Source: Candidatus Pacearchaeota archaeon (GTDB lineage: Archaea > Nanobdellota > Nanobdellia > Pacearchaeales > JAPDKA01). From it: DNA of 64,000 nt. Positions 1-64,000 of this stretch are shown piece after piece (the first letter of the stretch is position 1; each line of letters starts with the position of its first letter). The position numbers and the translations under genes were made by a program. The stretch covers positions 419,910 through 483,909 of the forward strand of contig JAWAFA010000001.1 in the NCBI GenBank assembly GCA_038890875.1. Reading direction: 5' to 3'. The notes beneath the pieces are model-generated. The model was not told where the DNA came from. It saw nothing but the letters and a program-made list of their open reading frames with translations, and made no database searches.

Positions 1-1045
1 CTTGTTTAACAACCTCTGTGATAGTATTTATTATTTCCATAAAACTGACAGGCCCACTCGCGATTCCACTAGTTGTTAAAACAACATCATTTCTTGGACG
101 CAGTAAAGAATAATTCATTCCAACTCCCCCTCCTGCTTTACCGATGAAAGCTGCCTCGCTAGCAGATTTCATTATACTAACCAAACTATCTTCAATTGGT
201 AGAACAAAACAAGCACTTAGCTGTCCTAACTTATTTCCAGCATTCATAAGTGTAGGGCTATTTGGCATGAAGTCCTTACTAACCATCAAATCATAGTATT
301 CCTTAATATTTTTTTCATACTCTTTAAATTCCTCTCCCTCTAACTTTTCAATTAGCTTTCTTACATTAATTTTAATTTTTCCATCACGCAAAAGTCTTGA
401 ATAGCCAAGAAGCAAAGCCTCAACATGCCATTTGTTTAAACTATAATTACCAACATTAATCTTAATCCCTTCTCTCTCATTTCTAGCTTTTAACTCTTCA
501 ACTTCTTTTAACTCTTCTTCTATCTCTCTATCTTTTAAACAACCTATTCCATCCTTATTAAAAACACGTTGATCATGCAAAATATCAGCAAGTCCAATAG
601 AAATAGCAACTCTTTCAAAAAGTTGCTTCGGGCTTTCAATTATCTTGCCTTCTTCATCTTTATTTAAATACCTACTTGCTAGAACACGTAGAGCATTTAG
701 ATCAAAATTTTTATCAACTTCATCTATTCCATCTTTACAGAGTATTTTTTTCTTTTCCTCTCTTATAAAACGTCTTTCTTGTCTATAAAGTATATACGCC
801 TTAGCAGTCTTTGCATGACCCTCCTCAATCAAAACTTTTTCAACAACATCCTGAACATCTTCAACACTAGGAATTTTTTCAGTGAATACTCTTTCTAACT
901 CTTCTACAACTTTATCAGCGAGTTTATAAGCTAATTGTTTATCTCTTCCACCAACAGCTTTCACAGCTTTCCATATTGCTTCAGCAATTTTTGTTTTATC
1001 AAACTCGACGATTCTACCGTCTCTTTTGATAATCTGTTTTATCAT
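1..1045 (-). CDS. Ribonucleotide reductase large subunit, N-terminal part (ATP-cone + catalytic core start). The ORF is open to the window edge, so the C-terminus lies outside.
   Basis: Minus-strand translation from ATG at 1045-1043 gives MIKQIIKRDGRIVEFDKTKIAEAIWKAV (ATP-cone motif) and later NSPTLMNAGNKLGQLSACFVLP (RNR active-site region). No stop occurs before position 1. Confidence 0.75.
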   Translation of the reverse strand, partial: MIKQIIKRDGRIVEFDKTKIAEAIWKAVKAVGGRDKQLAYKLADKVVEELERVFTEKIPSVEDVQDVVEKVLIEEGHAKTAKAYILYRQERRFIREEKKKILCKDGIDEVDKNFDLNALRVLASRYLNKDEEGKIIESPKQLFERVAISIGLADILHDQRVFNKDGIGCLKDREIEEELKEVEELKARNEREGIKINVGNYSLNKWHVEALLLGYSRLLRDGKIKINVRKLIEKLEGEEFKEYEKNIKEYYDLMVSKDFMPNSPTLMNAGNKLGQLSACFVLPIEDSLVSIMKSASEAAFIGKAGGGVGMNYSLLRPRNDVVLTTSGIASGPVSFMEIINTITEVVKQ

Positions 1046-1205
1046 CCTCTTTTTTGTTTTTTATTTAATTTTAAAAAAAATTATTTTAAAAATATTTTAA
1101 TCGTTAAAAATATATATTAAATGTTAAAAAGAAACAAAGGTTATAATTGATTTTCATGTGGAATTTTTATCAAAATTTTTAAAAATATAAAATATAACCA
1201 GTTAT

Positions 1206-2345
1206 ATGGTCAACAAATTTTTAACCACATTAATAAAAATTATTCTAATAATCTTTGCAATAATCGGGGTTATTTTCGTCGGAATAACTATATATAAAAT
1301 CGCTTCGGATAAATATCCTGAGTTTGATTTTACTTTTTATATCGAAGAAACAGGTGAGCCACTTGACGGCAATGTTTATTTAGATGAAATATTCTTAGGA
1401 ACAACAAATAATGGAGTATTACATCTTGATAATATAAGTATCTTGCATTCAGGAGAATTAAAATTCAATGGGACATATAAAGGCATTCCTTTTGAATTTT
1501 ATTATGAGTTTTATAAAGATTTTATAGAGTATGGAACATATGGTTTTGTGGTAAGTTTAAACGAGTTAAAAGAACTTTCATTTGATGCATCAAAACTTGA
1601 TTTAAGAAAAATTGAAAGAGAAATATTTAATTTAGTTAATCTAGAGAGAAAAAAATATCCTGCTGCAGGAATGAGAGAATTAAGATGGAACGATAAAATA
1701 GCAGAAATCTCAAGACGCCATAGTCAAGATATGTTAAAGAAAGAATATTTTGCTCATAAAACATTAGAAAATGTAGAAACTTTAGAAACTACAGATTTTA
1801 AAGAAAGATTAAAAAAAGAAAAAATTTTTTATCTAGTCTCTGGCGAGAATCTTGCCTTAATTTCTGTCAACTCTTCAACAAATATAGCTAAAGAGGCTAT
1901 CGAAGGCTGGTTAAAAAGCCCTAGTCATAGGTCTACATTACTAGATTTAGATAATCTTTATAGCGATGCTGGTGTTGGTATTGCTTGTAGTAAGAATATT
2001 TGTTATATAACACTAGATCTTATATCTCTAATGATAGTTATTAATGAAGAAATGAAAAGAGGATATTGTTGGTTTGTCCCTTTATATGAACAATCTTTAC
2101 CCTTCGACTTTGATGTAAAAGCTAAAATCAAATTAAACTCCACTGAAAAAATTGACTTTTATATAGTAAAAAACGATTCTGCAGTAAGAGATTGCATCTA
2201 TCGACGCAAAATAAACGCTATTAAGGAATACAAAGATGTAAATAAATTAGAAGATGAAATAACACTATCAAAAGAAAATGGGGTCTTAATAAGTACTCCT
2301 TATTCAAACACAAATTTAACTATTTTTGTAGATTACATTAATTAA
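1206..2345 (+). CDS. Membrane-anchored or secreted CAP/SCP/PR-1 superfamily protein.
   Basis: N-terminal TM helix. CAP-domain motifs ELRWNDKIAEISRRHSQDM and GWLKSPSHRSTLLD...AGVGIA. Confidence 0.55.
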   Translation: MVNKFLTTLIKIILIIFAIIGVIFVGITIYKIASDKYPEFDFTFYIEETGEPLDGNVYLDEIFLGTTNNGVLHLDNISILHSGELKFNGTYKGIPFEFYYEFYKDFIEYGTYGFVVSLNELKELSFDASKLDLRKIEREIFNLVNLERKKYPAAGMRELRWNDKIAEISRRHSQDMLKKEYFAHKTLENVETLETTDFKERLKKEKIFYLVSGENLALISVNSSTNIAKEAIEGWLKSPSHRSTLLDLDNLYSDAGVGIACSKNICYITLDLISLMIVINEEMKRGYCWFVPLYEQSLPFDFDVKAKIKLNSTEKIDFYIVKNDSAVRDCIYRRKINAIKEYKDVNKLEDEITLSKENGVLISTPYSNTNLTIFVDYIN

Positions 2346-2429
2346 AATAATCTTGAATTTTCTCCAAAGAAAAAGAGAATTAAAATGTAAAAAAACAAAA
2401 ATTTAAATTTAACAAAGATTAAATTAAAA

Positions 2430-4172
2430 ATGCAAATCCGCCAACCAATCGTCACTGTAGCAGGTCATGTTGACCATGGCAAGACGTCGCTGCTAGATAC
2501 AATTAGGCAAACAAAAGTTGCCGAAAAGGAGGCTGGAGCAATAACACAGAAAATCTCTTTTAGCACTGTTACGAAGGAGTTTATTGAGACAAAATATAGT
2601 GAACTACTAAAGATGTTGAAAATTAAAATACAAGTTCCAGGCTTCCTTTTTATCGATACTCCAGGGCATGCCGCCTTTACTAATTTAAGACAAAGAGGTG
2701 GTAGCATTGCTGATCTAGCAATCTTGGTTATCGATATCAATGAAGGTATCATGGAACAAACTCGCGAAACGATAGAAATTTTAAAAGCAAATAGGACGCC
2801 TTTTTTAATTGTATTAAATAAAATTGATAAACTTCCTGGATGGAAGCCAAGTGAAAAGCCTATTTTCGAAACCTTGCAAATGCAGCAAAGTTTTACCTTA
2901 CAAGAATTTAATAGTAAGGTGGTTAATATTATAACAGCACTATCGATAATTGGTTTTGATGCTGAACTTTATTGGCAGATAAGTGATTTTACTAAAAAAG
3001 TAGCTTTAGTGCCTTGTTCGGCCAAAACTAAAGATGGAGTCGGCGATGTTCTTGTTGTGCTTGCAGGTCTTGCACAGAAATATCTTGTTAAAAAATTGCA
3101 TCTTGGTAAAGAAGCAAGAGGAAATATAATCGAAGTTATTAAAGAAAAAGGAATTATTCAATATGATTGTATCCTTTGTGATGGAACACTTAGTAAGGAT
3201 GACTATTTAATAATCGCTAGCTTTGAGGAGCCAATAGTAGCGAGAATAAAAGCGCTTTTTGAAGTTCTGCCTCTTGGTAAAGGCTTTAAACCAATTGAGA
3301 GCATAACTGCAGCAACAGGTTTTCGTGTATTACTTGCTACAGAAAAAGAGATCTATGCTGGCATGCCTTTTATTGCTTCAAAAATAGAAAAAATAAGCGA
3401 GGAGAAGAAAAATGAATTAGTAACCATAGTAAAAAATATATTAAAAGCTGATAAAAAAGGGATTATTGTTAAAGCTGAATCTCTTGGCTCACTCGAAGCA
3501 TTAATTGGCTTGTTAAAAAAGAATGGAATTTTGATTAAGAAAGCAATTATTGGAGATATAACCAAAAACGATGTTGTCCTTGCTTTGAGCAATCTTACCG
3601 AAGATCCACTAAATGCAGTGATTCTTGGTTTTAATGTCACTGTTACCCCAGAAGCGATCGCTGAAGCTGAAGGAAAAGTTGCTATTTTTACCAATAACAT
3701 TATCTATCGACTTATTGAAAATTTTTTTGCTTGGCGTGAAACTAAAGAACATGAACTTGAAAGGCAAAAGTTAGCGCAGCTAACATTCCCAGCAAAAATT
3801 CAATTGTTAAAAGGTATGGTTTTTAGAAGAAGTAAACCAGCAATTTGTGGAATAAAAGTGTTAGCCGGGCTGCTTAAAAAGGATACTCCCTTGATGAATG
3901 TTGAAGGTAAACACATTACTAAAGTTAAAAGTATGCAATCGGAAAATAAGCCAATCGAAGAAGCGAGAAAAAATGAGGAAGTAGCAATTTCTTTACCAGA
4001 TGTCACAATCGATAGACAGGTAAAAGAAGAAGAAATCTTATATAGTGATTTAAGTGAGGATGAGTTTAAAAAGTTAAAAGCCAATAAATCATTGCTCACA
4101 TCTGATGAGCTTCAATTGCTTGATGAAATTGCTGAAATAAAGCGAAGGCAGAAAGCAACCTGGGGTGTTTAA
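2430..4172 (+). CDS. infB: Translation initiation factor aIF5B (IF2 homologue).
   Basis: G1 motif GHVDHGKTSLLD and DTPGH. 580 aa with typical aIF5B domain order. Confidence 0.9.
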   Translation: MQIRQPIVTVAGHVDHGKTSLLDTIRQTKVAEKEAGAITQKISFSTVTKEFIETKYSELLKMLKIKIQVPGFLFIDTPGHAAFTNLRQRGGSIADLAILVIDINEGIMEQTRETIEILKANRTPFLIVLNKIDKLPGWKPSEKPIFETLQMQQSFTLQEFNSKVVNIITALSIIGFDAELYWQISDFTKKVALVPCSAKTKDGVGDVLVVLAGLAQKYLVKKLHLGKEARGNIIEVIKEKGIIQYDCILCDGTLSKDDYLIIASFEEPIVARIKALFEVLPLGKGFKPIESITAATGFRVLLATEKEIYAGMPFIASKIEKISEEKKNELVTIVKNILKADKKGIIVKAESLGSLEALIGLLKKNGILIKKAIIGDITKNDVVLALSNLTEDPLNAVILGFNVTVTPEAIAEAEGKVAIFTNNIIYRLIENFFAWRETKEHELERQKLAQLTFPAKIQLLKGMVFRRSKPAICGIKVLAGLLKKDTPLMNVEGKHITKVKSMQSENKPIEEARKNEEVAISLPDVTIDRQVKEEEILYSDLSEDEFKKLKANKSLLTSDELQLLDEIAEIKRRQKATWGV

Positions 4173-4175
4173 TAA

Positions 4176-4646
4176 CTAACCAAAGAGCTTGCCGATTACA
4201 AATGTAACTAAAATCACGACTGCAGCTATCGTCAAATGTTCTAAAATAACTTTATAAGATTTTATTTTTTCTTTTTTTGAAATATAGTAACTGAGCATAC
4301 TAAGAAGAAAGATTCCGTAGGTGATACTTAGTATTACTGCAATTGTTTTTGAAAAAAGAATGATAAAAATAAGAAAACTTAAGGCAATAAAAAATTTTGC
4401 TAGAAAAGTTGTAAATGTTGCTTCCCATATATATTTTGTTTTGTATTTTGCCTCAGCTTCAGTTCCAATATGCATGCCTAAAGCATCACTCAATGCATCA
4501 GCGATAGCAATAGTGATAACTCCTGCAACAACAATTGTTTTTGAATTGGCTGAAAAATATAACCCGATTATTAAACCAAGAGTAGTAATCACGGCTGATG
4601 CTAAGCCAAAACCAAATCCTCTCTGCAAAAAACTATCAAAAGCCAT
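4176..4646 (-). CDS. VIT1/CCC1-like (DUF125) membrane protein.
   Basis: Multi-TM protein. ADALSDALGMHIGTEAEAKY resembles the VIT-family GAlSMAaGEYvS motif. Confidence 0.4.
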   Translation of the reverse strand: MAFDSFLQRGFGFGLASAVITTLGLIIGLYFSANSKTIVVAGVITIAIADALSDALGMHIGTEAEAKYKTKYIWEATFTTFLAKFFIALSFLIFIILFSKTIAVILSITYGIFLLSMLSYYISKKEKIKSYKVILEHLTIAAVVILVTFVIGKLFG

Positions 4647-4675
4647 TTAAAATTAAGACGTCAGAGTTAAAAAAG

Positions 4676-4688
4676 CTTTTTAAATAAC
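4676..4688 (+). promoter_or_regulatory. TATA-like box about 23 nt upstream of the rps6e start (leaderless-type archaeal promoter).
   Basis: tttttaaata ends about 20 nt before ATG 4705. Confidence 0.3.
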
Positions 4689-4704
4689 AAAAATAAAAAA
4701 AATT

Positions 4705-5097
4705 ATGAAACTTGATATTGCTGCAAAAAATGGAAAAACTTATCATTATGAACTTGCTAAAGAGAAAGAGGTATTATTTATTGGTAAAAAGATAGGTGAA
4801 AAGATAGCCGGGGATGAATTAGGCAATGATTTTAAGGGCTATGAGTTTGAAATAACCGGTTTTTCAGATATTCGTGGATTTCCTGGAGTTAAGGGAATTC
4901 CTGGAAGTAATGTAAGAAAAGTTTTACTTGGTTATGGAGTAGGAATGCAGAAAAGAAGACCGAAAGGTATGAGAAAGAAAAAAAGTATTCATGGCGAAGA
5001 AATTGCTAATGATGTAGCCCAAGTGAATTTAAAGATAGTGAAAGAAGGTGAGAAAAAAATAGATGAAATTATCCCGCCAAAAGAAAAAAAAGAGTAA
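4705..5097 (+). CDS. rps6e: 30S ribosomal protein S6e.
   Basis: MKLDIAAKNGKTYHYEL...ITGFSDIRGFPGVKGIPGSNVRKVLL is typical S6e. Adjacent to aIF2-gamma as in many archaea. Confidence 0.85.
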   Translation: MKLDIAAKNGKTYHYELAKEKEVLFIGKKIGEKIAGDELGNDFKGYEFEITGFSDIRGFPGVKGIPGSNVRKVLLGYGVGMQKRRPKGMRKKKSIHGEEIANDVAQVNLKIVKEGEKKIDEIIPPKEKKE

Positions 5098-5152
5098 GCT
5101 TATTTCTAAAGCTTTTGCAAAACCTTTTTAAAAAACACAAATTAAGTTATTG

Positions 5153-6430
5153 ATGGAAAAACTAAAACAGGAAAAAATAGAAAAAGATAAAGTAAAATTT
5201 TTACAGCCCGATATAAATATTGGGTTAATTGGGCATATTGATCATGGCAAGACAACATTGCTTTACAAACTTTCTGGAAAATGGGCAGATGTGCATAGTG
5301 AAGAGTTAAAACGAGGGATTACAATAAAGCTTGGATATGCTAACATAATCATTAGAAAATGTGAGAAATGTGGTTATTTAACTTACAAAGAAAATTGCCC
5401 GAAATGTAAGGCTCAAACTTTACCTTTAAGAAGTGCAAGTTTCATTGATGCCCCAGGGCATAAGATGCTTATGGCCAGCATGCTCGGAGGAGCAGCGATA
5501 ATTGATGCAGCAATTCTTGTTATTGCCGCAAATGAGCCTTTTCCTCAACCACAAACAAAAGAACACTTTCTTGCTTTTAAAGCAAAAGGCATTAAAGATT
5601 TGATTATTGTCCAAAATAAAATCGATCTTGTAAGTAAGGAACAAGCACTTAAACAATATTATGAAATAAAAGAATTTATCAAAAAGAATTTTGACAAAGA
5701 AGTTTCTATCATTCCTTGCTCAGCTCAGCAAGAAGTTAACATCGACCTTGTTCTTAATGAAATCCTAAAATTGCCGAAACCTGAGCGCGATATTAATGCT
5801 ATTCCTTTATTCCTTGTTGTAAGAAGCTTTGATGTTAATCTTCCTGGCTCTAGCATTGATGATTTAAAAGGTGCCATTCTCGGGGGTACATTAAAGCAAG
5901 GCAGATTGAAAGTCGGGGATATAATTGAGATAAAGCCAGGCTTAGCTGTAACAAAAGAAGTAAAACATGAAAAAGTTATAGAATATAAAACTTTAAAAGC
6001 AAAAATAATAAGTTTAAGAAGTAATGGTGAATTGCAAGAAGCATTACCTTATGGCAATCTTGCAATTCAAACATCTCTCGATCCAGGATTAGGAAAAGCT
6101 GATAGACTTGCTGGTTCAATTGCTGGTCTCGAAGGAAGTTTGCCAGCGATAACAAAAGAAATTCAATTTAAAGCTCAACTTTTTGAAAAACTAGTTGGTA
6201 TAGAAAAGGAAGAGAGTATCAGCGATATTAAACCCAACGAGATTCTTCTTTTAAGCATAAATACTGCAGTGACTGTTGCTAAAGTTGTCAAAGTTGAAAA
6301 AAAAGGGAGAGAATTTTTCGTAAAAGCGAATCTTACAATACCAATTGTTCCCTTTGCAGGCTCTAATATAAGTATTGCAAGAAATTATCAAAACCAATGG
6401 CGTCTAATTGGTTGGGGAAGCCTGCTTTAA
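5153..6430 (+). CDS. eif2g: Translation initiation factor aIF2 gamma subunit.
   Basis: GHIDHGKTTL, the zinc-ribbon CEKCGY...CPKC, and DAPGH. The ORF track starts at TTG 5150; ATG at 5153 is more likely. Confidence 0.9.
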   Translation: MEKLKQEKIEKDKVKFLQPDINIGLIGHIDHGKTTLLYKLSGKWADVHSEELKRGITIKLGYANIIIRKCEKCGYLTYKENCPKCKAQTLPLRSASFIDAPGHKMLMASMLGGAAIIDAAILVIAANEPFPQPQTKEHFLAFKAKGIKDLIIVQNKIDLVSKEQALKQYYEIKEFIKKNFDKEVSIIPCSAQQEVNIDLVLNEILKLPKPERDINAIPLFLVVRSFDVNLPGSSIDDLKGAILGGTLKQGRLKVGDIIEIKPGLAVTKEVKHEKVIEYKTLKAKIISLRSNGELQEALPYGNLAIQTSLDPGLGKADRLAGSIAGLEGSLPAITKEIQFKAQLFEKLVGIEKEESISDIKPNEILLLSINTAVTVAKVVKVEKKGREFFVKANLTIPIVPFAGSNISIARNYQNQWRLIGWGSLL

Positions 6431-6443
6431 ACAAAAATTTAAA

Positions 6444-6851
6444 ATGAAAATTTTTCAACAAGAATTAAAATTGAAAACAAAGCAGAGAGTTGAAATTATT
6501 GATATAACTGAAAGTATTGATAAGGTAGTTAAACAATCAGGAATTAAAAATGGATTATGTTTTGTTAATGTTCTTCACGCTACGTCATGTGTAATTATTA
6601 ATGAGAATGAGCAAGGTTTATTAAAAGATATCAAAGCAAAAATTGAAGAACTTTTCCAAGGCAATTATAAACATGATCAAATTGATGATAATACAAAGGC
6701 GCATCTTGTCAGTGCTTTTATCGGCCAATCATGCAATTACCCTATCAAAGATAGCCATCTCGTTAGAGGAACATGGCAAAATTGTCTCTTTCTTGAGCTT
6801 GATGGCCCTCGTGAACGAAGAATATTTTTAACAATCTTTGGAGAAATATAG
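6444..6851 (+). CDS. YjbQ/UPF0047 family protein (secondary thiamine-phosphate synthase-like).
   Basis: HATSCVIINENE...DDNTKAHL...LVRGTWQNCLFLELDGPRERRIFL matches YjbQ signature regions. Start moved to ATG 6444 to avoid overlap with eif2g. Confidence 0.65.
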   Translation: MKIFQQELKLKTKQRVEIIDITESIDKVVKQSGIKNGLCFVNVLHATSCVIINENEQGLLKDIKAKIEELFQGNYKHDQIDDNTKAHLVSAFIGQSCNYPIKDSHLVRGTWQNCLFLELDGPRERRIFLTIFGEI

Positions 6852-6859
6852 CTCTTAGG

Positions 6860-9367
6860 CTAGGAGCTATTGGAGTTATTGAGGGTTGTTGGCTCTGTTT
6901 TTATAACATCGACATCTATAACTTCGTCATCCGATTTTAACTTAATAATTCTCACTCCTTGAGCAATCCGTGACATGCTCCTTATATCTTTAGCATTGAA
7001 TCTAATTATAATCCCCTGTTTTGTTATTAAAATTATACTCTCATTTCCTAGAATTGTTTTAATACAAACAACTTTTCCTGTTTTTTCACTTAATGAAATA
7101 TTCTTCACTCCTATTGCAGCCCTCTTTGTTAATCTATATTCTTCAATAGGTGTTTTTTTGCCATAACCTTTACTCGTAACTGTTAAAAGCTGTGAACCAG
7201 GTTCAACAATTGTCATGTCTGCAACTTGATCATTCTTTAGCTTAACAGCTGTCACTCCATAAGCAGCTCTTCCCATCTCTCTAACTTCACTACTATTAAA
7301 TCTTACAGCCATCCCTTGTGCGGTAGCAATTATAATTTCACTATCTTTTTCTAAAACAAATGCTTCAACAATTTCATCATCGAAAGGGAGTTTTATTGCG
7401 CGAATGCCACTCTTTTTTATATTTCTGAACTCTTCTAAACTTGTTTTCTTTATTATCCCTTTTCTTGTGACAATTAATAAAAATTGTCTTCCCCCTTTTG
7501 CTTCACCCTTTTCAGCCTTAGCCTTCATTACAATCACTGCTTTTAACCTTTCTTCAGGCTTTATTGCTAACAAATTACTTATATGCTTTCCTTTGCCATA
7601 TCTTGAAGATTTTTGAATTTCATAAGCACGAAGCAAAAATGCATTGCCTCGATTTGTTATAAAGAGAATGTTATCATGTGTTGAACATGCAATAATCTTA
7701 TTAATATAATCATTTTCAGTAAGCATAGTCCCAATTATTCCTTTACCACCTCTCTTTTGCTCGCGAAACTCTTCAATGCTGATAGCATTTATATACCCTC
7801 TATAACTCAATGTTAAAACTATATCCTCTTTTTTTATCAATTCAATCTCACGAATTTCTTTTTTTTCAGCCATGATCTTTGTTTTTCTTTCATCTCCATA
7901 CTTATTTTTTATTTCACGAAGTTCTTCTTCAATTACTTTCAAAATATTTTGTTCAGATTTCAAAATCTCACTAAGTTCAGAAATCTTTCTCTCAAGTTGT
8001 TGTTTTTCTTCCTGTATTCTTTCTTGTTCAAGTTTTGTTAAACGTGAAAGTTTTAAATCAAGAATTGCTTGCGCTTGTTTTTTAGTTAAACCAAAATTGC
8101 TGATTAGCAACTTTTCTGCAACTGTAACTGAATCAGCCTTTTTAATTGTTTCAATAACCTTATCTATCACGCCCAAAGCAATAATAAATCCATCAAGAAT
8201 ATGCTTCCTTTCAGTTGCAACCTCTAGCTCATATCTTGTTCTTCTTTTTACAACCTCTTTTCTATGCTTAACATAATACTCTATAGCATCTTTCAAATTT
8301 AGTAATTTTGGTATTCCAGAAACGAGAGCAACGAAAATTGCATTAAAACTAGTTTCAAGCGAAGTATAGTTATAAAGTCGATTTATTATCAATTTTTCAT
8401 TGGCCTCTTTTTTTAGTTGTAACACTATCCTAATCCCTGCCTTTGTCGATTCATCACGCAAATCGCTCACATCAGGAAGTTTTTTTGTTTCGATAAGCTT
8501 AGCTATCTCTTGAATTAAAATTGATTTATTAACTTGATATGGTAGTTCCTTAATTATAACATACTTTTTACCAGCTTTTTCTTCACTGCTTACCACACCA
8601 CGCATAATTATCTTACCAACTCCTTTTTCATACATTTCTTTCATTCCTTGAGTAAAAATAATGCCTCCCGTCGGAAAATCAGGACCTTTAATGTAATCTA
8701 AAAGTTCATTAATACTAATTTGTGAATTTTTTATGTAAGCAATAATAGCATCAACAACTTCAGTTAAATTGTGTGGTGGTATTGATGTAGCCATACCTAC
8801 AGCGATTCCTTGTGAACCATTTATCAATAAATTTGGCAATTTTGCTGGTAGCACAACTGGTTCTTTCATGCTGTTATCAAAATTGGGCATGAATGGAACA
8901 GTTTCTTTATCCAAATCTTTCAAGAGCTCAACAGCAATTTTACTCAGCTTTGCTTCAGTATAACGCATTGCTGCAGGCGCATCTCCATCAATGCTCCCAA
9001 AATTTCCTTGACCAATAATCAAAGGATAACGTAGAGAAAAATCTTGAGCCATCCTTACTAAAGCATCATAAACAGCAATATCTCCGTGTGGATGTAATTT
9101 TCCGAGACATTCACCAACAATCCTTGCTGTTTTCTTTGTTGGTTTTTCTGGTAAAAGTCCCATTTCATACATTGAATATAATATCCTTCGCTGAACAGGT
9201 TTCAAGCCATCTTCAACACTTGGTAAAGCTCGCGCAACAATTACTGACATTGCATAATCAATATAGGCTTTGCTAACCTCTTCACTTATTTCAGCTACAT
9301 GACCATTTTTATTATTATCACTATTCATATTGTTTTCATTTTTTTCGTCTTTCTTATCTTTCTCCAT
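6860..9367 (-). CDS. gyrA: DNA gyrase subunit A.
   Basis: [26 protein letters not shown] and the active-site Tyr region. 835 aa. C-terminal beta-pinwheel repeats. Confidence 0.95.
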
Positions 9368-9389
9368 TTTCTCAATCTATTTTATTTAA

Positions 9390-9755
9390 TCAACAAGTAA
9401 CATGAAACAAGCCAGCCTTTTTTTCTTTGATTTGATTAAATATTCTAATTGCTTCAGGTGTTTTAGCTATTTTATACTTTATTTTTAATCTCTTTAATAG
9501 TTCAATCGCTCCTTCTTCGAGTTGAGCACATCCCTCTTGCCCTATCCCAAAAACTATTATTTCTGGCCTACCTTTACTTAATAAATTTTCAATTTCTTCT
9601 TTACAAAAATAATGGCCAGTTCCATATTTAATTTTACTTAATTCTCTACTTCTCTCACTAATCTCGCCATTAGCAAAAATAAAGATATCATGTTCATAAG
9701 TTTTCTTATTAACAGTTATGCTTCCAAACTCGGTTTTATTAATATAAGCCTCCAT
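9390..9755 (-). CDS. Mth938-like domain protein (DUF498 family).
   Basis: 121 aa. FGSITVNKKTYEHDIFI...IIVFGIG pattern resembles Mth938/AAMDC proteins. Confidence 0.4.
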   Translation of the reverse strand: MEAYINKTEFGSITVNKKTYEHDIFIFANGEISERSRELSKIKYGTGHYFCKEEIENLLSKGRPEIIVFGIGQEGCAQLEEGAIELLKRLKIKYKIAKTPEAIRIFNQIKEKKAGLFHVTC

Positions 9756-9761
9756 TTTTAT

Positions 9762-11663
9762 TTAAATATCAAGTTCAGCTTCTTTTGCATGTTCAATGAT
9801 GAATTGTTTTCTTGGTTCAACTTTTTCTCCCATCAAAATCGTGAATGTTCTATCAGCTTCGATAGCATCTTCAATAGTAATTTGCTTTAGCTTTCTTGTT
9901 TTTGGGTCAAGTGTTGTTTCCCAAAGCTGTTCTGGGTTCATTTCACCAAGCCCTTTAAATCTCGTTACTTCAGCTTTTTCATCTTTAACTAAATCCTTCA
10001 ATTCATCTTCATTATAAACATAATAATCTTTATTCCCTCTTCTTACCCTATAAAGAGGAGGAACTGCTACATAGATATGCCCATTCTCAATAAGTTGAGG
10101 CATATATCTAAAGAAAAATGTTAGAAGTAATGTTTTAATATGCTGCCCATCGACGTCAGCATCGGTCATTATAATTATTTTACCATATCTAAGCTTTGTT
10201 AAATCAAATTCATCACCAACATTTGTACCAACACTTTTTATTAAGGCAGCTATTTCTTCATTGGCAAAAATTTTATTATGCCCTGCTTTCTCAACATTTA
10301 AAATTTTTCCACGGAGTGGTAATATAGCCTGAAATTCTTTGTTTCTTGCTTGTTTTGCACTACCTCCAGCACTGTCTCCTTCAACAATAAAAAGTTCAGC
10401 AATCTCTTTTTTTGTTGATGAACAATCGGCAAGTTTTCCTGGAAGATTCCCGGCAAAAAGAGCCCCTTTTCTTCTTACGAGCTCCTTAGCTTTTTTTGCC
10501 GCTTCTCTTGCTTTAGCAGCTTCGCTAACTTTTTGTAAGATTCTTTTGGCAATACTTAGATTTTCATCAAAAAATTGTGAAAGTTTATTATTGACAACAC
10601 TTTCAACAATTCCTTTAACCTCACTATTTCCAAGTTTTGTTTTTGTCTGGCCCTCAAACTGTGGATTCGGCAGTTTTACATTTATTATTGCTGTTAATCC
10701 TTCCCTCGTATCATCACCCATAATTTTTATTTTTGATTTTTCATCTGCATAATCGCTTAAAACTTTTGTTAAAGCTGTTTTAAAACCTATGACATGTGTA
10801 CCTCCTTCGATAGTATTAATAGTGTTAACAAAGCTAAAAATATGCTCAGTGTAACCATCAAAATACTGTAAAGCAATTTCTACAAACACTCCATTTTTTT
10901 GATCACTAAAATAAATTGGTTTATGTAAAGGATTTTTCTCTTTGTTCAACCATTCAATAAAATCAATAAGCCCGCCTTTAGAAATAAATCTTTCTTTTTC
11001 TCCAGAAGCCTCATTAATTAACTGTATTTCTAAATCTTTATTTAAAAAACTTAGTTCTTGAAGTCGGATTTTTATTAACTTTTGATCGAAGTTAATCGTT
11101 TTAAAAATTTCTGGATCAGGCCAAAACCTAACTTCTGTTCCTGTTTCATCTGTTGTTCCAATTACTTTAACAGGAGTTAAAGCATTACCTCGCTCATACT
11201 CTTGACAATAAATTTTTCCATCTCTATAAACTTTTACAATCATCTTCTTACTTAGTGCATTTACTACACTTGCTCCAACTCCATGGAGGCCTCCAGAAAT
11301 TGCATATACTTTATGATCAAATTTACCTCCAGCATGTAACATTGTCATCACTGTTTCAAGTGCTGATTTACCTGTTTCTTTGTGAATTTCTACAGGAATC
11401 CCTCGCCCATTATCTTTAACACTAACTGACCCATCTTTATGTAATGTAATTTTAATTGATGTGCAATATCCCGCCATTGCCTCATCAATGCTATTATCAA
11501 CAATCTCCCACATTAAATGATGTAATCCCTCTTTACCAGTGCTTCCTATATACATTGCCGGTCTTCGACGTACTCCTTCTAATCCTTTTAATACTTGTAT
11601 AGCTTCCGCTGTATAAGCTTTTGCTTTTTCTTTTTTTTCTTGTTTTTCTTTTTCGTCGGTCAT
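9762..11663 (-). CDS. gyrB: DNA gyrase subunit B.
   Basis: GHKL ATPase motifs (LHAGGKFD), the Toprim motif EGDSAGGSAKQARNKEFQAILPLRGKILNVEKA, and PLYR. Confidence 0.95.
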   Translation of the reverse strand: MTDEKEKQEKKEKAKAYTAEAIQVLKGLEGVRRRPAMYIGSTGKEGLHHLMWEIVDNSIDEAMAGYCTSIKITLHKDGSVSVKDNGRGIPVEIHKETGKSALETVMTMLHAGGKFDHKVYAISGGLHGVGASVVNALSKKMIVKVYRDGKIYCQEYERGNALTPVKVIGTTDETGTEVRFWPDPEIFKTINFDQKLIKIRLQELSFLNKDLEIQLINEASGEKERFISKGGLIDFIEWLNKEKNPLHKPIYFSDQKNGVFVEIALQYFDGYTEHIFSFVNTINTIEGGTHVIGFKTALTKVLSDYADEKSKIKIMGDDTREGLTAIINVKLPNPQFEGQTKTKLGNSEVKGIVESVVNNKLSQFFDENLSIAKRILQKVSEAAKAREAAKKAKELVRRKGALFAGNLPGKLADCSSTKKEIAELFIVEGDSAGGSAKQARNKEFQAILPLRGKILNVEKAGHNKIFANEEIAALIKSVGTNVGDEFDLTKLRYGKIIIMTDADVDGQHIKTLLLTFFFRYMPQLIENGHIYVAVPPLYRVRRGNKDYYVYNEDELKDLVKDEKAEVTRFKGLGEMNPEQLWETTLDPKTRKLKQITIEDAIEADRTFTILMGEKVEPRKQFIIEHAKEAELDI

Positions 11664-11680
11664 GATAGTCTTAAGTTTTC

Positions 11681-11699
11681 TTTATTTATAAATCTTTCG
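11681..11699 (-). promoter_or_regulatory. BRE + TATA box of the gyrB promoter. In sense orientation it reads CGAAAGA TTTATAAATAAA. The TATA centre is about 24 nt upstream of the ATG (leaderless).
   Basis: Plus-strand 19-mer tttatttataaatctttcg. An identical 19-mer recurs upstream of tuf at 49565-49583. Confidence 0.45.
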
Positions 11700-11771
11700 T
11701 CGATAAAACAGATTTTTCCGTCGAATTTTTTATAAAATGAGAAAAATAGAAGAAAAAAGTTTTTATAATTT

Positions 11772-12440
11772 TTATTTTTCTTCTTCGAGAATCACAGCTT
11801 TAATCTTGACCTTTTCAACTTCTTTTACAAAATTCATCGCATCATTAACATTTCCGACGATTTTTGCATAGTGCATTGGTATAGCTAAAAATGGTTTAAT
11901 CTTTTTAACAAGCTCACTTGCCTCTTTCCAATCCATTGTATAAGTGCCGCCAACTGGTAAGAGCATGATAAGGTTTTTTGCATATTTTGTTAAAACATTT
12001 TGCTCTGGAATGACATCAGTATCCCCAGCATGATAGATACATGCTTCCTTTGTCTTTATTACATAACCAACCCAATCATGAACACGAGGATGAAAATGTT
12101 TATTTATATTATATGCATGAATGCATTCAACTACAAATTTATTTAAATCAAAACTAACTCCTGGCACAGCAATTTTTACATTTATTTTTTGTTCGAGCCT
12201 CATCAATGTACTTTGGCAGTCAGCAGTTGCTACAATTACTGTTCCATCTTTGACTATCTTTTTTAAATCCTCCAAACTCAAATGATCATAATGCTCGTGA
12301 GTTATCAAGATATAGTCTGCCTTTTCATTTTCTGAAGTTTTTGCTATTTTATATGGATCTATATAGACGACGCTCCCACTAATTCTTAATCTAAATCCAG
12401 CATGCCCAAGCCATTCAATTTCTATATCTTTTATTTTCAT
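11772..12440 (-). CDS. MBL-fold metallo-hydrolase.
   Basis: HxHxDH motif in ILITHEHYDHL. 222 aa. Confidence 0.65.
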   Translation of the reverse strand: MKIKDIEIEWLGHAGFRLRISGSVVYIDPYKIAKTSENEKADYILITHEHYDHLSLEDLKKIVKDGTVIVATADCQSTLMRLEQKINVKIAVPGVSFDLNKFVVECIHAYNINKHFHPRVHDWVGYVIKTKEACIYHAGDTDVIPEQNVLTKYAKNLIMLLPVGGTYTMDWKEASELVKKIKPFLAIPMHYAKIVGNVNDAMNFVKEVEKVKIKAVILEEEK

Positions 12441-12458
12441 TTTGCTTTTTCTGCTTTT

Positions 12459-12809
12459 TTATCTTCCTGCTTTCCAAAATAAAATACTGGAAATTAGTAA
12501 CAAAATAAATGACTCAAGCCTAAAAGAAAATAGAGCTAACATAGCGATGACAAGTAAATAAAACCAACCTTTTAATTTTCGATATACTCTAATCAACGCT
12601 CCAAGTAAAATCACACTTAAAAAAATCCAAAATAAAGATAAAAAAGTTAAGCTGTTTTTTAAAGTTCCGGCATCAATGCCAGCAATTGTTGCCCCAGTTA
12701 TTAGTTCAGAGCCATACGCTAGGCCAATTATTGCATTTACTAATAAAAAAAATAATGCAAACAAGCTTAAAACAATACCGGCAATAAAATATCCTCTTTT
12801 TGTTTCCAT
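12459..12809 (-). CDS. Small integral membrane protein (3-4 TM), unknown function.
   Basis: Hydrophobic segments and codon usage consistent with neighbours. No recognisable motif. Confidence 0.3.
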   Translation of the reverse strand: METKRGYFIAGIVLSLFALFFLLVNAIIGLAYGSELITGATIAGIDAGTLKNSLTFLSLFWIFLSVILLGALIRVYRKLKGWFYLLVIAMLALFSFRLESFILLLISSILFWKAGR

Positions 12810-12855
12810 TATTTATTTATCTTTTCTTATTTAAATTTTTATCTAATCTTTTTCT

Positions 12856-13176
12856 TTATTCATTCTCAACTTCTTCGCTTCTTTCATCTTCCCTTTCATC
12901 AGCCCCTTCATTATTACTTTCACTACCTTTTATAATCTCTTCGCTCTCCGAAAGTAATCTTTGCATAATTTCTTTATCACCCATTTTCTCATTTCTATAT
13001 TTCAATGTTCTTACAATCGCAGCAACAGCAATTCTTTTTACATCAACTTTCAAATCAAGTTGGTCAAGAATAGCTTCGAGTACTTTTTCCTCACTAACCG
13101 CTGGATGTTCCTTACAATAATTTAATGTTTTTGAAGCTGCATTAACAATTATCATTTTTATTTTCTCTGATCTCAT
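12856..13176 (-). CDS. Hypothetical protein with an acidic C-terminal tail.
   Basis: 106-aa ORF. C-terminus EGADEREDERSEEVENE. The overlapping plus-strand ORF is a low-complexity shadow. Confidence 0.3.
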   Translation of the reverse strand: MRSEKIKMIIVNAASKTLNYCKEHPAVSEEKVLEAILDQLDLKVDVKRIAVAAIVRTLKYRNEKMGDKEIMQRLLSESEEIIKGSESNNEGADEREDERSEEVENE

Positions 13177-13223
13177 TTTATTTATCTAACTATATATTTT
13201 AAAAATATTTTGATATTTTATTT

Positions 13224-13541
13224 TCATTTCTCTTTATTCTCAATTTTCTTTTTTAATTTTTTCAAAGTTCCACTGACATAAACACATTCTGGTCTAGATT
13301 CGCAAAGCAATAATGCCCCTCTTGCTTGACTTAAATACTTTCTATGAATGCTTAGAATTAAAAATTTAGGCCTGCCTATGTTAATAAAAAAAGGTCTTGC
13401 CCTGGCATAATTGACAATCCCGACAAAAAGAAGAAATCCATTCTTAATCTCTTGTTTTACTTTTTCTTTTGATCCTTTATATTTAATAAGCAGATATCTT
13501 CGCGGTTCTTTCCAACTTGGCAAGATTTTCATAAAATGCAA
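13224..13541 (-). CDS. Hypothetical basic protein.
   Basis: 105 aa, K/R-rich. No confident family match. Confidence 0.25.
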   Translation of the reverse strand: MHFMKILPSWKEPRRYLLIKYKGSKEKVKQEIKNGFLLFVGIVNYARARPFFINIGRPKFLILSIHRKYLSQARGALLLCESRPECVYVSGTLKKLKKKIENKEK

Positions 13542-13599
13542 GAATAAGAATATTTAAATATTTTGCATTAATATAATCTTTTTTGCCATTCGCATATTG

Positions 13600-14616
13600 C
13601 TAAAGTTTTGCTCTTTCAAATATCCACGGCTTATAGATAGGAAAAAGTGTTACTTTCCAAGCTTCTACTTTATACTTTTTAGCTAATTCTCTTGCTTTCT
13701 CCACGCTTGTTTCAGCTAAATTATGCCCTTTATAATGCACTTTCCACTTTTCTGCCAATTTTTTATTACATTTAACTTCACCATAAACAAGATAACCATA
13801 TTTGTTTATTTTTTGCCAAGGTCGCTTTATGTTTTTAACTCTCCGCTTCAATCTTTCTACAAGCTGTAGCATAAATTTTGTTTTTACAGAACAAAAATGT
13901 GCATTAACACTTTTTCTTGCAGCATACTGCAAAATTTTTTCTCCTAATTCAAGTGAGCCTTTTACAGCATAGCTCTCGCCAATAGGCTTAAATCCATGCT
14001 TTCTCATCTCTTGCCAATTTGTTTCTGAAAACTCAAATTCATTTAAGTTAAGAAATACTTGCTTAATTTTACTTATCTTTGCACAAAAATCGACTATCTC
14101 TTTTAATTTTTTCTCATTTCCAGGAATGCAGGGAGTTTCAATGCCAACATTAAAACCAAACTTCACGGCTTCTTTAATCTTATTTGGTAAGAATGAGTGA
14201 AATCTGAGTTCATCTAAACCAGCATTTTCAAGAAGCCGCAAAACATGTTGATTAATAGTGTAGCCATAAGTATAAAGATGAACATGAAATGGTTTAAACC
14301 TTTTTTTAAAATATCGAATGTAGGTTAAAGTTTTATTTATAATTTGTGTATTCAATAAAGGTTCACCGCCAGTTATGCTCATCCCTAATGCGTTCATTTC
14401 TCTTGCTTCTCTTAAAGCATCAACAAAGTTTTTTACTGGTCTCTCGTTAGCATAAACTACATTCTTACCTTTTCTCTCGTCTGAGATAGGGCAATACCAG
14501 CATTTTAACTTGCATCTTCCAGTAACAAAAAGCACCATTTTTGCACCTTTCCAACATAACCTACAACCTTCGGGAAGAAAGTTATAAATAGAGCTAAACT
14601 TATTTTTGAATAGCAT
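13600..14616 (-). CDS. Radical SAM enzyme, PflA-like; probable AmmeMemoRadiSam-system radical SAM.
   Basis: CxxxCxxC in VLFVTGRCKLKCWYCP followed by the GGEPL glycine-rich SAM motif. An AMMECR1 gene lies two genes upstream on the same strand. Confidence 0.7.
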   Translation of the reverse strand: MLFKNKFSSIYNFLPEGCRLCWKGAKMVLFVTGRCKLKCWYCPISDERKGKNVVYANERPVKNFVDALREAREMNALGMSITGGEPLLNTQIINKTLTYIRYFKKRFKPFHVHLYTYGYTINQHVLRLLENAGLDELRFHSFLPNKIKEAVKFGFNVGIETPCIPGNEKKLKEIVDFCAKISKIKQVFLNLNEFEFSETNWQEMRKHGFKPIGESYAVKGSLELGEKILQYAARKSVNAHFCSVKTKFMLQLVERLKRRVKNIKRPWQKINKYGYLVYGEVKCNKKLAEKWKVHYKGHNLAETSVEKARELAKKYKVEAWKVTLFPIYKPWIFERAKL

Positions 14617-14617
14617 A

Positions 14618-15457
14618 CTAAATCTTTAGAAGCCTTTTTACTCTTTCTTCAACAGGTGGGTGGGTTGAAAAAAGTTTTACAAATCCGCTTGCTGAAAATG
14701 GACTTATTATAAATAAATTCTCCGTTGATTCAAAACCTAGAGCCTTGCTTGATGGAATTTTTGCCTGTCTTTCAAGTTTTAAAAGTGCATTTGCTAAAGG
14801 TTTACCTTTTCCTATTAACTTTGCTCCACTCTCGTCAGCTAAAAATTCACGACTGCGGCTTATGGCCAGCTGTATCAATAAAGCTGCAAAAGGAGCAATA
14901 ATTGCTATTATAAGCAAGGCAATCAAATTTATTATCCCTTCTCTACCTTCACCTTCTAATCCCCCAAAAATGAGGTTCCATCTTAACATTGCTGCAAGAT
15001 ACATTATTACTCCCGCAAGCACGCTAGCTATCGTTGCTATTAAAATATCTCTATTTTTAACATGACTTAACTCATGACTTATAACCCCAAGCAATTCTTC
15101 TTTGCTTAACATCTCAATAATCTTCTTTGTTACAACAACTGCAGAATGCTCAGGATTTCTACCAGTAGCGAATGCGTTAGCAATTGGAAATTCGCTTACG
15201 CACAATTTTGGCATAGGTATTCCCGCCTTTTTAGCAAGCTTTTCTGTTTCTGCATAGAGCCAATGTCCTTTTGGCAATGGTCTTGCTCTATACAAAAACA
15301 ACACTACCTTATCAGAAAAATAATAACTAAAAAAATTCATTGCAAGAACAAAGATAAAAGCAACTAAGAGTCCAACCTTACCAAAAATACTTCCTATAGC
15401 TAAAACTATAGCAGTTAAAATAAAGAGCAATAAAAATGTTTTAATACGACTATCCAT
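14618..15457 (-). CDS. htpX: HtpX-like M48 zinc metalloprotease (membrane).
   Basis: N-terminal TM helices. HExxH in ISHELSHVKNRD. C-terminal ERVKRL-type tail typical of HtpX. Confidence 0.7.
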   Translation of the reverse strand: MDSRIKTFLLLFILTAIVLAIGSIFGKVGLLVAFIFVLAMNFFSYYFSDKVVLFLYRARPLPKGHWLYAETEKLAKKAGIPMPKLCVSEFPIANAFATGRNPEHSAVVVTKKIIEMLSKEELLGVISHELSHVKNRDILIATIASVLAGVIMYLAAMLRWNLIFGGLEGEGREGIINLIALLIIAIIAPFAALLIQLAISRSREFLADESGAKLIGKGKPLANALLKLERQAKIPSSKALGFESTENLFIISPFSASGFVKLFSTHPPVEERVKRLLKI

Positions 15458-15501
15458 AATTAAATTTTTGTTTTTTATTTTTAAAGCTTACGATTAACAA
15501 A

Positions 15502-16065
15502 TTAAAACCACTCTCCTTCAAAACGAAAGATTTTTGTATCTTTATCTTGCCAGGCATCCTTGTTCAATCCAGCCTTAAGGCAGGTTTGTTGTAGAAATGT
15601 TAAGGCATCAAAACTATGTTCAATTGCAACTTGTGGTAAAAGCAAACCACTCTGTTCTAACCTTAAATTATTTACGATTAACCCATGCTTTCCAATTTGA
15701 ATACTCTCAAATAATTCTTTAATTTTTTTTGTTTTTATTTCCTCTGGCGTAGAAAGTAAGGTTATCTCGATTTTAATTTTTTCTAATTCCTCTTTTGTTA
15801 GCGGCATAAACCTCGGATCATTGAAAGCGGCTAATTTTGCTGCTTGGATAATAGATCTACCTAAAGGTCTAACTATAGGGAAACCAATACAGCCACGGAG
15901 TTCTTCTTTAATTTTCAAAGTTACGAAGACGCCAGCAGAATATCTATCTAATTCTTTACTTAACATCTTTATTTTTTCAATTTCATTTTTAGTCGGATCA
16001 AGTTCATTTTTTATTGCAAGCAATGCTAATTCCTTAGCTTTTTCTCTTTCAATTTTAGTGAGCAT
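15502..16065 (-). CDS. AMMECR1 domain protein.
   Basis: GVFVTLK...LRGCIGFPIV...NDPRF matches the conserved AMMECR1 core, including CIG. Confidence 0.75.
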   Translation of the reverse strand: MLTKIEREKAKELALLAIKNELDPTKNEIEKIKMLSKELDRYSAGVFVTLKIKEELRGCIGFPIVRPLGRSIIQAAKLAAFNDPRFMPLTKEELEKIKIEITLLSTPEEIKTKKIKELFESIQIGKHGLIVNNLRLEQSGLLLPQVAIEHSFDALTFLQQTCLKAGLNKDAWQDKDTKIFRFEGEWF

Positions 16066-16176
16066 GTTTATATTAAGTTATGATAGCTTAAATATTTTAT
16101 TGTTATTTAATAGTAACAAAAAGATTTATAAACTCAAATTTATTATTATTTAATAGTAACAAAATTAAACCCTGAG

Positions 16177-16863
16177 TTGGAAATGAAATCAAGAAAAAAT
16201 ACTATCAAAGATAAAAGCTATTTTTATGGCCTATCTGTTTTATTTAAATCGCTTTATGCTGCCAATATCCCTGCCGTCTTAGTTGGAGGCACAGCTGTCC
16301 AAGTAAGAATTGCTCGCGCTTTGGCTAAACATAATAATAGCAAGCCAGACATCTCGAAAATTAATGACATTGAAAAATATCTAAGACCGACGAATGACTA
16401 TGATATCTGTGCTTTAAGTAAAGATGACGCGCTCCAAAAAGTAATCCAAGGATTAAATATTGAAGAAGAAATTGATGATGAAATTTATCAAATCGAAGTT
16501 AGTCGAAATGGAATTGTCAAGCCAAAAATCAAAGTTTATAGCTTAAATGGTGCTTATAATGAAACTGAGATTGTATTAAATTTTTCAAGAAATGCTAGCA
16601 ATACAAATTTTTTTAAAGATTATTATGATGAAATGATTTTTTCTGGAGAGGAGATTAGTTTATTTAACGAGCAATTAAAAGCTGAAATTACTGTAGCTAA
16701 ACCAGAATATATTGTTGCGGCAAAACTTATGAGGGGAAAAGAAAGAGATTTTCATGATATTAACCTTTTACTCAACTTTGAAAAAATCGATAAACAAGAA
16801 TTAGCAAGGATTATGAAGCATGAAATTTATCGTTTTGAGAACTTAACCGATCTAAATCATTAA
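16177..16863 (+). CDS. Nucleotidyltransferase-fold protein (minimal NTase, possibly AbiEii/DUF1814-like).
   Basis: Glycine-rich VLVGGTAV followed by DYDI (GS...DxD arrangement of pol-beta-like NTases). Confidence 0.3.
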   Translation: MEMKSRKNTIKDKSYFYGLSVLFKSLYAANIPAVLVGGTAVQVRIARALAKHNNSKPDISKINDIEKYLRPTNDYDICALSKDDALQKVIQGLNIEEEIDDEIYQIEVSRNGIVKPKIKVYSLNGAYNETEIVLNFSRNASNTNFFKDYYDEMIFSGEEISLFNEQLKAEITVAKPEYIVAAKLMRGKERDFHDINLLLNFEKIDKQELARIMKHEIYRFENLTDLNH

Positions 16864-17560
16864 CCAATTCATCGATGAATTGTTCAAGATATTCGAGAAT
16901 AACAAGTCCACTATAATTTTTTTCTTTCAAATTTTCAAGAAATTTTTCAATTGGCAAATCTCCCATCGCTATTGGTAAATGCTTCTTTGGACCCTGATTT
17001 TTATTCAGTCGGTTGTAATACTTATTACTTAAATGTACTACTTTTATTTTTTCTCTGTATTTATTAAATTCTTCTATTATGTCAACATCTCGTGTATGGC
17101 TTATATCATAAGTCATACTAATAAAATCGAAGTTTAAATTAAAAATTTGTTCTGGCGTGTTAATCCATCTTCTTCTTTTCTTTTCAAAATTTTCATAACA
17201 CAGGACTATACCGAGGTTTCTTATAGCTTGCGCTTTATTTTTTAAAGCTTCAAGTGCAAAATAATAACTCTCATTTCGTGGATTTAATGTAAAAATCTTA
17301 ACCTCGTAGTTTTGCTTAATCTGGGCTATTACATTAATAAACTCCTCATTAAAAACATCAATATTAGGTAAATGTGCTGAGATTATGTTAATATCATAGT
17401 CTTTTATTATTCTCCTTACCTTATCATGGGGAGTAGCTTTAAAGTCTTCAAGTTTGTGAAAAGAAATTTCAACTGCTTTACCCTTAAATCTCTCGAGCTT
17501 TTTTTCTAATCTTTCTGCATTCCGATCAGGATAAATAAATATTGATGCGCCAAATTTCAT
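16811..17560 (-). CDS. TIM-barrel sugar phosphate isomerase/epimerase-like (xylose isomerase-like fold).
   Basis: 249 aa with alternating beta/alpha pattern and conserved acidic/His positions typical of the AP-endonuclease-2/xylose-isomerase-like superfamily. Weak. Confidence 0.35.
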   Translation of the reverse strand: MKFGASIFIYPDRNAERLEKKLERFKGKAVEISFHKLEDFKATPHDKVRRIIKDYDINIISAHLPNIDVFNEEFINVIAQIKQNYEVKIFTLNPRNESYYFALEALKNKAQAIRNLGIVLCYENFEKKRRRWINTPEQIFNLNFDFISMTYDISHTRDVDIIEEFNKYREKIKVVHLSNKYYNRLNKNQGPKKHLPIAMGDLPIEKFLENLKEKNYSGLVILEYLEQFIDELVNDLDRLSSQNDKFHAS

Positions 17561-17569
17561 TTTATATTT

Positions 17570-20500
17570 TTAATGGCGCACTTTTTTCACTATTATTGCC
17601 ACGGCTAGGATTACTATGATTAAACCAAGTAAAGCAATTATAGCAATATGCCAGTTGCTTTTTAACCAACCTATTACCCCACCAGTTACTGGGATTATGG
17701 GTAATCTGTCGACAAATAAGCCAATTATTGCTGCAGAGTCTACCAACGCTACTACTTTTCCATTCTCTTTATCCCAAACACTCTCTATTTTCCTCCATCC
17801 ACCACCTTCATAATTATAGATAAACAAGTTAGCTCCTTCAGCGAACTCCTCATTGATCTTTATTATTAACTCTACATCTTCACCGAATCTCACAGCTGGC
17901 GTAAACTTGTACGCTCGCACTAAATAAACATCTTGTGGCAATGTTGGAAGCAGCGTTAAATCAGTGATTTTTTCAATTTTTATAGTATTTGGATCGATTT
18001 TATTATTATTGTTATTTACTACCTCTATACTTGATAGTAGCCTCACTATTACTAATCTATCATCACTTTTTATTTCAATAGCCTTAACTTTTGGTTTTGG
18101 CGTTGTTGTAACTGTTAAATTTGGAATAATTTTGCAATCTTGCGGGCAATAAACACTTTCATTGCCTTCACAAATGTTATTGCCACATATTGGCGCTACG
18201 AGAGCTTCTCTTCCTCCTCCACCTCTTTCCTCTACTATCTTTTGCACAACTCTAAAACTAATTGTGCTCCATGCTGAAGTTCCGTGAACATCAGTAACCT
18301 TTACTTTGGCAATATACCTTCCTGGATTGTTATACGTATGAGTTGCTGTTGAAACATTTATTGCACTATAATCAAATGTCCCATCATTTGTCCAGTCCCA
18401 TTCATATGTTATATTATCATTTGTATTAAATTGTCCTCCTATTAATGCATTGAATGAAATCGATTCATCTTCATAATAAGGAGATGGGCTTGTGATAACA
18501 ATTCTTACAGATGGTAATGCAGAACTATTACTTAAGTTTAGTGGGGTGTTATTTGTTGCATTATAAGTGAAATTTGTTGTTATTATAGTACCATTATAAA
18601 GAACATTATCAGTAACATTTGCATCTATTAATGTCGCATTTCCGAGTGTTGAATTTGTTATAATTGTATTGGTTGCCGTTATATTCTCTAAATCAGAATT
18701 AATAACAGTACTATTATTTAAACTTGAATTATTTATTGTTGAATTTGTGACGTTGGAATCATTGAGCATAGAGTTTGTAATTGTTGAATTGTTTGTTGTT
18801 GAATTTGTTAAAGTTGAGTTTTCAATCTCAGAGTTTTCTACAGTTGAATTTATGAGCATTGAATTTGCAACTATTGAATCGCTAATATTACTATAATCCA
18901 AATTTGAGCTTTCAATTGTTGAGTTACTAATATTTGAATAGGTGATATTCGATTCGTTTATTATAGCCTTATCAACATTGGAGTATGTTATATTTGAATA
19001 ACTAACGTTGGAGTAAGTAACATTTGACTGATATGTGTGTGAGTTCGTTAAGTTTGAACCAGTTAAGTTGTTAGTTGGTTGTGGGGGGTCATAGATGCCA
19101 TCAGCAAGATAGCAGTTTGAAGCTATTATACCTTTAACTGTTGCATTGATTACCGTACAATTATTTAAAATTGAATTATTAATTATTGATGCTGTCGCAT
19201 TTACAGCCGTTAGCCAGGAATTTTCTACAGTTGAATTATCTATATTTGAATCTAAGATTAAAATATCCTCATTAAAGTTACCTCCAGCTGATGCTTTAAT
19301 GGTTGAGAAATTCTTTATTATTGAATCATTTATATTATTAAATATTCCTGTTGACTGACTCACATAGAATGTGCCGTTCACTGTCGAATTAAATATCCAG
19401 CCAGTGTCAAGAGTTACTACACTTGTTGTTGTTGATGTAATATTACTAATGCTTGTATTTGAATTGCTTGTTGCAATTACATTTACAATATAAACCCCTG
19501 GATTGGAATCACTAACAGTGAGACTAACTATATAACTTCCCCCTTGATTTAACATAGGAGTTGTTGTTTCATTCAAAATTGCTTGATCAGCATTATTAAT
19601 ATTTTGTATTGTTAAATTAAAGTTGTCTTGAGTATCGCCGATGTTTGTTATATTTATTGTATAAATGGCTGGCTCAAGTAAGCCGACAGTTTGTGATGAT
19701 GGAGTTGCTGTTATGCTTACACCATAGTCTGGAACTGGATTAACTGTTACAATAATAGTGTCATTTGCACTGTATTCGCCATCCGATGCTATAAGTGTAA
19801 CCTCAGCAATTCCATTCCAATTTGGATTTGCTGTTATATTAACTCTTGTGCCAACAAATGTGACGATAACATTACTATTATTTGAAGTAAATGAATAAAC
19901 TAATGTTGCATTATCAACATCCGCAAAGTAATTTGTCATGTCAAGGCTATCATTGTAACTATCTTCGTCGAAAGTTACATCTGGAATTAAGGTGATTAAG
20001 TAAGGAGCATCATTTACAGGGACAACATTTATTGTAACCGTGGCTATATTACTATTAGCTTCTCCATCATTAGCAACATATGTAAAGCTATCTATACCAT
20101 TAAAGTTTGCATTTGGTATATATGTGAAGGAACCGTCAGAGTTGAGAGTTAAGACACCATTGGAGACGTTTGTTACTAAGATTGCTGAAAGTATATCAAT
20201 ATCAATATCAGAATCATTAACTAATAACCCTTGAGCTGTGGGAACAGTTAAGATGTTATCCTCATTTGTGTTATAAACATCATTTTGTATAACTGGAGGC
20301 GTATTTTTTATATCTTTTACTACTGTTATATTACCAGAAAACTCTATTCCATCAAACGCGCCAGCAATTACCAACACATCATCATTTTTATTACAGCCAG
20401 CTGAGGTTAAGCAGTCGAATGTATTATTCGTAGACCAGGTTTGTAATATAACTCCTGTTGCATTATTTCTAAATTCATAATAATAAGTGATAATATCACC

Positions 20501-23341
20501 ATCAACATCGATTGAGCCTGTTGCATTAGCAATTAAGGTTGAACTCTTATAAGCTGGTGTTGGTTCAACTATCAAGCTTGGAGGAGTTGTTGGCGCGTCA
20601 TTTATAGGGTTAACTATAACAGTAACCGTTGCTATGTTTGAAATATTTGCACCATCATTAGCTATATACCTAAAGCTGTCTATTCCATACCAATCAGGTT
20701 CAGGTATATAAATGAAAGATCCATTTGCATTTAATACCAAATTACCATGAGAAACACTATTTACAAGGACGGCTGTTAGTGTATCACCATCTACATCACT
20801 ATCATTTGCTAAAACTCCAGGAGCAGAAATTGTAAGTATATCATTTTCATTTACACTATAAGTATCATCATTAGCAAGAGGAGCATCATTTACTGGACTC
20901 ACATTTATTGTTACAGTTGCAACAGAACTATTATCCATGCCATCACTTACTATATAGCTAAAGCTATCAATGCCGTTGAAGTTTGGATCTGGGGTGTATA
21001 TGAAAGAGCCGTCTGAGTTGAAAATTAAGTTACCATTGCTAACACTACTCACAAGAATTGCTGTTAATGTATCGCCATCAGTATCATTATCATTTGCAAG
21101 CACACCCGGAGCTGGAATGCTTAATGATTCGTCCTCCAAAATTTCATAATAATCATCATTTGCAATAGGCGCATTATTAATTACAGTTGTCGTTATATCT
21201 TGAGTTTCATTATATAATCCTGCATTTATTGTTGAATTGGCATAGACTCTAACTACATAACTTCCTGGAATGCTTGAACTCACGTCGAGCTGTACGAGCT
21301 TACTTTCGCCAGCTCCAAGAATTATAGAACTTTCATTTAGCCAGACATTTGCACCATTATAATTTATAACACCAAGCACAAAATTATTCCAAACATTCCC
21401 AGTGTTTGTTATATTAATAATGTAAGTTGCATTGGCATTTTTTGAAACTGTTCTTGCGTAACTATCACTCTCCAAGATAACACCAAGTTGCAAATCATTA
21501 CTAAATCCTCTCGTGCATTGCTGGAATTGCCAATCACTTAAAGTATTAGTATCTTGGCCATTTGGCACTCGTGCCCAGCAAAGATCATTGCCAAGAGTGT
21601 CGGCAAGATTATAAGATACATCATCAACAATCTGATTGAAGTTATCATACAAAGTTATATTTTCACCACCATTGTTCAATAAGTTTGATGCAGATCTGAT
21701 TAAGTAACTTCCAGCATTGATAATCTGATTTAATGGAAGCACATTTCCTGCAGCGTCACGAATATACCAGCCAGTGACATTAACATCATTTGCTGTCGGG
21801 TTATAAAGCTCTATCCAATCTCCGCTAGGAGTTCCGTTATTGCTTTCAAATTCATTTATGATAATAGCTGGTGGTGGTAAGAGTACAGTAAAGGCAACAG
21901 ATGCGCTTGCTAAATTTCCACTAGTGTCATTTGCCCATGCCTCAATTACATGCATGCCTTGAGCAAAAGTTTGTAAAATTGAATTTGTATATGTTATATT
22001 CACCCCCCCATCAATACTATACCAAACCTGATCAATAGCTACGTTATCGCTAGCACTAATATTTATCAAAATATCGCTTACAGTGTATGTTATGTTTTCA
22101 GGACTAACGATTATTATACTAGGAGCTTGTGTGTCTTGCACAGAAATATTAAAGCTAACACTTGCCGAGCCAACATTGTTGCTTACATCTTGAGCATAGA
22201 TGAATAGTGTATATGCACTATTTGCCAAGGTAAGAGTTGTGTTCTGGCAGCCTGGCAAGTTTTGAGGGGCCCCACCATTTAAAACATACCAACAAGCAGC
22301 TATACCATCATCATCAGAGACAATATAGTTTAATGGAATTGGCAATGATGCATAAGTTTGACCATCTTCAGGGCTAATTATAATGACACTTGGAGCATTG
22401 ATATCCCCAACTATGATTTGTTTTGTTGTACTTCTTTCATCACCATCAGCATCTCTTGCTGTCAACACAACATCGTAAGTGCCAGGCATGTTATAAGCAT
22501 GGCTTACACTTTGGCCATTTGCAATACCACCATCACCAAAATCCCAGCTAAAAGTAAGTGGTGCATCAAATGCTGTTCCACTCGCAATGAAACTTACGAC
22601 TTGGCCTATTGACGGAGAGCTCGGAGAAAAGCTGAAATCAATATTTTCAGGGACAGTATCTATAATGGTAACTCTCCAACCAGCAGAGGCTGTATTACCT
22701 CTACCATCACTTACAATAACTGCTATGTCAAAAACTTGAGCATCATTTACATTTGGTAGCTGCAATAGAAAGCTGTTTCCGCTTGCACTCTGTTGCTGAT
22801 TGTTGACATACCAAGTATAACTCAAAGTATCGCCATTTGGATCACTGGCAATTACAACAAAACTTTGTTGCAGTACGGCTTCACTTACACTAAAGGTATC
22901 TTGTGATGGGCTTTTGCTTGTTATTTGCGGTGGCTGATTAGATCCTTCAAAATAAATCCTTAATGTTTCACTTGTTGCGGTTTTGCCGCTTTTATCTTTT
23001 GTTCTTGCGTAAAAACTATGCCAGCCTGCTGTGTTATGCGTTACAATAGTTTGTAATGCACATGTACTAAAACCAGCACAATCTTTTTCAGAATAGAGTG
23101 CACCATCTTCATAAAGCCATATTTTTATAAGTCCAGCATTGTCGTCAATATCAATCCCATTGGCAAGTAGCGTAGATTGTGAAAATATTGGATTATGTGA
23201 AATTTCGCTTAGGGTAATCTTCGGAGCATAGTCATAAGCTTTTGCTAATTTGAGCATAAATAAGCTAAACATAAATATACTTATTACTAAAAAAGCCAAT
23301 ATCTTTCTATTCATCTTATAATTAATTTTAATGTTTACCAT
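17570..23341 (-). CDS. Giant (1923 aa) cell-surface protein. Domain order: signal peptide/TM, Ig-like repeats, lamin-tail domain, three cadherin-like repeats, NST-x-x pentapeptide repeat tract, PKD domain, Cys-rich stalk, C-terminal TM anchor.
   Basis: N-terminal hydrophobic MNRKILAFLVISIFMFSLFML. LTD signature PPPAIIINEFE...DWIELYNPT...VNVTGWYIRD. Three ~100-aa repeats, each ending VNDAP (DGDTLTAxLVxSVSxGNL...NGIDSFxY). A tract of NSTVENSEIENSTLTNSTTNNSTITNS... PKD-like WDWTNDGTFDY...HTYNNPGRY. C-terminal IAIIALLGLIIVILAVAIIVKKVRH. Very many N-x-S/T sequons. Confidence 0.85.
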   Translation of the reverse strand: MVNIKINYKMNRKILAFLVISIFMFSLFMLKLAKAYDYAPKITLSEISHNPIFSQSTLLANGIDIDDNAGLIKIWLYEDGALYSEKDCAGFSTCALQTIVTHNTAGWHSFYARTKDKSGKTATSETLRIYFEGSNQPPQITSKSPSQDTFSVSEAVLQQSFVVIASDPNGDTLSYTWYVNNQQQSASGNSFLLQLPNVNDAQVFDIAVIVSDGRGNTASAGWRVTIIDTVPENIDFSFSPSSPSIGQVVSFIASGTAFDAPLTFSWDFGDGGIANGQSVSHAYNMPGTYDVVLTARDADGDERSTTKQIIVGDINAPSVIIISPEDGQTYASLPIPLNYIVSDDDGIAACWYVLNGGAPQNLPGCQNTTLTLANSAYTLFIYAQDVSNNVGSASVSFNISVQDTQAPSIIIVSPENITYTVSDILINISASDNVAIDQVWYSIDGGVNITYTNSILQTFAQGMHVIEAWANDTSGNLASASVAFTVLLPPPAIIINEFESNNGTPSGDWIELYNPTANDVNVTGWYIRDAAGNVLPLNQIINAGSYLIRSASNLLNNGGENITLYDNFNQIVDDVSYNLADTLGNDLCWARVPNGQDTNTLSDWQFQQCTRGFSNDLQLGVILESDSYARTVSKNANATYIINITNTGNVWNNFVLGVINYNGANVWLNESSIILGAGESKLVQLDVSSSIPGSYVVRVYANSTINAGLYNETQDITTTVINNAPIANDDYYEILEDESLSIPAPGVLANDNDTDGDTLTAILVSSVSNGNLIFNSDGSFIYTPDPNFNGIDSFSYIVSDGMDNSSVATVTINVSPVNDAPLANDDTYSVNENDILTISAPGVLANDSDVDGDTLTAVLVNSVSHGNLVLNANGSFIYIPEPDWYGIDSFRYIANDGANISNIATVTVIVNPINDAPTTPPSLIVEPTPAYKSSTLIANATGSIDVDGDIITYYYEFRNNATGVILQTWSTNNTFDCLTSAGCNKNDDVLVIAGAFDGIEFSGNITVVKDIKNTPPVIQNDVYNTNEDNILTVPTAQGLLVNDSDIDIDILSAILVTNVSNGVLTLNSDGSFTYIPNANFNGIDSFTYVANDGEANSNIATVTINVVPVNDAPYLITLIPDVTFDEDSYNDSLDMTNYFADVDNATLVYSFTSNNSNVIVTFVGTRVNITANPNWNGIAEVTLIASDGEYSANDTIIVTVNPVPDYGVSITATPSSQTVGLLEPAIYTINITNIGDTQDNFNLTIQNINNADQAILNETTTPMLNQGGSYIVSLTVSDSNPGVYIVNVIATSNSNTSISNITSTTTSVVTLDTGWIFNSTVNGTFYVSQSTGIFNNINDSIIKNFSTIKASAGGNFNEDILILDSNIDNSTVENSWLTAVNATASIINNSILNNCTVINATVKGIIASNCYLADGIYDPPQPTNNLTGSNLTNSHTYQSNVTYSNVSYSNITYSNVDKAIINESNITYSNISNSTIESSNLDYSNISDSIVANSMLINSTVENSEIENSTLTNSTTNNSTITNSMLNDSNVTNSTINNSSLNNSTVINSDLENITATNTIITNSTLGNATLIDANVTDNVLYNGTIITTNFTYNATNNTPLNLSNSSALPSVRIVITSPSPYYEDESISFNALIGGQFNTNDNITYEWDWTNDGTFDYSAINVSTATHTYNNPGRYIAKVKVTDVHGTSAWSTISFRVVQKIVEERGGGGREALVAPICGNNICEGNESVYCPQDCKIIPNLTVTTTPKPKVKAIEIKSDDRLVIVRLLSSIEVVNNNNNKIDPNTIKIEKITDLTLLPTLPQDVYLVRAYKFTPAVRFGEDVELIIKINEEFAEGANLFIYNYEGGGWRKIESVWDKENGKVVALVDSAAIIGLFVDRLPIIPVTGGVIGWLKSNWHIAIIALLGLIIVILAVAIIVKKVRH
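18650..19075 (-). repeat. Intragenic tandem 15-nt/pentapeptide coding repeats (NST-x-x units) inside the giant surface-protein gene.
   Basis: Repeated gttgaatttgt / attgaattat-like units on the plus strand. They encode N-S-T/N-x-T pentapeptides, likely a beta-helix or glycosylated stalk. Confidence 0.6.
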
Positions 23342-25197
23342 TTTGCCTTAAAACCTAGATAAATTTCCCCAGATTTAATTTTGTTGCCAACAGTATTCAT
23401 TTCACCGCATCCAAAAATTCCCCAACTTTTTCTTTTTCCTTCACTACAAACACTGTAACTATTACGATTTTGATTTGTATCTAGAGAATATTTACTTTCA
23501 ACTCCCCACTTTTCATTTCCATAACCAAAAGTGAAACCATAATTAGGTCGATTCTTGTCAAAGTTAACATCAACACCACCATAAAAGCTTGTTGCATTTA
23601 ATAACTTTTCTATATCATTAATCTTATTCAAACCTTCAGGATTTGGTAGATAATTTAAATAAATTTTGTGTTGCCTATTGAAATAATTATTATTACCATA
23701 CCAAAGCGAGATTTTGTTATTTGCATCATCTTTGAAATAATTAATGATTAACGAGTTAGGACCAATATTATAAGCAAAATTTAAAATACCTTCGACATGG
23801 TCAGTGTTATCCACATTAGGTCCAATATTAACAAGAGGGACAAATTTTAATTCTAACTCTTTATGCTTATACTCTAAACTCGCTCCTATAGGAAAAACTC
23901 TTTTAATCTCTCTCATTTTGTCACTATATGATATTGTGTCATAATTTTGTATTTCGAAAGTATCACAAGAAACCTCTTCACCATTTATATAAACACATGT
24001 TGTGCCAGATGTTTTATTATTAACAATCTCTACTAAATCTAACTTATTCTTCACTCTACTTTCTTCGATCCCTCCGATTATCCCTCCATAAAGCCTTCCA
24101 ATTTTTTGCTTTGCTTTAATTCTTGCTTTTGTTAAAAGTTCATCTGTTTTGCTTTTTCCATTAACATTAATAAATGTTTCAATATCGCCTTGTGTTACCG
24201 TTCTAATTTCAAAAGGATTGTTCGTTATGTCTTCTTCGTAAAAAGGAGTTATTTCTTGATAAGTCTCATTTATATCATCTCTACTCATCTTAGTAGTAAT
24301 ACTAACATTCCCTTCAATATTCAAGAAGGCATTCTTCCAACCAATAGAGCCATGATATATCATTGGCATTTCTAATAAAGTTCCTTTTTCTTTTTTTTCA
24401 AAACTAATGCCCAGATCTCCATAGATATCACTTTCTCTACCTTTTCCGATCCCTTTCCTTCCCTCTCCAAACAACGTTACTCTTTGTTCTTTTCTTCCTC
24501 CCGTACCAAAAAAGAATACCTCAATATTATCTCTATTATTTTCACCAACATTTACTTTTGCATCATAACTAACAATTCCTTGACTATTATAATCTAAATC
24601 TCCTAAAAAAGAGACTGAACTAGGTTTTATTATTTTTATCTCATTTTGTCGAGGTGGTATTTGAGGTTTGATTTGCAATAGTTCTTGAGGTTTTGGCTTT
24701 TCTTTCTTTTCTTTTTCTTTGATGATAGTTTCAACTTGCTCAGAAATTATCTCTTCTTCTTTAGGTTTTTTCTTAACTTCTTGTGCCATCATCTCTTTTT
24801 TTTCTCCTTTGAATAAAACCCCATAAGATTTAGGATCGATTAATTTTTTAATCTCGTCCAAATTATTTGGTTGTAATGAGTAAACATAACCTCCTGCTTT
24901 AACAAAAATCTCTTGAGAATTATTTTGAATAAAAACTAATGTTACGGGATCAGACAAGTTTAAGCAATTACTAAGCACTGTTTGAATCTCAGGATCAACT
25001 ATTGTATACTCTGTTCCAAGTGAATATTCAATAGCTTTTACAGATGTTTTGTAGTCTTTACTTTCTTTTTTACTCCAAAAATCTTCAGCTCTTGGGCATC
25101 CTGACTGGTTTTCTAACCCTTGTGTTAAACCAAGACTACCAAGAGCAATTCCCAAAGCAAAAATTATGCTCTCCAGAGTTCTTTTCAATTTTGTCAT
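23335..25197 (-). CDS. Secreted 620-aa protein with a beta-strand-rich, OMP-like C-terminal domain. Co-transcribed with the giant surface protein (7-nt overlap).
   Basis: N-terminal signal peptide (IIFALGIALGSLGLTQG). Central K/E-rich linker. C-terminal approx. 300 aa with alternating hydrophobic dyads (FTFGYGNEKWGVESKYSL, GEIYLGFKAKW) ending in W. Confidence 0.55.
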   Translation of the reverse strand: MTKLKRTLESIIFALGIALGSLGLTQGLENQSGCPRAEDFWSKKESKDYKTSVKAIEYSLGTEYTIVDPEIQTVLSNCLNLSDPVTLVFIQNNSQEIFVKAGGYVYSLQPNNLDEIKKLIDPKSYGVLFKGEKKEMMAQEVKKKPKEEEIISEQVETIIKEKEKKEKPKPQELLQIKPQIPPRQNEIKIIKPSSVSFLGDLDYNSQGIVSYDAKVNVGENNRDNIEVFFFGTGGRKEQRVTLFGEGRKGIGKGRESDIYGDLGISFEKKEKGTLLEMPMIYHGSIGWKNAFLNIEGNVSITTKMSRDDINETYQEITPFYEEDITNNPFEIRTVTQGDIETFINVNGKSKTDELLTKARIKAKQKIGRLYGGIIGGIEESRVKNKLDLVEIVNNKTSGTTCVYINGEEVSCDTFEIQNYDTISYSDKMREIKRVFPIGASLEYKHKELELKFVPLVNIGPNVDNTDHVEGILNFAYNIGPNSLIINYFKDDANNKISLWYGNNNYFNRQHKIYLNYLPNPEGLNKINDIEKLLNATSFYGGVDVNFDKNRPNYGFTFGYGNEKWGVESKYSLDTNQNRNSYSVCSEGKRKSWGIFGCGEMNTVGNKIKSGEIYLGFKAKW

Positions 25198-25275
25198 TGT
25201 AAAATTACAATACTTCCAATTTAAAAAACTTTCTCTTAATTTTTGTTACTACTTTTAGGTAATTTTTAATAAATT

Positions 25276-25530
25276 TCATTCGCTAGATTTTGCAAGAGCA
25301 CGCCGTATGCTTATAATTATAATAACTAAAAGGATTATTAAGAATAAAATCAAAAATGAAAAGAACCAAATAGTAGAATTGCTAATCTTTCCATCATTGA
25401 CTACCCCTCCACTTATGGCATTATTGACCTCATTGACCTTTAAAGCATCGACAAATAAAAAAATAAGCACTGCAATAAAGATTATTATTATAAGAATAAA
25501 CACTGCTCCTGGATTTCCTTCTTCTTCCAT
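25276..25530 (-). CDS. Small two-TM membrane protein.
   Basis: Start trimmed to MEEEGNPGAVFILIIIIFIAV. The longer ORF would overlap the divergent downstream gene. Confidence 0.3.
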   Translation of the reverse strand: MEEEGNPGAVFILIIIIFIAVLIFLFVDALKVNEVNNAISGGVVNDGKISNSTIWFFSFLILFLIILLVIIIISIRRALAKSSE

Positions 25531-25628
25531 CTTTTTTAATATTTTTAGAACTTTTAAAATTATTGCTTTATAGAAATGTTTAAATATATTTAAATATATA
25601 TTTACTCTTGTTTTTAAAAGAGTAAAAA

Positions 25629-26480
25629 ATGTCAGATAAATTTGAAGAAATCTATAAAGCAATAAAGACATTAAAGATCCAAGGAGCCGAGAATGTTGCA
25701 AAAGCTGCACTTAAAGCTTTGCGTTATAGAAATGATAAAAAGGCAATTGCAAGACTTGTAAAGTTAAGGCCAACAGAACCAGCCTTGCGCAATGCTATAG
25801 CTTTAACTATGACTATCGTCGATAAAGGCAAAAGTTGGAATGAGGCAATAAGAACAATTGAGCAATACTTTGAAACTTTTGATAAGAAAGTAGAAGAATA
25901 TGCGGCAAGAATAATTGAAAATGATTCTGTAATCTACACTCATTGTCATAGCAATACTGTAGAGAGAGTGTTGAAGCTTGCAAAAATGCTTGGTAAGGAG
26001 TTTAAGGTGTATGTAACAGAAACAAGACCACTCTTTCAAGGCAGAATTACTGCTGAAAGGCTTGCAAAAGCAGGAATTCAAGTAGTACTTGGAGTTGATA
26101 GCAATGCTACCCACTTCATAAAAAAAGCTGATATGTTTCTTTTTGGTGCAGATGCGATAACTGCTGAAGGAAATGTTATAAATAAAATAGGGACAAATAT
26201 GTTTGCAGAAATCGCTCAGCGTTATGACGTGCCTTGCTATTGCCTCACTATAGGTTTAAAGTATGACCCGGCGACTAAATATGGTTACGAAGAGCCAATC
26301 GAAGAAAGGTCAAGTAAGGAAGTTTGGGAGAAAAAAATAAGAAATGTGAAAATAGTCAATCCTGCTTTTGAGATTGTTGAAGCAAAAAATATAAATGCAA
26401 TAATTAGTGAATTTGGAATTTTAAGCCCAGCCCAGTTTGTTATCGAAGCAAATAAACTTTGGCGAGATAGTTTAATTTAA
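25629..26480 (+). CDS. eIF-2B alpha/beta/delta-family protein (aIF-2BI / ribose-1,5-bisphosphate isomerase-like).
   Basis: YTHCHSNTVERVL...VYVTETRPLFQGR...GADAITAEGNVINKIGT matches the IF-2B family core. Confidence 0.75.
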   Translation: MSDKFEEIYKAIKTLKIQGAENVAKAALKALRYRNDKKAIARLVKLRPTEPALRNAIALTMTIVDKGKSWNEAIRTIEQYFETFDKKVEEYAARIIENDSVIYTHCHSNTVERVLKLAKMLGKEFKVYVTETRPLFQGRITAERLAKAGIQVVLGVDSNATHFIKKADMFLFGADAITAEGNVINKIGTNMFAEIAQRYDVPCYCLTIGLKYDPATKYGYEEPIEERSSKEVWEKKIRNVKIVNPAFEIVEAKNINAIISEFGILSPAQFVIEANKLWRDSLI

Positions 26481-26600
26481 TAATAGTTGATTTTGTATTG
26501 ATTTTCTCATTATTAGGAACAAAAAATTAGAGTATAAGATACTACTAATAAATTGTACAAAAAACAAAAGGTTTATAAATAATTATTCTGAAGTTAATAT

Positions 26601-26912
26601 ATGATCACTAACAACTTGATGAAAAAGATTGAACTATTGTTATTTAGTAGTTTTATGGCATTCAATATTTATGGTAATGACTCATCTAAAGAGTATGAAC
26701 TCTGTCTTGAACTTGCTGAAAAAACTTACAAATCCTGCCTCGAGGCAAATAAAGAAAAACTTTACAGATGTTTAATCGACAATTGTACTAATGCTACTTA
26801 TGCTGAATTATGTTCTGAGGCTTGTTTTGAAGAAAATGAAAACAATGATTTAGCTTGCAAAGATAATTATGATATTGCAAAGATTGAATGCGAAGATATT
26901 CTTAAAAAATAA
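26601..26912 (+). CDS. Small secreted cysteine-rich protein (10 Cys).
   Basis: Hydrophobic N-terminus (LLLFSSFMAFNIYG) followed by a Cys-rich acidic domain. Confidence 0.35.
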   Translation: MITNNLMKKIELLLFSSFMAFNIYGNDSSKEYELCLELAEKTYKSCLEANKEKLYRCLIDNCTNATYAELCSEACFEENENNDLACKDNYDIAKIECEDILKK

Positions 26913-26916
26913 TCGA

Positions 26917-27414
26917 TCAATAAATTAAAGCGATCACAACACCTCTAATTTGCTCAAATCTAACTTTTTCTATATCAGCATATTCATTGTTGTCGCCTTT
27001 TGTTATGGCATACCAACCTTTCTCATCATCGCCTATTTTTACAATTCTATGTATTATTACATCTCCAGAAACTGATCTATAAGAAATTATATCCCCCACC
27101 TGCAAATCACTTGGTTTTTCTGGTTTAATTTCAATAGCATTAGCTTCAACATCGAGTACAGGATCCATGCTTTTCGTTGCTGCAAATCTTACTAAAAAAG
27201 AGTTAGGTATTACAATCACAACTTTATCTTCATATATATGTATGCTACTTTCATTGATTCTATCCGCTGGCGAAGGTAAATCATTAGCTATACCAAATGG
27301 CTTTTCATTGAAAGAAAGCGCAAGCTGGCTTAAATAGAACATTGAAAATAATAATGCTAATAAAAAGAAAAATTGCAAAATTATCCAAATTTTGATTTTC
27401 ATTTTTATACTCAT
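26917..27414 (-). CDS. Signal peptidase I (archaeal/ER-type S26B, Sec11-like).
   Basis: N-terminal TM anchor. SMDP (SGSMEP-type) box, and GDNN box in ITKGDNNEYAD. Confidence 0.6.
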   Translation of the reverse strand: MSIKMKIKIWIILQFFFLLALLFSMFYLSQLALSFNEKPFGIANDLPSPADRINESSIHIYEDKVVIVIPNSFLVRFAATKSMDPVLDVEANAIEIKPEKPSDLQVGDIISYRSVSGDVIIHRIVKIGDDEKGWYAITKGDNNEYADIEKVRFEQIRGVVIALIY

Positions 27415-27522
27415 TTTAAAGTAAGAAAATTTTTTAATTTAAAAATATTTGTTATTACCATTCCAAAGTTGCAATGAAATTATTTAAGTGGGTAAAAAAT
27501 AAAGAAGTAAAAAACTAGAAAA

Positions 27523-28215
27523 ATGAAGGCCAAAGCACCTTATAAAATACCTTATAAAATTCTTTTTATTGATTTTGATGGAACTTTAATTGATAGTTTG
27601 AAAGCTCATTATCATGCTTTCAATGAAACTTTTCGCATTCATAATCTACCGCCAGTAAGTTTACAAAAATTTAAACATCTTTTTGGTTATTTCTCTGAAC
27701 AAATTATAAAGTATTTATTCCCTTATCTTAGTGAAAACGAAGTTAAAAAACTGGCTGAATATAAAAAAAAGATTTTTATTACTAAAATCTATAAACAAGT
27801 AAAACTTTTTCCTGCTGTTAATAAAACTTTGAATATTCTAAAAAAGCATTACCTTCTTGTTCTTGAGTCAAATGCTAGTTTTGCTGAAATAAAAAAAATT
27901 GCGCGATTTTGTAAACTTAACCTTAATTATTTTAGTTTAATATTAAGTAAGGAAAAAGTAAAACATAAAAAGCCAGACCCAGAATTAATAAAAAAAGCCG
28001 AGAAGTTTTTTAAGTTAAATAAACATGCCAAACATGCAACTGAGTATGTTGTTGGTGATAGTTTTGTTGATGTGCAACTAGCAAAGAGGGCAAAAGTAAA
28101 GTCAATTATAATAGCTCGCGATATTGAAACAAAGCAACTTATAAGAAAATATAAACCAGATCATATAATAAAAAATTTTAGTGAAATAATCAATATAACA
28201 AACAAAAACATCTAA
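27523..28215 (+). CDS. HAD-superfamily hydrolase (phosphatase-like).
   Basis: Motif I FIDFDGTLIDS. Later K and GDS.VD motifs (VVGDSFVDVQ). Confidence 0.7.
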   Translation: MKAKAPYKIPYKILFIDFDGTLIDSLKAHYHAFNETFRIHNLPPVSLQKFKHLFGYFSEQIIKYLFPYLSENEVKKLAEYKKKIFITKIYKQVKLFPAVNKTLNILKKHYLLVLESNASFAEIKKIARFCKLNLNYFSLILSKEKVKHKKPDPELIKKAEKFFKLNKHAKHATEYVVGDSFVDVQLAKRAKVKSIIIARDIETKQLIRKYKPDHIIKNFSEIINITNKNI

Positions 28216-28526
28216 AAATCGCTCCCTAAAATCTCTTTGCTGATTTTCATTAATTCATTGTATACTGCCCCAGGACTTTTTCTTTCTTCTTTACTTTTTT
28301 CTAAACTTACTATCCCAAGCATCTTTCTGATTGCCTCAACCTTATAACCTTCGTTGCCGCCTTTAAATTTCTCTTTTCTGCTTATTGAGAATAAACGGTT
28401 ACCATATTGTAACTGCGGCTCTCCTGACTTCGAAACTCCTCTATATTTTACACCCAACTTTTCTAATAATTTTTTAAATACCTCTTCAGAAGCATATTTA
28501 ACAGGCATAATCTTTTTATAATCCAC
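28212..28526 (-). CDS. Hypothetical small basic protein.
   Basis: 104-aa ORF. No clear family. Confidence 0.3.
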   Translation of the reverse strand: MDYKKIMPVKYASEEVFKKLLEKLGVKYRGVSKSGEPQLQYGNRLFSISRKEKFKGGNEGYKVEAIRKMLGIVSLEKSKEERKSPGAVYNELMKISKEILGSDF

Positions 28527-28618
28527 TCTTTATAATTTTTACTGCTGCTATTGACTTTGATTGTTCCAATTTTTTAATTACAACAGAAGAATTAAAAAAT
28601 TTCTTTACACCTGTCTTA

Positions 28619-30334
28619 ATGGTAACTAAAACAAAAAACTTAAAAACAATACTTGTGGCTGGGCAGGCAGGACAAGGAATTGATAAAACTTCTGACATCA
28701 TTTGTTTAGCTTTGACAAAACTTGGGTATTATGTCTTTAATTATCGTTATTATCAAACTATCATTACTGGTGGTAAAAACTTTAATGTTATTACATTTTC
28801 AGAGTCAGAGATTAATTGTCACGAAGATAACTATGATGTTGCAATTTTTTTGCATGAAGATATTGAAGATTATATAAAAAAGCTTAAAAGAAATGCTATA
28901 ATTATTTGTGATGAAAAGATAGCTGAAAATTATTTTTCTTCACTAAAAAAATTAAATGTTCATTTATTAACTATAGACTGTGAAAAAATAATGAAAAAAA
29001 ATGAATTAGCAAAAGTTGTTAAAAATTCTATTTTAATGGGTACTTTTGCTAATGCTTTAGGTATCCAACGTGAGGTTTTTTTTGAAATTTTTGAAACAGA
29101 ATTTAAAAAACTTTTAAAAGAAAATAAACTTGGTTTTGAGGAAGGTTATAAATTAGGTAAACGTTTGATAAAGTTAAGGCAAAGAAAGAAAAAAATTGTT
29201 TATTTCAAGGGTAATGATGCTATTGCTTATGCTTTTAGGCTTGCCGGTATTGATGCTTATCTTGCTTATCCAATGACTCCTTCAACAGGGCTTTTGCATA
29301 ATCTTGCTAAAACAAATGGCTTCGTTTATCAACCAGAAAATGAAATTGCTGTGATAAATGCAGCTCTTGGTATAGCTGCTTGTGGTAAAAAAGTTGCTAT
29401 AGGCTCGAGTGGAGGTGGTTTTGCTTTAATGATTGAAGCATTAAGTTTTGCTGGAATGGCAGAGCTACCACTTGTTATCTATCTTGTGTCAAGATATGGG
29501 CCATCAACAGGAGTTCCGCCATGCACAAGCCAAGCCGATTTAAAATTCGCCATAAATGCTGGGCATGGAAGCTTTGCTAAAATTGTGCTTAGTTTAAGTA
29601 CAATTGAAAATGCAATGATCAATGCGATTGATGCTTTTAACTTTGCTTATTCTTATAGAATACCTGTAATTTTATTAACTGACAAGCATTTTGCCGAAAG
29701 TGGCTTTAGTATGGAAGAAAAACAATTAAGAAAAATCGAAGCTTATGCATATAATTCTTTAAAAAAATTAGAAAAATTTAGGAATAAAAAACAAAAAGCA
29801 ATATTTAACTTAACTAAAAGTTATCCTTTAAATAATGAATTTGCTCCCTTGCCATTAATAGGCTATGATATTTTTAAATTAAATAGCTATGAGCATGATG
29901 AATATGGATTTTTTAGCGAAGACTCTAAGGTAATGAAGATGATGAGTATTAGAAGGAAAGAAAGAATTGATAAAATAAAGAAAATGTTAGAAAATAGATA
30001 TCAGGTGTATGGAAATAAAAATGCAAAAAATCTGATCATCTCATGGGGTTCCACTATCAATAGCTTGCTCGATTTTGTCAATGAAAATAAAAAATATAAG
30101 CTTATAGACATAGTTTCACTCTCTCCATTCCCAGAAATAAAAAATGAAATAAAAAAAGCAATAAAAAAGGCAAAAAATGTTTATGTTTTTGAATGTTCCC
30201 CAACCTCGCAGCTCAGTGATTTGATTGCTGAAAATACTGGCATAAAAATTCCTGATAAAAATAAGATTTTAAAATATGATGGTACGCCTTTCCTTCTCGA
30301 TGATATAAAAAAAGCACTGAAAACAAAAATATAA
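28619..30334 (+). CDS. korA: 2-oxoacid:ferredoxin oxidoreductase alpha subunit (fused gamma-alpha, Sulfolobus/Kor two-subunit type).
   Basis: N-terminal gamma-domain GQAGQGIDK. Alpha-domain GNDAIAYAFRLAGIDAYLAYPMTPST. Immediately followed by the TPP-binding beta subunit. Confidence 0.8.
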   Translation: MVTKTKNLKTILVAGQAGQGIDKTSDIICLALTKLGYYVFNYRYYQTIITGGKNFNVITFSESEINCHEDNYDVAIFLHEDIEDYIKKLKRNAIIICDEKIAENYFSSLKKLNVHLLTIDCEKIMKKNELAKVVKNSILMGTFANALGIQREVFFEIFETEFKKLLKENKLGFEEGYKLGKRLIKLRQRKKKIVYFKGNDAIAYAFRLAGIDAYLAYPMTPSTGLLHNLAKTNGFVYQPENEIAVINAALGIAACGKKVAIGSSGGGFALMIEALSFAGMAELPLVIYLVSRYGPSTGVPPCTSQADLKFAINAGHGSFAKIVLSLSTIENAMINAIDAFNFAYSYRIPVILLTDKHFAESGFSMEEKQLRKIEAYAYNSLKKLEKFRNKKQKAIFNLTKSYPLNNEFAPLPLIGYDIFKLNSYEHDEYGFFSEDSKVMKMMSIRRKERIDKIKKMLENRYQVYGNKNAKNLIISWGSTINSLLDFVNENKKYKLIDIVSLSPFPEIKNEIKKAIKKAKNVYVFECSPTSQLSDLIAENTGIKIPDKNKILKYDGTPFLLDDIKKALKTKI

Positions 30335-30341
30335 AAGGAAA

Positions 30342-31172
30342 ATGGAAAACGAAAAAACTGTTTGTGAGAGTATTGAAAGTAGTTACAAAAAAACATGGTG
30401 CCCGGGATGCCCTAATTATATGCTTTTCCGATCTTATGTTGATGCACTTAATGATTTGATTAAGGAAAAAAAGCTTTCTCGAGAAAAAATTGTCCAAGTG
30501 TGCGGTATTGGCTGTCATGGAAAAGTTCATGATTATACAAATATCACGAGCATAAATGCCTTGCATGGTCGTGTCTTACCAGTAATTTTTGGTATTAAAG
30601 CTATGAAACCAGAAGTAAAAGTAATTGGAATAAGTGGGGATGGTGATAGTTACAATGAAGGTATCTCGCACTTAATTCATGCGGCTCGTTATAACATCGA
30701 TGCAACTTTTATTGTTCATAATAATCAATCTTTTTCCTTGACAGTAGGCCAACATACAGCAACCACTCAACAAGGTTTTCTGAGCAAGAGTTTGAGAAAT
30801 GCTGTTAAAGACGAACCTCTGAATCCACTAAAACTAATGTTAAGTCTAGATACAAGTTTTGTAGCACGCTGTTATGCTCTTGAAATTGAACATACTAAAA
30901 ATATTATGAAAGAAGCATTCATGCATAAAGGATTTAGCTTTATCGAAGTTTTACAGCCTTGCATTGTTTTTAATGATTCAAGAGAATATATAAGTAAGAG
31001 AATTTATAAACTAAACAGACATAACATAAGTTCTTTCGAGCAAGCATGGAAAAAAGCTTGTGAGTGGGATTACAATTTCTCCGAAGAAGCAAAAATTCCT
31101 ATAGGGATTTTTTATAAGAAAGTAAAACCAACCTTTGCAGAAAAATACAACTTGGAAATTAATAAAGAATAA
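30342..31172 (+). CDS. korB: 2-oxoacid:ferredoxin oxidoreductase beta subunit (TPP-binding).
   Basis: WCPGCPN and GISGDGD (TPP motif). Confidence 0.85.
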   Translation: MENEKTVCESIESSYKKTWCPGCPNYMLFRSYVDALNDLIKEKKLSREKIVQVCGIGCHGKVHDYTNITSINALHGRVLPVIFGIKAMKPEVKVIGISGDGDSYNEGISHLIHAARYNIDATFIVHNNQSFSLTVGQHTATTQQGFLSKSLRNAVKDEPLNPLKLMLSLDTSFVARCYALEIEHTKNIMKEAFMHKGFSFIEVLQPCIVFNDSREYISKRIYKLNRHNISSFEQAWKKACEWDYNFSEEAKIPIGIFYKKVKPTFAEKYNLEINKE

Positions 31173-31199
31173 ATAAGAAAATTTAATAATAAAAATAAG

Positions 31200-31955
31200 T
31201 TAATAGAGACTAAAGCGACATTCTTGAGAATCCTGAACTTGCTCATTATAACTTGAGTCACCTTTATAAAAAATTAAATTATAAAAAACAGCCCCATTCA
31301 CCCCTTTATCAGTTATTTGAGCTTCATGCATCACCTCCTTTGCATCATAAGTAAGCTCTGCCTTTCCGCTTAATTTAACTCCAGTTTCAAATTCTTCTGG
31401 AGATTTTACATAAGGATTTAATTCAATTTTTACTACATACCCTTTGTTTATTTCAGCTAATTTATTAGCATACTCTTGCCACTTTTTTTCTTGCCTTTCA
31501 GCAAGATATTTCCCAATTTTAACCCCAATCGCAGGAAAACCAAGACCTGCAATCACTAGTTGATGCGCTAGCTCTTCAAGTTTTCTTTCCAGTAGGGTTG
31601 GTGGAGAAACATGCCTCACTGAAGTATACTTTTTTATTGCATCATAAATAACAACTTCTTCATTAACATTTCTTACTTCTACCCCTTTAGGAATGATTAA
31701 ATAAATTCTTGAATCTTGACTTAAATTAATAAAATTTATTTTTCCTAAAGCTCTATCAAGAGTAAGATTTTTAACATCAGCAAAAGTTTCTGGCTTTTCA
31801 TAATCGATTATGATGTCAAAATTATTTCCATAGCAATTAACACCAACTTGCACAGCTTTATTCAAAACATAATAATTTTTTAATTCAGCTTTAATTGGAG
31901 AAAACATAAAAAATAAACTTAACAATGAAATTTTTATTTTTTGCCTCATTTTCAA
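31200..31955 (-). CDS. Secreted hypothetical protein.
   Basis: Signal peptide MKMRQKIKISLLSLFFMFSPIKA. No family match. Confidence 0.35.
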   Translation of the reverse strand: MKMRQKIKISLLSLFFMFSPIKAELKNYYVLNKAVQVGVNCYGNNFDIIIDYEKPETFADVKNLTLDRALGKINFINLSQDSRIYLIIPKGVEVRNVNEEVVIYDAIKKYTSVRHVSPPTLLERKLEELAHQLVIAGLGFPAIGVKIGKYLAERQEKKWQEYANKLAEINKGYVVKIELNPYVKSPEEFETGVKLSGKAELTYDAKEVMHEAQITDKGVNGAVFYNLIFYKGDSSYNEQVQDSQECRFSLY

Positions 31956-31960
31956 GCAAA

Positions 31961-32401
31961 CTAACTCTGTAAATTTTTAATTTCTTCTTCAATGATTTTG
32001 ATTTCGTTAAGAATTTTTTGCGCTTCATTGCTAAGAATAGTTTTTAACATTGAAAGTTCTTCTATTCTTGCTTCAATAATCTTTTTAGCATCTTCAGAAC
32101 TCTTTTCTAAAATAACATTCTTACCAACATTTATTAATACTTTATCATTTTCTAATGCTTTAGCCATCACAAAAATACCTTCAGCCAGATTCGCGAGTAT
32201 TTCTTTATCTTTAATTTTTTTTACTTCATTTAAATTTTGTTTTGTTAATTCGAGACTGATAATGTTTTGTTCAAGTATTGCATATTGTTCTTCTATTCTC
32301 CTCAACTCTTGATCAAGTGCTAAAAGCTGTAAACCTCTTTCCTGAATTATTCTTTTTTCTTCTTTTTCTTTTGCTTGTTTTTCTTTACTCTCTTTTTCCA
32401 T
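31961..32401 (-). CDS. pfdA: Prefoldin alpha subunit.
   Basis: Coiled coil - beta hairpin - coiled coil. Central EILANLAEGIFVMAKALENDKVLINVGKNVILEKSSEDAKK matches the prefoldin-alpha hairpin. Confidence 0.6.
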   Translation of the reverse strand: MEKESKEKQAKEKEEKRIIQERGLQLLALDQELRRIEEQYAILEQNIISLELTKQNLNEVKKIKDKEILANLAEGIFVMAKALENDKVLINVGKNVILEKSSEDAKKIIEARIEELSMLKTILSNEAQKILNEIKIIEEEIKNLQS

Positions 32402-32413
32402 TTATCTTTTATC

Positions 32414-32881
32414 TTACTGTATTTTTAAAACTTTCCTTAAAACAATATTAAAAATCGAAGTAAAAATTATGAATGAAAGCAACCAGCCAGCACCATCCCC
32501 AACAATAGGCAAATTAGCTCCCCAACTTATTATATTCCCAACACCAGCAGCATCATAACTTTTTTTCAAAAACCAGAAAATAAAAATTAAAGGTAATAAT
32601 ATGATTAACAATGGTTTTATGCTTAATCTCATATTTTCCATACTTAACTTTACTAATTCATTATTCAATTCTTTTATCCTTTTTATATCGTTTGTTTTTT
32701 TCAATTCATCGCTGATAGTTTTCTGTTTTTCTTTTATCTCTTTTATCCTTCCCTGATCACTCAATACTTTGAACACCAAAACCTGAAAGAAAGTAATTAA
32801 TAATGAAATAATGATTATGCTAATTAAGCCAGGAGGTAGGCCTCCCAAACTATATGCAATAAATTCTGTCCAAAAACTCAT
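32414..32881 (-). CDS. DUF106 / EMC3-TMCO1-like membrane protein (archaeal YidC/Oxa1-like insertase candidate).
   Basis: TM1, then charged coiled-coil (KEIKEKQKTISDELKK...), then two further TM helices. 155 aa. Confidence 0.4.
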   Translation of the reverse strand: MSFWTEFIAYSLGGLPPGLISIIIISLLITFFQVLVFKVLSDQGRIKEIKEKQKTISDELKKTNDIKRIKELNNELVKLSMENMRLSIKPLLIILLPLIFIFWFLKKSYDAAGVGNIISWGANLPIVGDGAGWLLSFIIFTSIFNIVLRKVLKIQ

Positions 32882-32882
32882 T

Positions 32883-33173
32883 TTATTTTTTGTAATATTT
32901 TTTTACTACATTTATCAATCTTAAAAATAAAAACTCTTCATTTTCAAATATCTTCTTTTTTTCACTTTCATTCATTGGCGCTTCATTGAGGATATTTCTT
33001 AACTTTTCAACAAATCGATCTCTTCTAGACATATCAAGAATAGCCCAAACTTCATAGTTATTGTTAGGTAAGATAACCCCAATCTTTTCACATCCATCTC
33101 TCTCGTAATAAATATTATATCCTAACTCTACTTTGAATTTTTTTTCATTTTCCCTTTCGATATGCTCTTTCAT
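32883..33173 (-). CDS. Hypothetical 96-aa protein, last gene of the RSH-like module.
   Basis: 20-nt gap after the RSD gene. No motif recognised. Confidence 0.3.
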   Translation of the reverse strand: MKEHIERENEKKFKVELGYNIYYERDGCEKIGVILPNNNYEVWAILDMSRRDRFVEKLRNILNEAPMNESEKKKIFENEEFLFLRLINVVKKYYKK

Positions 33174-33193
33174 TTTAACTTTTTTAAACTTAT

Positions 33194-34273
33194 CTAACTT
33201 TGTTTTTCTTCATTTTCTTTTTCCATAATATAATTGTATAGCCCCTTTATAATTTTTTGTTTCTCTTTTGGGATATTCACTTTATTTAGATTTTCTTTAT
33301 ATCTTTCCAAATAAGCATTTCCAAACTCATTATTCTCTAAACTTTCTTTATCTGTAAATCTTACTTCAATACCTTCAATAACATTCGGCTGTCTTAAATT
33401 ATAATGCAAAGCATTATAACCGCTTTTTTCTTTTTTTTCTACACATTCTTTTATACAAAAATATTTCCCAATTCTACTAATTATGCTTTCAGCCAATTTA
33501 TAAAACTCTTTTCCAAAAATTTTATATTTTAAGACAAAATTAACTCCGCCAAGATCATCAATACATAGTTCACTTTTAATTTCATTATTTTTTTGATCTT
33601 CAATATAGTTTTTAATGACCTTACAAATGTCACTATCTTGTAAAGTTTTAATTATGCATCCAGGAATTTCACGAATCTTCTCATGTATCCTTACATTATC
33701 AGTTTTTAATATCAATTTTTTTAAAATGCCATCGTACTTACTTAATGAATTAACTGCTACACTAGTCCTTATCCTGCTTTTTAATGAAGCATAACTATTT
33801 GTAATCCCCTCCTTTAGCGTTTTTATTTCTGACTCTAAACATATAATATCTACTCCAAATTTAAGAAAATTTGGAATTTCTTTTTCAATCTTTTGGGCAA
33901 TACCAAAAATCTTTTTTTTAATTACTTTGTCAAGAAAACTTTTAGATTTCTTTACTCTAGTTATTATTGCTTCAATATCTTTTGTATTTATTGGGTAATA
34001 CTTCATATCGATCTCCATATCATATCTCATATCTTTTTCTACTTTTTGATTTTTTAATAGTGCGGCATATTCACTTCTTTTTTCTAAAATTACATACTTG
34101 AATTTATTTTCTGGAATGAATAATCTCACTATTCTTTCTAGATTCTCTTTTGTTTTATTTCTCCTATCTTTTAAAAGCAAATAAATTGGTTCAAACAGGC
34201 TTTCATCATCTTCATTTATGCATTTATAAATATATTGCCCTACAGGTATTTCTGCAATTTCAATCCTTTCCAT
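33194..34273 (-). CDS. RelA/SpoT-homologue synthetase-domain (RSD) nucleotidyltransferase protein (small-alarmone-synthetase-like) with an about 170-aa N-terminal extension.
   Basis: C-terminal region SRIRTSVAVNS...IREIPGCIIKT...SGYNALHYNLRQPN...IEGIEVRFTDKES...NEFGNAYLERYK parallels RelA/SpoT synthetase motifs (RxKxxxSi, DixGiRvi, GYqSLH, vEvQIRT, AhhGxAAHwxYK). Confidence 0.6.
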   Translation of the reverse strand: MERIEIAEIPVGQYIYKCINEDDESLFEPIYLLLKDRRNKTKENLERIVRLFIPENKFKYVILEKRSEYAALLKNQKVEKDMRYDMEIDMKYYPINTKDIEAIITRVKKSKSFLDKVIKKKIFGIAQKIEKEIPNFLKFGVDIICLESEIKTLKEGITNSYASLKSRIRTSVAVNSLSKYDGILKKLILKTDNVRIHEKIREIPGCIIKTLQDSDICKVIKNYIEDQKNNEIKSELCIDDLGGVNFVLKYKIFGKEFYKLAESIISRIGKYFCIKECVEKKEKSGYNALHYNLRQPNVIEGIEVRFTDKESLENNEFGNAYLERYKENLNKVNIPKEKQKIIKGLYNYIMEKENEEKQS

Positions 34274-34274
34274 T

Positions 34275-35402
34275 TTATCGCAACGTTTTTTCCAATTTAT
34301 AAATTCCTGGAATTAATTTGAATTTTCTTCTTTTCATTTTTTCTGCAAATTTTTTAAACCCAATCAAATCAAGATGGGCTCTTAATTCAATATTGCTCGC
34401 ACTATCTAAATCTAAACCTAAAGTTTCCTCTTTTGCATAGCCAAGAAGAATTTTGCCATATCTCATCCATGTTCCATCAAGTAAATTAGGTGAAGGGAAA
34501 GTTGCTCTTTCAAAACCGCGGCTCTTATCATAATTAGCAACAAGTTCATAATTCTTCTTTATTACATCTTTCGTCAAGCTCACCATTTCTTCGAAATAGT
34601 ATGTCCATGCTTGCGCTCTTTCTTCGATACTTTCTACAAGTTTTCTCGTAAGACATTGCACTTTCTTATAGAACTTTTTCTCTTTCTTTAATCCCTTAAT
34701 CTTTGTTTTAACTTCATTTGTTAAGAGGAGACCTTTATAAAATGAATAAAGAGCTGATTGAACATTAAAAGGGCTCTTTTCTGCTTCAAGTGGTGTTGGC
34801 AAGGATTTAATATTATCGAGCATGTCGGCAAGTTTTATTTCTATAGAACGCATAATGATTATATTTTTATCTTTGTGATTAAATCGGTATTCAATAAAAT
34901 CTTTTATTTTATCTACCCTAGCCTTATTATTCCCATTTTGTTCTATTTGTTTTTTTATTTTTTCATTTAACTCATTGATTACTTCTTTGTTATAGAAGAG
35001 ATTGTAGAGATAGTCAAAATAGGTTTGGTTTGGTTGTTTTGTTAATCTATATACAAGTTGTAAGATAAAGTTATAATCTCTTTTATATTTTTCATCGAGC
35101 AAGTTAAATCTCTCATAAAGCTCATAAAGTTTAAATGCAAAAGCTGTTAGCTCTTGCCAAAAATTATTGATATCACTTTTACCCTTTATCTTTTCTTCAA
35201 TCGTGTCATGAAGTAAAGCAGACGCTTTAATGATATAACTTTCACTTATCTGATTTAAGTAGCGGCAAACATTTTTAGGATGTTCAATAAATGGACTACC
35301 ATTTTTTCTGAAACTTCCTTTATGATAAGTCAAGGCTAAGCCTTCAAACTCATCAATAAGCTTTTTTTCCAAATCTTCAAATTTAATATTCATATTTTTC
35401 AT
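34275..35402 (-). CDS. RelA/SpoT-type HD-domain (p)ppGpp-hydrolase-like protein (SAH-like) with an about 180-aa C-terminal extension.
   Basis: GSPFIEHPKNVCRYL...ASALLHDTIEE (HD motif as in Rel/SpoT: GePYIxHPLxVA...AALLHDvvED) and IEIKLADMLDNIKSL (Rel/SpoT KLADRLHNMRTL motif). 1-nt spacing to the RSD gene. Confidence 0.65.
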   Translation of the reverse strand: MKNMNIKFEDLEKKLIDEFEGLALTYHKGSFRKNGSPFIEHPKNVCRYLNQISESYIIKASALLHDTIEEKIKGKSDINNFWQELTAFAFKLYELYERFNLLDEKYKRDYNFILQLVYRLTKQPNQTYFDYLYNLFYNKEVINELNEKIKKQIEQNGNNKARVDKIKDFIEYRFNHKDKNIIIMRSIEIKLADMLDNIKSLPTPLEAEKSPFNVQSALYSFYKGLLLTNEVKTKIKGLKKEKKFYKKVQCLTRKLVESIEERAQAWTYYFEEMVSLTKDVIKKNYELVANYDKSRGFERATFPSPNLLDGTWMRYGKILLGYAKEETLGLDLDSASNIELRAHLDLIGFKKFAEKMKRRKFKLIPGIYKLEKTLR

Positions 35403-35468
35403 TTTTGTATATTTAATAATTCAATATTTATAAACATTTTTATTTTTTATCACTTTAGAATTAAAAAA

Positions 35469-35891
35469 TTACTTACTTATTTTCTTTGTTAACTCTTCAA
35501 ATTTTCTAAGTTTTTCTTCCCCCATTTCAGCCTTAAGCTTTTCCCTTAACTTTTTGCTTTTTCTAATTCTAAGCATAATCAAATGTTCAAGAAAGTAGGT
35601 AAATATAAAAAATAAAAAAATTATTATTGCTGCTATAAGCGGGCCTAGCATTTTCAATAGCGCCCCAACAAGCATTGCTATTACACCAGTCATAGCCAAT
35701 ATTATAACAAGCCCTAAAGTAATAAAAAAAATAGTTATTGATGAAAAAAGAGTGATGTCTTTGATTATACTATAAAACCAGGCCAAAAAGAAAATCAGAA
35801 CAATCCCACACAACCCAAACAAAACTAGATCAGTACTTCTTGTTCCAAAGAGTGCTTGTAAAAGGCCTATCCATGAAAAAGTTAGAGGCAT
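35469..35891 (-). CDS. Small membrane protein, member of a four-gene paralogous tandem array (C-terminal ...KLRKFEELTKK).
   Basis: 3-4 TM helices. C-terminal amphipathic tail sharing the FEELTK motif with 36501..37046. Confidence 0.45.
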   Translation of the reverse strand: MPLTFSWIGLLQALFGTRSTDLVLFGLCGIVLIFFLAWFYSIIKDITLFSSITIFFITLGLVIILAMTGVIAMLVGALLKMLGPLIAAIIIFLFFIFTYFLEHLIMLRIRKSKKLREKLKAEMGEEKLRKFEELTKKISK

Positions 35892-35935
35892 AAATACTTA
35901 ATCAAAAAGATTTTAAATAATTTTTTGATTAATTA

Positions 35936-36499
35936 TTATTTGAATTTGCCAACTTCTTTTAATATTTCCATACCCTTCTTAATTTCTACTCCTTTTTTAT
36001 GCGCTTCTATCATTGCTTTTCTTCTAAAGATCCATTTGTTAAACCCAGATAAACCAAGATGAACAATTACTAAAGCAACAAAAGCACTTACTATGACTAT
36101 GGCAACAGCCAAAACACCAAGCCCAGCTGTGATGCCAAAGATATAATGTGCTAACTTCAAAATCCCTTTTGTTAAGGCTGCTATAACTGCCAAACCAAAG
36201 CCCAGAATGTAAGAAGTACTTTTCTTAAACATGGTGAAAGTTTCTATTATATCACTAAATGCAAAGAAAAGCATGAAAAAAATCACAACAAGGATTGTAA
36301 CAAAACGCCAATCAGCTCCGGTGGTTAGTGCACTATAGCCAAAAGCATCAGCAATCCACTTTCCTATGGCTCTGCCAATATCTCCAATTGAAGTAGCTTG
36401 TCCACCTTGTGCAAGAATAAAAGGCGAAATAAATAAAAAAGAGACTAGTAATAAAGCAATAAGTTTCCACGCTTTTTTACTTTTCATTTTCTTTTTCAT
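35936..36499 (-). CDS. Secreted/membrane protein, paralogue of 36501..37046 (signal peptide ending ILAQGGQ).
   Basis: Signal peptide + 4 TM. Shares N-terminal ...LAQGG and overall topology with the upstream paralogue. Confidence 0.45.
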   Translation of the reverse strand: MKKKMKSKKAWKLIALLLVSFLFISPFILAQGGQATSIGDIGRAIGKWIADAFGYSALTTGADWRFVTILVVIFFMLFFAFSDIIETFTMFKKSTSYILGFGLAVIAALTKGILKLAHYIFGITAGLGVLAVAIVIVSAFVALVIVHLGLSGFNKWIFRRKAMIEAHKKGVEIKKGMEILKEVGKFK

Positions 36500-36500
36500 T

Positions 36501-37046
36501 TTATTTTGTTAATTCTTCAAATTCTTTAAGTTTTCGCCATGCTGTTGCTGGTTCCATTGCTCCCTTCAAAGCTTCAGCCTTAACTTTTCTCTTGAGCGCC
36601 CACTTAAAAGCCTTATCAGAATACCATGCTAGTCCAATAAAAATTATAAATGCAAGCACAAGTTCAGCTGTAACTGCAAATGCACCTAATGTAGCTACTA
36701 ATCCAAGTAGTAAAGAAGCCAGATATGTTAGAGCTCTACTTAAAGCAATAATAAAACTCAAACCAATTGAAATTATTAATACTGTTCGGCGTGAAAAAAA
36801 AGGTGCAGTCAAAGCTAAAATATCAACAAAAGCCGATGCAAAAATCAAAATTAATAAGATAAAAAGTAATAATTGGCCGACAGTGGTTACATCAGAAAAA
36901 CCAAACAGCCATTTGAGCCATGTAGGTGTCTTAAGTGGTGCATTAAGCCCTCCCTGCGCCAAAACAAATGAGGGAAGAAATATGAACGCAAGCAAAAAAA
37001 TAATTGATATTGGAACAATAAATGAAAGCGATTTACTCTTTTTCAT
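36501..37046 (-). CDS. Secreted/membrane protein, paralogue (signal peptide ending FVLAQGG; C-terminal KLKEFEELTK).
   Basis: Same architecture as 35936..36499. Same C-terminal motif as 35469..35891. Confidence 0.45.
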   Translation of the reverse strand: MKKSKSLSFIVPISIIFLLAFIFLPSFVLAQGGLNAPLKTPTWLKWLFGFSDVTTVGQLLLFILLILIFASAFVDILALTAPFFSRRTVLIISIGLSFIIALSRALTYLASLLLGLVATLGAFAVTAELVLAFIIFIGLAWYSDKAFKWALKRKVKAEALKGAMEPATAWRKLKEFEELTK

Positions 37047-37064
37047 TATAAAATATTAAAATGC

Positions 37065-37385
37065 CTATTTAAAAACTTTTTGTTTACTCTTGCCAATACC
37101 TAGATGCCTAAGCATAAACAATATAAAAATTATGGCAAGCACTATAGCAAGAGCTACTGCAAAGCCGCCTGCACTGACTTGCAAGATCTTAAGCGCAAGA
37201 GCTCGTGTCAAGCCTGTCTGCAAGGCAATTAGTGTTATTATTAAAGCTATGATTGCTGCGAAGGGTTTTTTAAACAAGCGCAATCTACTCAGAATATCAA
37301 AAAGAATAACGAAGATGATCAAAATTAGTATAAAAATTAAAATATTTTGCGTTACACTTTCGCCGAGCACTTTTGCAAGCACCAT
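37065..37385 (-). CDS. Small membrane protein, probable fourth member of the paralogous array.
   Basis: TM pattern ALQTGLTRALALKILQVSAGGFAVALAIVLAIIF aligns with the core helices of the other three. Confidence 0.4.
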   Translation of the reverse strand: MVLAKVLGESVTQNILIFILILIIFVILFDILSRLRLFKKPFAAIIALIITLIALQTGLTRALALKILQVSAGGFAVALAIVLAIIFILFMLRHLGIGKSKQKVFK

Positions 37386-37508
37386 AAAAACTTAATTATT
37401 TGAATTTAAATAAATTACTCCAAATTAAAATTTAAAGTTTTATGAAAAAGTTTTAAAATAGTAAGAAATATAAAGGAGATAGGATAAAAGAAAAAAATAA
37501 AGAAGAAA

Positions 37509-37928
37509 ATGGGGTTGAAAGTAAATAAGCTTGTGAAAAAGCGAAAGAAGTTTAGGTGGAATGATAAAACATTTAGAAAGAAGGCACTTGGATTAGATGT
37601 AAGTACAGACCCCCTTGAAGGAGCCCATCAAGCAAGAGGTATTGTTCTCGAGAAAGTGCAATTAGAAGCGAGGCAGCCTAACTCCGCAATGCGAAAATGT
37701 GTTCGTGTTCAGCTCTTGAAAAATAATAAGATGATTACCGCTTTCGCTCCAGGAGACAGGGCAATTAAATTTATCGATGAGCACGACGAGGTTATTGTTG
37801 AAAAGATTGGCGGAAAGCAAGGGCGTGCGAAAGGCGATATTCCTGGAGTTAGATTCAAAGTTATAAAAGTAAATGATCAACCATTGGAAATGCTTAGAAG
37901 AGGAAAAATAGAAAAGGCGAGGCGTTAA
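37509..37928 (+). CDS. rps12: 30S ribosomal protein S12 (uS12).
   Basis: [27 protein letters not shown] and KVNDQPLE. Confidence 0.95.
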
Positions 37929-37929
37929 A

Positions 37930-38532
37930 ATGGAGTTCAAATTTAAACTTTTTGATTTGTGGGATGTAAGTAATATCGTTGTTAATGACCCTGGTTTAAA
38001 ACGCTATCTTAATCTTGATCCAAGGCTTATCCCCCGAAGTTGTGGTAGGCTTGCAAAAAAGCGTTTCGCAAAAATAAAAATGCATGTTATTGAAAGACTT
38101 ATTAATATGTTACAAGTTCCTGGGCATCGAGGAAAAAAACATCGAATAATCACACGTTGGGCAACAGGAAAATTTAATAAAAAAATGGCTATTGTTATTG
38201 ATGTTTTTAAAAAGATCGAAGCACAAACCAATGAAAACCCGATTCAAGTTTTTGTCAGAGCGATTGAAAATGCCTCTCCCTGTGATGAGATTACAACAAT
38301 CGAATATGGTGGAGCAAGATATCCTGTCGCCGTTGATACTAGCCCATCGCGACGTCTAATGCTTGCATTAAGGCATATGGTTTGGGGAGCTTATGATAAT
38401 TCTTTTAATAAAAAACAAGATTTAGTTAACGCACTCGCTAGCGAGATTGTGCTTGCAAGTAAAAACAGTTCAGATAGTTTTGCAATAAAAAAGCGCACTG
38501 AGATTGAAAGGCAGGCTGATTCAGCAAGATGA
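37930..38532 (+). CDS. rps7: 30S ribosomal protein S7 (uS7).
   Basis: Immediately follows S12. LINMLQVPGHRGKKHRIITRW and GGARYPVAVDTSPSRR. Confidence 0.9.
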   Translation: MEFKFKLFDLWDVSNIVVNDPGLKRYLNLDPRLIPRSCGRLAKKRFAKIKMHVIERLINMLQVPGHRGKKHRIITRWATGKFNKKMAIVIDVFKKIEAQTNENPIQVFVRAIENASPCDEITTIEYGGARYPVAVDTSPSRRLMLALRHMVWGAYDNSFNKKQDLVNALASEIVLASKNSSDSFAIKKRTEIERQADSAR

Positions 38533-38569
38533 TTTAAGATGATTCAGCGAGTATTTTAATTTTTATTTT

Positions 38570-39943
38570 CTACTCTCCAATAAACTTTCTTAGAGCAGGA
38601 TTCATGTCATACATGTGCTGTTGGGAAATCTCTTGATAAAGCCTATGAACAATCATTACACTAAGTAAAAGCCCTGTTCCTCTAACAAGCGCTCCTAGCA
38701 AATCTGCAAATCCTGCTAACAATCCAACAGTTGCTCCTCCCATAACTGCTAGAGGCATAATATAACGCGCTAAAATTAGCTCAATTATGCGAGGGTCAGT
38801 TCTAAAGCCAGGAATGCGTAAACCACTTGCCACCATCTGCTCAGCCACACTTCTTGCATCCATTCCACTTGTTTGTACCCAAAATATACTGAATAAAATA
38901 CTAGCACCAACTAAAAATAAAAGATAGACAAATGCTTGAAGTAGCATTATTGGCTGAAAAGCACCTCTGATGATGGCTTCAATAATAGGAGGACTTGAAA
39001 GCCAAAAAGCAAGACCAGAGACAGCTTGACCTTGACTATTAAATCCTCCTAAAAAAGTTGCATGACCAGTATACCTTTGTGCTAATGTCGCAAAAAGTTG
39101 AATATTTGCAAGTAAGGCAGCGGCGAGGATAACAGGAATATTACTTGTGTATAAGAAAGAAAGAGGCCACCTTACACCAAGGCCTCTAATTCTACCAAAA
39201 CTAAGTGGGATCTCTGCACGAATAGACTGTACATAAATAACAAAAATAAAAATAAAGATTGTCGCTAAAATTGCGATAAGTGCTGATGTGGCTTCAATAG
39301 TATTGCCACTGGCAAAAGAACTAAACAACAACCAAACTTTGCCTATTGGTTGCAAATTACCTTGAGGACCAATGAAAGTGAAAGCCCTGATAAATAGTTC
39401 ATATGCTACGCCACCGACAATAAATAAAGAAACACCACTCCCAAAACCCCATTTTGTCACAACTTCATCCATAAAAATCACAAGTATCCCACCAATAGTT
39501 AGTTGTAAGATTAATAACCATTCTAAGCCAGGCACAGCTTCAAGTCCTCGCATCAAGACATAAACACTAGCTTCAAAAATAGTAAAAACCAAAGCTAAAA
39601 ATTTCTGAAGCCCCTGGAAATAAGCCCTACCTTCGTGAGTTCTTAGATCAATATTGAGAAGTTTACTCCCGACGAGAAGTTGAAGGATTATACTTGCAGT
39701 AACGATTGGCCCAATTCCCAAACTCATAATACTGCCAAATTTAGCACCAAGAATAATTGCTAGAAATTCAAAACGTGAAAGAGCATTTTCACTTAGGCCA
39801 TAAAGAGGAATTGATGAAAGAACAAAAAAAGCTCCTAAAATAATCAACACCCATTTTAACTTCTCATTAAAACTTAGCCTCCTCTCAGGTTTCTTAACCT
39901 CGGGCAAATTCAATAAAAAATCCTTAAATCCCATTTCCTCCAT
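38570..39943 (-). CDS. secY: Preprotein translocase subunit SecY.
   Basis: 10-TM protein. GIGPIVTASIILQLL (TM2 plug region) and the C-terminal PGFRTDPR motif. Confidence 0.9.
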   Translation of the reverse strand: MEEMGFKDFLLNLPEVKKPERRLSFNEKLKWVLIILGAFFVLSSIPLYGLSENALSRFEFLAIILGAKFGSIMSLGIGPIVTASIILQLLVGSKLLNIDLRTHEGRAYFQGLQKFLALVFTIFEASVYVLMRGLEAVPGLEWLLILQLTIGGILVIFMDEVVTKWGFGSGVSLFIVGGVAYELFIRAFTFIGPQGNLQPIGKVWLLFSSFASGNTIEATSALIAILATIFIFIFVIYVQSIRAEIPLSFGRIRGLGVRWPLSFLYTSNIPVILAAALLANIQLFATLAQRYTGHATFLGGFNSQGQAVSGLAFWLSSPPIIEAIIRGAFQPIMLLQAFVYLLFLVGASILFSIFWVQTSGMDARSVAEQMVASGLRIPGFRTDPRIIELILARYIMPLAVMGGATVGLLAGFADLLGALVRGTGLLLSVMIVHRLYQEISQQHMYDMNPALRKFIGE

Positions 39944-39956
39944 TACCTCTTTTTAT

Positions 39957-40436
39957 TTATTCCTTTTTCTTTATCTTATTTTTGTTCTCTTCTTTTACTT
40001 TTACATTCACCCCATAATTTTCAAGAATCTCTTTTGCCTTTTTGCTGATACTCGCACATATCACCTCTTTACCTTTAAGTTTGTCAAAATATCCCTCAAG
40101 TTTTTTGACTACTTCAAGATTTCCAGCCAAAATTTTATATTCATCTAAATTAATTACTTTCTCTTTAGTATCATGAAACCTATAAATAATTCCTTCCAAA
40201 CTAATGTGACTTATCTTTCTTCGCTTCACTTTCTTTCTACTTTTAAATCCATACCTCCCAAGATATTTTCCATAATATCTATATACATAAGTTAACTTTT
40301 GTCCAGCTCTTTTTCCTGTTCCTGCCATTCCTTTTCCTCCCTTACTTCCCTTACCTCTATGTTTTTTTCTCGAACCGTAACCACAAGTTCTTCTTCCTCG
40401 AAGTCTGCTTCTTGCACTCCTTTTTTTTAGTTTCAT
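39957..40436 (-). CDS. rpl15: 50S ribosomal protein L15 (uL15).
   Basis: RGRRTCGYGSRKKHRGKGSKGGKGMAGTGKRAGQK glycine-rich N-terminus typical of uL15. Confidence 0.85.
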   Translation of the reverse strand: MKLKKRSARSRLRGRRTCGYGSRKKHRGKGSKGGKGMAGTGKRAGQKLTYVYRYYGKYLGRYGFKSRKKVKRRKISHISLEGIIYRFHDTKEKVINLDEYKILAGNLEVVKKLEGYFDKLKGKEVICASISKKAKEILENYGVNVKVKEENKNKIKKKE

Positions 40437-40753
40437 TTTAAAGTTTGTAACCTTTTTATTAAATCTTTTTTCATTTCTTGAAACATTTGTTTATCCTTAC
40501 TCTTGTTTTCCCCATAAATTATAATTTGATAATCACAATTTAAACAATTATATAAAAGAGATAAAGTAAGACTTACTTTACTTCTCTTATTTTCATCATT
40601 ATTCTCAAATCTCCATTGGTTTGTTTCTGTTTGATAAACATCACATGCCTGATAATTCTTAATAAAAGTATCATATGTTTCTTCAAGTAACTGCCCTCTT
40701 AAATTAACTATCTCTTTGCTTTTACCACAAAAAATCTCAAAAAATTTTTCCAT
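40433..40753 (-). CDS. Hypothetical 106-aa protein inserted between rpl30 and rpl15.
   Basis: Open frame with good codon usage. 4-nt overlap (ATGA) with the rpl15 start. No family recognised. Confidence 0.4.
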   Translation of the reverse strand: MEKFFEIFCGKSKEIVNLRGQLLEETYDTFIKNYQACDVYQTETNQWRFENNDENKRSKVSLTLSLLYNCLNCDYQIIIYGENKSKDKQMFQEMKKDLIKRLQTLK

Positions 40754-40761
40754 TTTAAATT

Positions 40762-41193
40762 TTAAATCATTCTTTCGATTAATTCATTTATTTTATCACC
40801 AATATCACCTTTAATCCCTTGAGGCCACATCAGCTTTTGGCTTTTTTTAAACCCGCCTCGCGGTGGCGAAAGTCTGAAAAAAGGTTTTATTTTTTGAAAC
40901 GCTTCATCAAGTTTTTCTTTACTAAGCAATTTGATTATTTCATCAACCTCTTTTTTTTCAAGCTTTTTATTTCCAGGCTTTCTTCCCCGCTCTTCAATCA
41001 ACTTTTTCAATATCTCTTCATTAATTCTACCATAACTAATATATGCTGCTACTTTTTTCAACATACCTAAAATCTCTGGTTTTTCTAAGTATAATGAACA
41101 AGCAAATTTTTGTCTTAAACGAAGCATAAAAAGAGTATCTTTAATTTCTTTTGGTATATTCACTCTGCCCTTGATTCTAATTGCTGCAATCAT
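40762..41193 (-). CDS. rpl30: 50S ribosomal protein L30 (uL30, L7-type).
   Basis: MIAAIRIKGRVNIPKEIKDTLFMLRLRQKFACSL. Confidence 0.85.
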   Translation of the reverse strand: MIAAIRIKGRVNIPKEIKDTLFMLRLRQKFACSLYLEKPEILGMLKKVAAYISYGRINEEILKKLIEERGRKPGNKKLEKKEVDEIIKLLSKEKLDEAFQKIKPFFRLSPPRGGFKKSQKLMWPQGIKGDIGDKINELIERMI

Positions 41194-41200
41194 TTTCCTC

Positions 41201-42058
41201 TTATTCTACCAATCTATTTAATTTTTTTAAGGCAAGAATTACGCTTTTAATATGATTTATTTTTGTTCTTGTTTTTCCCCGTGATTGTACATAAATATCT
41301 TTTATTCCTGCGAGTCTAAATATCTTCTTACATTCATCATCAGCTACTAAGCCTGTTCCTCTTGGTGCTGGCTTTAAAACAACACTTGAACTTCCGCACC
41401 TAGCTTCTATCTTAACTGGGATGCTATGTTGTTCATTGCACCCGCAATCGAAACTACCGCAACCTCTTACCACTTTAAAAATGTTTATTTTAGCATTTCT
41501 AATAGCTTTTTCTCTAGCTGGAAGGGTCTCTTTAGCTTTTCCATAGCCAATCCCAATATGCCCGGCTTTATCTCCAACTACAACAAGTGTAGAGAATTCA
41601 GGCACATTTCCTTCAGCTGTCTTTTTTTGTGTTTGTCTCCATGCTCTTCTCTTGCCACCACCAAATTTTCCTCGTGCGTGACCTATGTTTATTAGTTCGT
41701 ATTCAAGTGAGGGAAGTAAAATATCAATTATCTCTGATTCAAATATTTTTCTCCCTAATAATTCATCAATATTCATAATTTTTCCTTGTTTAACTTCTAA
41801 TCCAAGAGCTGTTTTTGGTTTCCAACTAGCTAATTTTTCTTCTCGCTCTTTTTTTATTTTTTCTTCAGGTGTAAGCTCAATTTCTTCCTTTTCCTTAATC
41901 CCTTCTATTCCCTCTTCAACTTCTTCCTTTGTAATCTCTTCAACAAGTGGTTCAATGAGTGGTTCAACTTTCTCTTCTATTCCTTCTCGCCCAATCTCTT
42001 TTTTTTCACTTTCTAATATGTCACGTTTTTTGCTCATACCTCTTCCTTTTGTTCCCAT
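41201..42058 (-). CDS. rps5: 30S ribosomal protein S5 (uS5) with an about 100-aa E/K-rich N-terminal extension.
   Basis: Core GHIGIGYGKAKETLPAREKAIRNAKINIF...RGCGSFDCGCNEQHSIPVKIEARCGSSSVVLKPAPRGTGLVA. N-terminus is highly acidic/basic with EEIxxG repeats. Confidence 0.9.
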   Translation of the reverse strand: MGTKGRGMSKKRDILESEKKEIGREGIEEKVEPLIEPLVEEITKEEVEEGIEGIKEKEEIELTPEEKIKKEREEKLASWKPKTALGLEVKQGKIMNIDELLGRKIFESEIIDILLPSLEYELINIGHARGKFGGGKRRAWRQTQKKTAEGNVPEFSTLVVVGDKAGHIGIGYGKAKETLPAREKAIRNAKINIFKVVRGCGSFDCGCNEQHSIPVKIEARCGSSSVVLKPAPRGTGLVADDECKKIFRLAGIKDIYVQSRGKTRTKINHIKSVILALKKLNRLVE

Positions 42059-42064
42059 CTTATT

Positions 42065-42556
42065 TTATTTTGTTAAAATTTTATTTTCAATTGCTTTCAC
42101 ATTAGCCTCTATTTCATGACTTATATGCCTACCATAAATTCTCTCATTTACTGGTAATATTTTTTCATTGAGGTTTATCTTTAAAAATTTGCTTGCTCCA
42201 TAAGCAGCTGTAAAAAGCCTATTCCCTTTGGTAGCTCGATTAAGCCCAATATCAACAATTGCTTCATCAATCCCTCTTTCTTTTGCAAGTTTGCCTAAAA
42301 GAAGGCCTGTTAAATAACATGCAGGTAAATTCTTAAAACTATATTTCCATCCCAGATCTGCTAGTTTCTTTGAGGTAACTCCGATAACCACACTATCTTG
42401 CGCTTCCTTGCTTATTACAATCTGTGCTATTAAATACCTACTAGTCTTTCTAACAACTAGCCTTGGCTTTCTTCCTTCAAGTAACTTTAATCTTTTAGCA
42501 TAATTAGTTTTACCTTCACGCCTTCTTCGTTTCTGAATTGCAATTCTCTTCCCCAT
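42065..42556 (-). CDS. rpl18: 50S ribosomal protein L18 (uL18).
   Basis: TNYAKRLKLLEGRKPRLVVRKTSRYLIAQI. Confidence 0.85.
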   Translation of the reverse strand: MGKRIAIQKRRRREGKTNYAKRLKLLEGRKPRLVVRKTSRYLIAQIVISKEAQDSVVIGVTSKKLADLGWKYSFKNLPACYLTGLLLGKLAKERGIDEAIVDIGLNRATKGNRLFTAAYGASKFLKINLNEKILPVNERIYGRHISHEIEANVKAIENKILTK

Positions 42557-42557
42557 T

Positions 42558-43004
42558 TTAAATTTTTTTACCTTCGTTTACTCTTAAATATTCTATAAGT
42601 GCCTTCTTGCTTTTAAAAAGTCCGGATTTGGCAAACTTTCTTAATTTTTTGTACTCTTTACTATTTATAACCCCTCTATTTTTCAAAGCTTTTAAATAAG
42701 CTCGAAGATTTCTTATTAAAATTACATACTCTCTTTTTCTTCTTACAATATACTTTTTAATTTTTCCTGGGCCGCGTTTTCTGCCTTTTTTCTTTCTTGC
42801 CTGCCTTTTTCTTCCTGCTCTTCTTTTATACCCTTTAACTGGTTTCTTTGTGATTGCTTTATCTTTTATTAACTCTTCAATATCTTTTCTTGTTATAGCA
42901 TCTTTGATTTCATCAAGCCTCTCAGGATCAAATTTAACTCTACCTAAACCAACTTTCATAATTCTTGCTGCCAATCTCTTCTGCATTCTTAAATTTACCA
43001 TCAA
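42558..43004 (-). CDS. rpl19e: 50S ribosomal protein L19e.
   Basis: VNLRMQKRLAARIMKVGLGRVKFDPERLDEI and the basic C-terminal region. Confidence 0.85.
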   Translation of the reverse strand: MMVNLRMQKRLAARIMKVGLGRVKFDPERLDEIKDAITRKDIEELIKDKAITKKPVKGYKRRAGRKRQARKKKGRKRGPGKIKKYIVRRKREYVILIRNLRAYLKALKNRGVINSKEYKKLRKFAKSGLFKSKKALIEYLRVNEGKKI

Positions 43005-43196
43005 AAGAAGAATTTCTATAGTTTTTAAAGATTTTTGTAAGCATTCTTAACCAAGTTTAGACTTTTTGTGAAGCATTTTAAGCTTACTTGCTTAAATTTT
43101 CCATTTATTTCTTTGAAAAGTAATAATTACTTTATAATAGCAAAATTTAAAATTTTTCCAAAGAAATCTTTAAAAACATATTTTACATTTCTTTTA

Positions 43197-43550
43197 ATGG
43201 AAATTGAAGTTGGGAAGGTTACACATTTTTTTACTAACATCAGTGTTGCCGTTATTGAACTCAAAGACAAAATTGCCGAAGGAGATAAAATTCATATAAA
43301 AGGAGCAACAACTGATTTTATGCAGAAAATAGAGAGTATGCAGATAAATCACAAACCTGTAAAAGAGGCTGGCTATGGACAAAGTATAGGACTAAAGGTA
43401 AAGGATAGGGTAAGAGAGGGGGATATTGTATACAAAATTGTTGAGGAAGAAGTGGAAGCAGAAAAAGCAGAGAAAGGAGGAAAAGTCGGAAAAGCAGAGA
43501 AAGCTACTGAGGTAAAGGTTAAAAAAAGAGGTCGGCCAAAGAAAAAATAA
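43197..43550 (+). CDS. Small beta-barrel (translation-protein-like fold) protein with a C-terminal AT-hook-like tail (KRGRPKKK).
   Basis: Start trimmed to MEIEVGKV. GDKIHIKG...GDIVYKIV pattern resembles EF-Tu domain-2-like barrels. Terminal KVKKRGRPKKK. Confidence 0.35.
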   Translation: MEIEVGKVTHFFTNISVAVIELKDKIAEGDKIHIKGATTDFMQKIESMQINHKPVKEAGYGQSIGLKVKDRVREGDIVYKIVEEEVEAEKAEKGGKVGKAEKATEVKVKKRGRPKKK

Positions 43551-43651
43551 CAAGTAAGAGAAATACACTAAAGAAGAAAAAATAACGAGAGATAATTAGA
43601 CTAGAGTAGAATAAAAATAGCAGTCAGTAAATAATCATTTTAATTCTTCAA

Positions 43652-44266
43652 ATGGGAAGAAATCTAGCAGAATCGAAATTGGTAATTGGTCTGATGGGAA
43701 CTATTGCTAGTGGAAAAGGGACTGTGGCTAGCTATCTTGTTGATAGATGGGGCTTTAAACGAATAATTCTGGGAAATCTTGTCAGAGCTCTAGCGAGAAA
43801 GCAGGGAATAAAGCCTACACGTGAGAACTTGCATAACTTGCAAGCAAAGTATAGAGCTAAAGATCAGGCGTATTTTATAAAAAAAGTAATCGCCAAAATT
43901 GGAAAAAGCAAATATGACAAATGGGTTGTCGATGGTCTACGCAATCCTGAAGATGCACGCTGGTTAAAAAAATTTTTCGATGCCAAATTAGTTTTTATTG
44001 ACGCACCTCTCAAACTTAGATGGGAAAGAGCAAAAAAGAGAAGGCGAGGTAAAGAAAAAGAGGAAAGTCTTGGCGAGTTTAAGAAAATAGAAAAAGAAGA
44101 AAACAGAATATTTCATTTTAACATAACTAAGCGCTATGCTGATTTTAAAATCATCAATGATGGAAGTAAGGAGAAAGCTTGGCAAGAAATGGAAAGGATA
44201 TTAAGTGAGATAGGACTTAAAACTAAAAGAAAAGTACAACAAGCAAAGCCAATACAAACATATTAA
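43652..44266 (+). CDS. P-loop nucleotide kinase-family protein (adenylate/dNMP/CoaE-like).
   Basis: Walker A GLMGTIASGKGT, later DGLRNPED (NMP-kinase-like), and a basic lid RRRGKEKEE. Confidence 0.4.
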   Translation: MGRNLAESKLVIGLMGTIASGKGTVASYLVDRWGFKRIILGNLVRALARKQGIKPTRENLHNLQAKYRAKDQAYFIKKVIAKIGKSKYDKWVVDGLRNPEDARWLKKFFDAKLVFIDAPLKLRWERAKKRRRGKEKEESLGEFKKIEKEENRIFHFNITKRYADFKIINDGSKEKAWQEMERILSEIGLKTKRKVQQAKPIQTY

Positions 44267-44948
44267 GAAAATCTGCAAAAGAAGTTGTAATAGGGATCAA
44301 AAAGTTGTTCGGATCTTCACCTTTCTTATAATAATACTTTCCAGCAAGCAAAGCAATGAGAAACATTAGTGAGATTATAAAAATAGTGTTAATCATGACA
44401 ATTGCAAATACTTTTAGCGCAATTATAAAATTAAATTGTGAGAAGAAACTAGAAATGGCACTTGCTATCACAACTCCTAAAAAAGCAAAGAAGAGCCCAA
44501 CAATTAATATCTGGGCCAGAAGCTTGTTTAACTCTCGTTTCAATTTCCTTGTTTCAAGTCGCTCATGTAACATTGTGGAATATTTGGAAGTAATTATCGT
44601 GCCATAATCACCGATCATATCGTTTAAAAAAGGAAGTAAAATAAGAATTGGTAGAATAGTAACAAAAAGTTCTTTAATTTTTTCCAAAGCAATTCCTCCA
44701 ATTGAGCTGATAAGTGAAGCGACAAGCAAAATGAGCAAACTTTCATTTATTATAACTTTGGGAATGTTCGAATGCGGGCCGTACTCTTTTATATATAATA
44801 ATGTCTTTTTTGAAAGCCCACTCTTCTTATGCACTTTATGAATTAATGGATGATATCTATGTCTTGCTATCTTTTTAATTATCTTTAACTCTTGCCGTGC
44901 TTTTCTTAACGCCTTTTTTCCTAACTTTTTAAACTTTATTACAACCAT
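44223..44948 (-). CDS. MgtE/SLC41-type divalent-cation transporter membrane domain protein (half transporter).
   Basis: 5 TM. C-terminal GEDPNNFLIPITTSFADFLNMF matches the MgtE DPAxxxxPxxTTxxDxxG motif. Confidence 0.5.
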   Translation of the reverse strand: MVVIKFKKLGKKALRKARQELKIIKKIARHRYHPLIHKVHKKSGLSKKTLLYIKEYGPHSNIPKVIINESLLILLVASLISSIGGIALEKIKELFVTILPILILLPFLNDMIGDYGTIITSKYSTMLHERLETRKLKRELNKLLAQILIVGLFFAFLGVVIASAISSFFSQFNFIIALKVFAIVMINTIFIISLMFLIALLAGKYYYKKGEDPNNFLIPITTSFADFLNMFVLALLVVLFF

Positions 44949-44959
44949 TTTAAATCTAT

Positions 44960-45529
44960 TTAAATTATGATTAATGCTAATAACAATGAACCTATGCTAA
45001 CAATATCTCCTATTGAGGTTAGGAAAGGGCCCATGATATTGTTTGGGTCATGGCCGGCTTTAAATAAATAGAGAGTAGTCAAGATTGTTATTGGAATTTC
45101 TATGATATTAGCTATAAACCCAGCAATTATAGGCAAGAATAAAATTTCTATAACTAGCATTCTAAAGGCAAAAAAAGTAAAAACTACCCCAACTAAACCA
45201 AGAAAAGTACAAATTATTAAGGCAAGAAGAAAAGATGCAATTATATTCCCTTTAATTAGTTTTTCTCGACGGTAAAGGTGTTTTGTATCGATGAACCCAA
45301 TAAACAGACCAGAGCTTATTCGTGAAGCCAAAGTCCCACTTAAATTCCCTTGCATTTCGAGAAAGCCAGGTAAAATAAACAATATCCCTGGAATAAAGAT
45401 AAGCTTATTAGTTGAAATTGCTAAAAGAATTCCTGCGATTAAACCAAGTGAAATTGAAATTGCTTCTGAAAAAAATATTTCTTTAAAGCTTTTATCAAAT
45501 ACTACCATATTTTTTAATAGTACATGCAA
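44960..45529 (-). CDS. MgtE/SLC41-type divalent-cation transporter membrane domain protein (second half).
   Basis: PGFLEMQGNLSGTLASRIS and C-terminal GHDPNNIMGPFLTSIGDIVSIG (MgtE motifs). Confidence 0.5.
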   Translation of the reverse strand: MHVLLKNMVVFDKSFKEIFFSEAISISLGLIAGILLAISTNKLIFIPGILFILPGFLEMQGNLSGTLASRISSGLFIGFIDTKHLYRREKLIKGNIIASFLLALIICTFLGLVGVVFTFFAFRMLVIEILFLPIIAGFIANIIEIPITILTTLYLFKAGHDPNNIMGPFLTSIGDIVSIGSLLLALIII

Positions 45530-45542
45530 TTAAAAATCTTAA

Positions 45543-45615
45543 GGGGCTGTAGTCTAACCTGGTAGGATTCAGGCTTCGGGAGCCTGCGATCTGGGTTCGA
45601 ATCCCAGCAGCCCCA
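45543..45615 (+). tRNA. tRNA-Pro (anticodon CGG).
   Basis: Cloverleaf folds: acceptor GGGGCTG/CAGCCCC, T-arm CTGGG-TTCGAAT-CCCAG, anticodon stem CAGGC/GCCTG with loop TTCGGGA, discriminator A. No encoded CCA. Confidence 0.85.
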
Positions 45616-45673
45616 TCGCTAAAAAGCAAAAAATAGCAAGAAATATTTAAAAACTGTAAAAACAAGAAAAAGC

Positions 45674-45940
45674 ATGGTAATCGAGGCCATAGTTGCTAAT
45701 TTTAGACGAGGTAAACATACTTATAAACCAAGGCAGTTTTTGTTAGTCGTTGATATGCCCCGAGAAAAAGCCAAAGAGCTGATTGGAAAAGAAGTAGTTT
45801 ATGAATGCCCAGGCAAAAAAGGCAAGAAGATAAAAGGAATTGTCAAGAGGTTTCATGGGAACAAGGCAACATTACTTGCCTATTTCGAGAAAGGGTTGCC
45901 TGGTCAGGTGCTTGGAACTAAAGTAAAAATTTTTGTTTAA
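45674..45940 (+). CDS. rpl35ae: 50S ribosomal protein L35Ae.
   Basis: RRGKHTYKPRQFLL...GKEVVYECPGKKGKKIKGIVKRFHGNKATLLAYFEKGLPGQVLG. Confidence 0.8.
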   Translation: MVIEAIVANFRRGKHTYKPRQFLLVVDMPREKAKELIGKEVVYECPGKKGKKIKGIVKRFHGNKATLLAYFEKGLPGQVLGTKVKIFV

Positions 45941-46478
45941 AATGGTAATAAAAAAAGCTAGTGCATTTAGTAAGCCGAAAAGCCCAGCATATACAAGAAA
46001 AAGTAAGAAGCGAAAGCTAAATTTTGTTAAAGGATGGCTTCCAATTAAAATACAAAAATTTACTATGGGAAACCTTGATGCTTTCAATGCTGGTAAATTC
46101 AATTTTTATGTAAAACTTGTTGGTAATGAGCCGATACAAATAAGAGATAATGCAATCGAAGCGTGTAGGAGACAAATTTTGCGACATCTTGATGCTAAAG
46201 TTGGCAAGAATAATTATTATTTTATTGTTGCTAAATATCCTCATCAAATTTTACGGGAAAATAAAATAGCAACAGGAGCCGGAGCTGATAGAACTTCAAC
46301 AGGAATGCAACTTGCTTTCGGTGCTGTTGTAGGGAATGCCGCGATAATAGCTCCAGGTGATCCGATCTTTCTTATAGCAACAACAAAAGAATTTATAAAC
46401 TATGCAAGAGATATTTTTGATAGGGTTTGCCCCAAATTACCAGGAAAAAAAAGAATAGAAGTTGAAGAAATAAAATGA
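45933..46478 (+). CDS. rpl10e: 50S ribosomal protein L10e (uL16).
   Basis: PAYTRKSKKRK...ACRRQILRHL...GADRTSTGMQLAFGAVVGNAAIIAPGDPIF. Confidence 0.85.
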   Translation: MFKMVIKKASAFSKPKSPAYTRKSKKRKLNFVKGWLPIKIQKFTMGNLDAFNAGKFNFYVKLVGNEPIQIRDNAIEACRRQILRHLDAKVGKNNYYFIVAKYPHQILRENKIATGAGADRTSTGMQLAFGAVVGNAAIIAPGDPIFLIATTKEFINYARDIFDRVCPKLPGKKRIEVEEIK

Positions 46479-46783
46479 TAGCGAGAATAAAACTAATGAG
46501 TATAAATATAGATGAGCTAAATCAGGTAGTTGAGGCTATTTTAGATTCTGCAAAAAAACAAGGAGTAATTGTGAGAGGGCCTATTCCTCTGCCAACTCAA
46601 AGATTAAAAATAACAACAAGGAAAAGCCCATGTGGAAATGGCACTGAAACTTATGATAAATTTGAAATGCGTATTCACAAACGTGTTATTGATATCCCTG
46701 CTGATGAAAAACTTTTGCACAACATAATAAGGCTTCCTATTCCAAGAGAGGTTAATATTGAAATAAAGATGAAAGAAGAGTAG
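46475..46783 (+). CDS. rps10: 30S ribosomal protein S10 (uS10).
   Basis: ARIKLMSINIDELNQVVEAILDSAKKQGVIVRGPIPLPTQRLKITTRKSPCGNGTETYDKFEMRIHKRVIDI. Confidence 0.85.
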   Translation: MIARIKLMSINIDELNQVVEAILDSAKKQGVIVRGPIPLPTQRLKITTRKSPCGNGTETYDKFEMRIHKRVIDIPADEKLLHNIIRLPIPREVNIEIKMKEE

Positions 46784-46834
46784 AATAAAAGAAAAATATA
46801 TGCGATATTATATATACGATATTTAATAAGATAT

Positions 46835-48175
46835 TTACATAAAAAATTCTTTGTAAAGTGCATTTACAGCTTTCTTTGCATCCTTGTTTTTTACACCAAA
46901 AATCATATTTATCTCTGATGCTCCTTGATTCATTATTCTTATGTTTATTTTTTCCCTAGCCAAAGCTCCTGTTGCTCTAGAGGCAATTCCAGGAGTGTAC
47001 TTCATGCCAATTCCAACAACACATATTAATGAAAGTTCATCATCTATTTCTAAAGAGTCTGGTCTCAATTTTTCTTTTATCTTTAGGCATAATCTTTCAA
47101 GCTTATTCCCAAGCTGGCTTTCATGAATGACAAGAGATAAATTATCAATGGCTCCAGGCATATGCTCAAACGAAACATCTTCTTCATAAACGATATCGAA
47201 TAATTTTTTACAAAATCCCTTTTCTCTATTCATCAACCATTTTTTTATATTTATACTTATGAAACCATCTTTCACAGCTATTCCGCTTACTAACTCACTA
47301 GGCTCACGCTTATTTACAATGAGTGTCCCTTGATTTGGATAGTTAAATGTATTTCTAAGATGTATTGGTATCTGGGCTTCAACACAAGGAAAAACAGCCT
47401 CTTCTTGCAAAGCCGTAGTTCCCATATAACTAAGCTCTCTCATTTCTTCATAAGTTAAAACATCAATCTTCTTTGGATTGGCAACGATTTTTGGATTAGC
47501 AGCAAAAATGCCATCAACATCTGTGAAATTTTCATAGACCTCTGCATTTACAGCCTTGGCAATTACTGCTCCTGTAAGATCACTTCCTCCTCTTGCAAAT
47601 GTTGCAATCTTGCCTTCTTTAGTAATACCATAAAATCCAGGTATAACTACAACCTCTTGAATTTCTTGCAATATTTTTAGATTATTATAAGCCTCATGAA
47701 GAGGCAAAGCATTTCCAAATTCAGAGCTAACAACAAGACCATATTCTTCAGGTAATACTAACTTCGTGTTTACTCCTTGTGCAAGAAGGTATCTTGCAAT
47801 GAGCTCAGCATTTAGTCTCTCACCAGTCGCTTTGACATAATCAAAGTATTCTTCTTCGCTTTTATGTTCATTTAAACTTTTAACTCTCTTTTGCAATCTA
47901 CTTTCTAAAGGCATGTCAATGTTAAGCTGATCGCATATTTGTTCAAATTTTTTATATAACAACCAAAACTCATCAGAGAGCTCTTCTTTCTTAAAATAGA
48001 TTTCAGCACATTTGATTAATAAATCTGTTACTTTAATATCATTAGCATTTTCTTTGCCAGGCGCAGAAACAACAATATATTTTCTATTCGGATTATCTTT
48101 AATTATTTCATAAACTCGATGAATTCGCTCGGCATTGGCAAGAGAAGTGCCTCCAAACTTACATACATATACCAT
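46835..48175 (-). CDS. lysC: Aspartate kinase.
   Basis: MVYVCKFGGTSLANAERI (amino-acid kinase N-terminus), FARGGSDLTGA, and C-terminal ACT-domain repeats. Confidence 0.85.
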   Translation of the reverse strand: MVYVCKFGGTSLANAERIHRVYEIIKDNPNRKYIVVSAPGKENANDIKVTDLLIKCAEIYFKKEELSDEFWLLYKKFEQICDQLNIDMPLESRLQKRVKSLNEHKSEEEYFDYVKATGERLNAELIARYLLAQGVNTKLVLPEEYGLVVSSEFGNALPLHEAYNNLKILQEIQEVVVIPGFYGITKEGKIATFARGGSDLTGAVIAKAVNAEVYENFTDVDGIFAANPKIVANPKKIDVLTYEEMRELSYMGTTALQEEAVFPCVEAQIPIHLRNTFNYPNQGTLIVNKREPSELVSGIAVKDGFISINIKKWLMNREKGFCKKLFDIVYEEDVSFEHMPGAIDNLSLVIHESQLGNKLERLCLKIKEKLRPDSLEIDDELSLICVVGIGMKYTPGIASRATGALAREKINIRIMNQGASEINMIFGVKNKDAKKAVNALYKEFFM

Positions 48176-48234
48176 GCTAAAAAGTAAAGAATTAACTTAA
48201 AAATTTATCGCAGTTTTTTTATCACTCAAAAAAA

Positions 48235-49518
48235 CTAAATCTGCTTTGCCTTAACTTCTATACAAACACCTGCAGCAACTGTTCTGCCAGCATCTCTCAC
48301 CGCAAATCTTGATAAATGAGGATTAACTTTTTGTGTTTCGATAACTACTGGCTTAAGAGGCTTAAGTTTTACAATAGCTACATCACCATTCTTAATAAAC
48401 TCTGGTTTTTCTGGCAATGCTTGCCCTGTTTTGGGGTCGATTTTTTTCTGAATTTCAACAAATTGACAAGGAACTTGTGCTGTATGTATATGAAAGACAG
48501 GAGTATAACCAGGAGCAATAACACTAGGATGATTTATTACAGCTATCTGTGCTATAAACTCTTCGGCTACAGTTGGTGCTTTGTCAACATGAGCAATTAC
48601 ATCTCCTCGTTCAATATCCTGTTTCCCGACTCCTCTAATATTAACACCGACATTATCTCCAGCAACTGCTTCTGGTAATGATTGATGGTGCATTTCAATA
48701 CTCTTAATCTCTCCAACAACTCCTTTTCCCATTCTTGCCGGTAATATAATAACTTTATCCCCAGGTTTCATTCTGCCAGTTTCTATTTTACCAACAGGTA
48801 CGGTACCAACTCCAGTAATGCTATAAACATCTTGTATCGGCATGCGTAATGGCAAATCAACTGGTTTTTTTGGCTCTTCAAACAAATCAAATTGTTCAAG
48901 AACAGTAGGTCCTTTATACCATGGCATTTTTTCACTTTTCTTTGTTATGTTCTCACCATAATAACCAGAAGCTGGTATAAAGTTAATTTTATCAAGCTTA
49001 TAACCAGCAGCTTGAAGTTGCTTTGAAACAGCAGCTTTGACTTCTTCAAATTTTTTCTGTTCATAATTTACAGTGTCCATCTGGTTTATAACAACTGCAA
49101 GTTGATCAACGCCCATTGTTCTTGCGAGAAAGATATGCTCAACTGTTTGTGGCATTACCCCATGCTGAGCTGCTACTATAAGAAAAGCAGCATCAGCCTG
49201 GCTTGCTCCAGTAATCATATTCTTAATGAAGTCTTTATGACCAGGGGCGTCTATAATTGTTACTTGATACTTTTTTGTTATAATTTTACGATAAGCAAGA
49301 TCAATGGTAAGCCCTCGCTCTCGTTCTTCCTTTAATCTATCCATTACAAAAGCAAATTCAAAACCTGCCTTACCAAGTTTTTCAGCAACTTCCTTCATTT
49401 TTTTCAATTCTGTTTCACTAAAATTACCAGTCTCAAAAAGAAGTCTACCTACAGTAGTTGATTTTCCATGATCAACATGTCCTATAAACACAACATTTAA
49501 ATTTGGTTTTTCCGGCAT
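48235..49518 (-). CDS. tuf: Translation elongation factor EF-1 alpha.
   Basis: [21 protein letters not shown]. 427 aa. Confidence 0.95.
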
Positions 49519-49564
49519 TTTTTATTTGTTAAATTGAATTTTTGATTATTTCTTATTAAACTGA

Positions 49565-49583
49565 TTTATTTATAAATCTTTCG
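49565..49583 (-). promoter_or_regulatory. BRE + TATA box upstream of tuf (same 19-mer as the gyrB promoter). The TATA centre is about 53 nt upstream of the ATG.
   Basis: Plus-strand tttatttataaatctttcg, identical to 11681-11699. Confidence 0.4.
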
Positions 49584-49762
49584 CTTTAAAAAATTTTAAA
49601 ATTTTTTTCTCGAAGTTTTTCCTCGAAGCAAAAGTGCCCCCAGCTTGCCTTGCAATCAATTGTGTCTCTATTTCAATATTTGATTATCTCAAACGAAAAA
49701 TTTTTAAAGATTGTCACTATTATATAATAACAAAAAACAAAAAACTGACATTTGTGATTAAA

Positions 49763-50065
49763 ATGAAAGATATCAATGATCTTTATAGATTAAAAATTAA
49801 TGATGAAGTTTTACAAGGCATTTTTATGTGGCAAACTGTAGTTATTGATGATGGTATAAAAGATTATTTGTTGCCTGAAGAAAAAGTTGATGAATATATA
49901 AATCTTTTATGCATAAAACCTGAAAAAGTATTGATGAATATGGCTGAATATAGTTGGAAAAAAGTTCCATGTAATTGTAACCTAGAGGATTGGTTTTCCC
50001 ATGCACTTCATAGTATGAATCTTTCTGAAGCTCTTGAGAAAAAGATTAGTAACATGCTTTCATAG
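49763..50065 (+). CDS. Hypothetical 100-aa protein (CNCN...H...H cluster).
   Basis: Start trimmed to ATG 49763 (MKDINDLY). The upstream part of the ORF is AT-rich promoter-like sequence. Confidence 0.3.
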   Translation: MKDINDLYRLKINDEVLQGIFMWQTVVIDDGIKDYLLPEEKVDEYINLLCIKPEKVLMNMAEYSWKKVPCNCNLEDWFSHALHSMNLSEALEKKISNMLS

Positions 50066-50084
50066 ATCCATATTATATCAATTA

Positions 50085-50417
50085 ATGGTTCAACAACTTC
50101 AACCATATGCGATGGGTGCAATAATGGAGGGGGAAGTAAGAGAAGGTGAATTTCGTGAAGGTCATGCATATAATATAGTTTTTATTCCACAAACAAAAAA
50201 GAGATTTTTAGTTGATACAGCACTTTTGGATGATGGTCAACCAATTGTTGCAGACTATAGTTGTGTTGAAAAATTAGGAGAATACGAACAAATTACAATC
50301 ATATTAAAAGATGGTAAAAAAAGAAAATATTCTGGGTATATATTAGAATATTTAAAAGATCCGGAAAAAACAAAAAAAACTTTTAAAAGCTTACTTATTG
50401 AACTCTGGGAAAGATAA
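50085..50417 (+). CDS. Hypothetical 110-aa protein.
   Basis: Start trimmed from TTG 50034 to ATG 50085. Different frame from the upstream ORF. Confidence 0.3.
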   Translation: MVQQLQPYAMGAIMEGEVREGEFREGHAYNIVFIPQTKKRFLVDTALLDDGQPIVADYSCVEKLGEYEQITIILKDGKKRKYSGYILEYLKDPEKTKKTFKSLLIELWER

Positions 50418-50504
50418 TATTCCATCGGCTTTGAACAAATGCTTGTATATCCCACTTTTTAATTTTTTATTTTTTTAGATTAAAAGATGTTTAAGAAAAA
50501 TTTA

Positions 50505-50577
50505 TGCCCCGGCCGAGATTCGAACTCGGGTCGCAAGCTCGAAAGGCTTGCATGCTTGGCCTCTACACCACCGGGGC
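50505..50577 (-). tRNA. tRNA-Glu (anticodon UUC).
   Basis: Reverse complement folds: acceptor GCCCCGG/CCGGGGC, T-arm CCGAG-TTCGAAT-CTCGG, anticodon stem CAAGC/GCTTG with loop CTTTCGA. Confidence 0.85.
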
Positions 50578-50579
50578 GA

Positions 50580-50688
50580 TGGGCCCTAGCGGATTTGAAC
50601 CGCTGACCTCTGGTTATCCTAGCGCTCTTGTCAAATTGACAAGTGGCCATATAAGACCAGCGCTCTAACCTAGCTGAGCTAAGGGCCC
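50580..50688 (-). tRNA. tRNA-Ile with anticodon UAU, containing a 34-nt intron at the canonical 37/38 position (about 50616..50649).
   Basis: Reverse complement: GGGCCCT-TA-GCTCAGCTAGGTTAGAGC-G-CTGGT-CTTATA[intron TGGCCACTTGTCAATTTGACAAGAGCGCTAGGAT]A-ACCAG-AGGTC-AGCGG-TTCAAAT-CCGCT-AGGGCCC-A. The exon sequence is of the archaeal tRNA-Ile type. Confidence 0.7.
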
Positions 50689-50758
50689 TTAATTTTACCT
50701 AATCCTTTTATTTTAAAAAACTTTACTAATTTACTCGCAAAGCTTTCTCTCTATCCCT

Positions 50759-52246
50759 TTAAATCTTCTTAAATAAAATTTCACTAGTTTCAATTTTATA
50801 ACTTTCTTTTATTCCGAACTTGCAATCACTCATACTTTTAATTTCAAAACCATATTGCTTGGCAATTTTTTCGCACGTTGCTGGAATAAAAGGCCAGAGC
50901 AGAATGACAATTATTCTTATGCCTTCGGCAAGGGTATACAGATTCTGAGAAAGTTTTTCTTTATCCTGCTTCCAAAGTTGATTTTCTTGGATGTAAGCAT
51001 TGCAAAAATCAACAAGCTCAAATATGCTAGCAAGAGCATGATTTATCTTATAATTGTTCATTTCTTCCTTAATTTGTTTTATTTTCTTATTAAATACTTC
51101 TTTAAATTCAGATATAATTTTTGTTTTTTTTATTTCGAGGTTTTTGGCTAGCCCTGCAATTCTTGCTACAAGATTTCCTAGTTTGTCTGCAAGCTCATTG
51201 TTATGCCTTTCAATAAGCTTTTGTTCTGAAAAATCACCATCTTCACCAAAGACGAAATTGCGGCAAATAAAATAACGGACGCTATCAGCGCCATAAGTAT
51301 TGACAAGATAGATTGGCGAGATTACATTTCCTAGGCTTTTACTTATTTTTTGTCCATTGACTGTTAAAAAGCCATGAATAAAAACAGTTTTAGGCAGTTT
51401 ATATCCTGCAGACATCAACATTGCCGGCCATATCACAGCATGAAACCAACCATTATCTTTTCCTAATAAATGTACATCAGCTGGCCAAAACTCTTTCTGC
51501 TTTCCTGCTCCAGTAATATAATTAAGCAATGCATCAAACCAAACATAAACAACATGTTTAGTGCTCGAAGGAAAAGGAATACCCCAACTAAAACCAGTTC
51601 TTGTTATGCTTAAATCTTGAAGCCCTTCTTTGACTCTATTCACGATCTCATTTCTTCTTGTTTCTGGTAAGATAAATTCTGGATGTTTGGCATAAAGTAC
51701 AAGCAATTTATCTTGATACTTGCTTAGTCTAAAAAAATATGATTCCTCACGCAATTTTTCAATCTTTATTTTATGAACAGGGCAACTTCCATCGATCAAA
51801 TCTTTCTCTGTATAATATGCCTCACATTGTGTACAATAATAGCCTTCATAAAATCCTTTATAAATATCCCCTTTTTCATTTACTTTTTTAACAAACTCTA
51901 TAACAAATGCTTCATGATCTTTGTCAGTTGTTCTAATAAATCTGCTGTAATTAATATCTAACTTATCCCATGATTCTTTGAATTTTGCTGCAAGCTTGTC
52001 AACAAACTCTTTCTCACTTAACCCGGCAGCTTTTGCTGCAAGGGCTATTTTTTTCCCGTGCTCATCTGTTCCTGTTAAAAACCATACATTGTAACCAAGT
52101 AATTTATGCCATCGAGCAAGCACATCAGCAATGATTTTTTGGTATGCATGACCTATATGTGGTTCTGCATTAACATAATCAATAGCAGTCGTTACATAAT
52201 ATTTTTTTTGATTCTTTTTACCTCTCTTTTTCAATTTTTCTTGCAT
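50759..52246 (-). CDS. metG: Methionyl-tRNA synthetase.
   Basis: HIGH motif (PHIGHAYQ), zinc knuckle CTQCEAY...CPVH, and KISKSLGN (KMSKS). Confidence 0.9.
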   Translation of the reverse strand: MQEKLKKRGKKNQKKYYVTTAIDYVNAEPHIGHAYQKIIADVLARWHKLLGYNVWFLTGTDEHGKKIALAAKAAGLSEKEFVDKLAAKFKESWDKLDINYSRFIRTTDKDHEAFVIEFVKKVNEKGDIYKGFYEGYYCTQCEAYYTEKDLIDGSCPVHKIKIEKLREESYFFRLSKYQDKLLVLYAKHPEFILPETRRNEIVNRVKEGLQDLSITRTGFSWGIPFPSSTKHVVYVWFDALLNYITGAGKQKEFWPADVHLLGKDNGWFHAVIWPAMLMSAGYKLPKTVFIHGFLTVNGQKISKSLGNVISPIYLVNTYGADSVRYFICRNFVFGEDGDFSEQKLIERHNNELADKLGNLVARIAGLAKNLEIKKTKIISEFKEVFNKKIKQIKEEMNNYKINHALASIFELVDFCNAYIQENQLWKQDKEKLSQNLYTLAEGIRIIVILLWPFIPATCEKIAKQYGFEIKSMSDCKFGIKESYKIETSEILFKKI

Positions 52247-52333
52247 TACACTCCATGATTAAGAAATTTATAAAGTTTAGTATTAAAAGAAAAATAATAA
52301 GAAAAATATTAAAAGGTAAATACATCTTGTTTC

Positions 52334-53506
52334 ATGCTCATTGGTATTGTTGGCAAGCCAAATGTTGGGAAAAGTACTTTTTTCAAAGCTCTAACACTTA
52401 GTGAAGTTGAAATTGCTAATTATCCTTTTACAACAATAAAGCCTAATGAAGGTATAGCTTATGTGAAAGTTCGTTGTGTTGAGACTGAATTTGGAGTTAA
52501 ATGTGAACCAAATCATGGTTATTGCCTTGATGGTTGGCGTTTTTTGCCTGTAAAAGTGCTTGATGTTGCTGGGCTTGTACCGAAAGCTCATCTTGGCCGA
52601 GGCCTAGGTAATAAGTTTCTCGATGATTTAAGGCAAGCAGATGTACTTTTACATATTGTTGATGCAAGTGGTACTGTTGATGAAGAAGGCAGACCAACTG
52701 CAAACTATAATCCTGCCAACGATGTTAAATGGTTAGAGGAAGAGATAGAAGCGTGGTTTTACAATTTAATAACTAAAGATTGGGAAACTTTAAAGCGAAA
52801 ATCTACGCATGAGACAAAGCCACTAAATCTACTCATTGAGAGGTTTATTGGACTTGGTATTAGTGAAGAACAAATAATCCAAGCCCTGTTGAGACTAAAC
52901 CTTGATGAAAACTTTGCTAATTGGGAGAGCGAACAATTACGAGAATTTATAATCGAATTAAGAAAAATAAGCAAGCCAATAGTTGTTGTAGCTAATCGAC
53001 TTGATATCCCGAATGCTGATAAAAATTTAGAAAAGATTCGGCAAGTAACTAATGGTAAAGTCTTTGCTGCATCAGCAATAGCTGAACTTGCACTAAAAGA
53101 AATGGCAAGAAGGGGCTGTATTGAATATATCCCTGGAACGAGTAAAATAAAAATTAAGAATTGTGACGAGAAAGATAAAATAAGAATTGAAGCTATTACA
53201 AAATATTTGGAAAAATACGGTTCAACAGGGGTACAAGATGCAATCGACTACACTGTTTTCGAATTATTAAAGTATAAAGTCGTTTACCCTGTTGAAAATG
53301 AAACAAAAAAAAGTGATAAACAAGGTAAAATACTCCCCGACGCACATCTAATGCCCCCTCGAAGTAAAGCAATAGATCTTGCTTATAAAATACATCAAGA
53401 TATAGGAAAAAATTTTGTTTCAGCAATTGATGTTAAAACACACCGAAGACTTGGTAAAGATTATGAATTAAAGCATAATGATGTAATAAAAATCTTAATA
53501 CATTAA
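52334..53506 (+). CDS. OBG/YchF-family GTPase (archaeal Ygr210-like) with C-terminal TGS-like domain.
   Basis: G1 IGIVGKPNVGKSTFFKALT, G3 DVAGL, NRLD-like ANRLD. C-terminal DVIKILIH. Confidence 0.65.
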   Translation: MLIGIVGKPNVGKSTFFKALTLSEVEIANYPFTTIKPNEGIAYVKVRCVETEFGVKCEPNHGYCLDGWRFLPVKVLDVAGLVPKAHLGRGLGNKFLDDLRQADVLLHIVDASGTVDEEGRPTANYNPANDVKWLEEEIEAWFYNLITKDWETLKRKSTHETKPLNLLIERFIGLGISEEQIIQALLRLNLDENFANWESEQLREFIIELRKISKPIVVVANRLDIPNADKNLEKIRQVTNGKVFAASAIAELALKEMARRGCIEYIPGTSKIKIKNCDEKDKIRIEAITKYLEKYGSTGVQDAIDYTVFELLKYKVVYPVENETKKSDKQGKILPDAHLMPPRSKAIDLAYKIHQDIGKNFVSAIDVKTHRRLGKDYELKHNDVIKILIH

Positions 53507-54531
53507 ATTTTTCGCCAAAAAACTTCAACATCATCCGTTCGTTGATGTGGCTTAATTTCTATTCTTTCTATTTCTTTTTTGTCAAATTCAAATTTCTTCG
53601 CCATTACCATAAACTGAGCTGTTAATGCAATCATTGCCGCATTATCGACAAGTAAGGAGGCTTCTGGAATAAAACATCTTCCTTTTCTTACTTTTACCAT
53701 AGCTTTTGCCATTTCTTGTAATCTCTTATTACAAGCAACGCCACCGCCGAGAGCTAGCTCTTTCTTACCGAGATGTGCCATTGCTCTTTCTGTAACTTCA
53801 ATAAGCATGGCAAAAGCATGCTCTTGCAAACTATAGCACAAATCTTCGAGAGCGTATCTCTGAGAGTTAAATTTTTGTTGTAAATTCGTTAACATGCCAG
53901 AAAAAGCAACATCCATCCCTTTAACTGTGTAAGGAAGCCTAATTAATTTTTTTCCTTTTTCTGCAAGCTCTGCTATTTTTGGCCCGCCAGGAAAGCCGAG
54001 GCCAACATATCTCGCAAATGTATCAATAAAATTGCCAACACCTATATCAAGGGTTTCACCAAAGACACGATAGCGATTGGCAGCATAGGCAATAACTTGG
54101 GTATTAGCCCCGCTTGTATAAAGCAAGACTGGATCACTTGCTTTTGTCACAGCCCTTACAACTTCAAGATGGGCTATGCAATGATTTACTGGTATTACGG
54201 GAATAGCCAATCTTAAAGCTAACTCTTTAGCAAAATTCTTGCCAACTAGCAAGCATGGCGGCAATCCTGGGCCTTGGGAGAATGCTACAGTATCAATATC
54301 TTTAATTTTAACATTTGCCACGCTTAATGCTTGTTCAAAAACTTTTTCTTTAATTTGCATATGGTGTTTTGCGGCCTCAACAGGTATAATCCCTCCTTTT
54401 TCTGTAGTATAAACATCTCTGATATTACTTAAAATTTTATGACCTTCAACAATAGCCACACCAAATGTATGAGCAGTCGATTCTATACCAAGACAAATTT
54501 TTTTTCTTTCTATCATTTTGTTCTCTTTCAT
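53503..54531 (-). CDS. kae1: tRNA N6-adenosine threonylcarbamoyltransferase Kae1.
   Basis: ICLGIESTAHTFGVAIV...GIIP..AAKHH...SGGVACN-type motifs of Kae1/TsaD. Confidence 0.85.
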   Translation of the reverse strand: MKENKMIERKKICLGIESTAHTFGVAIVEGHKILSNIRDVYTTEKGGIIPVEAAKHHMQIKEKVFEQALSVANVKIKDIDTVAFSQGPGLPPCLLVGKNFAKELALRLAIPVIPVNHCIAHLEVVRAVTKASDPVLLYTSGANTQVIAYAANRYRVFGETLDIGVGNFIDTFARYVGLGFPGGPKIAELAEKGKKLIRLPYTVKGMDVAFSGMLTNLQQKFNSQRYALEDLCYSLQEHAFAMLIEVTERAMAHLGKKELALGGGVACNKRLQEMAKAMVKVRKGRCFIPEASLLVDNAAMIALTAQFMVMAKKFEFDKKEIERIEIKPHQRTDDVEVFWRKI

Positions 54532-54573
54532 CTAACCTTTATTTTAAAAATATCCCTCTTATGAATTCTTATA

Positions 54574-54801
54574 TTATTCAGATATTAATATATCCCACAA
54601 TAAAGTATTGCCACAAATACAAGTGAACCAAATTAAGTCAATTTCCTCCTTATCAAATCTTTCTCTAGAAATTATCAACTTATTGTTATCAATTTTTACA
54701 TAATTCTTATCAAATATTTCAAAAACAGAATAGAACTTTTCATTTTCATCATGATGTAATTCATATTCCCTCTTACAAACTTTGCATATCTTATATTCCA
54801 T
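54574..54801 (-). CDS. Small zinc-ribbon-like protein.
   Basis: CKVCK...CICGN cysteine pairs. 75 aa. Confidence 0.3.
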   Translation of the reverse strand: MEYKICKVCKREYELHHDENEKFYSVFEIFDKNYVKIDNNKLIISRERFDKEEIDLIWFTCICGNTLLWDILISE

Positions 54802-54891
54802 AGCTCTATTAATAGAGGGAATATAAAAATTTTATTGAACTTAAGATTTAAAAATAAAAATAAAAAAGGAAAAGGAAGTTGAAATTACTTC

Positions 54892-55134
54892 TTATTTCTT
54901 CCTTTTTCGTCCGCCTTTAGCCATCTTTGCTTCACAGACATTACCTTTAGCATCTATATAGTAAAGGTAGCCTTCTTTTCGTTTTACTGCATTTTTCACA
55001 ACTACCTTCTTAGTGCCTTTTCCTTTCTTCTTTCCTCGTGCCATCGGTACTTCCATTACATTACCTTTAGCATCAACATAGTAAAGAAAACCAGGTTTTC
55101 TTTTAACAGCATTTTTCAATATAACTTGTCCCAT
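54892..55134 (-). CDS. Small basic protein made of two tandem copies of an about 38-aa module; candidate nucleic-acid-binding protein.
   Basis: VILKNAVKRKPGFLYYVDAKGNVMEVPMARGKKKGK // VVVKNAVKRKEGYLYYIDAKGNVCEAKMAKGGRKRKK. The DNA shows the same internal duplication. Confidence 0.45.
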   Translation of the reverse strand: MGQVILKNAVKRKPGFLYYVDAKGNVMEVPMARGKKKGKGTKKVVVKNAVKRKEGYLYYIDAKGNVCEAKMAKGGRKRKK

Positions 55135-55179
55135 CTTCCTCTTTTTTATTTATTTATTTATTTATTATAATTGCATACT

Positions 55180-55590
55180 TTAAATATTTTTCTCTCGATA
55201 AAGTTTTTCCGATGACGATTTGTACTCTTTATACAAAGTTTCGACGGCTTTAGAATTCACAAAATCATGATGGCGAAAGCCTCCACCAAAAGATTTTGGA
55301 ATGTGGAGAAGTTCATGAATTAGGATTTTAATCTTCTCATCTTCGTCAAGCCTATCAAACTTTTCACTTATTACTTCAATAACATAACGTGGCGAAAGTT
55401 TAAATGCAATTTGTAATGGCTTGCTAAGGCTGTAGCACCTCGCAATAGCGCTTGTTCTTGCATTTTTCGAACGAATACATTCAAGAGAGTCGAGAGCAAT
55501 ATATTCCATTCCTAGTATTTCTACAATTTTCTTAACTTTTTCTTTTATATCATTTGCTTCTTCATAAATAATCGATTTTCTTCGTTTCAT
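55180..55590 (-). CDS. Putative zinc-dependent metallopeptidase (HExxH; SprT/WLM/DUF45-like).
   Basis: ILIHELLHIPKSFGGGFRHHDF. Confidence 0.35.
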   Translation of the reverse strand: MKRRKSIIYEEANDIKEKVKKIVEILGMEYIALDSLECIRSKNARTSAIARCYSLSKPLQIAFKLSPRYVIEVISEKFDRLDEDEKIKILIHELLHIPKSFGGGFRHHDFVNSKAVETLYKEYKSSSEKLYREKNI

Positions 55591-55626
55591 TAAAATAAAA
55601 AACTAAATGCGTTTAAAAAATTTTTA

Positions 55627-56073
55627 TTATATTAACTCTTTAATATAACCAGTATGGTCAAAATCAAAATTAAAATGTATTAAAAAATCTTCAATGATTC
55701 TTTTTTTATTCTTGAGCTTGCTTTTTTTTATTATTTCATAAATAGATTCAGTGAAGCAGTATGGGCAAATAAAAACATTCCCTTTACATTTAATGCACTT
55801 AGTTGAGGGAAAGTCATATTTGCTAAGTCTCAACATCTCGCTGCCAATTTCATGCCTGAGTTTCTCATACTTTTTACCTTTTAAACTTTGAATCGCCCAA
55901 GTATTAACTTCTTTTGTCAGACATTTAGGACAAATTGGAGTAAAAATCGCTTCTTGACATATTAAACATAATTCGACTCTATTTATCCTCAAATCATTAA
56001 TTATCTCATCACCTTTAGTGCTTCCTATACTTTTTCTATATTTGTTATATTTATTATACAGTTTTAAACTCAT
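55627..56073 (-). CDS. Zinc-finger protein with two Cys4 ribbons.
   Basis: CLICQEAIFTPICPKC and CIKCKGNVFICPYC. Confidence 0.35.
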   Translation of the reverse strand: MSLKLYNKYNKYRKSIGSTKGDEIINDLRINRVELCLICQEAIFTPICPKCLTKEVNTWAIQSLKGKKYEKLRHEIGSEMLRLSKYDFPSTKCIKCKGNVFICPYCFTESIYEIIKKSKLKNKKRIIEDFLIHFNFDFDHTGYIKELI

Positions 56074-56355
56074 CTTAAAACCCCTTTCTTCCCTTCAAAA
56101 AGTTTAGGGAAGTTTAATGGGCGATAACAAATTTTAGTACGTAAGCGAAAGTAGGATATGAAGGAATAACCCACCAAGAAATTCTTCTAAGCATAGCGCT
56201 TGCATTCCTACTTTCCATAAAATAAATAAAAAAAAATATTTAAAAATTTTTGTAATCAATACCAAGAGACAAAAAGTAAAAAATTATGATAGAAAGGTTT
56301 ATAAAACCTAAAAAGATTTTTATTTATAACTAAATAATAGTAACACACAAAAACC

Positions 56356-57087
56356 ATGAAAAATTTCGATTTTTTAGAACATGCAACTAAAAGATTAAAG
56401 ATAGTTAGAAATTTTTATAAACCGCACTATAAGTGCAAAATGCTTCTTAGTAAGGTGATTGATGACTTAAAAGAGAATCAAATCCTTCTTTTTGATATTT
56501 TGAATGCTAAAACAGAGAATTTAATGGATATTATAAAAAATGATAAAAAATTATACGAGCACAGTAAAAATGTTGCTGAGTTATCCTATAAAATAGCAAA
56601 AAAAATGAATTTTAACGAAGAGGACTGTGATCAGATTTATATTGGTGCATTTATTCATGACATAGGTAAGTTATTCAGTAATAATTATAATAATAAAAAA
56701 ATAATCAATGGTTGTGAAAAAGCTGAGCATGCCATACTTGGAGATATATTAATGTATCTTAGAAATGCGAATAAAAAATATAAAAAAAATAATAAAAATA
56801 ATATTGTAGAAAAGATAGTTTCTTTGCATCATCAAAGAGAAAATATCTGCAGCGAGCTTTGTTATCCTTTTAACTTACCCTTTAACTCAAAAACTATGAC
56901 TTTTCAAATTGTTCAGCCAGCTGATACATTTGATGCTATGTACAGAAGGGGTATATATCAAAAAAATTTTAACATTAGTGAAATAATCAATCATTTTAAG
57001 AAAGGTATCAAAGAAGGTTTGTATGCTAAAGAGCCAGTTATTGAATTAATTGCTATTATTAATGAACAAGTAAGTTATAAAGATTAA
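56356..57087 (+). CDS. HD-domain phosphohydrolase, degenerate HD-GYP-like.
   Basis: H...HD in AFIHDIGK. Later LHHQRENICSELCYP in the position of the HHExxDGxGYP motif. Confidence 0.55.
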   Translation: MKNFDFLEHATKRLKIVRNFYKPHYKCKMLLSKVIDDLKENQILLFDILNAKTENLMDIIKNDKKLYEHSKNVAELSYKIAKKMNFNEEDCDQIYIGAFIHDIGKLFSNNYNNKKIINGCEKAEHAILGDILMYLRNANKKYKKNNKNNIVEKIVSLHHQRENICSELCYPFNLPFNSKTMTFQIVQPADTFDAMYRRGIYQKNFNISEIINHFKKGIKEGLYAKEPVIELIAIINEQVSYKD

Positions 57088-57102
57088 CTTTTTACTTTCT
57101 TA

Positions 57103-57504
57103 TTATTGTTTCTTTTCGTACTTTTCGTAATTTTTTATTGCATTCATTAAAGCGTCTCTTCCAAGAATCGAACAATGAAATTTTTGTTTTGGTAAGTCGC
57201 CAAGTTGTTTAACAATCTCACTTTCTGAAATCTTTTTTGCTTCCTCAAGTGTTTTACCTTTTACCATCTCTGTAAGTATAGAACTAACAGCGATTGCTGC
57301 TGCACACCCTAATGTTTCAAATTTTATATCTTTAATATATTCTACTATTTTTCCTTTTATTTTTTTCTTACCAATCTTTAAATATAACTCCATAACATCT
57401 CCACATATAGGGTTTCCAGCTTTACCAACTGCATCAGGATTTTTTATCTTTCCCAAATTTCTTGGCTTCAAGAAATGTTCCATAACCTTCTTACTGTAAA
57501 GCAT
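57103..57504 (-). CDS. iscU: Fe-S cluster assembly scaffold IscU/NifU-like.
   Basis: GNPICGDVMELYLKI, LGCAAAIAVSS, FHCSILG (three conserved Cys). Confidence 0.85.
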   Translation of the reverse strand: MLYSKKVMEHFLKPRNLGKIKNPDAVGKAGNPICGDVMELYLKIGKKKIKGKIVEYIKDIKFETLGCAAAIAVSSILTEMVKGKTLEEAKKISESEIVKQLGDLPKQKFHCSILGRDALMNAIKNYEKYEKKQ

Positions 57505-57532
57505 TTTATTTTTTATTTATTTAAATTTTTAT

Positions 57533-58696
57533 TTATTTAAACGGGCTTATTTTTTTTAATTTTTTTATTGCCTCAGGTAACACCTCTAGAAAATAGTCTG
57601 TGTCTCTCTTTGTTGTGTACCTACCGAGCGTTACACGTAGGCTTCCATGGGCTTCTTGTGGCTTTAGACCAAGTGCAAGTAGCACGTGGCTTGGCTCAAG
57701 TGTTTTTTCACTGCAAGCACTCCCTGTACTTGTGGCTATTCCTTTTTCATTTAACATCAGCACAAGAGCCTCCCCTTCTATACCATAAAAACTAAAATTT
57801 GCATTGTTAAATATCCTCTTCTCGCGCGAGCCATTAAGTCTTACTTTTATAAAATCATAATCAAGAACTTCATCGATTATTTTATCACGAAGCTTAGCTT
57901 GCCTTTCTCCTTCTTTATCGAGGTTTTTTAAACATAACTCAATTGCTTTTGCAATTCCAACAATCCCCGGCACATTTTCAGTAGAACTTCTTAAGCCATT
58001 TTCCTGGCCTCCACCATGCAAAAGCGGCATTAGCCTAATATCAGCTCTCTTATATAAAAGAGCAGTTCCTTTTGGGCCATAAATTTTATGCCCACTTGCA
58101 CTTAGCATCCCTATGTTTAATTCTTTAACATCAAAATGCATTTTTCCAATCGCTTGAACCGCATCAGTATGGAAACAAATTCCTTTTGCATTGCAAATTT
58201 TTGCTATCTCGTCTATTGGCTGGATAGTGCCTATTTCATTATTCACAGTCATAACACTGATAAGGATAGTATCTTTTCTAATCTTTTGTTCAAGCTCATC
58301 AAGCTTAACTATCCCTTCACTATCAACATTAACAAACTCGACTTCAAAGCCCTGTTCCTTTAACCATTTAGCTGGATTTATAACTGCTTTATGCTCAATT
58401 GTGCTTATTAAAATATGCTTTCCTTTTTGCTTATTGGCTAGGGCAAAACCCTTAATTGCTAGATTATTTGCCTCTGTTCCCGAGCTTGTAAAAATTATCT
58501 CGTGAGAATTTGCATTTATCAAACGGGCAATCTTTTCTCTCGCATCATCTATGGCTTGCTTTGCTTCTTGGCCAAAGCTATGAAGTGAGCCTGGATTGCC
58601 AAACTTCTTGCTAAACCAAGGTTGCATAGCTTTTAATACTTCTTGGTCAAGCGGTGTTGTTGCAGCATAATCAAGATAAACACGCTTCATTATCAA
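57533..58696 (-). CDS. iscS: Cysteine desulfurase IscS/NifS.
   Basis: YLDYAATTP, PLP lysine in SASGHKIYGPKGTALLY, active-site loop SSGSACSS-like STGSACSEKTLEPSH. Confidence 0.9.
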   Translation of the reverse strand: MIMKRVYLDYAATTPLDQEVLKAMQPWFSKKFGNPGSLHSFGQEAKQAIDDAREKIARLINANSHEIIFTSSGTEANNLAIKGFALANKQKGKHILISTIEHKAVINPAKWLKEQGFEVEFVNVDSEGIVKLDELEQKIRKDTILISVMTVNNEIGTIQPIDEIAKICNAKGICFHTDAVQAIGKMHFDVKELNIGMLSASGHKIYGPKGTALLYKRADIRLMPLLHGGGQENGLRSSTENVPGIVGIAKAIELCLKNLDKEGERQAKLRDKIIDEVLDYDFIKVRLNGSREKRIFNNANFSFYGIEGEALVLMLNEKGIATSTGSACSEKTLEPSHVLLALGLKPQEAHGSLRVTLGRYTTKRDTDYFLEVLPEAIKKLKKISPFK

Positions 58697-59030
58697 TACA
58701 AAATTTATTTATTTCTTTATTATACTTTTTACATACCTTACAAGTTATCCCTAGTTTTTTTGCCAAATCTAAAAGCAAATTAATCTCTTTCAAGAGTAAT
58801 TTTTTATTTTTAATTAATCTATTTGCAGATTTTTCAAACTCTTTTTTCATTTTATTAAATTTAACCTCTTGCCCTCGTTTTCTATGCAAATATTGGCTTA
58901 CTGCTGAAGGTGTTGTTGCCAGGATATTTGCTATCTCAGTAATCTTTGTTTTATCTTTTAATGCTTTTGCCAGATTACATTTTATGGCCGGTATGACGTA
59001 CCATGTTTCTATCTCTTGAGGGTGTATCAT
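58671..59030 (-). CDS. HTH (sigma-70 region-4-like / DUF134-like) transcriptional regulator with a C-terminal Cys4 cluster. Candidate regulator of iscSU.
   Basis: ITEIANILATTPSAVSQYLHRKR helix-turn-helix. C-terminal CKVCKKYNKEINKFCIDNEAC. Overlaps the iscS start by 26 nt on the same strand. Confidence 0.45.
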   Translation of the reverse strand: MIHPQEIETWYVIPAIKCNLAKALKDKTKITEIANILATTPSAVSQYLHRKRGQEVKFNKMKKEFEKSANRLIKNKKLLLKEINLLLDLAKKLGITCKVCKKYNKEINKFCIDNEACLS

Positions 59031-59098
59031 TTTAACAATTGTGAAAATCTATTTAAAAATCTTACTATCCAATCTTACTATCAAAAATACTAATTGCT

Positions 59099-59554
59099 TT
59101 ACTTCTTGCTTTGCAAAAACAAAATTCTTATTTTACCAGAATAGTTTCCATAACTCGCATTTGCTGGAACAATTGCAATTAGAGTTATAGTTTTGTTTTC
59201 CTTTGGCAATATCACTCTAGAGCTATCTTTAGCATAGACAAAGTTTGATATGTTCCCTTCTACTTCAATATTAATCTTAAAACTTTTGTTTAAACTATTA
59301 TAAATAAAAATGTCCTTTGTAGAACTTCCATTTGGTGGCACTATCCCAAAATGCACATACTCTTGAGATAAGTCAAAACCAACTTTATCGCCAACAATAA
59401 GATAAGCATCATATTCAAATATTTTGTAAACCTCTAACTTCTTTAATAAACCAATCAAACCAATAACTATTGCAATCAACAATAATAAAATTAAAATGAT
59501 TCGATATTTATCTTTTCTGTTACTTATAATAATTTTGCTTTTAGTTTGCTTCAT
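59099..59554 (-). CDS. N-terminally anchored beta-rich surface protein (last gene of the surface-protein locus).
   Basis: Basic N-terminus + TM (YRIILILLLLIAIVIGLIGLL), then a beta-sandwich-like glycosylatable domain. Confidence 0.4.
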   Translation of the reverse strand: MKQTKSKIIISNRKDKYRIILILLLLIAIVIGLIGLLKKLEVYKIFEYDAYLIVGDKVGFDLSQEYVHFGIVPPNGSSTKDIFIYNSLNKSFKINIEVEGNISNFVYAKDSSRVILPKENKTITLIAIVPANASYGNYSGKIRILFLQSKK

Positions 59555-59555
59555 T

Positions 59556-60737
59556 TTATTTTCTTTTAAATTTCTTTTCTTCTTTTTTTCTTCTATCTTT
59601 TTTTATTTTCTTAATAATTATGACTAAAAAAGTTATAAGTATGACTATTATTATAATTAAAATTATCAAAATAACTAGCATCATATTAATTCTCTGTTTG
59701 AATCTAACTTGGCCATACGCATTTGATGTTGAATTTTTATAATATAATGTTATATTCATTAAATAATCTCCGGGTTCAATTCCTTTTGTATCAAACCAGC
59801 TTTTTACTTTTTTTCTTTCCCATGCTCCAATTTCAAACATTGGCGTCTTGAAATCCATTACTTTTGTTTTTAGATCGCTTTCCCAAACTTCAACATTGCC
59901 ATAAACATTTTCGATTTTTTCATTCCACTTGCTTTGTAACTCTAATATCAAAGGTTCTATACTCTCTACTTTGAATTCTTTGTTAAAATCAAGGATTTCA
60001 ATTAAGATATTCCCTATCTTAAATTCTTTAACATCTTCGGCAGTTTTATTATCATAATTAACAATTACTTTTGCTCTATAAATTCCTTCGTGATTGCCAG
60101 AACTGTTCCAACTTTCTTCTAGAAATTTTTCCTCATTTGCATTAATTATTATTTGATCAATTTTTTTATGATAAATTTTATTGCCCCCTTCATAAATCTC
60201 TAATTCTAGCTCCGCTTTGGCAACAACTTTTCCCATATTTTTTATTTTTATATTAAATTGTGCTGTTTCATTTATAGCAATATCCTTAGCTTCTAGTTCA
60301 ACTTTAAGATATGCTCCTTCATAAGGAACAAAAATATCAATGGGAGTTTGCACTGCTGTAAAAGCAGCCATTACCCCAACATCACTTATTGGATACTCTC
60401 GCGCCCCTATTAAAATTCGGTGCATCCCTGGAGTAAGATTAGTTGTTAATGGTAAAGTAACATATGTTGTAAATTTTTTTGCTCCGTTTATATTAATAGG
60501 TTCACTTAATTTTACAGAATTGTTAAACTCTGGATCAAGATATTTAACATAAAGTTCAAGAGCTGTGCCTGATGGCTTCATTCCTATAACATAAAAATCA
60601 AAAGATTCTTTATAACCCGGTTCAAATTGTATGTAAATTTTAGCAGGAGTTATCCCTATCCCATAAGCAAAATCTGTAGAAATTATCAAAAAAATAAGAA
60701 AAAGAAAAAAAAACATAAAGAATATTTTATTCTTCAT
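59556..60737 (-). CDS. Double-anchored (N-terminal signal/TM + C-terminal TM) surface protein, paralogue B.
   Basis: N-terminal ISTDFAYGIGITPAKIYI. Internal GNILIEILD...SKWNEKIENVYG...ITLYYKNS shared with 61664..62899. C-terminal TM + KKIKKDRRKKEEKK. Confidence 0.5.
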   Translation of the reverse strand: MKNKIFFMFFFLFLIFLIISTDFAYGIGITPAKIYIQFEPGYKESFDFYVIGMKPSGTALELYVKYLDPEFNNSVKLSEPININGAKKFTTYVTLPLTTNLTPGMHRILIGAREYPISDVGVMAAFTAVQTPIDIFVPYEGAYLKVELEAKDIAINETAQFNIKIKNMGKVVAKAELELEIYEGGNKIYHKKIDQIIINANEEKFLEESWNSSGNHEGIYRAKVIVNYDNKTAEDVKEFKIGNILIEILDFNKEFKVESIEPLILELQSKWNEKIENVYGNVEVWESDLKTKVMDFKTPMFEIGAWERKKVKSWFDTKGIEPGDYLMNITLYYKNSTSNAYGQVRFKQRINMMLVILIILIIIIVILITFLVIIIKKIKKDRRKKEEKKFKRK

Positions 60738-60789
60738 CCTAAATGATTTCTATTTTTTTACCTTTATACAATCTTTACAATCTTTAGCT

Positions 60790-61392
60790 TTAAGCTGCGG
60801 TTGCAGTTGCAGTAAACGTATCTGATCTTGCTCCTGGTAGGGCATCTGAAGGTATTACAATTCTTACGTCGACATCTACGGCATCACTTGAATCAACAAA
60901 TTGTAATGGATTACATACAGTTGTTCCAGGGCTTGTTGCATTAACATCTGTATAAGTTGTAGGTGTTATACCAATACATGCATTGGGTTCATTTACCGTC
61001 ATCTTATATTGATATGAGGGATTTGTCCCACCAAGCAACACTGTGGCATTTTTACCTGTCGCAAGCTGAAGTGTTACATTTGTGTTTCCTATGTTCTCAA
61101 TTGTAAAACCATTATTCTGAGTAGTAAAACTTGTACAATCCGCTCCATTTGTGCCTTCTGTATCAAGAGTACACGAAGAGTAACCTTCAGTAACCCAACC
61201 GCTACCCCAATTTATTACGTCATCTGTGAAATTTATTGCTGTATACCCTGTTATTGTTACGCTTAATGTTCCTGTATCGGTAACTTTGCCTCCAATTTGC
61301 CTTGGTAGAAAAATTCCAACTAACCCTATCACTATAGCTACTGCAAGTAAGATCGCTAATATATTGTTTGAAATTTCTCCTTTTCTATTCAT
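60790..61392 (-). CDS. Type IV pilin-like protein with class III signal peptide.
   Basis: MNRKGEISNNILAILLAVAIVIGLVGIF (basic-KG then hydrophobic helix, prepilin-peptidase-type site). Thr/Asn-rich beta domain. C-terminal VIPSDALPGARSD motif. Confidence 0.5.
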   Translation of the reverse strand: MNRKGEISNNILAILLAVAIVIGLVGIFLPRQIGGKVTDTGTLSVTITGYTAINFTDDVINWGSGWVTEGYSSCTLDTEGTNGADCTSFTTQNNGFTIENIGNTNVTLQLATGKNATVLLGGTNPSYQYKMTVNEPNACIGITPTTYTDVNATSPGTTVCNPLQFVDSSDAVDVDVRIVIPSDALPGARSDTFTATATAA

Positions 61393-61420
61393 TTTTATTT
61401 TTTTATTTATATTTAGATTT

Positions 61421-61624
61421 TTATTTTGCTATAACAAATCTTACGCTAGCATGATCGTTGGTTGTTGTTGGTTTGCCTATGCCTAGCATAAGATTCCCAG
61501 TGCTTTCGCTTTCTTTTATTTCAAGAAACTTAACTTGTGGCTGAACTATGTTTACTACAAGAGAAGTTATTGCAAGCAAAAGCACGATTATAACCAAAAC
61601 TGTAAGCAAAGTTTTTGATGTCAT
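61421..61624 (-). CDS. Small N-terminally anchored protein (possible minor pilin-like subunit).
   Basis: 67 aa: TM helix TLLTVLVIIVLLLAITSLVV, then a short soluble tail. Confidence 0.3.
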   Translation of the reverse strand: MTSKTLLTVLVIIVLLLAITSLVVNIVQPQVKFLEIKESESTGNLMLGIGKPTTTNDHASVRFVIAK

Positions 61625-61663
61625 CTTTCCTCTTTTATTCTTTTATTTGTATTTAATTATTAT

Positions 61664-62899
61664 CTATTTAATTATTTTTAAATTTTTTCTTTTACTTAAA
61701 AAATAATAAAATAAAACAAAAACAAAAATTATAAAAGTTATAACAAATACCGTAACTAATCCTATAACTGCTTTTCTAAGTAAATCACTTTCTTTAGTTA
61801 TTACATTTATTTGACCTACTTTACTTCTGCTCTCATTTAAATAAAATAAAGTTATATTTATATCATAAACACCAATAGGAATTTTTGTTTCCCAGTAAGT
61901 GCTAATTAACTTTTTTTCATTAGGAGCAAAATCATACCATGAGCTTCGTAGTTCATCAATCTCTCCGCTTTTATTATATATCTCTATTTTAGCGTAAACA
62001 TTTTTTATTTTTTTATTCCATTCACTTTTCGCTTCAATATCAAATTTGTTTACTTCATCAAAAACAAAATATCTAGTATAATCAAGAATTTCTATCACCG
62101 CATTGCCAACAACAAAATCTTTACCAATTTCAATAACATAGTTATCATAATTTATAGTAGCCGTTGCCCTATAAGTTCCATTTTTAAAATTTTCCATATT
62201 CAAAGAATTAAAGAATTCTGTTGTTTGCTTCAAGTCTAAAGATTTTTTCTCTGTTTTAACCAATTCTAAAAGTTTTTCTTCATTATCATCGGTCTGATAA
62301 ATTTCATAAGTTACAAATATAGAATCTATTCTTTCTGTTCCTTTGTTTATAACATAAGTTACTAAATCAATAGTTTCATCTGATTTTACAACATTAAAAT
62401 TAACATCAATATATTTTCCAATGTAAGGAACAAAAATTTCTACTTTTGAAATAACCTTAAGTTTAGCATAAATATTCTTAGTATCAGTTTCTTGTCCTAA
62501 TCCTCCTAAATTTAAATTTTCTTCAATTATAATTTTTCCTTCATGCTTTCCTGGAATTGAAGCAAGGTCATTGATTTTTTTAAAATGCCATTTAAATGGT
62601 TTTATTTCTTCATAGCTTTTAACAATAACTGATTTATCATCAATCTCGATATATTCTGCAAGTTCACCGCTTGCATAAATTGATAAATTTAGGTCTTTAT
62701 GTTCATTGTTTATAATATAATAAGTAAATTCATTCTCTTTTTTCAAAATTTCAACGTCAATTGACTTTACTGCAGGGCTTATCCCTAAGGCAGTTACTTT
62801 ACTTAGTAAAAAAATGAATATAATAATGAATATAATAATTACAATTAAGCTTTTTACATTTTTTCTACTTTTTTCTTTTCTTTTACTTTTTTTTACCAT
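61664..62899 (-). CDS. Double-anchored surface protein, paralogue A of 59556..60737.
   Basis: N-terminal basic + TM ... ALGISPAVKSIDVEI. Shared GNAVIEILD...SEWNKKIKNVYA...ITLFYLNES motifs. C-terminal TM + KRKNLKIIK. Confidence 0.5.
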   Translation of the reverse strand: MVKKSKRKEKSRKNVKSLIVIIIFIIIFIFLLSKVTALGISPAVKSIDVEILKKENEFTYYIINNEHKDLNLSIYASGELAEYIEIDDKSVIVKSYEEIKPFKWHFKKINDLASIPGKHEGKIIIEENLNLGGLGQETDTKNIYAKLKVISKVEIFVPYIGKYIDVNFNVVKSDETIDLVTYVINKGTERIDSIFVTYEIYQTDDNEEKLLELVKTEKKSLDLKQTTEFFNSLNMENFKNGTYRATATINYDNYVIEIGKDFVVGNAVIEILDYTRYFVFDEVNKFDIEAKSEWNKKIKNVYAKIEIYNKSGEIDELRSSWYDFAPNEKKLISTYWETKIPIGVYDINITLFYLNESRSKVGQINVITKESDLLRKAVIGLVTVFVITFIIFVFVLFYYFLSKRKNLKIIK

Positions 62900-62911
62900 T
62901 TTCTCTTTGTC

Positions 62912-64000
62912 TTATTCACCTATTTCAGCAGTTATTGTTATAATTGAATCTCTTGAGCCAGGAGGTTCATCACTAGGCACAATAAGCTTTATTTCGATCT
63001 CTGCCGTATCACTTTCATTTTTATACTTTAGATCGGCAATATCAATATCTATATTAGTTGCTGACATATTTGTCCAATTCATCGTTGAAAAATTTTCATT
63101 AAAACTACCACTTTCATTGATACCTATTTTATATTGATAATAACTAGTTGGATTTGGTTGCATAAGCCAAAGATCACTCCCATTAATAATGATGTCTATA
63201 ATAACATTCCCATCATTTTGCACAATGATAGGCGGAGGAGTATTGTCTGTTGTATCATTTTCTTCATTTGGCAACATTGAACTAAAATTAATACTGTTTA
63301 TTGGTAAAGAAATTATTAAAGACGATAATATTGTAAAGTTTCTTGTGGCTGACCAGCCACTATATTTTTTACCATCATAAGCACGAACTTTCCAATATAG
63401 AGTGCCTATAGGTAAATCGTTTATTGGTTCATACGAAGTTAAATTACCCCAATTTTGACTATGATTTCCCGAACCTTCTGTAATATTGGTAACATTAATA
63501 ACAATTGTATTACTTATAAAATTTGAAGAATTCGCAACAAGAAGATCATAAGTTATTATATCTCCTTCAGCATCACTTGAGTTATACCATTCGAAATTTG
63601 GTATTCTACTATAAAGTTGCGCTCCAGCATCAGGCTTATAAAGTCGCGGTACTGTTGGGGGAGTTTGCATTACTAAATAAGGAGGGGATTGATAACCAGG
63701 GATAACATAATAACTGTTGTTGAATGTGTCATTCCATATGTAATCATTTCCAGTTCCTTGCGCAACAAAGGCACTTGCCTTAAAATAGCGACAATCACCT
63801 TGATTTAAACCAGCTATTGATTCAACCATAGAGCAATTAGTTATCCCTTGGGTTACACATCCTTGGCAATAAATTATTCGTAGGCCACCAGGGCCAAAAC
63901 AAATAGGATTGACTGTATCATCAACTAAAATTAAATCAATATCGACTGTGCCATTGACATAACTAATATAAGTTGCATCATTACTAACATTAGTACAGCT
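62912..64000 (-). CDS. Large secreted N-glycosylation-sequon-rich protein (N-terminus beyond the window edge), sharing the C-terminal VPSDEPPGSRDS motif with the pilin-like protein.
   Basis: Frame stays open upstream of the annotated Met all the way to position 64000. Numerous N-x-S/T sequons. C-terminus IEIKLIVPSDEPPGSRDSIITITAE. Confidence 0.45.
   Translation of the reverse strand, partial: SCTNVSNDATYISYVNGTVDIDLILVDDTVNPICFGPGGLRIIYCQGCVTQGITNCSMVESIAGLNQGDCRYFKASAFVAQGTGNDYIWNDTFNNSYYVIPGYQSPPYLVMQTPPTVPRLYKPDAGAQLYSRIPNFEWYNSSDAEGDIITYDLLVANSSNFISNTIVINVTNITEGSGNHSQNWGNLTSYEPINDLPIGTLYWKVRAYDGKKYSGWSATRNFTILSSLIISLPINSINFSSMLPNEENDTTDNTPPPIIVQNDGNVIIDIIINGSDLWLMQPNPTSYYQYKIGINESGSFNENFSTMNWTNMSATNIDIDIADLKYKNESDTAEIEIKLIVPSDEPPGSRDSIITITAEIGE

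Follow-up and report, generated by a model that had tools for sequence, protein, structure and literature searches.

An intron-containing tRNA-Ile(UAU) gene that probably reads AUA in a Pacearchaeota-related DPANN archaeon

How are AUA codons read in this Pacearchaeota-related archaeon? In most archaea the task falls to tRNA-Ile2(CAU), modified with agmatidine by TiaS (PMC3575796, PMC6000648), and, in surveys covering 167 and 217 complete genomes of archaea, a tRNA-Ile with the anticodon UAU was confined to N. equitans and K. cryptofilum (PMC8450103, PMC6000648). The 64-kb stretch of DNA analysed here, hereafter the window (GC 26–37%), contains a gene that reads as an intron-bearing tRNA-Ile(UAU). 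We think it very probable that the gene is functional, that its host is a low-GC member of DPANN akin to Pacearchaeota, that the tRNA encoded ('tRNA-Ile3') reads AUA and that it takes the place of TiaS and tRNA-Ile2(CAU). Features of this kind are already known, also from DPANN, and the window adds a Pacearchaeota-like member.

Gene structure and splice register

The gene was delineated with Rfam, in which RF00005 matched 109 nt of the minus strand at 61.1 bits, against a gathering score of 29 (E 8.8e-11). Both in the window and in a local rescan, the match ran over the full model (positions 1–71), with an insertion of about 35 nt in the anticodon loop. Read on the minus strand, the precursor runs GGGCCCU UA GCUC AGCUAGGUUA GAGC G CUGGU CUUAUA // UGGCCACUUGUCAAUUUGACAAGAGCGCUAGGAU // A ACCAG AGGUC AGCGG UUCAAAU CCGCU AGGGCCC A, with double slashes at the intron boundaries (Table 1). 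Once the intron is removed, a 75-nt tRNA remains whose cloverleaf is intact, with acceptor, D, anticodon and T stems of 7, 4, 5 and 5 bp, fully paired in a hand-built structure, a T-loop UUCAAAU and a 7-nt anticodon loop CUUAUAA that includes U33 and A37. The fold of the precursor is more stable than that of shuffled sequences (z = -4.1), none of 200 shuffles being as good. The original prediction of a tRNA-Ile body with a UAU anticodon and an intron is thereby borne out by the Rfam match, the loop and the single productive register described below; direct reading also agrees with it on the gene's coordinates, on the intron length of 34 nt and on the 37/38 position, and places the gene on the minus strand.

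Table 1. Positions in the window of the tRNA-Ile(UAU) gene, its parts and its flanking elements
Feature	Position	Strand	Description and basis
TATA-like box	50706..50720	-	A/T-rich, UUUUUUAAAAUAAAA; 18-32 nt upstream of tRNA nt 1; putative promoter element
Pre-tRNA-Ile(UAU), complete	50580..50688	-	G1 = 50688, discriminator A73 = 50580, CCA not encoded; Rfam and direct reading
5' exon, 39 nt	50650..50688	-	acceptor GGGCCCU, D arm, CUGGU, loop C32 U33 U34 A35 U36 A37
Anticodon U34 A35 U36	50651..50653	-	Ile codon AUA; direct reading and sole productive BHB register
Intron, 34 nt	50616..50649	-	UGGCCACUUGUCAAUUUGACAAGAGCGCUAGGAU, canonical 37/38 site; direct reading and register search
Intron hairpin	50627..50643	-	CUUGUCA-AUU-UGACAAG, prolongs outer BHB helix; folding and covariation
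Intron nt 29-32 (UAGG)	50618..50621	-	4-bp central BHB helix with C32-A35 (CUUA); hand model and enumeration
3' exon, 36 nt	50580..50615	-	begins A38-ACCAG, ends at discriminator A73
tRNA-Glu(UUC)	50505..50577	-	begins 2 nt past A73 of tRNA-Ile(UAU); ARAGORN and Rfam (61.0 bits)
Oligo-T run	50496..50500	-	just past tRNA-Glu; putative archaeal transcription terminator, from sequence

Three tRNAs were found in the window with Rfam, and only tRNA-Ile(UAU) contains an intron. ARAGORN, as run here on the window, called tRNA-Pro(CGG) (45543–45615) and tRNA-Glu(UUC) only and missed tRNA-Ile(UAU), presumably because of the intron. As it missed or mis-called intron-containing genes in the window and in the homologous loci, we set it aside as a gene caller for them and used Rfam and custom parsing instead. 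As annotation, the window gene is a routine case of a real tRNA overlooked by a bacterial-mode tRNA finder.

To locate the splice sites, we enumerated every bulge(3)-helix(4)-bulge(3) motif across the 109-nt precursor. Of the seven registers obtained, a single one uses the 5-bp anticodon stem for its inner helix and releases a 75-nt tRNA with its four arms intact; with each of the other six, part of the cloverleaf is lost. The 5' bulge of the productive register consists of U36, A37 and the intron nucleotide U(i1), and its 3' bulge of A(i33), U(i34) and A38. The outer helix is made of the intron pairs G2-C28, G3-C26 and C4-G25, with G27 bulged, and is extended by the hairpin CUUGUCA/UGACAAG; its shortness and the bulged G count against it. 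From its sequence, the gene is thus predicted to carry a canonical archaeal 37/38 bulge-helix-bulge (BHB) intron. The original prediction had suggested looking for this motif at the splice sites and had allowed for another intron placement with an anticodon other than UAU; enumeration returned the canonical 37/38 BHB and one productive register, in which the anticodon is UAU.

This BHB is not thermodynamically favoured, as the anticodon arm with the intron folds at -12.4 kcal/mol in the BHB form compared to -17.1 for the minimum free energy (MFE) structure. RNAalifold on five relatives likewise favours a competing UGGC/GCUA helix, which is broken in one of the two closest loci (L024), where the BHB helix is intact. 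Since the BHB appears neither in the single-sequence MFE structure nor in the RNAalifold output, we tested it by enumerating registers and counting pairs; its MFE status is a caveat and no defining requirement for endonuclease substrates. Across the BHB and the hairpin in the five related sequences, all 84 cells were paired, and four pairs had changed on both sides compared to one in every slid control, in what is a small sample (n = 5). The central helix keeps all four of its pairs in all five close relatives and, being invariant, is uninformative for covariation. In a wider set of 84 homologous introns, intron nucleotides -6 to -3 pair perfectly with C32-A35 in 54, most of the others pairing at three of the four positions, and the 3' motif U-R-R-G followed by two nucleotides and A38 is kept in the canonical register by most.

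The hairpin within the intron can be drawn with 7 bp and the 3-nt loop AUU, or with 6 bp and a 5-nt loop. Its existence had been predicted correctly, but the proposed 8/7 arrangement with a 2-nt loop was wrong, the arms being CUUGUCA and UGACAAG with 7 bp around 3 nt. Among the five relatives, three of the six hairpin pairs counted show compensatory changes on both sides, with 100% of cells paired. Inspection also ruled out that the intron houses a box C/D guide, the 34 nt containing neither a C box (RUGAUGA) nor a D box (CUGA).

Conservation of the gene and its locus

The closest loci that we found, L075 (isolate JZ-1_201803_bins_104) and L024 (isolate ZZQ_201803_bins_78), are both labelled Candidatus Pacearchaeota. 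DNA identity to the window is about 74–77% across shared genes in the former and about 68–74% in the latter, which retains the order tRNA-Ile, MetRS, GTPase, Kae1. The mature tRNA-Ile(UAU) is 100% identical to that of the window in L075 and 93% identical in L024, and the L075 intron differs by replacement of a U-A by a C-G pair and of an A-U by a G-U pair in the hairpin. Both loci share the intron plan of the window gene, which is also common to three metagenome relatives (L122–L124), where it reads UGGCC, hairpin, an A-rich stretch and GCGC-UAGG-AU and where the hairpin letters differ and still pair. A contig of 4 kb identical to the window is present in the Logan assembly of SRR27730025.

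In 71 distinct mature homologues, the T-stem, which our homologue parser does not constrain, is 99–100% canonical, with as many as six types of pair at a position; A73 never varies. Pairing of the acceptor and anticodon stems is 100% by construction of the parser and was therefore not counted as evidence.

The gene lies between MetRS (52246..50759) and tRNA-Glu(UUC). An element comparable to its TATA-like box, TTTAAA or TTTATA, occurs at the same distance in most of 11 aligned relatives. The 2-nt spacer between the two tRNAs implies a dicistronic precursor in which the cleavage sites of RNase Z and RNase P are nearly adjacent, and tRNA-Ile(UAU) and tRNA-Glu(UUC) are probably co-transcribed. 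A tRNA-Glu(UUC) gene is found within the same 2–8 kb locus as tRNA-Ile(UAU) in about 20 Nanoarchaeota-type loci among the matches listed. Head-to-tail tRNA-Ile/tRNA-Glu tandems were also seen in L123 (about 6677–6870) and L076 (1341–1516), with spacers of 3–4 nt. A low-threshold Rfam scan of 49400–50900 returned no RNAs besides the two tRNAs.

Proteins encoded in the window include archaeal EF-1alpha, Kae1, MetRS, a YchF-type GTPase, aspartate kinase, ribosomal protein S6e, prefoldin, an IF-2B-family protein and further housekeeping proteins. We ruled out that the tRNA gene sits in a mobile element or at an integration site, as its flanks are the core housekeeping genes MetRS, EF-1alpha, YchF-type GTPase and Kae1, syntenic in L024. 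In the roughly 1 kb between EF-1alpha and tRNA-Glu (49519–50504), there are only two plus-strand ORFs, 49634–50065 and 50034–50417, called as genes of 100 and 110 aa in the Logan contig; neither has a Pfam or NCBIfam match, and 49519–50504 has no Rfam match even at E<=1. Elsewhere in the window, we noted a protein with a 'putative phage metallopeptidase' domain (PF18894, E 2.6e-21) at 55180–55590 (-), an AbiEii/DUF6036-like nucleotidyltransferase with borderline scores at 16177–16863 (+), and an ORF of 1923 aa with an N-terminal hydrophobic segment at 17570–23341 (-). Two large ORFs at 6860–9367 (-) and 9762–11663 (-) have N-termini that, judged by the look of the sequence, resemble DNA gyrase A and B; they share 74–77% DNA identity with the Pacearchaeota locus L075.

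Might the gene nevertheless be a decaying pseudogene, or a tRNA-like sequence arisen by chance? The missing ARAGORN call and the departure of the BHB from the MFE fold would fit such an origin, which is effectively refuted by the score of 61 bits against the tRNA model with all stems intact, by a mature sequence that is identical in a different species and an intron that varies with compensatory changes, by the conserved position beside MetRS and tRNA-Glu, by the conserved promoter-like box and by an AUA usage, described below, that demands a decoder. No more credible is that the intron is cut in another register, or never, and that the mature anticodon is then not UAU. Both the MFE structure and RNAalifold favour pairing the 5' end of the intron outside a BHB, which would speak for this; however, all six alternative 3-4-3 registers wreck the cloverleaf, shifts of the cut sites by 1–3 nt give an identical product owing to the repeat of AUA at the two junctions, the 3' motif in the canonical register is kept in most of the 84 homologous introns, and in vitro cleavage of the ARMAN-2 homologue at its 37/38 intron agrees with prediction (PMC3239211). 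The reading that we retain is that of a functional tRNA-Ile(UAU) gene spliced at 37/38.

AUA decoding and the agmatidine system

In the genes of the window, AUA occurs at 34–39 per 1000 codons, more often than AUG, and makes up 34–42% of Ile codons, EF-1alpha included; with such heavy usage, a dedicated AUA decoder is needed in bulk. The tRNA has Ile-type features, namely A73, A35, U36, A37, A38, C4-G69, U12-A23 and the variable loop AGGUC. Identity elements of E. coli tRNA-Ile are A73, A35/U36, A37 for t6A, C4-G69, U12-A23 and C29-G41 (PMC9976931); position 29-41 is G-C in the window gene, compared to the minor determinant C29-G41, and the determinants compared are those of E. coli, which may differ in archaea. 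The gene for Kae1, which synthesizes t6A37, lies 3 kb away.

Taken together, these features suggest the following pathway. Transcription would be driven by the gene's own TATA-type promoter and probably yield a dicistronic precursor of tRNA-Ile and tRNA-Glu, whose ends would be trimmed by RNase P and RNase Z before addition of CCA. In the precursor, C32-A35 would pair with the intron UAGG and produce the canonical BHB, which the archaeal splicing endonuclease is expected to cut after A37 and before A38, with RtcB-type ligation yielding the 75-nt tRNA. IleRS would then charge this tRNA, and AUA codons would be read through U34:A pairing, so that the agmatidine system of most archaea, TiaS with tRNA-Ile2(CAU), would be replaced. 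Transcription, processing, charging by IleRS and the modification state of U34 are deduced here from the DNA. Neither EndA nor RtcB was found among the approximately 40 window ORFs scanned with NCBIfam or Pfam.

The presence of the gene makes it probable that AUA is read without agmatidine. ARMAN archaea, N. equitans and K. cryptofilum possess tRNA-Ile(UAU) and lack both TiaS and tRNA-Ile2 (PMC3239211, PMC8450103, PMC6000648, PMC3575796). Because N. equitans and the ARMAN lineages, which also belong to DPANN, lack TiaS, phylogenetic bracketing would place the genome from which the window derives among those with neither TiaS, as the original prediction proposed, nor tRNA-Ile2(CAU). It could be argued instead that tRNA-Ile(UAU) is functional and redundant, with TiaS and tRNA-Ile2(CAU) kept in the same genome and nothing replaced; the view of the genome given here is one of 64 kb, and a high AUA load could favour two decoders. 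The archaeal cases of tRNA-Ile(UAU) described in the papers cited, on the other hand, all go together with loss of TiaS and tRNA-Ile2 (PMC3239211, PMC8450103, PMC3575796). In the window, which is a small part of the genome, no TiaS match was obtained among about 40 ORFs scanned with NCBIfam or Pfam, and no CAU tRNA is present among the three tRNAs detected with Rfam. Redundant decoders are rarely retained in small DPANN genomes, which also counts against redundancy, and we consider it quite unlikely that both systems coexist.

Among known systems, the closest counterparts of the window gene are those of ARMAN-2, -4 and -5, which have an intron-containing tRNA-Ile(UAU) and lack tRNA-Ile(CAU) and TiaS (Fujishima et al. 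2011; PMC3239211). In ARMAN-2, the pre-tRNA-Ile(UAU) has a 25-nt intron at 37/38 with a strict BHB, and is cleaved in vitro by its endonuclease (PMC3239211). Like the window gene, the ARMAN genes (Micrarchaeota/Parvarchaeota) belong to DPANN, combine a UAU anticodon with a 37/38 BHB intron and are read as a replacement of TiaS and tRNA-Ile2(CAU). They differ in lineage and in the sequence and length of the intron (25 nt in ARMAN-2, 34 nt here), and splicing of the window gene is predicted from sequence. The tRNA-Ile3(UAU) of N. equitans and K. cryptofilum is also an archaeal Ile tRNA with a UAU anticodon, from genomes without tRNA-Ile2(CAU), and in K. cryptofilum the gene carries an intron (PMC6000648). 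A parallel exists in bacteria, where tRNA-Ile2(UAU), for instance that of Mycoplasma mobile, stands in for a modified-cytidine system, TilS being absent there as TiaS would be here. In contrast to the window gene, it has a bacterial body, no intron and often an encoded CCA; the M. mobile tRNA has an unmodified U34, to which IleRS is adapted (PMC3575796).

Distribution and intron retention across DPANN

To survey homologues, we scanned one genome per GTDB species with the pattern TAGCTCAG-N3-5-GGTNAGAGCG-N5-CTTATA, a deliberately narrow query that fixes a D loop of archaeal length and an anticodon loop C-U-UAU-A. At least 120 loci matched, and among the matches listed 118 are of archaeal type, almost all with DPANN labels (Woese-, Pace-, Nano-, Micr-, Iain- and Aenigmatarchaeota). 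Among these matches, a 37/38 intron is present in 28 of 48 loci with a Micrarchaeota-type label, in 42 of 44 labelled Woese-, Pace- or Nanoarchaeota, and in 21 of 26 that are otherwise labelled or unlabelled, the last group including Iainarchaeota, Aenigmatarchaeota, unlabelled archaeal MAGs and non-DPANN-labelled MAGs with DPANN-type genes. Intron length at 37/38 varies from 13 to 143 nt among the matches listed. Complete DPANN genomes, for example OZ242164.1 and OY969902.1, are among those with the gene.

The original prediction limited the known occurrence of tRNA-Ile(UAU) to a handful of lineages, with Nanoarchaeum and Korarchaeum as examples. That statement is outdated, given ARMAN-2, -4 and -5 (PMC3239211) and the at least 118 archaeal-type loci, almost all with DPANN labels, reported here. 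In the 167–217 complete genomes surveyed, N. equitans and K. cryptofilum stood out as the two isolated, 'classic' cases, whereas the window gene belongs to a much larger, DPANN-wide set of at least 118 loci. Judging from these sequences, reading AUA with a UAU anticodon appears to be the rule in DPANN and not a curiosity of two genomes. In the open papers on TiaS, agmatidine or agmatinylcytidine in DPANN, nothing relevant was found beyond the ARMAN paper (PMC3239211); the breadth of tRNA-Ile(UAU) in DPANN may be under-reported, yet it is an expected extension of known cases. For annotation of DPANN MAGs, it means that a 'missing' tRNA-Ile2 or TiaS should not count as incompleteness, and a DPANN-wide use of UAU bears on ideas about the evolution of AUA decoding.

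Several genes of DPANN type, with an archaeal D loop, BHB introns and no CCA, lie in MAGs labelled 'bacterium', Saccharibacteria, Methanosarcinales, Methanothrix or Marsarchaeota (L015, L103, L016, L023, L029, L109, L093, L082), and are probably on mis-binned or mislabelled contigs. Two of the matches listed, in Meiothermus luteus (L094, 186–345) and in a WWE3 MAG (L017, 3773–3850), are genuinely bacterial tRNA-Ile(UAU) genes and encode the CCA. In the M. luteus locus, a CAU tRNA, called tRNA-Met by ARAGORN, follows 5 nt after tRNA-Ile(UAU).

The intron itself is retained preferentially. In 18 loci of Woese-, Pace- or Nanoarchaeota type, all 18 tRNA-Ile(UAU) genes are 92–135 nt long, compared to 71–75 nt for 20 of the 22 other tRNAs there, which are intronless; retention is thus 42 of 44 for the tRNA-Ile(UAU) genes with these labels among the matches listed against at most two of 22 for neighbouring tRNAs. 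One of the two long neighbours is a 117-nt tRNA in the SSU-LSU spacer of a Woesearchaeota locus (L039, 7087–7203), probably intron-containing; in the same locus (5536–8000), tRNA-Ile(UAU) lies 2 kb upstream of the rRNA operon.

In eukaryotes, pseudouridines 34 and 36 of tRNA-Ile(UAU) are made, by Pus1 in yeast, only on the intron-containing precursor (PMC11408192). The eukaryotic gene shares with those of DPANN the UAU anticodon and a 37/38 intron that pairs with the anticodon, and, given this pairing with the anticodon loop and the preferential retention, the DPANN case resembles the eukaryotic one. Intron dependence in eukaryotes is that of the Pus1 modification, whereas the likeness in DPANN is one of sequences. 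Preferential retention may by this analogy suggest a role of the intron in anticodon modification, a concrete hypothesis that can be tested. A stronger version would be that the DPANN 37/38 intron is kept because it is needed, and not as a passive relic, directing or blocking modification of U34 or U36 and so preventing misreading of AUG. Preferential retention and maintenance of the hairpin by compensatory changes, with C32-A35 sequestered in a helix, lend it indirect support; 20 of the 48 Micrarchaeota-labelled homologues listed are intronless, and the intron is therefore not universally required. We regard this stronger version as unlikely, though worth keeping in mind.

Besides the 37/38 intron, about 21 of the homologues listed have a second insertion 3' of the anticodon arm, mostly in the T arm; the T-arm insertion, seen in about 20, measures 26–159 nt (after GTTCAAA, near 59/60), with carriers L016, L018, L023, L026, L028, L029, L031, L042, L045, L051, L060, L063, L071, L078, L092, L096, L111 and L116. 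Homologues with introns both in the T arm and at 37/38 belong with the multi-intron tRNA genes described from ARMAN, unlike the window gene, which has no T-arm insertion. A Woesearchaeota-type subfamily of introns, about 44–50 nt long, contains near the intron 5' end a conserved hairpin with a tetraloop, NNNN-AUUC-RUNA-GAAU-NNNN, that is unlike the window intron and recurs in many species (L002, L011, L015, L037, L055, L061, L067, L069, L085, L099, L103, L106 and L118).

Follow-up and report, generated by a model that had tools for sequence, protein, structure and literature searches.

Introduction

WxL (Csc) clusters of Lactobacillales and Bacillales encode a small WxL protein, a large WxL protein and a WxLIP protein (DUF916-DUF3324-TM) (PMC10599100, PMC9772566, PMC1534035), and in these clusters a strand supplied by WxLIP is predicted to fill a gap in the WxL sandwich (PMC10599100). 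In archaea, donor-strand filaments have been described as Sulfolobus threads (Saci_0406/0405; PMC9715654), Pyrobaculum bundling pili (AbpA; PMC9245690), Pyrodictium cannulae (PMC12518558) and haloarchaeal tafi (PMC11821415). Chaperone-usher pili (Fim, Pap, CFA/I) combine a tip adhesin carrying a C-terminal pilin domain, subunits made of an extension and an incomplete Ig fold, a base terminator and Ig-like chaperones.

The locus described here belongs to DPANN archaea, as opposed to the Firmicutes that host WxL clusters, and its layout mirrors both the Gram-positive WxL clusters and chaperone-usher logic. I give roughly an even chance to the reading that it encodes a Sec-exported, strand-complemented surface adhesin complex, most likely a thin fibre, and not type IV pilus machinery.

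Results

A conserved cell-surface operon

The window (the whole 64,000-nt stretch that was analysed) ends in six open reading frames at 59099-64000, all on the minus strand and spaced by 1, 52, 28, 39 and 12 nt, in agreement with the coordinates and short gaps of the first-pass annotation:

59099..59554, minus strand: E151, one Ig-like domain (A411 domain-1 type) on an uncleaved N-terminal membrane anchor
59556..60737, minus strand: A393, partner gene of P200; signal peptide, three Ig-like domains, membrane helix, basic cytoplasmic tail
60790..61392, minus strand: P200, the 200-aa small subunit; signal peptide, extension strand, beta-sandwich, C-terminal motif
61421..61624, minus strand: s67, 67 aa; N-terminal membrane helix, ~20-residue linker, one beta-strand
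61664..62899, minus strand: A411, paralogue of A393 and partner gene of Big; signal peptide, three Ig-like domains, C-terminal membrane helix, basic tail
62912..64000, minus strand: Big, the giant secreted protein; C-terminal 362 aa, truncated by the window end

DPANN loci retain the gene order Big-A411-s67-P200-A393-E151. Its core, s67-P200-A393-E151, recurs in ~50 of 64 related loci; s67 lies directly upstream of P200 in ~50 loci, A393 directly after P200 in nearly all of them and E151 after A393 in most. A411 directly follows Big in every related locus with a labelled post-Big ORF, save 13 in which one extra ~164-aa ORF (TM plus Ig-like) lies between the two. The six genes are a genuine, unannotated cell-surface operon found across tiny DPANN archaea, and their co-transcription is supported. 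Five of the six proteins carry N-x-S/T sequons at 1.2-5.5 per 100 aa (background 0.48), with 20 in the 362-aa C-terminal portion of Big and zero in s67, and the products are probably N-glycosylated. Heavy glycosylation would be shared with archaeal donor-strand filaments, as would the lack of an ATPase, no ATPase family being recurrent across the 64 related loci.

P200 and Big share a C-terminal beta-sandwich

61282-61392, minus strand: P200 signal peptide (residues 1-37)
61243-61281, minus strand: P200 N-terminal extension strand TDTGTLSVTITGY (residues 38-50)
residues 51-200, minus strand: P200 beta-sandwich
60796-60873, minus strand: P200 C-terminal motif
62915..63349, minus strand: P200-like beta-sandwich domain at the extreme C-terminus of Big (hhalign, BLASTP, P200 HMM)
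62924-62998, minus strand: terminal segment of Big, IEIKLIVPSDEPPGSRDSIITITAE

Relatives of P200 were collected as 63 homologues and 2219 representative clusters. The family is without a Pfam model, and its sole recurrent Pfam signal was DUF4402, with sub-threshold, whole-domain matches in 8 of 61 members. Foldseek comparison of the AF2 monomer model (pLDDT 92.3) with the PDB gave mostly donor-strand fibre subunits among the best matches (TLP-1a/b, FimG/F/A/I, PapE/A, CfaB and Pyrodictium CanA), all weak matches (best E 7e-3, TM 0.35-0.5; CanA TM 0.51), with chaperone-usher pili and TLP-1 environmental fibrils (PMC11494351) the best among them at a weak E of about 1e-2. These model-based matches would denote a fold class and not homology; a PDB profile search showed no sequence similarity between P200 and the archaeal donor-strand filament subunits, and TasA and AbpA were absent from the best 50 fold matches.

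The sixth ORF had been listed as a 305-aa protein, whereas its frame is open to base 64000 and the copy in a sister assembly comprises at least 1153 aa, running from NosD/parallel beta-helix repeats through an FN3-like domain to a P200-like domain; the L001 copy of Big gave Pfam NosD and Beta_helix matches. P200 aligned with Big by BLASTP at E 1e-9 over 101 residues, hhalign of Big against the P200 family gave a probability of 98.8% (E 4e-17, residues 41-198), the P200 HMM built here scored the window copy of Big at 4e-30, and the C-terminal domain was present in 20 Big homologues. The C-terminal similarity reported by the first-pass annotation is thus far above chance, but it is no 28-aa tag: what the two proteins share is a homologous domain of ~150 aa that finishes with this segment, and sequence comparison indicates that Big ends in a copy of the P200 beta-sandwich. 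The motif is indeed conserved in orthologues, with nine positions (P181, S182, D183, G187, D191, T192, T194, A195 and T196) invariant or at least 90% conserved across 61 homologues, and C139 and C160 are also invariant. Both sandwich-bearing proteins have an invariant extreme C-terminus, much as subunits of chaperone-usher pili have a conserved one, and the motif plausibly belongs to an interface for assembly or strand acceptance. Homologues of P200 and Big have signal peptides and no C-terminal anchor.

Signal peptidase I and prepilin processing

P200 does open with MNRKGEISNNILAILLAVAIVIG, which had been taken for the class III signal of a type IV pilin-like protein that is cut after K-G by a prepilin peptidase, assembled via its N-terminal helix and served by an ATPase machine encoded elsewhere. 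MNRKG|EISNN fits a FlaFind-like pattern, KGEISNN is kept in the closest ~30 homologues and strongly conserved in the window protein's own clade, the only match in the PDB profile search was a Natrinema pilin (E 5, via the hydrophobic segment), and type IV pili are often encoded in DPANN genomes. However, of 130 non-redundant P200 members just 32 have [KR]-G near the helix start and 26 a FlaFind-like pattern, all from one clade; the K-G motif is missing in ~75% of the family, whereas a [TVIL]-G-x-[AVSG] site follows the membrane helix in 120 of the 130 (92%). The modelled helix covers residues 9-28 only and gives way to a 24-residue non-helical linker, Pfam Pilin_N matched 1 of 61 members at E 0.75, and no type IV pilin occurred among the best 50 Foldseek matches. 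The part of the window that was scanned contained no prepilin peptidase or pilus ATPase (no A24 peptidase, T2SSE or T2SSF match), and none of them recurred in the 64 related loci; a domain that also forms the C-terminus of the giant Big is incompatible with a type IV pilin core. Given the minority K-G motif, the short helix, the fold matches and the lack of pilus genes nearby, the reading of P200 as a type IV pilin is not supported, and I regard it as highly improbable. Since KGEISNN is conserved within its clade and fits the FlaFind-like pattern, prepilin-type processing is possible there.

The site after the helix looks like a signal peptidase I site, although P200 of the window has an unusual residue, Val, at -1 of the proposed cut. 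It is signal peptidase I, instead of a prepilin peptidase, that is syntenic: in 5 of the 64 related loci an archaeal signal peptidase I gene is embedded in the cluster or adjoins it, and these genes match TIGR02228 at 1e-12 to 1e-16, a synteny that parallels sipW beside tasA and TafD in the tafi cluster (PMC11821415). The window also carries such a gene:

26917..27414, minus strand: archaeal-type signal peptidase I (E 7e-44 against an HMM of the cluster-embedded signal peptidases)

In this genome the gene is 32 kb off and outside the operon. Its product could be the enzyme that processes P200, Big, A393 and A411. Signal peptidase I processing independent of prepilin peptidase would be common to the DPANN locus and the archaeal donor-strand filaments, with a dedicated enzyme in tafi and TasA systems, while export by Sec, not Tat, sets the locus apart from those filaments.

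Anchored Ig-like partners

residues 28-137, 144-242 and 246-347, minus strand: A393 Ig-like domains
60012-60278, minus strand: A393 middle domain (residues 144-242), WxLIP_HBD/CARDB-like
59613-59684, minus strand: A393 membrane helix
~AYG|IGITPA: predicted A393 cleavage

A393 and A411 had been called paralogues with anchors at both ends, and both statements held: they are 26% identical over their full length (BLASTP E 9e-26), and each has a signal helix and a C-terminal membrane helix (AF2 helices 4-20 and 352-392). A393 was modelled at pLDDT 88. Among 14 members of its family, Pfam WxLIP_HBD matched three (best E 2.9e-8) and CARDB six, and A411 had weak matches to both. The E151 HMM scored the window copy at 8.5e-38 and matched domain 1 of A411-type proteins at ~1e-20; E151 had weak Pfam matches to Cep192_D4 and a HYDIN-type Ig domain.

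Like WxL clusters, the DPANN locus holds a small secreted protein consisting of little more than one domain, a large secreted beta-helix/Ig adhesin in which that domain is always C-terminal, a ~350-400-aa partner with signal peptide, tandem Ig-like domains and C-terminal membrane helix, and small additional anchored proteins, and in both a strand of the anchored partner is predicted to complete the sandwich of the secreted domain. The locus might accordingly encode a display complex in which the P200 sandwich serves for docking, Big sitting one-to-one on A411 and P200 on A393 and/or s67, with no fibre. This is possible, if rather unlikely. The domain-only small protein, the adhesin with its C-terminal domain and the Ig-Ig-TM partner equal WxL clusters point for point, each sandwich-bearing gene adjoins its own A-type partner gene, and WxLIP_HBD is found within the A393 family. 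Yet the WxL domain (PF13731) was undetected in 61 P200 members even at E 1, as were WxL motifs in the locus and DUF916 in the A393 family; the partner has three Ig domains instead of two; and the hosts have no peptidoglycan and the locus no LPxTG/sortase component. Docking also leaves unexplained what the DPANN locus has beyond WxL clusters, namely the conserved N-terminal extension strand of P200 and the strand-only s67. The best fold matches of P200 are polymerising pilins, and many loci hold 2-3 P200 paralogues, like major and minor pilins, although WxL clusters may hold two small WxL proteins.

s67, an anchor with a single strand

61475-61501, minus strand: s67 strand TGNLMLGIG

s67 has no globular domain. 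Its family alignment (~50 members) shows a conserved pattern, G-N-[VI]-x-[LV]-x-[IV]-E, hhalign related it to the P200 N-terminus (probability 75%, E 2.6e-5), and the P200 HMM cross-matched s67 members down to 1e-11. I propose that s67 is a membrane-anchored donor strand of the P200 type. Strand similarity between s67 and P200 was higher in same-locus pairs (13.1) than after shuffling (10.4 +/- 0.55; 0 of 5000 shuffles as high), a co-variation that mostly reflects clade membership: an association as strong was seen with unrelated columns of A393, and strand switches were concordant in ~3 independent cases and discordant at 6 tips. Saci_0405, an accessory protein that has a donor strand but lacks an acceptor site and is a proposed cap (PMC9715654), parallels s67, which as a bare strand on a membrane helix is unlike the pilin-like fold of the archaeal filament systems.

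Discussion

The six proteins could also be merely co-expressed surface or envelope glycoproteins (e.g. S-layer-associated or nutrient-binding) with common Ig-like folds and no specific strand-complementation assembly. Archaeal surface proteins very often contain Ig-like/CARDB-like domains with a 'VP.D..PG.Y' hairpin, the A393 fold matches were generic, and every mechanistic step of the strand-assembly model (cleavage, glycosylation, strand insertion, polymerisation, polarity, attachment) is inferred, the analysis itself having shown the arrangement of the genes, their homologies and topology, the domain folds, the statistics of the signal sites and the synteny with signal peptidase I. This explanation is nevertheless unlikely, as gene order is strictly kept across deeply diverged DPANN lineages, the secreted proteins are without an anchor, the strand-only s67 is conserved beside P200, and the extreme C-terminus of P200 and Big is invariant.

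The "uncharacterised pilus/fibre or attachment apparatus" of the first-pass annotation is still the best general description of the locus, with a type IV pilus made improbable by signal statistics and fold matches. In the strand-complementation model, signal peptidase I would free P200 and Big from the membrane, leaving mature P200 as a short N-terminal strand plus a beta-sandwich. Both proteins, being anchorless, would be held on the cell by the membrane-anchored products of adjoining genes: s67 (helix plus P200-type strand), A393 and A411 (WxLIP-like, three Ig domains, one beside each sandwich-bearing protein) and E151 (one Ig domain). Judged by sequence, the parts appear to be split modularly, Big having adhesin domains and the sandwich, P200 strand and sandwich, and s67 anchor and strand only. 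Big would sit at the distal end; the N-terminal strand of one P200 would enter a presumed open sandwich edge of the preceding subunit; the s67 strand would complete the last P200 and tether the chain to the membrane; and A393 and A411 would hold or present unassembled subunits. An ATPase would be unnecessary because folding energy drives strand exchange. Big may or may not have a donor strand of its own, since hhalign matched the N-terminal strand of P200 to the final strand in the FN3-like domain of Big, and the available results fit one-to-one docking as well as polymerisation.

The chaperone-usher parts list equals that of the locus, but an outer membrane and an usher are missing here, the Ig-like partners sit anchored in the membrane and are at most candidate homologues of PapD, and a strand-only membrane protein, in place of a modified pilin, would act as terminator. 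Archaeal donor-strand filaments share beta-sandwich subunits with an N-terminal strand; their clusters are without a WxLIP-like double Ig-TM partner set and without a giant adhesin bearing the subunit domain. If the adhesin or fibre reading is true, the locus is a candidate means by which DPANN symbionts attach to other cells.

Gene organisation and genomic setting

The genome belongs to a low-GC (~31%) Candidatus Pacearchaeota archaeon (DPANN), for which the first-pass annotation had described a surface locus of six minus-strand ORFs with short gaps at 59099-64000. This layout was confirmed with a spacing of 1-52 nt, and in transcription order the genes are:

64000 down to 62912, minus strand: Big, a giant secreted beta-helix protein; fragment of 362 aa inside the window, transcribed first
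61664-62899, minus strand: A411, a three-Ig-domain protein with a C-terminal anchor; 411 aa
61421-61624, minus strand: s67, a membrane helix plus one strand; 67 aa
60790-61392, minus strand: P200, a small beta-sandwich subunit; 200 aa
59556-60737, minus strand: A393, a paralogue of A411; 393 aa
59099-59554, minus strand: E151, an anchor plus one Ig-like domain; 151 aa, last in transcription order

Housekeeping genes (cysteine desulfurase and NifU) lie 3' of the cluster, and the remaining window is likewise housekeeping in character (gyrase, SecY, ribosomal proteins, EF-1alpha). A scan for bacterial-type promoters and terminators was uninformative, the host being an archaeon. Directly 3' of the cluster, a 119-aa ORF without a Pfam or NCBIfam family (58671-59030, minus strand) overlaps the cysteine desulfurase gene at its start. 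Elsewhere in the window, a PhageMetallopep (PF18894) ORF sits amid housekeeping genes at 55180-55590 (minus strand), an unrelated second giant surface protein of 1923 aa with Big_9, cadherin-like, PKD and lamin-tail domains (17570-25197, minus strand) is followed by a 620-aa ORF without a Pfam family, and six co-directional ORFs of 155, 359, 375, 140, 187 and 181 aa (32414-37046, minus strand) have no significant Pfam family, their EMC3/TMCO1-like and HD matches being weak and under Pfam thresholds.

The reading frame of Big is open up to the last base of the window, so that the ORF is incomplete. The near-identical copy in a sister assembly (L001 1-3462, extending window 62912-64000) encodes 1153 aa or more, in which NosD/parallel-beta-helix repeats occur together with nearly perfect tandem repeats of 21 residues (NNTITNNTVNSNNYGVYLASS), and is cut there too. 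In a search for full-length Big and its upstream neighbours, every reachable assembly of this genome was found to break within these tandem repeats, and exact-match queries with A393 and A411 for the same purpose gave no record. The domain order of Big is beta-helix repeats, an FN3-like domain and, as the last domain, a P200-type sandwich; complete homologues carry a signal peptide, in some cases an L-T-G-x-x site, and no anchor. A PDB profile search with the Big fragment gave no match.

Conservation across DPANN loci

Scanning one genome per species yielded 63 loci, labelled mostly as Pace-, Woese-, Nano- and Parvarchaeota and in several cases just as "archaeon". Five (L020, L024, L032, L046 and L062) carry the label 'uncultured Methanosarcinales archaeon'; the other loci with a taxon label are DPANN, and the labels or the binning of these five look doubtful. 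Iterated HMMs of the six window proteins recovered the conserved order Big - A411-type - s67 - P200 - A393-type - E151, in which Big ranges from 700 to 2600 aa and a second P200 sometimes comes after E151; the core s67-P200-A393-E151 is present in ~50 loci. The system is real, widespread and unannotated, and a literature search, itself incomplete, found no paper tying DPANN to such a system.

Several variations accompany the conserved set. In L060 (9974-11605) a single 543-aa ORF joins P200 and A393, which may be a genuine fusion or reflect the loss of a stop codon. An extra ORF of ~164 aa, with a membrane helix and an Ig/FN3-like domain, lies between Big and the A411-type gene in 13 loci (e.g. 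L017 7986-8480); it would not fit into the window, where 12 nt separate Big and A411. Large Cys-rich proteins with two anchors, 700-1400 aa long, occur in 29 loci, mostly just 3' of the cluster (e.g. L034 10691-19622, L041 12134-20520), and are followed in 9-12 loci by a triad of MoxR ATPase, DUF58-like and VWA-like proteins, recognised by sequence alone. The window has neither the large Cys-rich proteins nor the triad.

P200 and Big share a beta-sandwich domain

The similar endings of P200 and Big had been read as a common 28-residue C-terminal segment, possibly an assembly signal. The likeness is real and its motif conserved, but it is not a 28-residue tag; it is the homology of a whole beta-sandwich, seen by BLASTP (E 1e-9 over 101 residues) and, for P200 residues 41-198, by hhalign (probability 98.8%, E 4e-17). 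The motif is kept in orthologues, with the consensus IPSDAxxGxKTDTFTATATA in 61 P200 homologues and PxxExxGxxSSTxTFTAxLxE in 20 Big homologues, and the idea of an assembly signal is reasonable. An archaeosortase-type (PGF-CTERM-like) sorting signal was rejected, since the proteins stop just past the last beta-strand without a membrane segment.

P200 consists of a signal peptide, a conserved N-terminal extension whose hydrophobic residues alternate (T-[GA]-x-[VA]-N-[LV]-T-[IV]) and a sandwich bearing two invariant cysteines. Neither P200, s67 nor the C-terminal domain of Big has a Pfam or NCBIfam family, and a PDB profile search with P200 gave nothing useful. Sub-threshold DUF4402 matches were found in 8/61 P200 members (19.5 bits against a cut-off of 25.2), spanning the entire sandwich in the one member examined. 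Homology to TasA/camelysin was discarded in the absence of Pfam/NCBIfam matches. The best PDB fold matches (Foldseek) were weak (E 7e-3 to 0.1, TM 0.35-0.5) and were dominated by subunits of donor-strand exchange fibres, namely TLP-1a/b (pond fibrils), FimG/F/A/I, PapE/A, CfaB and the Pyrodictium cannula protein. Among 1.84 billion representatives, the P200 profile matched 2219 clusters at 50% identity, 1513 of them at E <=1e-10; almost all are 190-230 aa long, and a few large proteins carry the domain C-terminally.

The P200 signal and its probable processing

P200 begins with MNRKGEISNNILAILLAVAIVIG, as the first-pass annotation had correctly read; the basic residue plus G ahead of a hydrophobic helix had led to the proposal of a class III (type IV pilin-like) signal, and K-G-E-I fits a FlaFind-like pattern. 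Of 130 non-redundant members of the family, 32 have [KR]-G close to where the hydrophobic segment starts and 26 fit the FlaFind-like pattern, all of these carriers falling in one clade, that of the window P200, and the rest having no motif. Pfam Pilin_N matched 1/61 members (E 0.75), and type IV pilins were absent from the top 50 Foldseek PDB hits. The AlphaFold model (AF2, 61-sequence alignment, pLDDT 92.3) has a 20-residue helix (9-28), 24 non-helical residues and then an eight-strand sandwich; as modelled, this helix and linker do not look like a pilin alpha-1 helix entering its head domain. A24 peptidase, T2SSE ATPase and T2SSF were not found in Pfam results covering ~50 of the ~70 window ORFs of at least 110 aa, and no prepilin peptidase, T2SSE or T2SSF was recurrent across 64 related loci. 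The sole GxxGSGKTT-type ATPases of the related loci, considered as candidate pilus ATPases, were SRP54 and FtsY. These results do not support the class III interpretation, and the type IV pilin label for P200 should be dropped.

A different site is far more general in the family: past the hydrophobic segment, [TVIL]-G-x-[AVSG] occurs in 120/130 members, usually preceded by proline, and G35 of P200 is invariant in the first 31 aligned sequences and at least 90% conserved over all 61. On its sequence this site resembles one for signal peptidase I, and cleavage there would give a mature P200 starting T-D-T-G-T-L-S-V-T-I-T. An archaeal signal peptidase I is encoded inside or beside the cluster in 5/64 related loci (TIGR02228, E 1e-12 to 1e-16, with secondary SipW-model matches at E 1e-6 to 1e-10), in 2 of the 5 between the A411-type gene and s67. 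The window's operon has none; its only archaeal-type copy, 32 kb off at 26917-27414 (minus strand), scores E 7e-44 against an HMM trained on the peptidases that lie within related clusters. TasA fibres and haloarchaeal tafi characteristically have a dedicated signal peptidase I (PMC11821415), signal peptidase I does the processing in Sulfolobus threads (PMC9715654), and neither threads nor tafi need a prepilin peptidase (PMC9715654, PMC11821415).

Membrane-anchored partners

A393 and A411 had been called double-anchored paralogues, and both points stand: they are 26% identical end to end (E 9e-26), and each combines a signal helix at the N-terminus with a C-terminal membrane helix. In A393 (AF2, pLDDT 88) a cleavable signal peptide, with a conserved mature N-terminus IGI[ST]PA, is followed by three Ig-like sandwiches, the membrane helix and a basic tail. 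Its middle domain matched CARDB in 6/14 family members and WxLIP_HBD (DUF3324) in 3/14 (best E 2.9e-8), the window A393 itself scoring 19.3 bits for the latter against a cut-off of 28.9. DUF916 was not detected in the A393 family, where the C-terminal membrane helix is present and the third Ig domain is extra, and the only matches of A393 in a PDB profile search were small structural-genomics domains resembling CARDB. E151 has an anchor at its N-terminus and a single Ig domain, of the kind seen as domain 1 in A411-type proteins (E ~1e-20). The density of glycosylation sequons is 2.5- to 11-fold above the window median in 5/6 proteins, s67 having no sequons.

In the small protein s67, a membrane helix is joined by a linker to a single strand (x-G-N-[VI]-x-[LV]-x-[IV]-E); the protein lacks both a domain and a conserved cleavage site. 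It aligns to the N-terminal 50 residues of P200 across all three elements (hhalign 75%, E 2.6e-5), and s67 members are matched by the P200 HMM down to 1e-11; a leader peptide or toxin was rejected on account of this conserved membrane helix and homologous strand. The s67 and P200 strands are more similar within a locus than in shuffled pairs (13.1 vs 10.4 +/- 0.55; 0/5000 shuffles), and at the central strand residue L goes with L in 27/33 cases and V/I with V/I in 16/17 (Fisher p 2e-7). However, unrelated A393 columns, used as a control, associate equally strongly with the strand state, and the tree has ~3 independent concordant switches and 6 discordant tips. The co-variation is therefore suggestive only, because the control shows the strand state to be mostly a clade marker.

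A candidate strand-complemented assembly

Taken as a whole, the parts list would suit a strand-complemented assembly, a mechanism read entirely from the architecture of the proteins. P200 and Big would be exported and freed from the membrane; they have no anchor of their own, and three kinds of membrane-anchored partner are encoded beside them, one of which, s67, is no more than a membrane helix bearing a P200-type N-terminal strand. Big may be the tip adhesin, its last domain taking a strand; P200 would be the subunit with both donor strand and acceptor domain; and s67 would be a donor-only element able to end the chain and fasten it to the membrane. The membrane-tethered Ig proteins, each encoded next to an acceptor-bearing protein (A411 by Big, A393 by P200), could hold unassembled subunits, and such an assembly would need no ATPase. 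My preference is that P200 polymerises in this way, a reading in which I place about even confidence.

In architecture, the closest known systems are the WxL/Csc clusters of Gram-positive bacteria. These encode WxL proteins of two sizes, small and large, the large one joining beta-helix or Ig adhesin domains to an always C-terminal WxL domain, and the partner WxLIP (Ig-Ig-TM) (PMC10599100, PMC9772566, PMC1534035), which is predicted to hold the WxL domain via a strand put into a gap of the sandwich (PMC10599100). The DPANN cluster too has a small and a large protein with a common C-terminal domain and an adjoining anchored partner, and the middle domain of A393 is a genuine though partial sequence link. 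On this pattern P200 might only dock one-to-one, as in WxL clusters, which I consider possible and rather unlikely. In contrast to the [LIV]TWxL of WxL proteins, the P200 C-terminus reads TFTATATA, and PF13731 (two W-x-L motifs) matched none of 61 P200 members at E up to 1. Membership of the WxL group is not established, because the WxL domain and DUF916 are undetectable.

In fold and logic, chaperone-usher pilins and archaeal strand-complemented fibres are the closest. The hosts are single-membrane archaea. Unlike chaperone-usher systems, neither the locus nor the related loci encode a beta-barrel usher, and the Ig-like partners are membrane-anchored, whereas the PapD-type chaperone is soluble. 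A donor-only cap, to which s67 is comparable, has been proposed for Sulfolobus threads (PMC9715654). Threads, AbpA, CanA and TafA have no sequence similarity to the cluster proteins and a different accessory set; no TasA-type (Peptidase_M73) match was obtained, and TasA and AbpA lie outside the top 50 fold hits of P200. I rate the cluster as a candidate strand-complemented surface fibre or complex.

Possible implications for DPANN attachment

Pace- and Woesearchaeota are abundant and mainly uncultivated; they are presumed to live bound to other cells, yet no defined structure for this attachment is known. As a tentative and still doubtful proposal, DPANN (Pace-, Woese-, Nano-, Parv- and Aenigmarchaeota) may share a dedicated ATPase-free and usher-free donor-strand pilus, with a giant beta-helix adhesin at its tip, a shaft polymerised from ~160-residue beta-sandwich subunits, a 67-residue helix and donor-strand protein tying it to the membrane, and membrane-tethered WxLIP-like Ig chaperones. 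Such a pilus would serve these ectosymbionts as the organelle of host attachment, and both Gram-positive WxL complexes and chaperone-usher pili would be relatives of this archaeal structure.

If true, archaeal strand-complemented fibres would no longer be confined to a few examples from thermophiles and halophiles, such a fibre would have a novel form of anchor in a strand-only membrane protein, and the poorly understood Gram-positive WxL clusters would be linked to pilus-like assembly. P200 is in itself a very large family without annotation (2219 clusters, no Pfam model), and the conserved six-part gene set offers a concrete, testable assembly model. P200, s67 and A393 could serve as markers in the search for attachment genes in DPANN metagenomes, and the system is of clear interest for DPANN host attachment.
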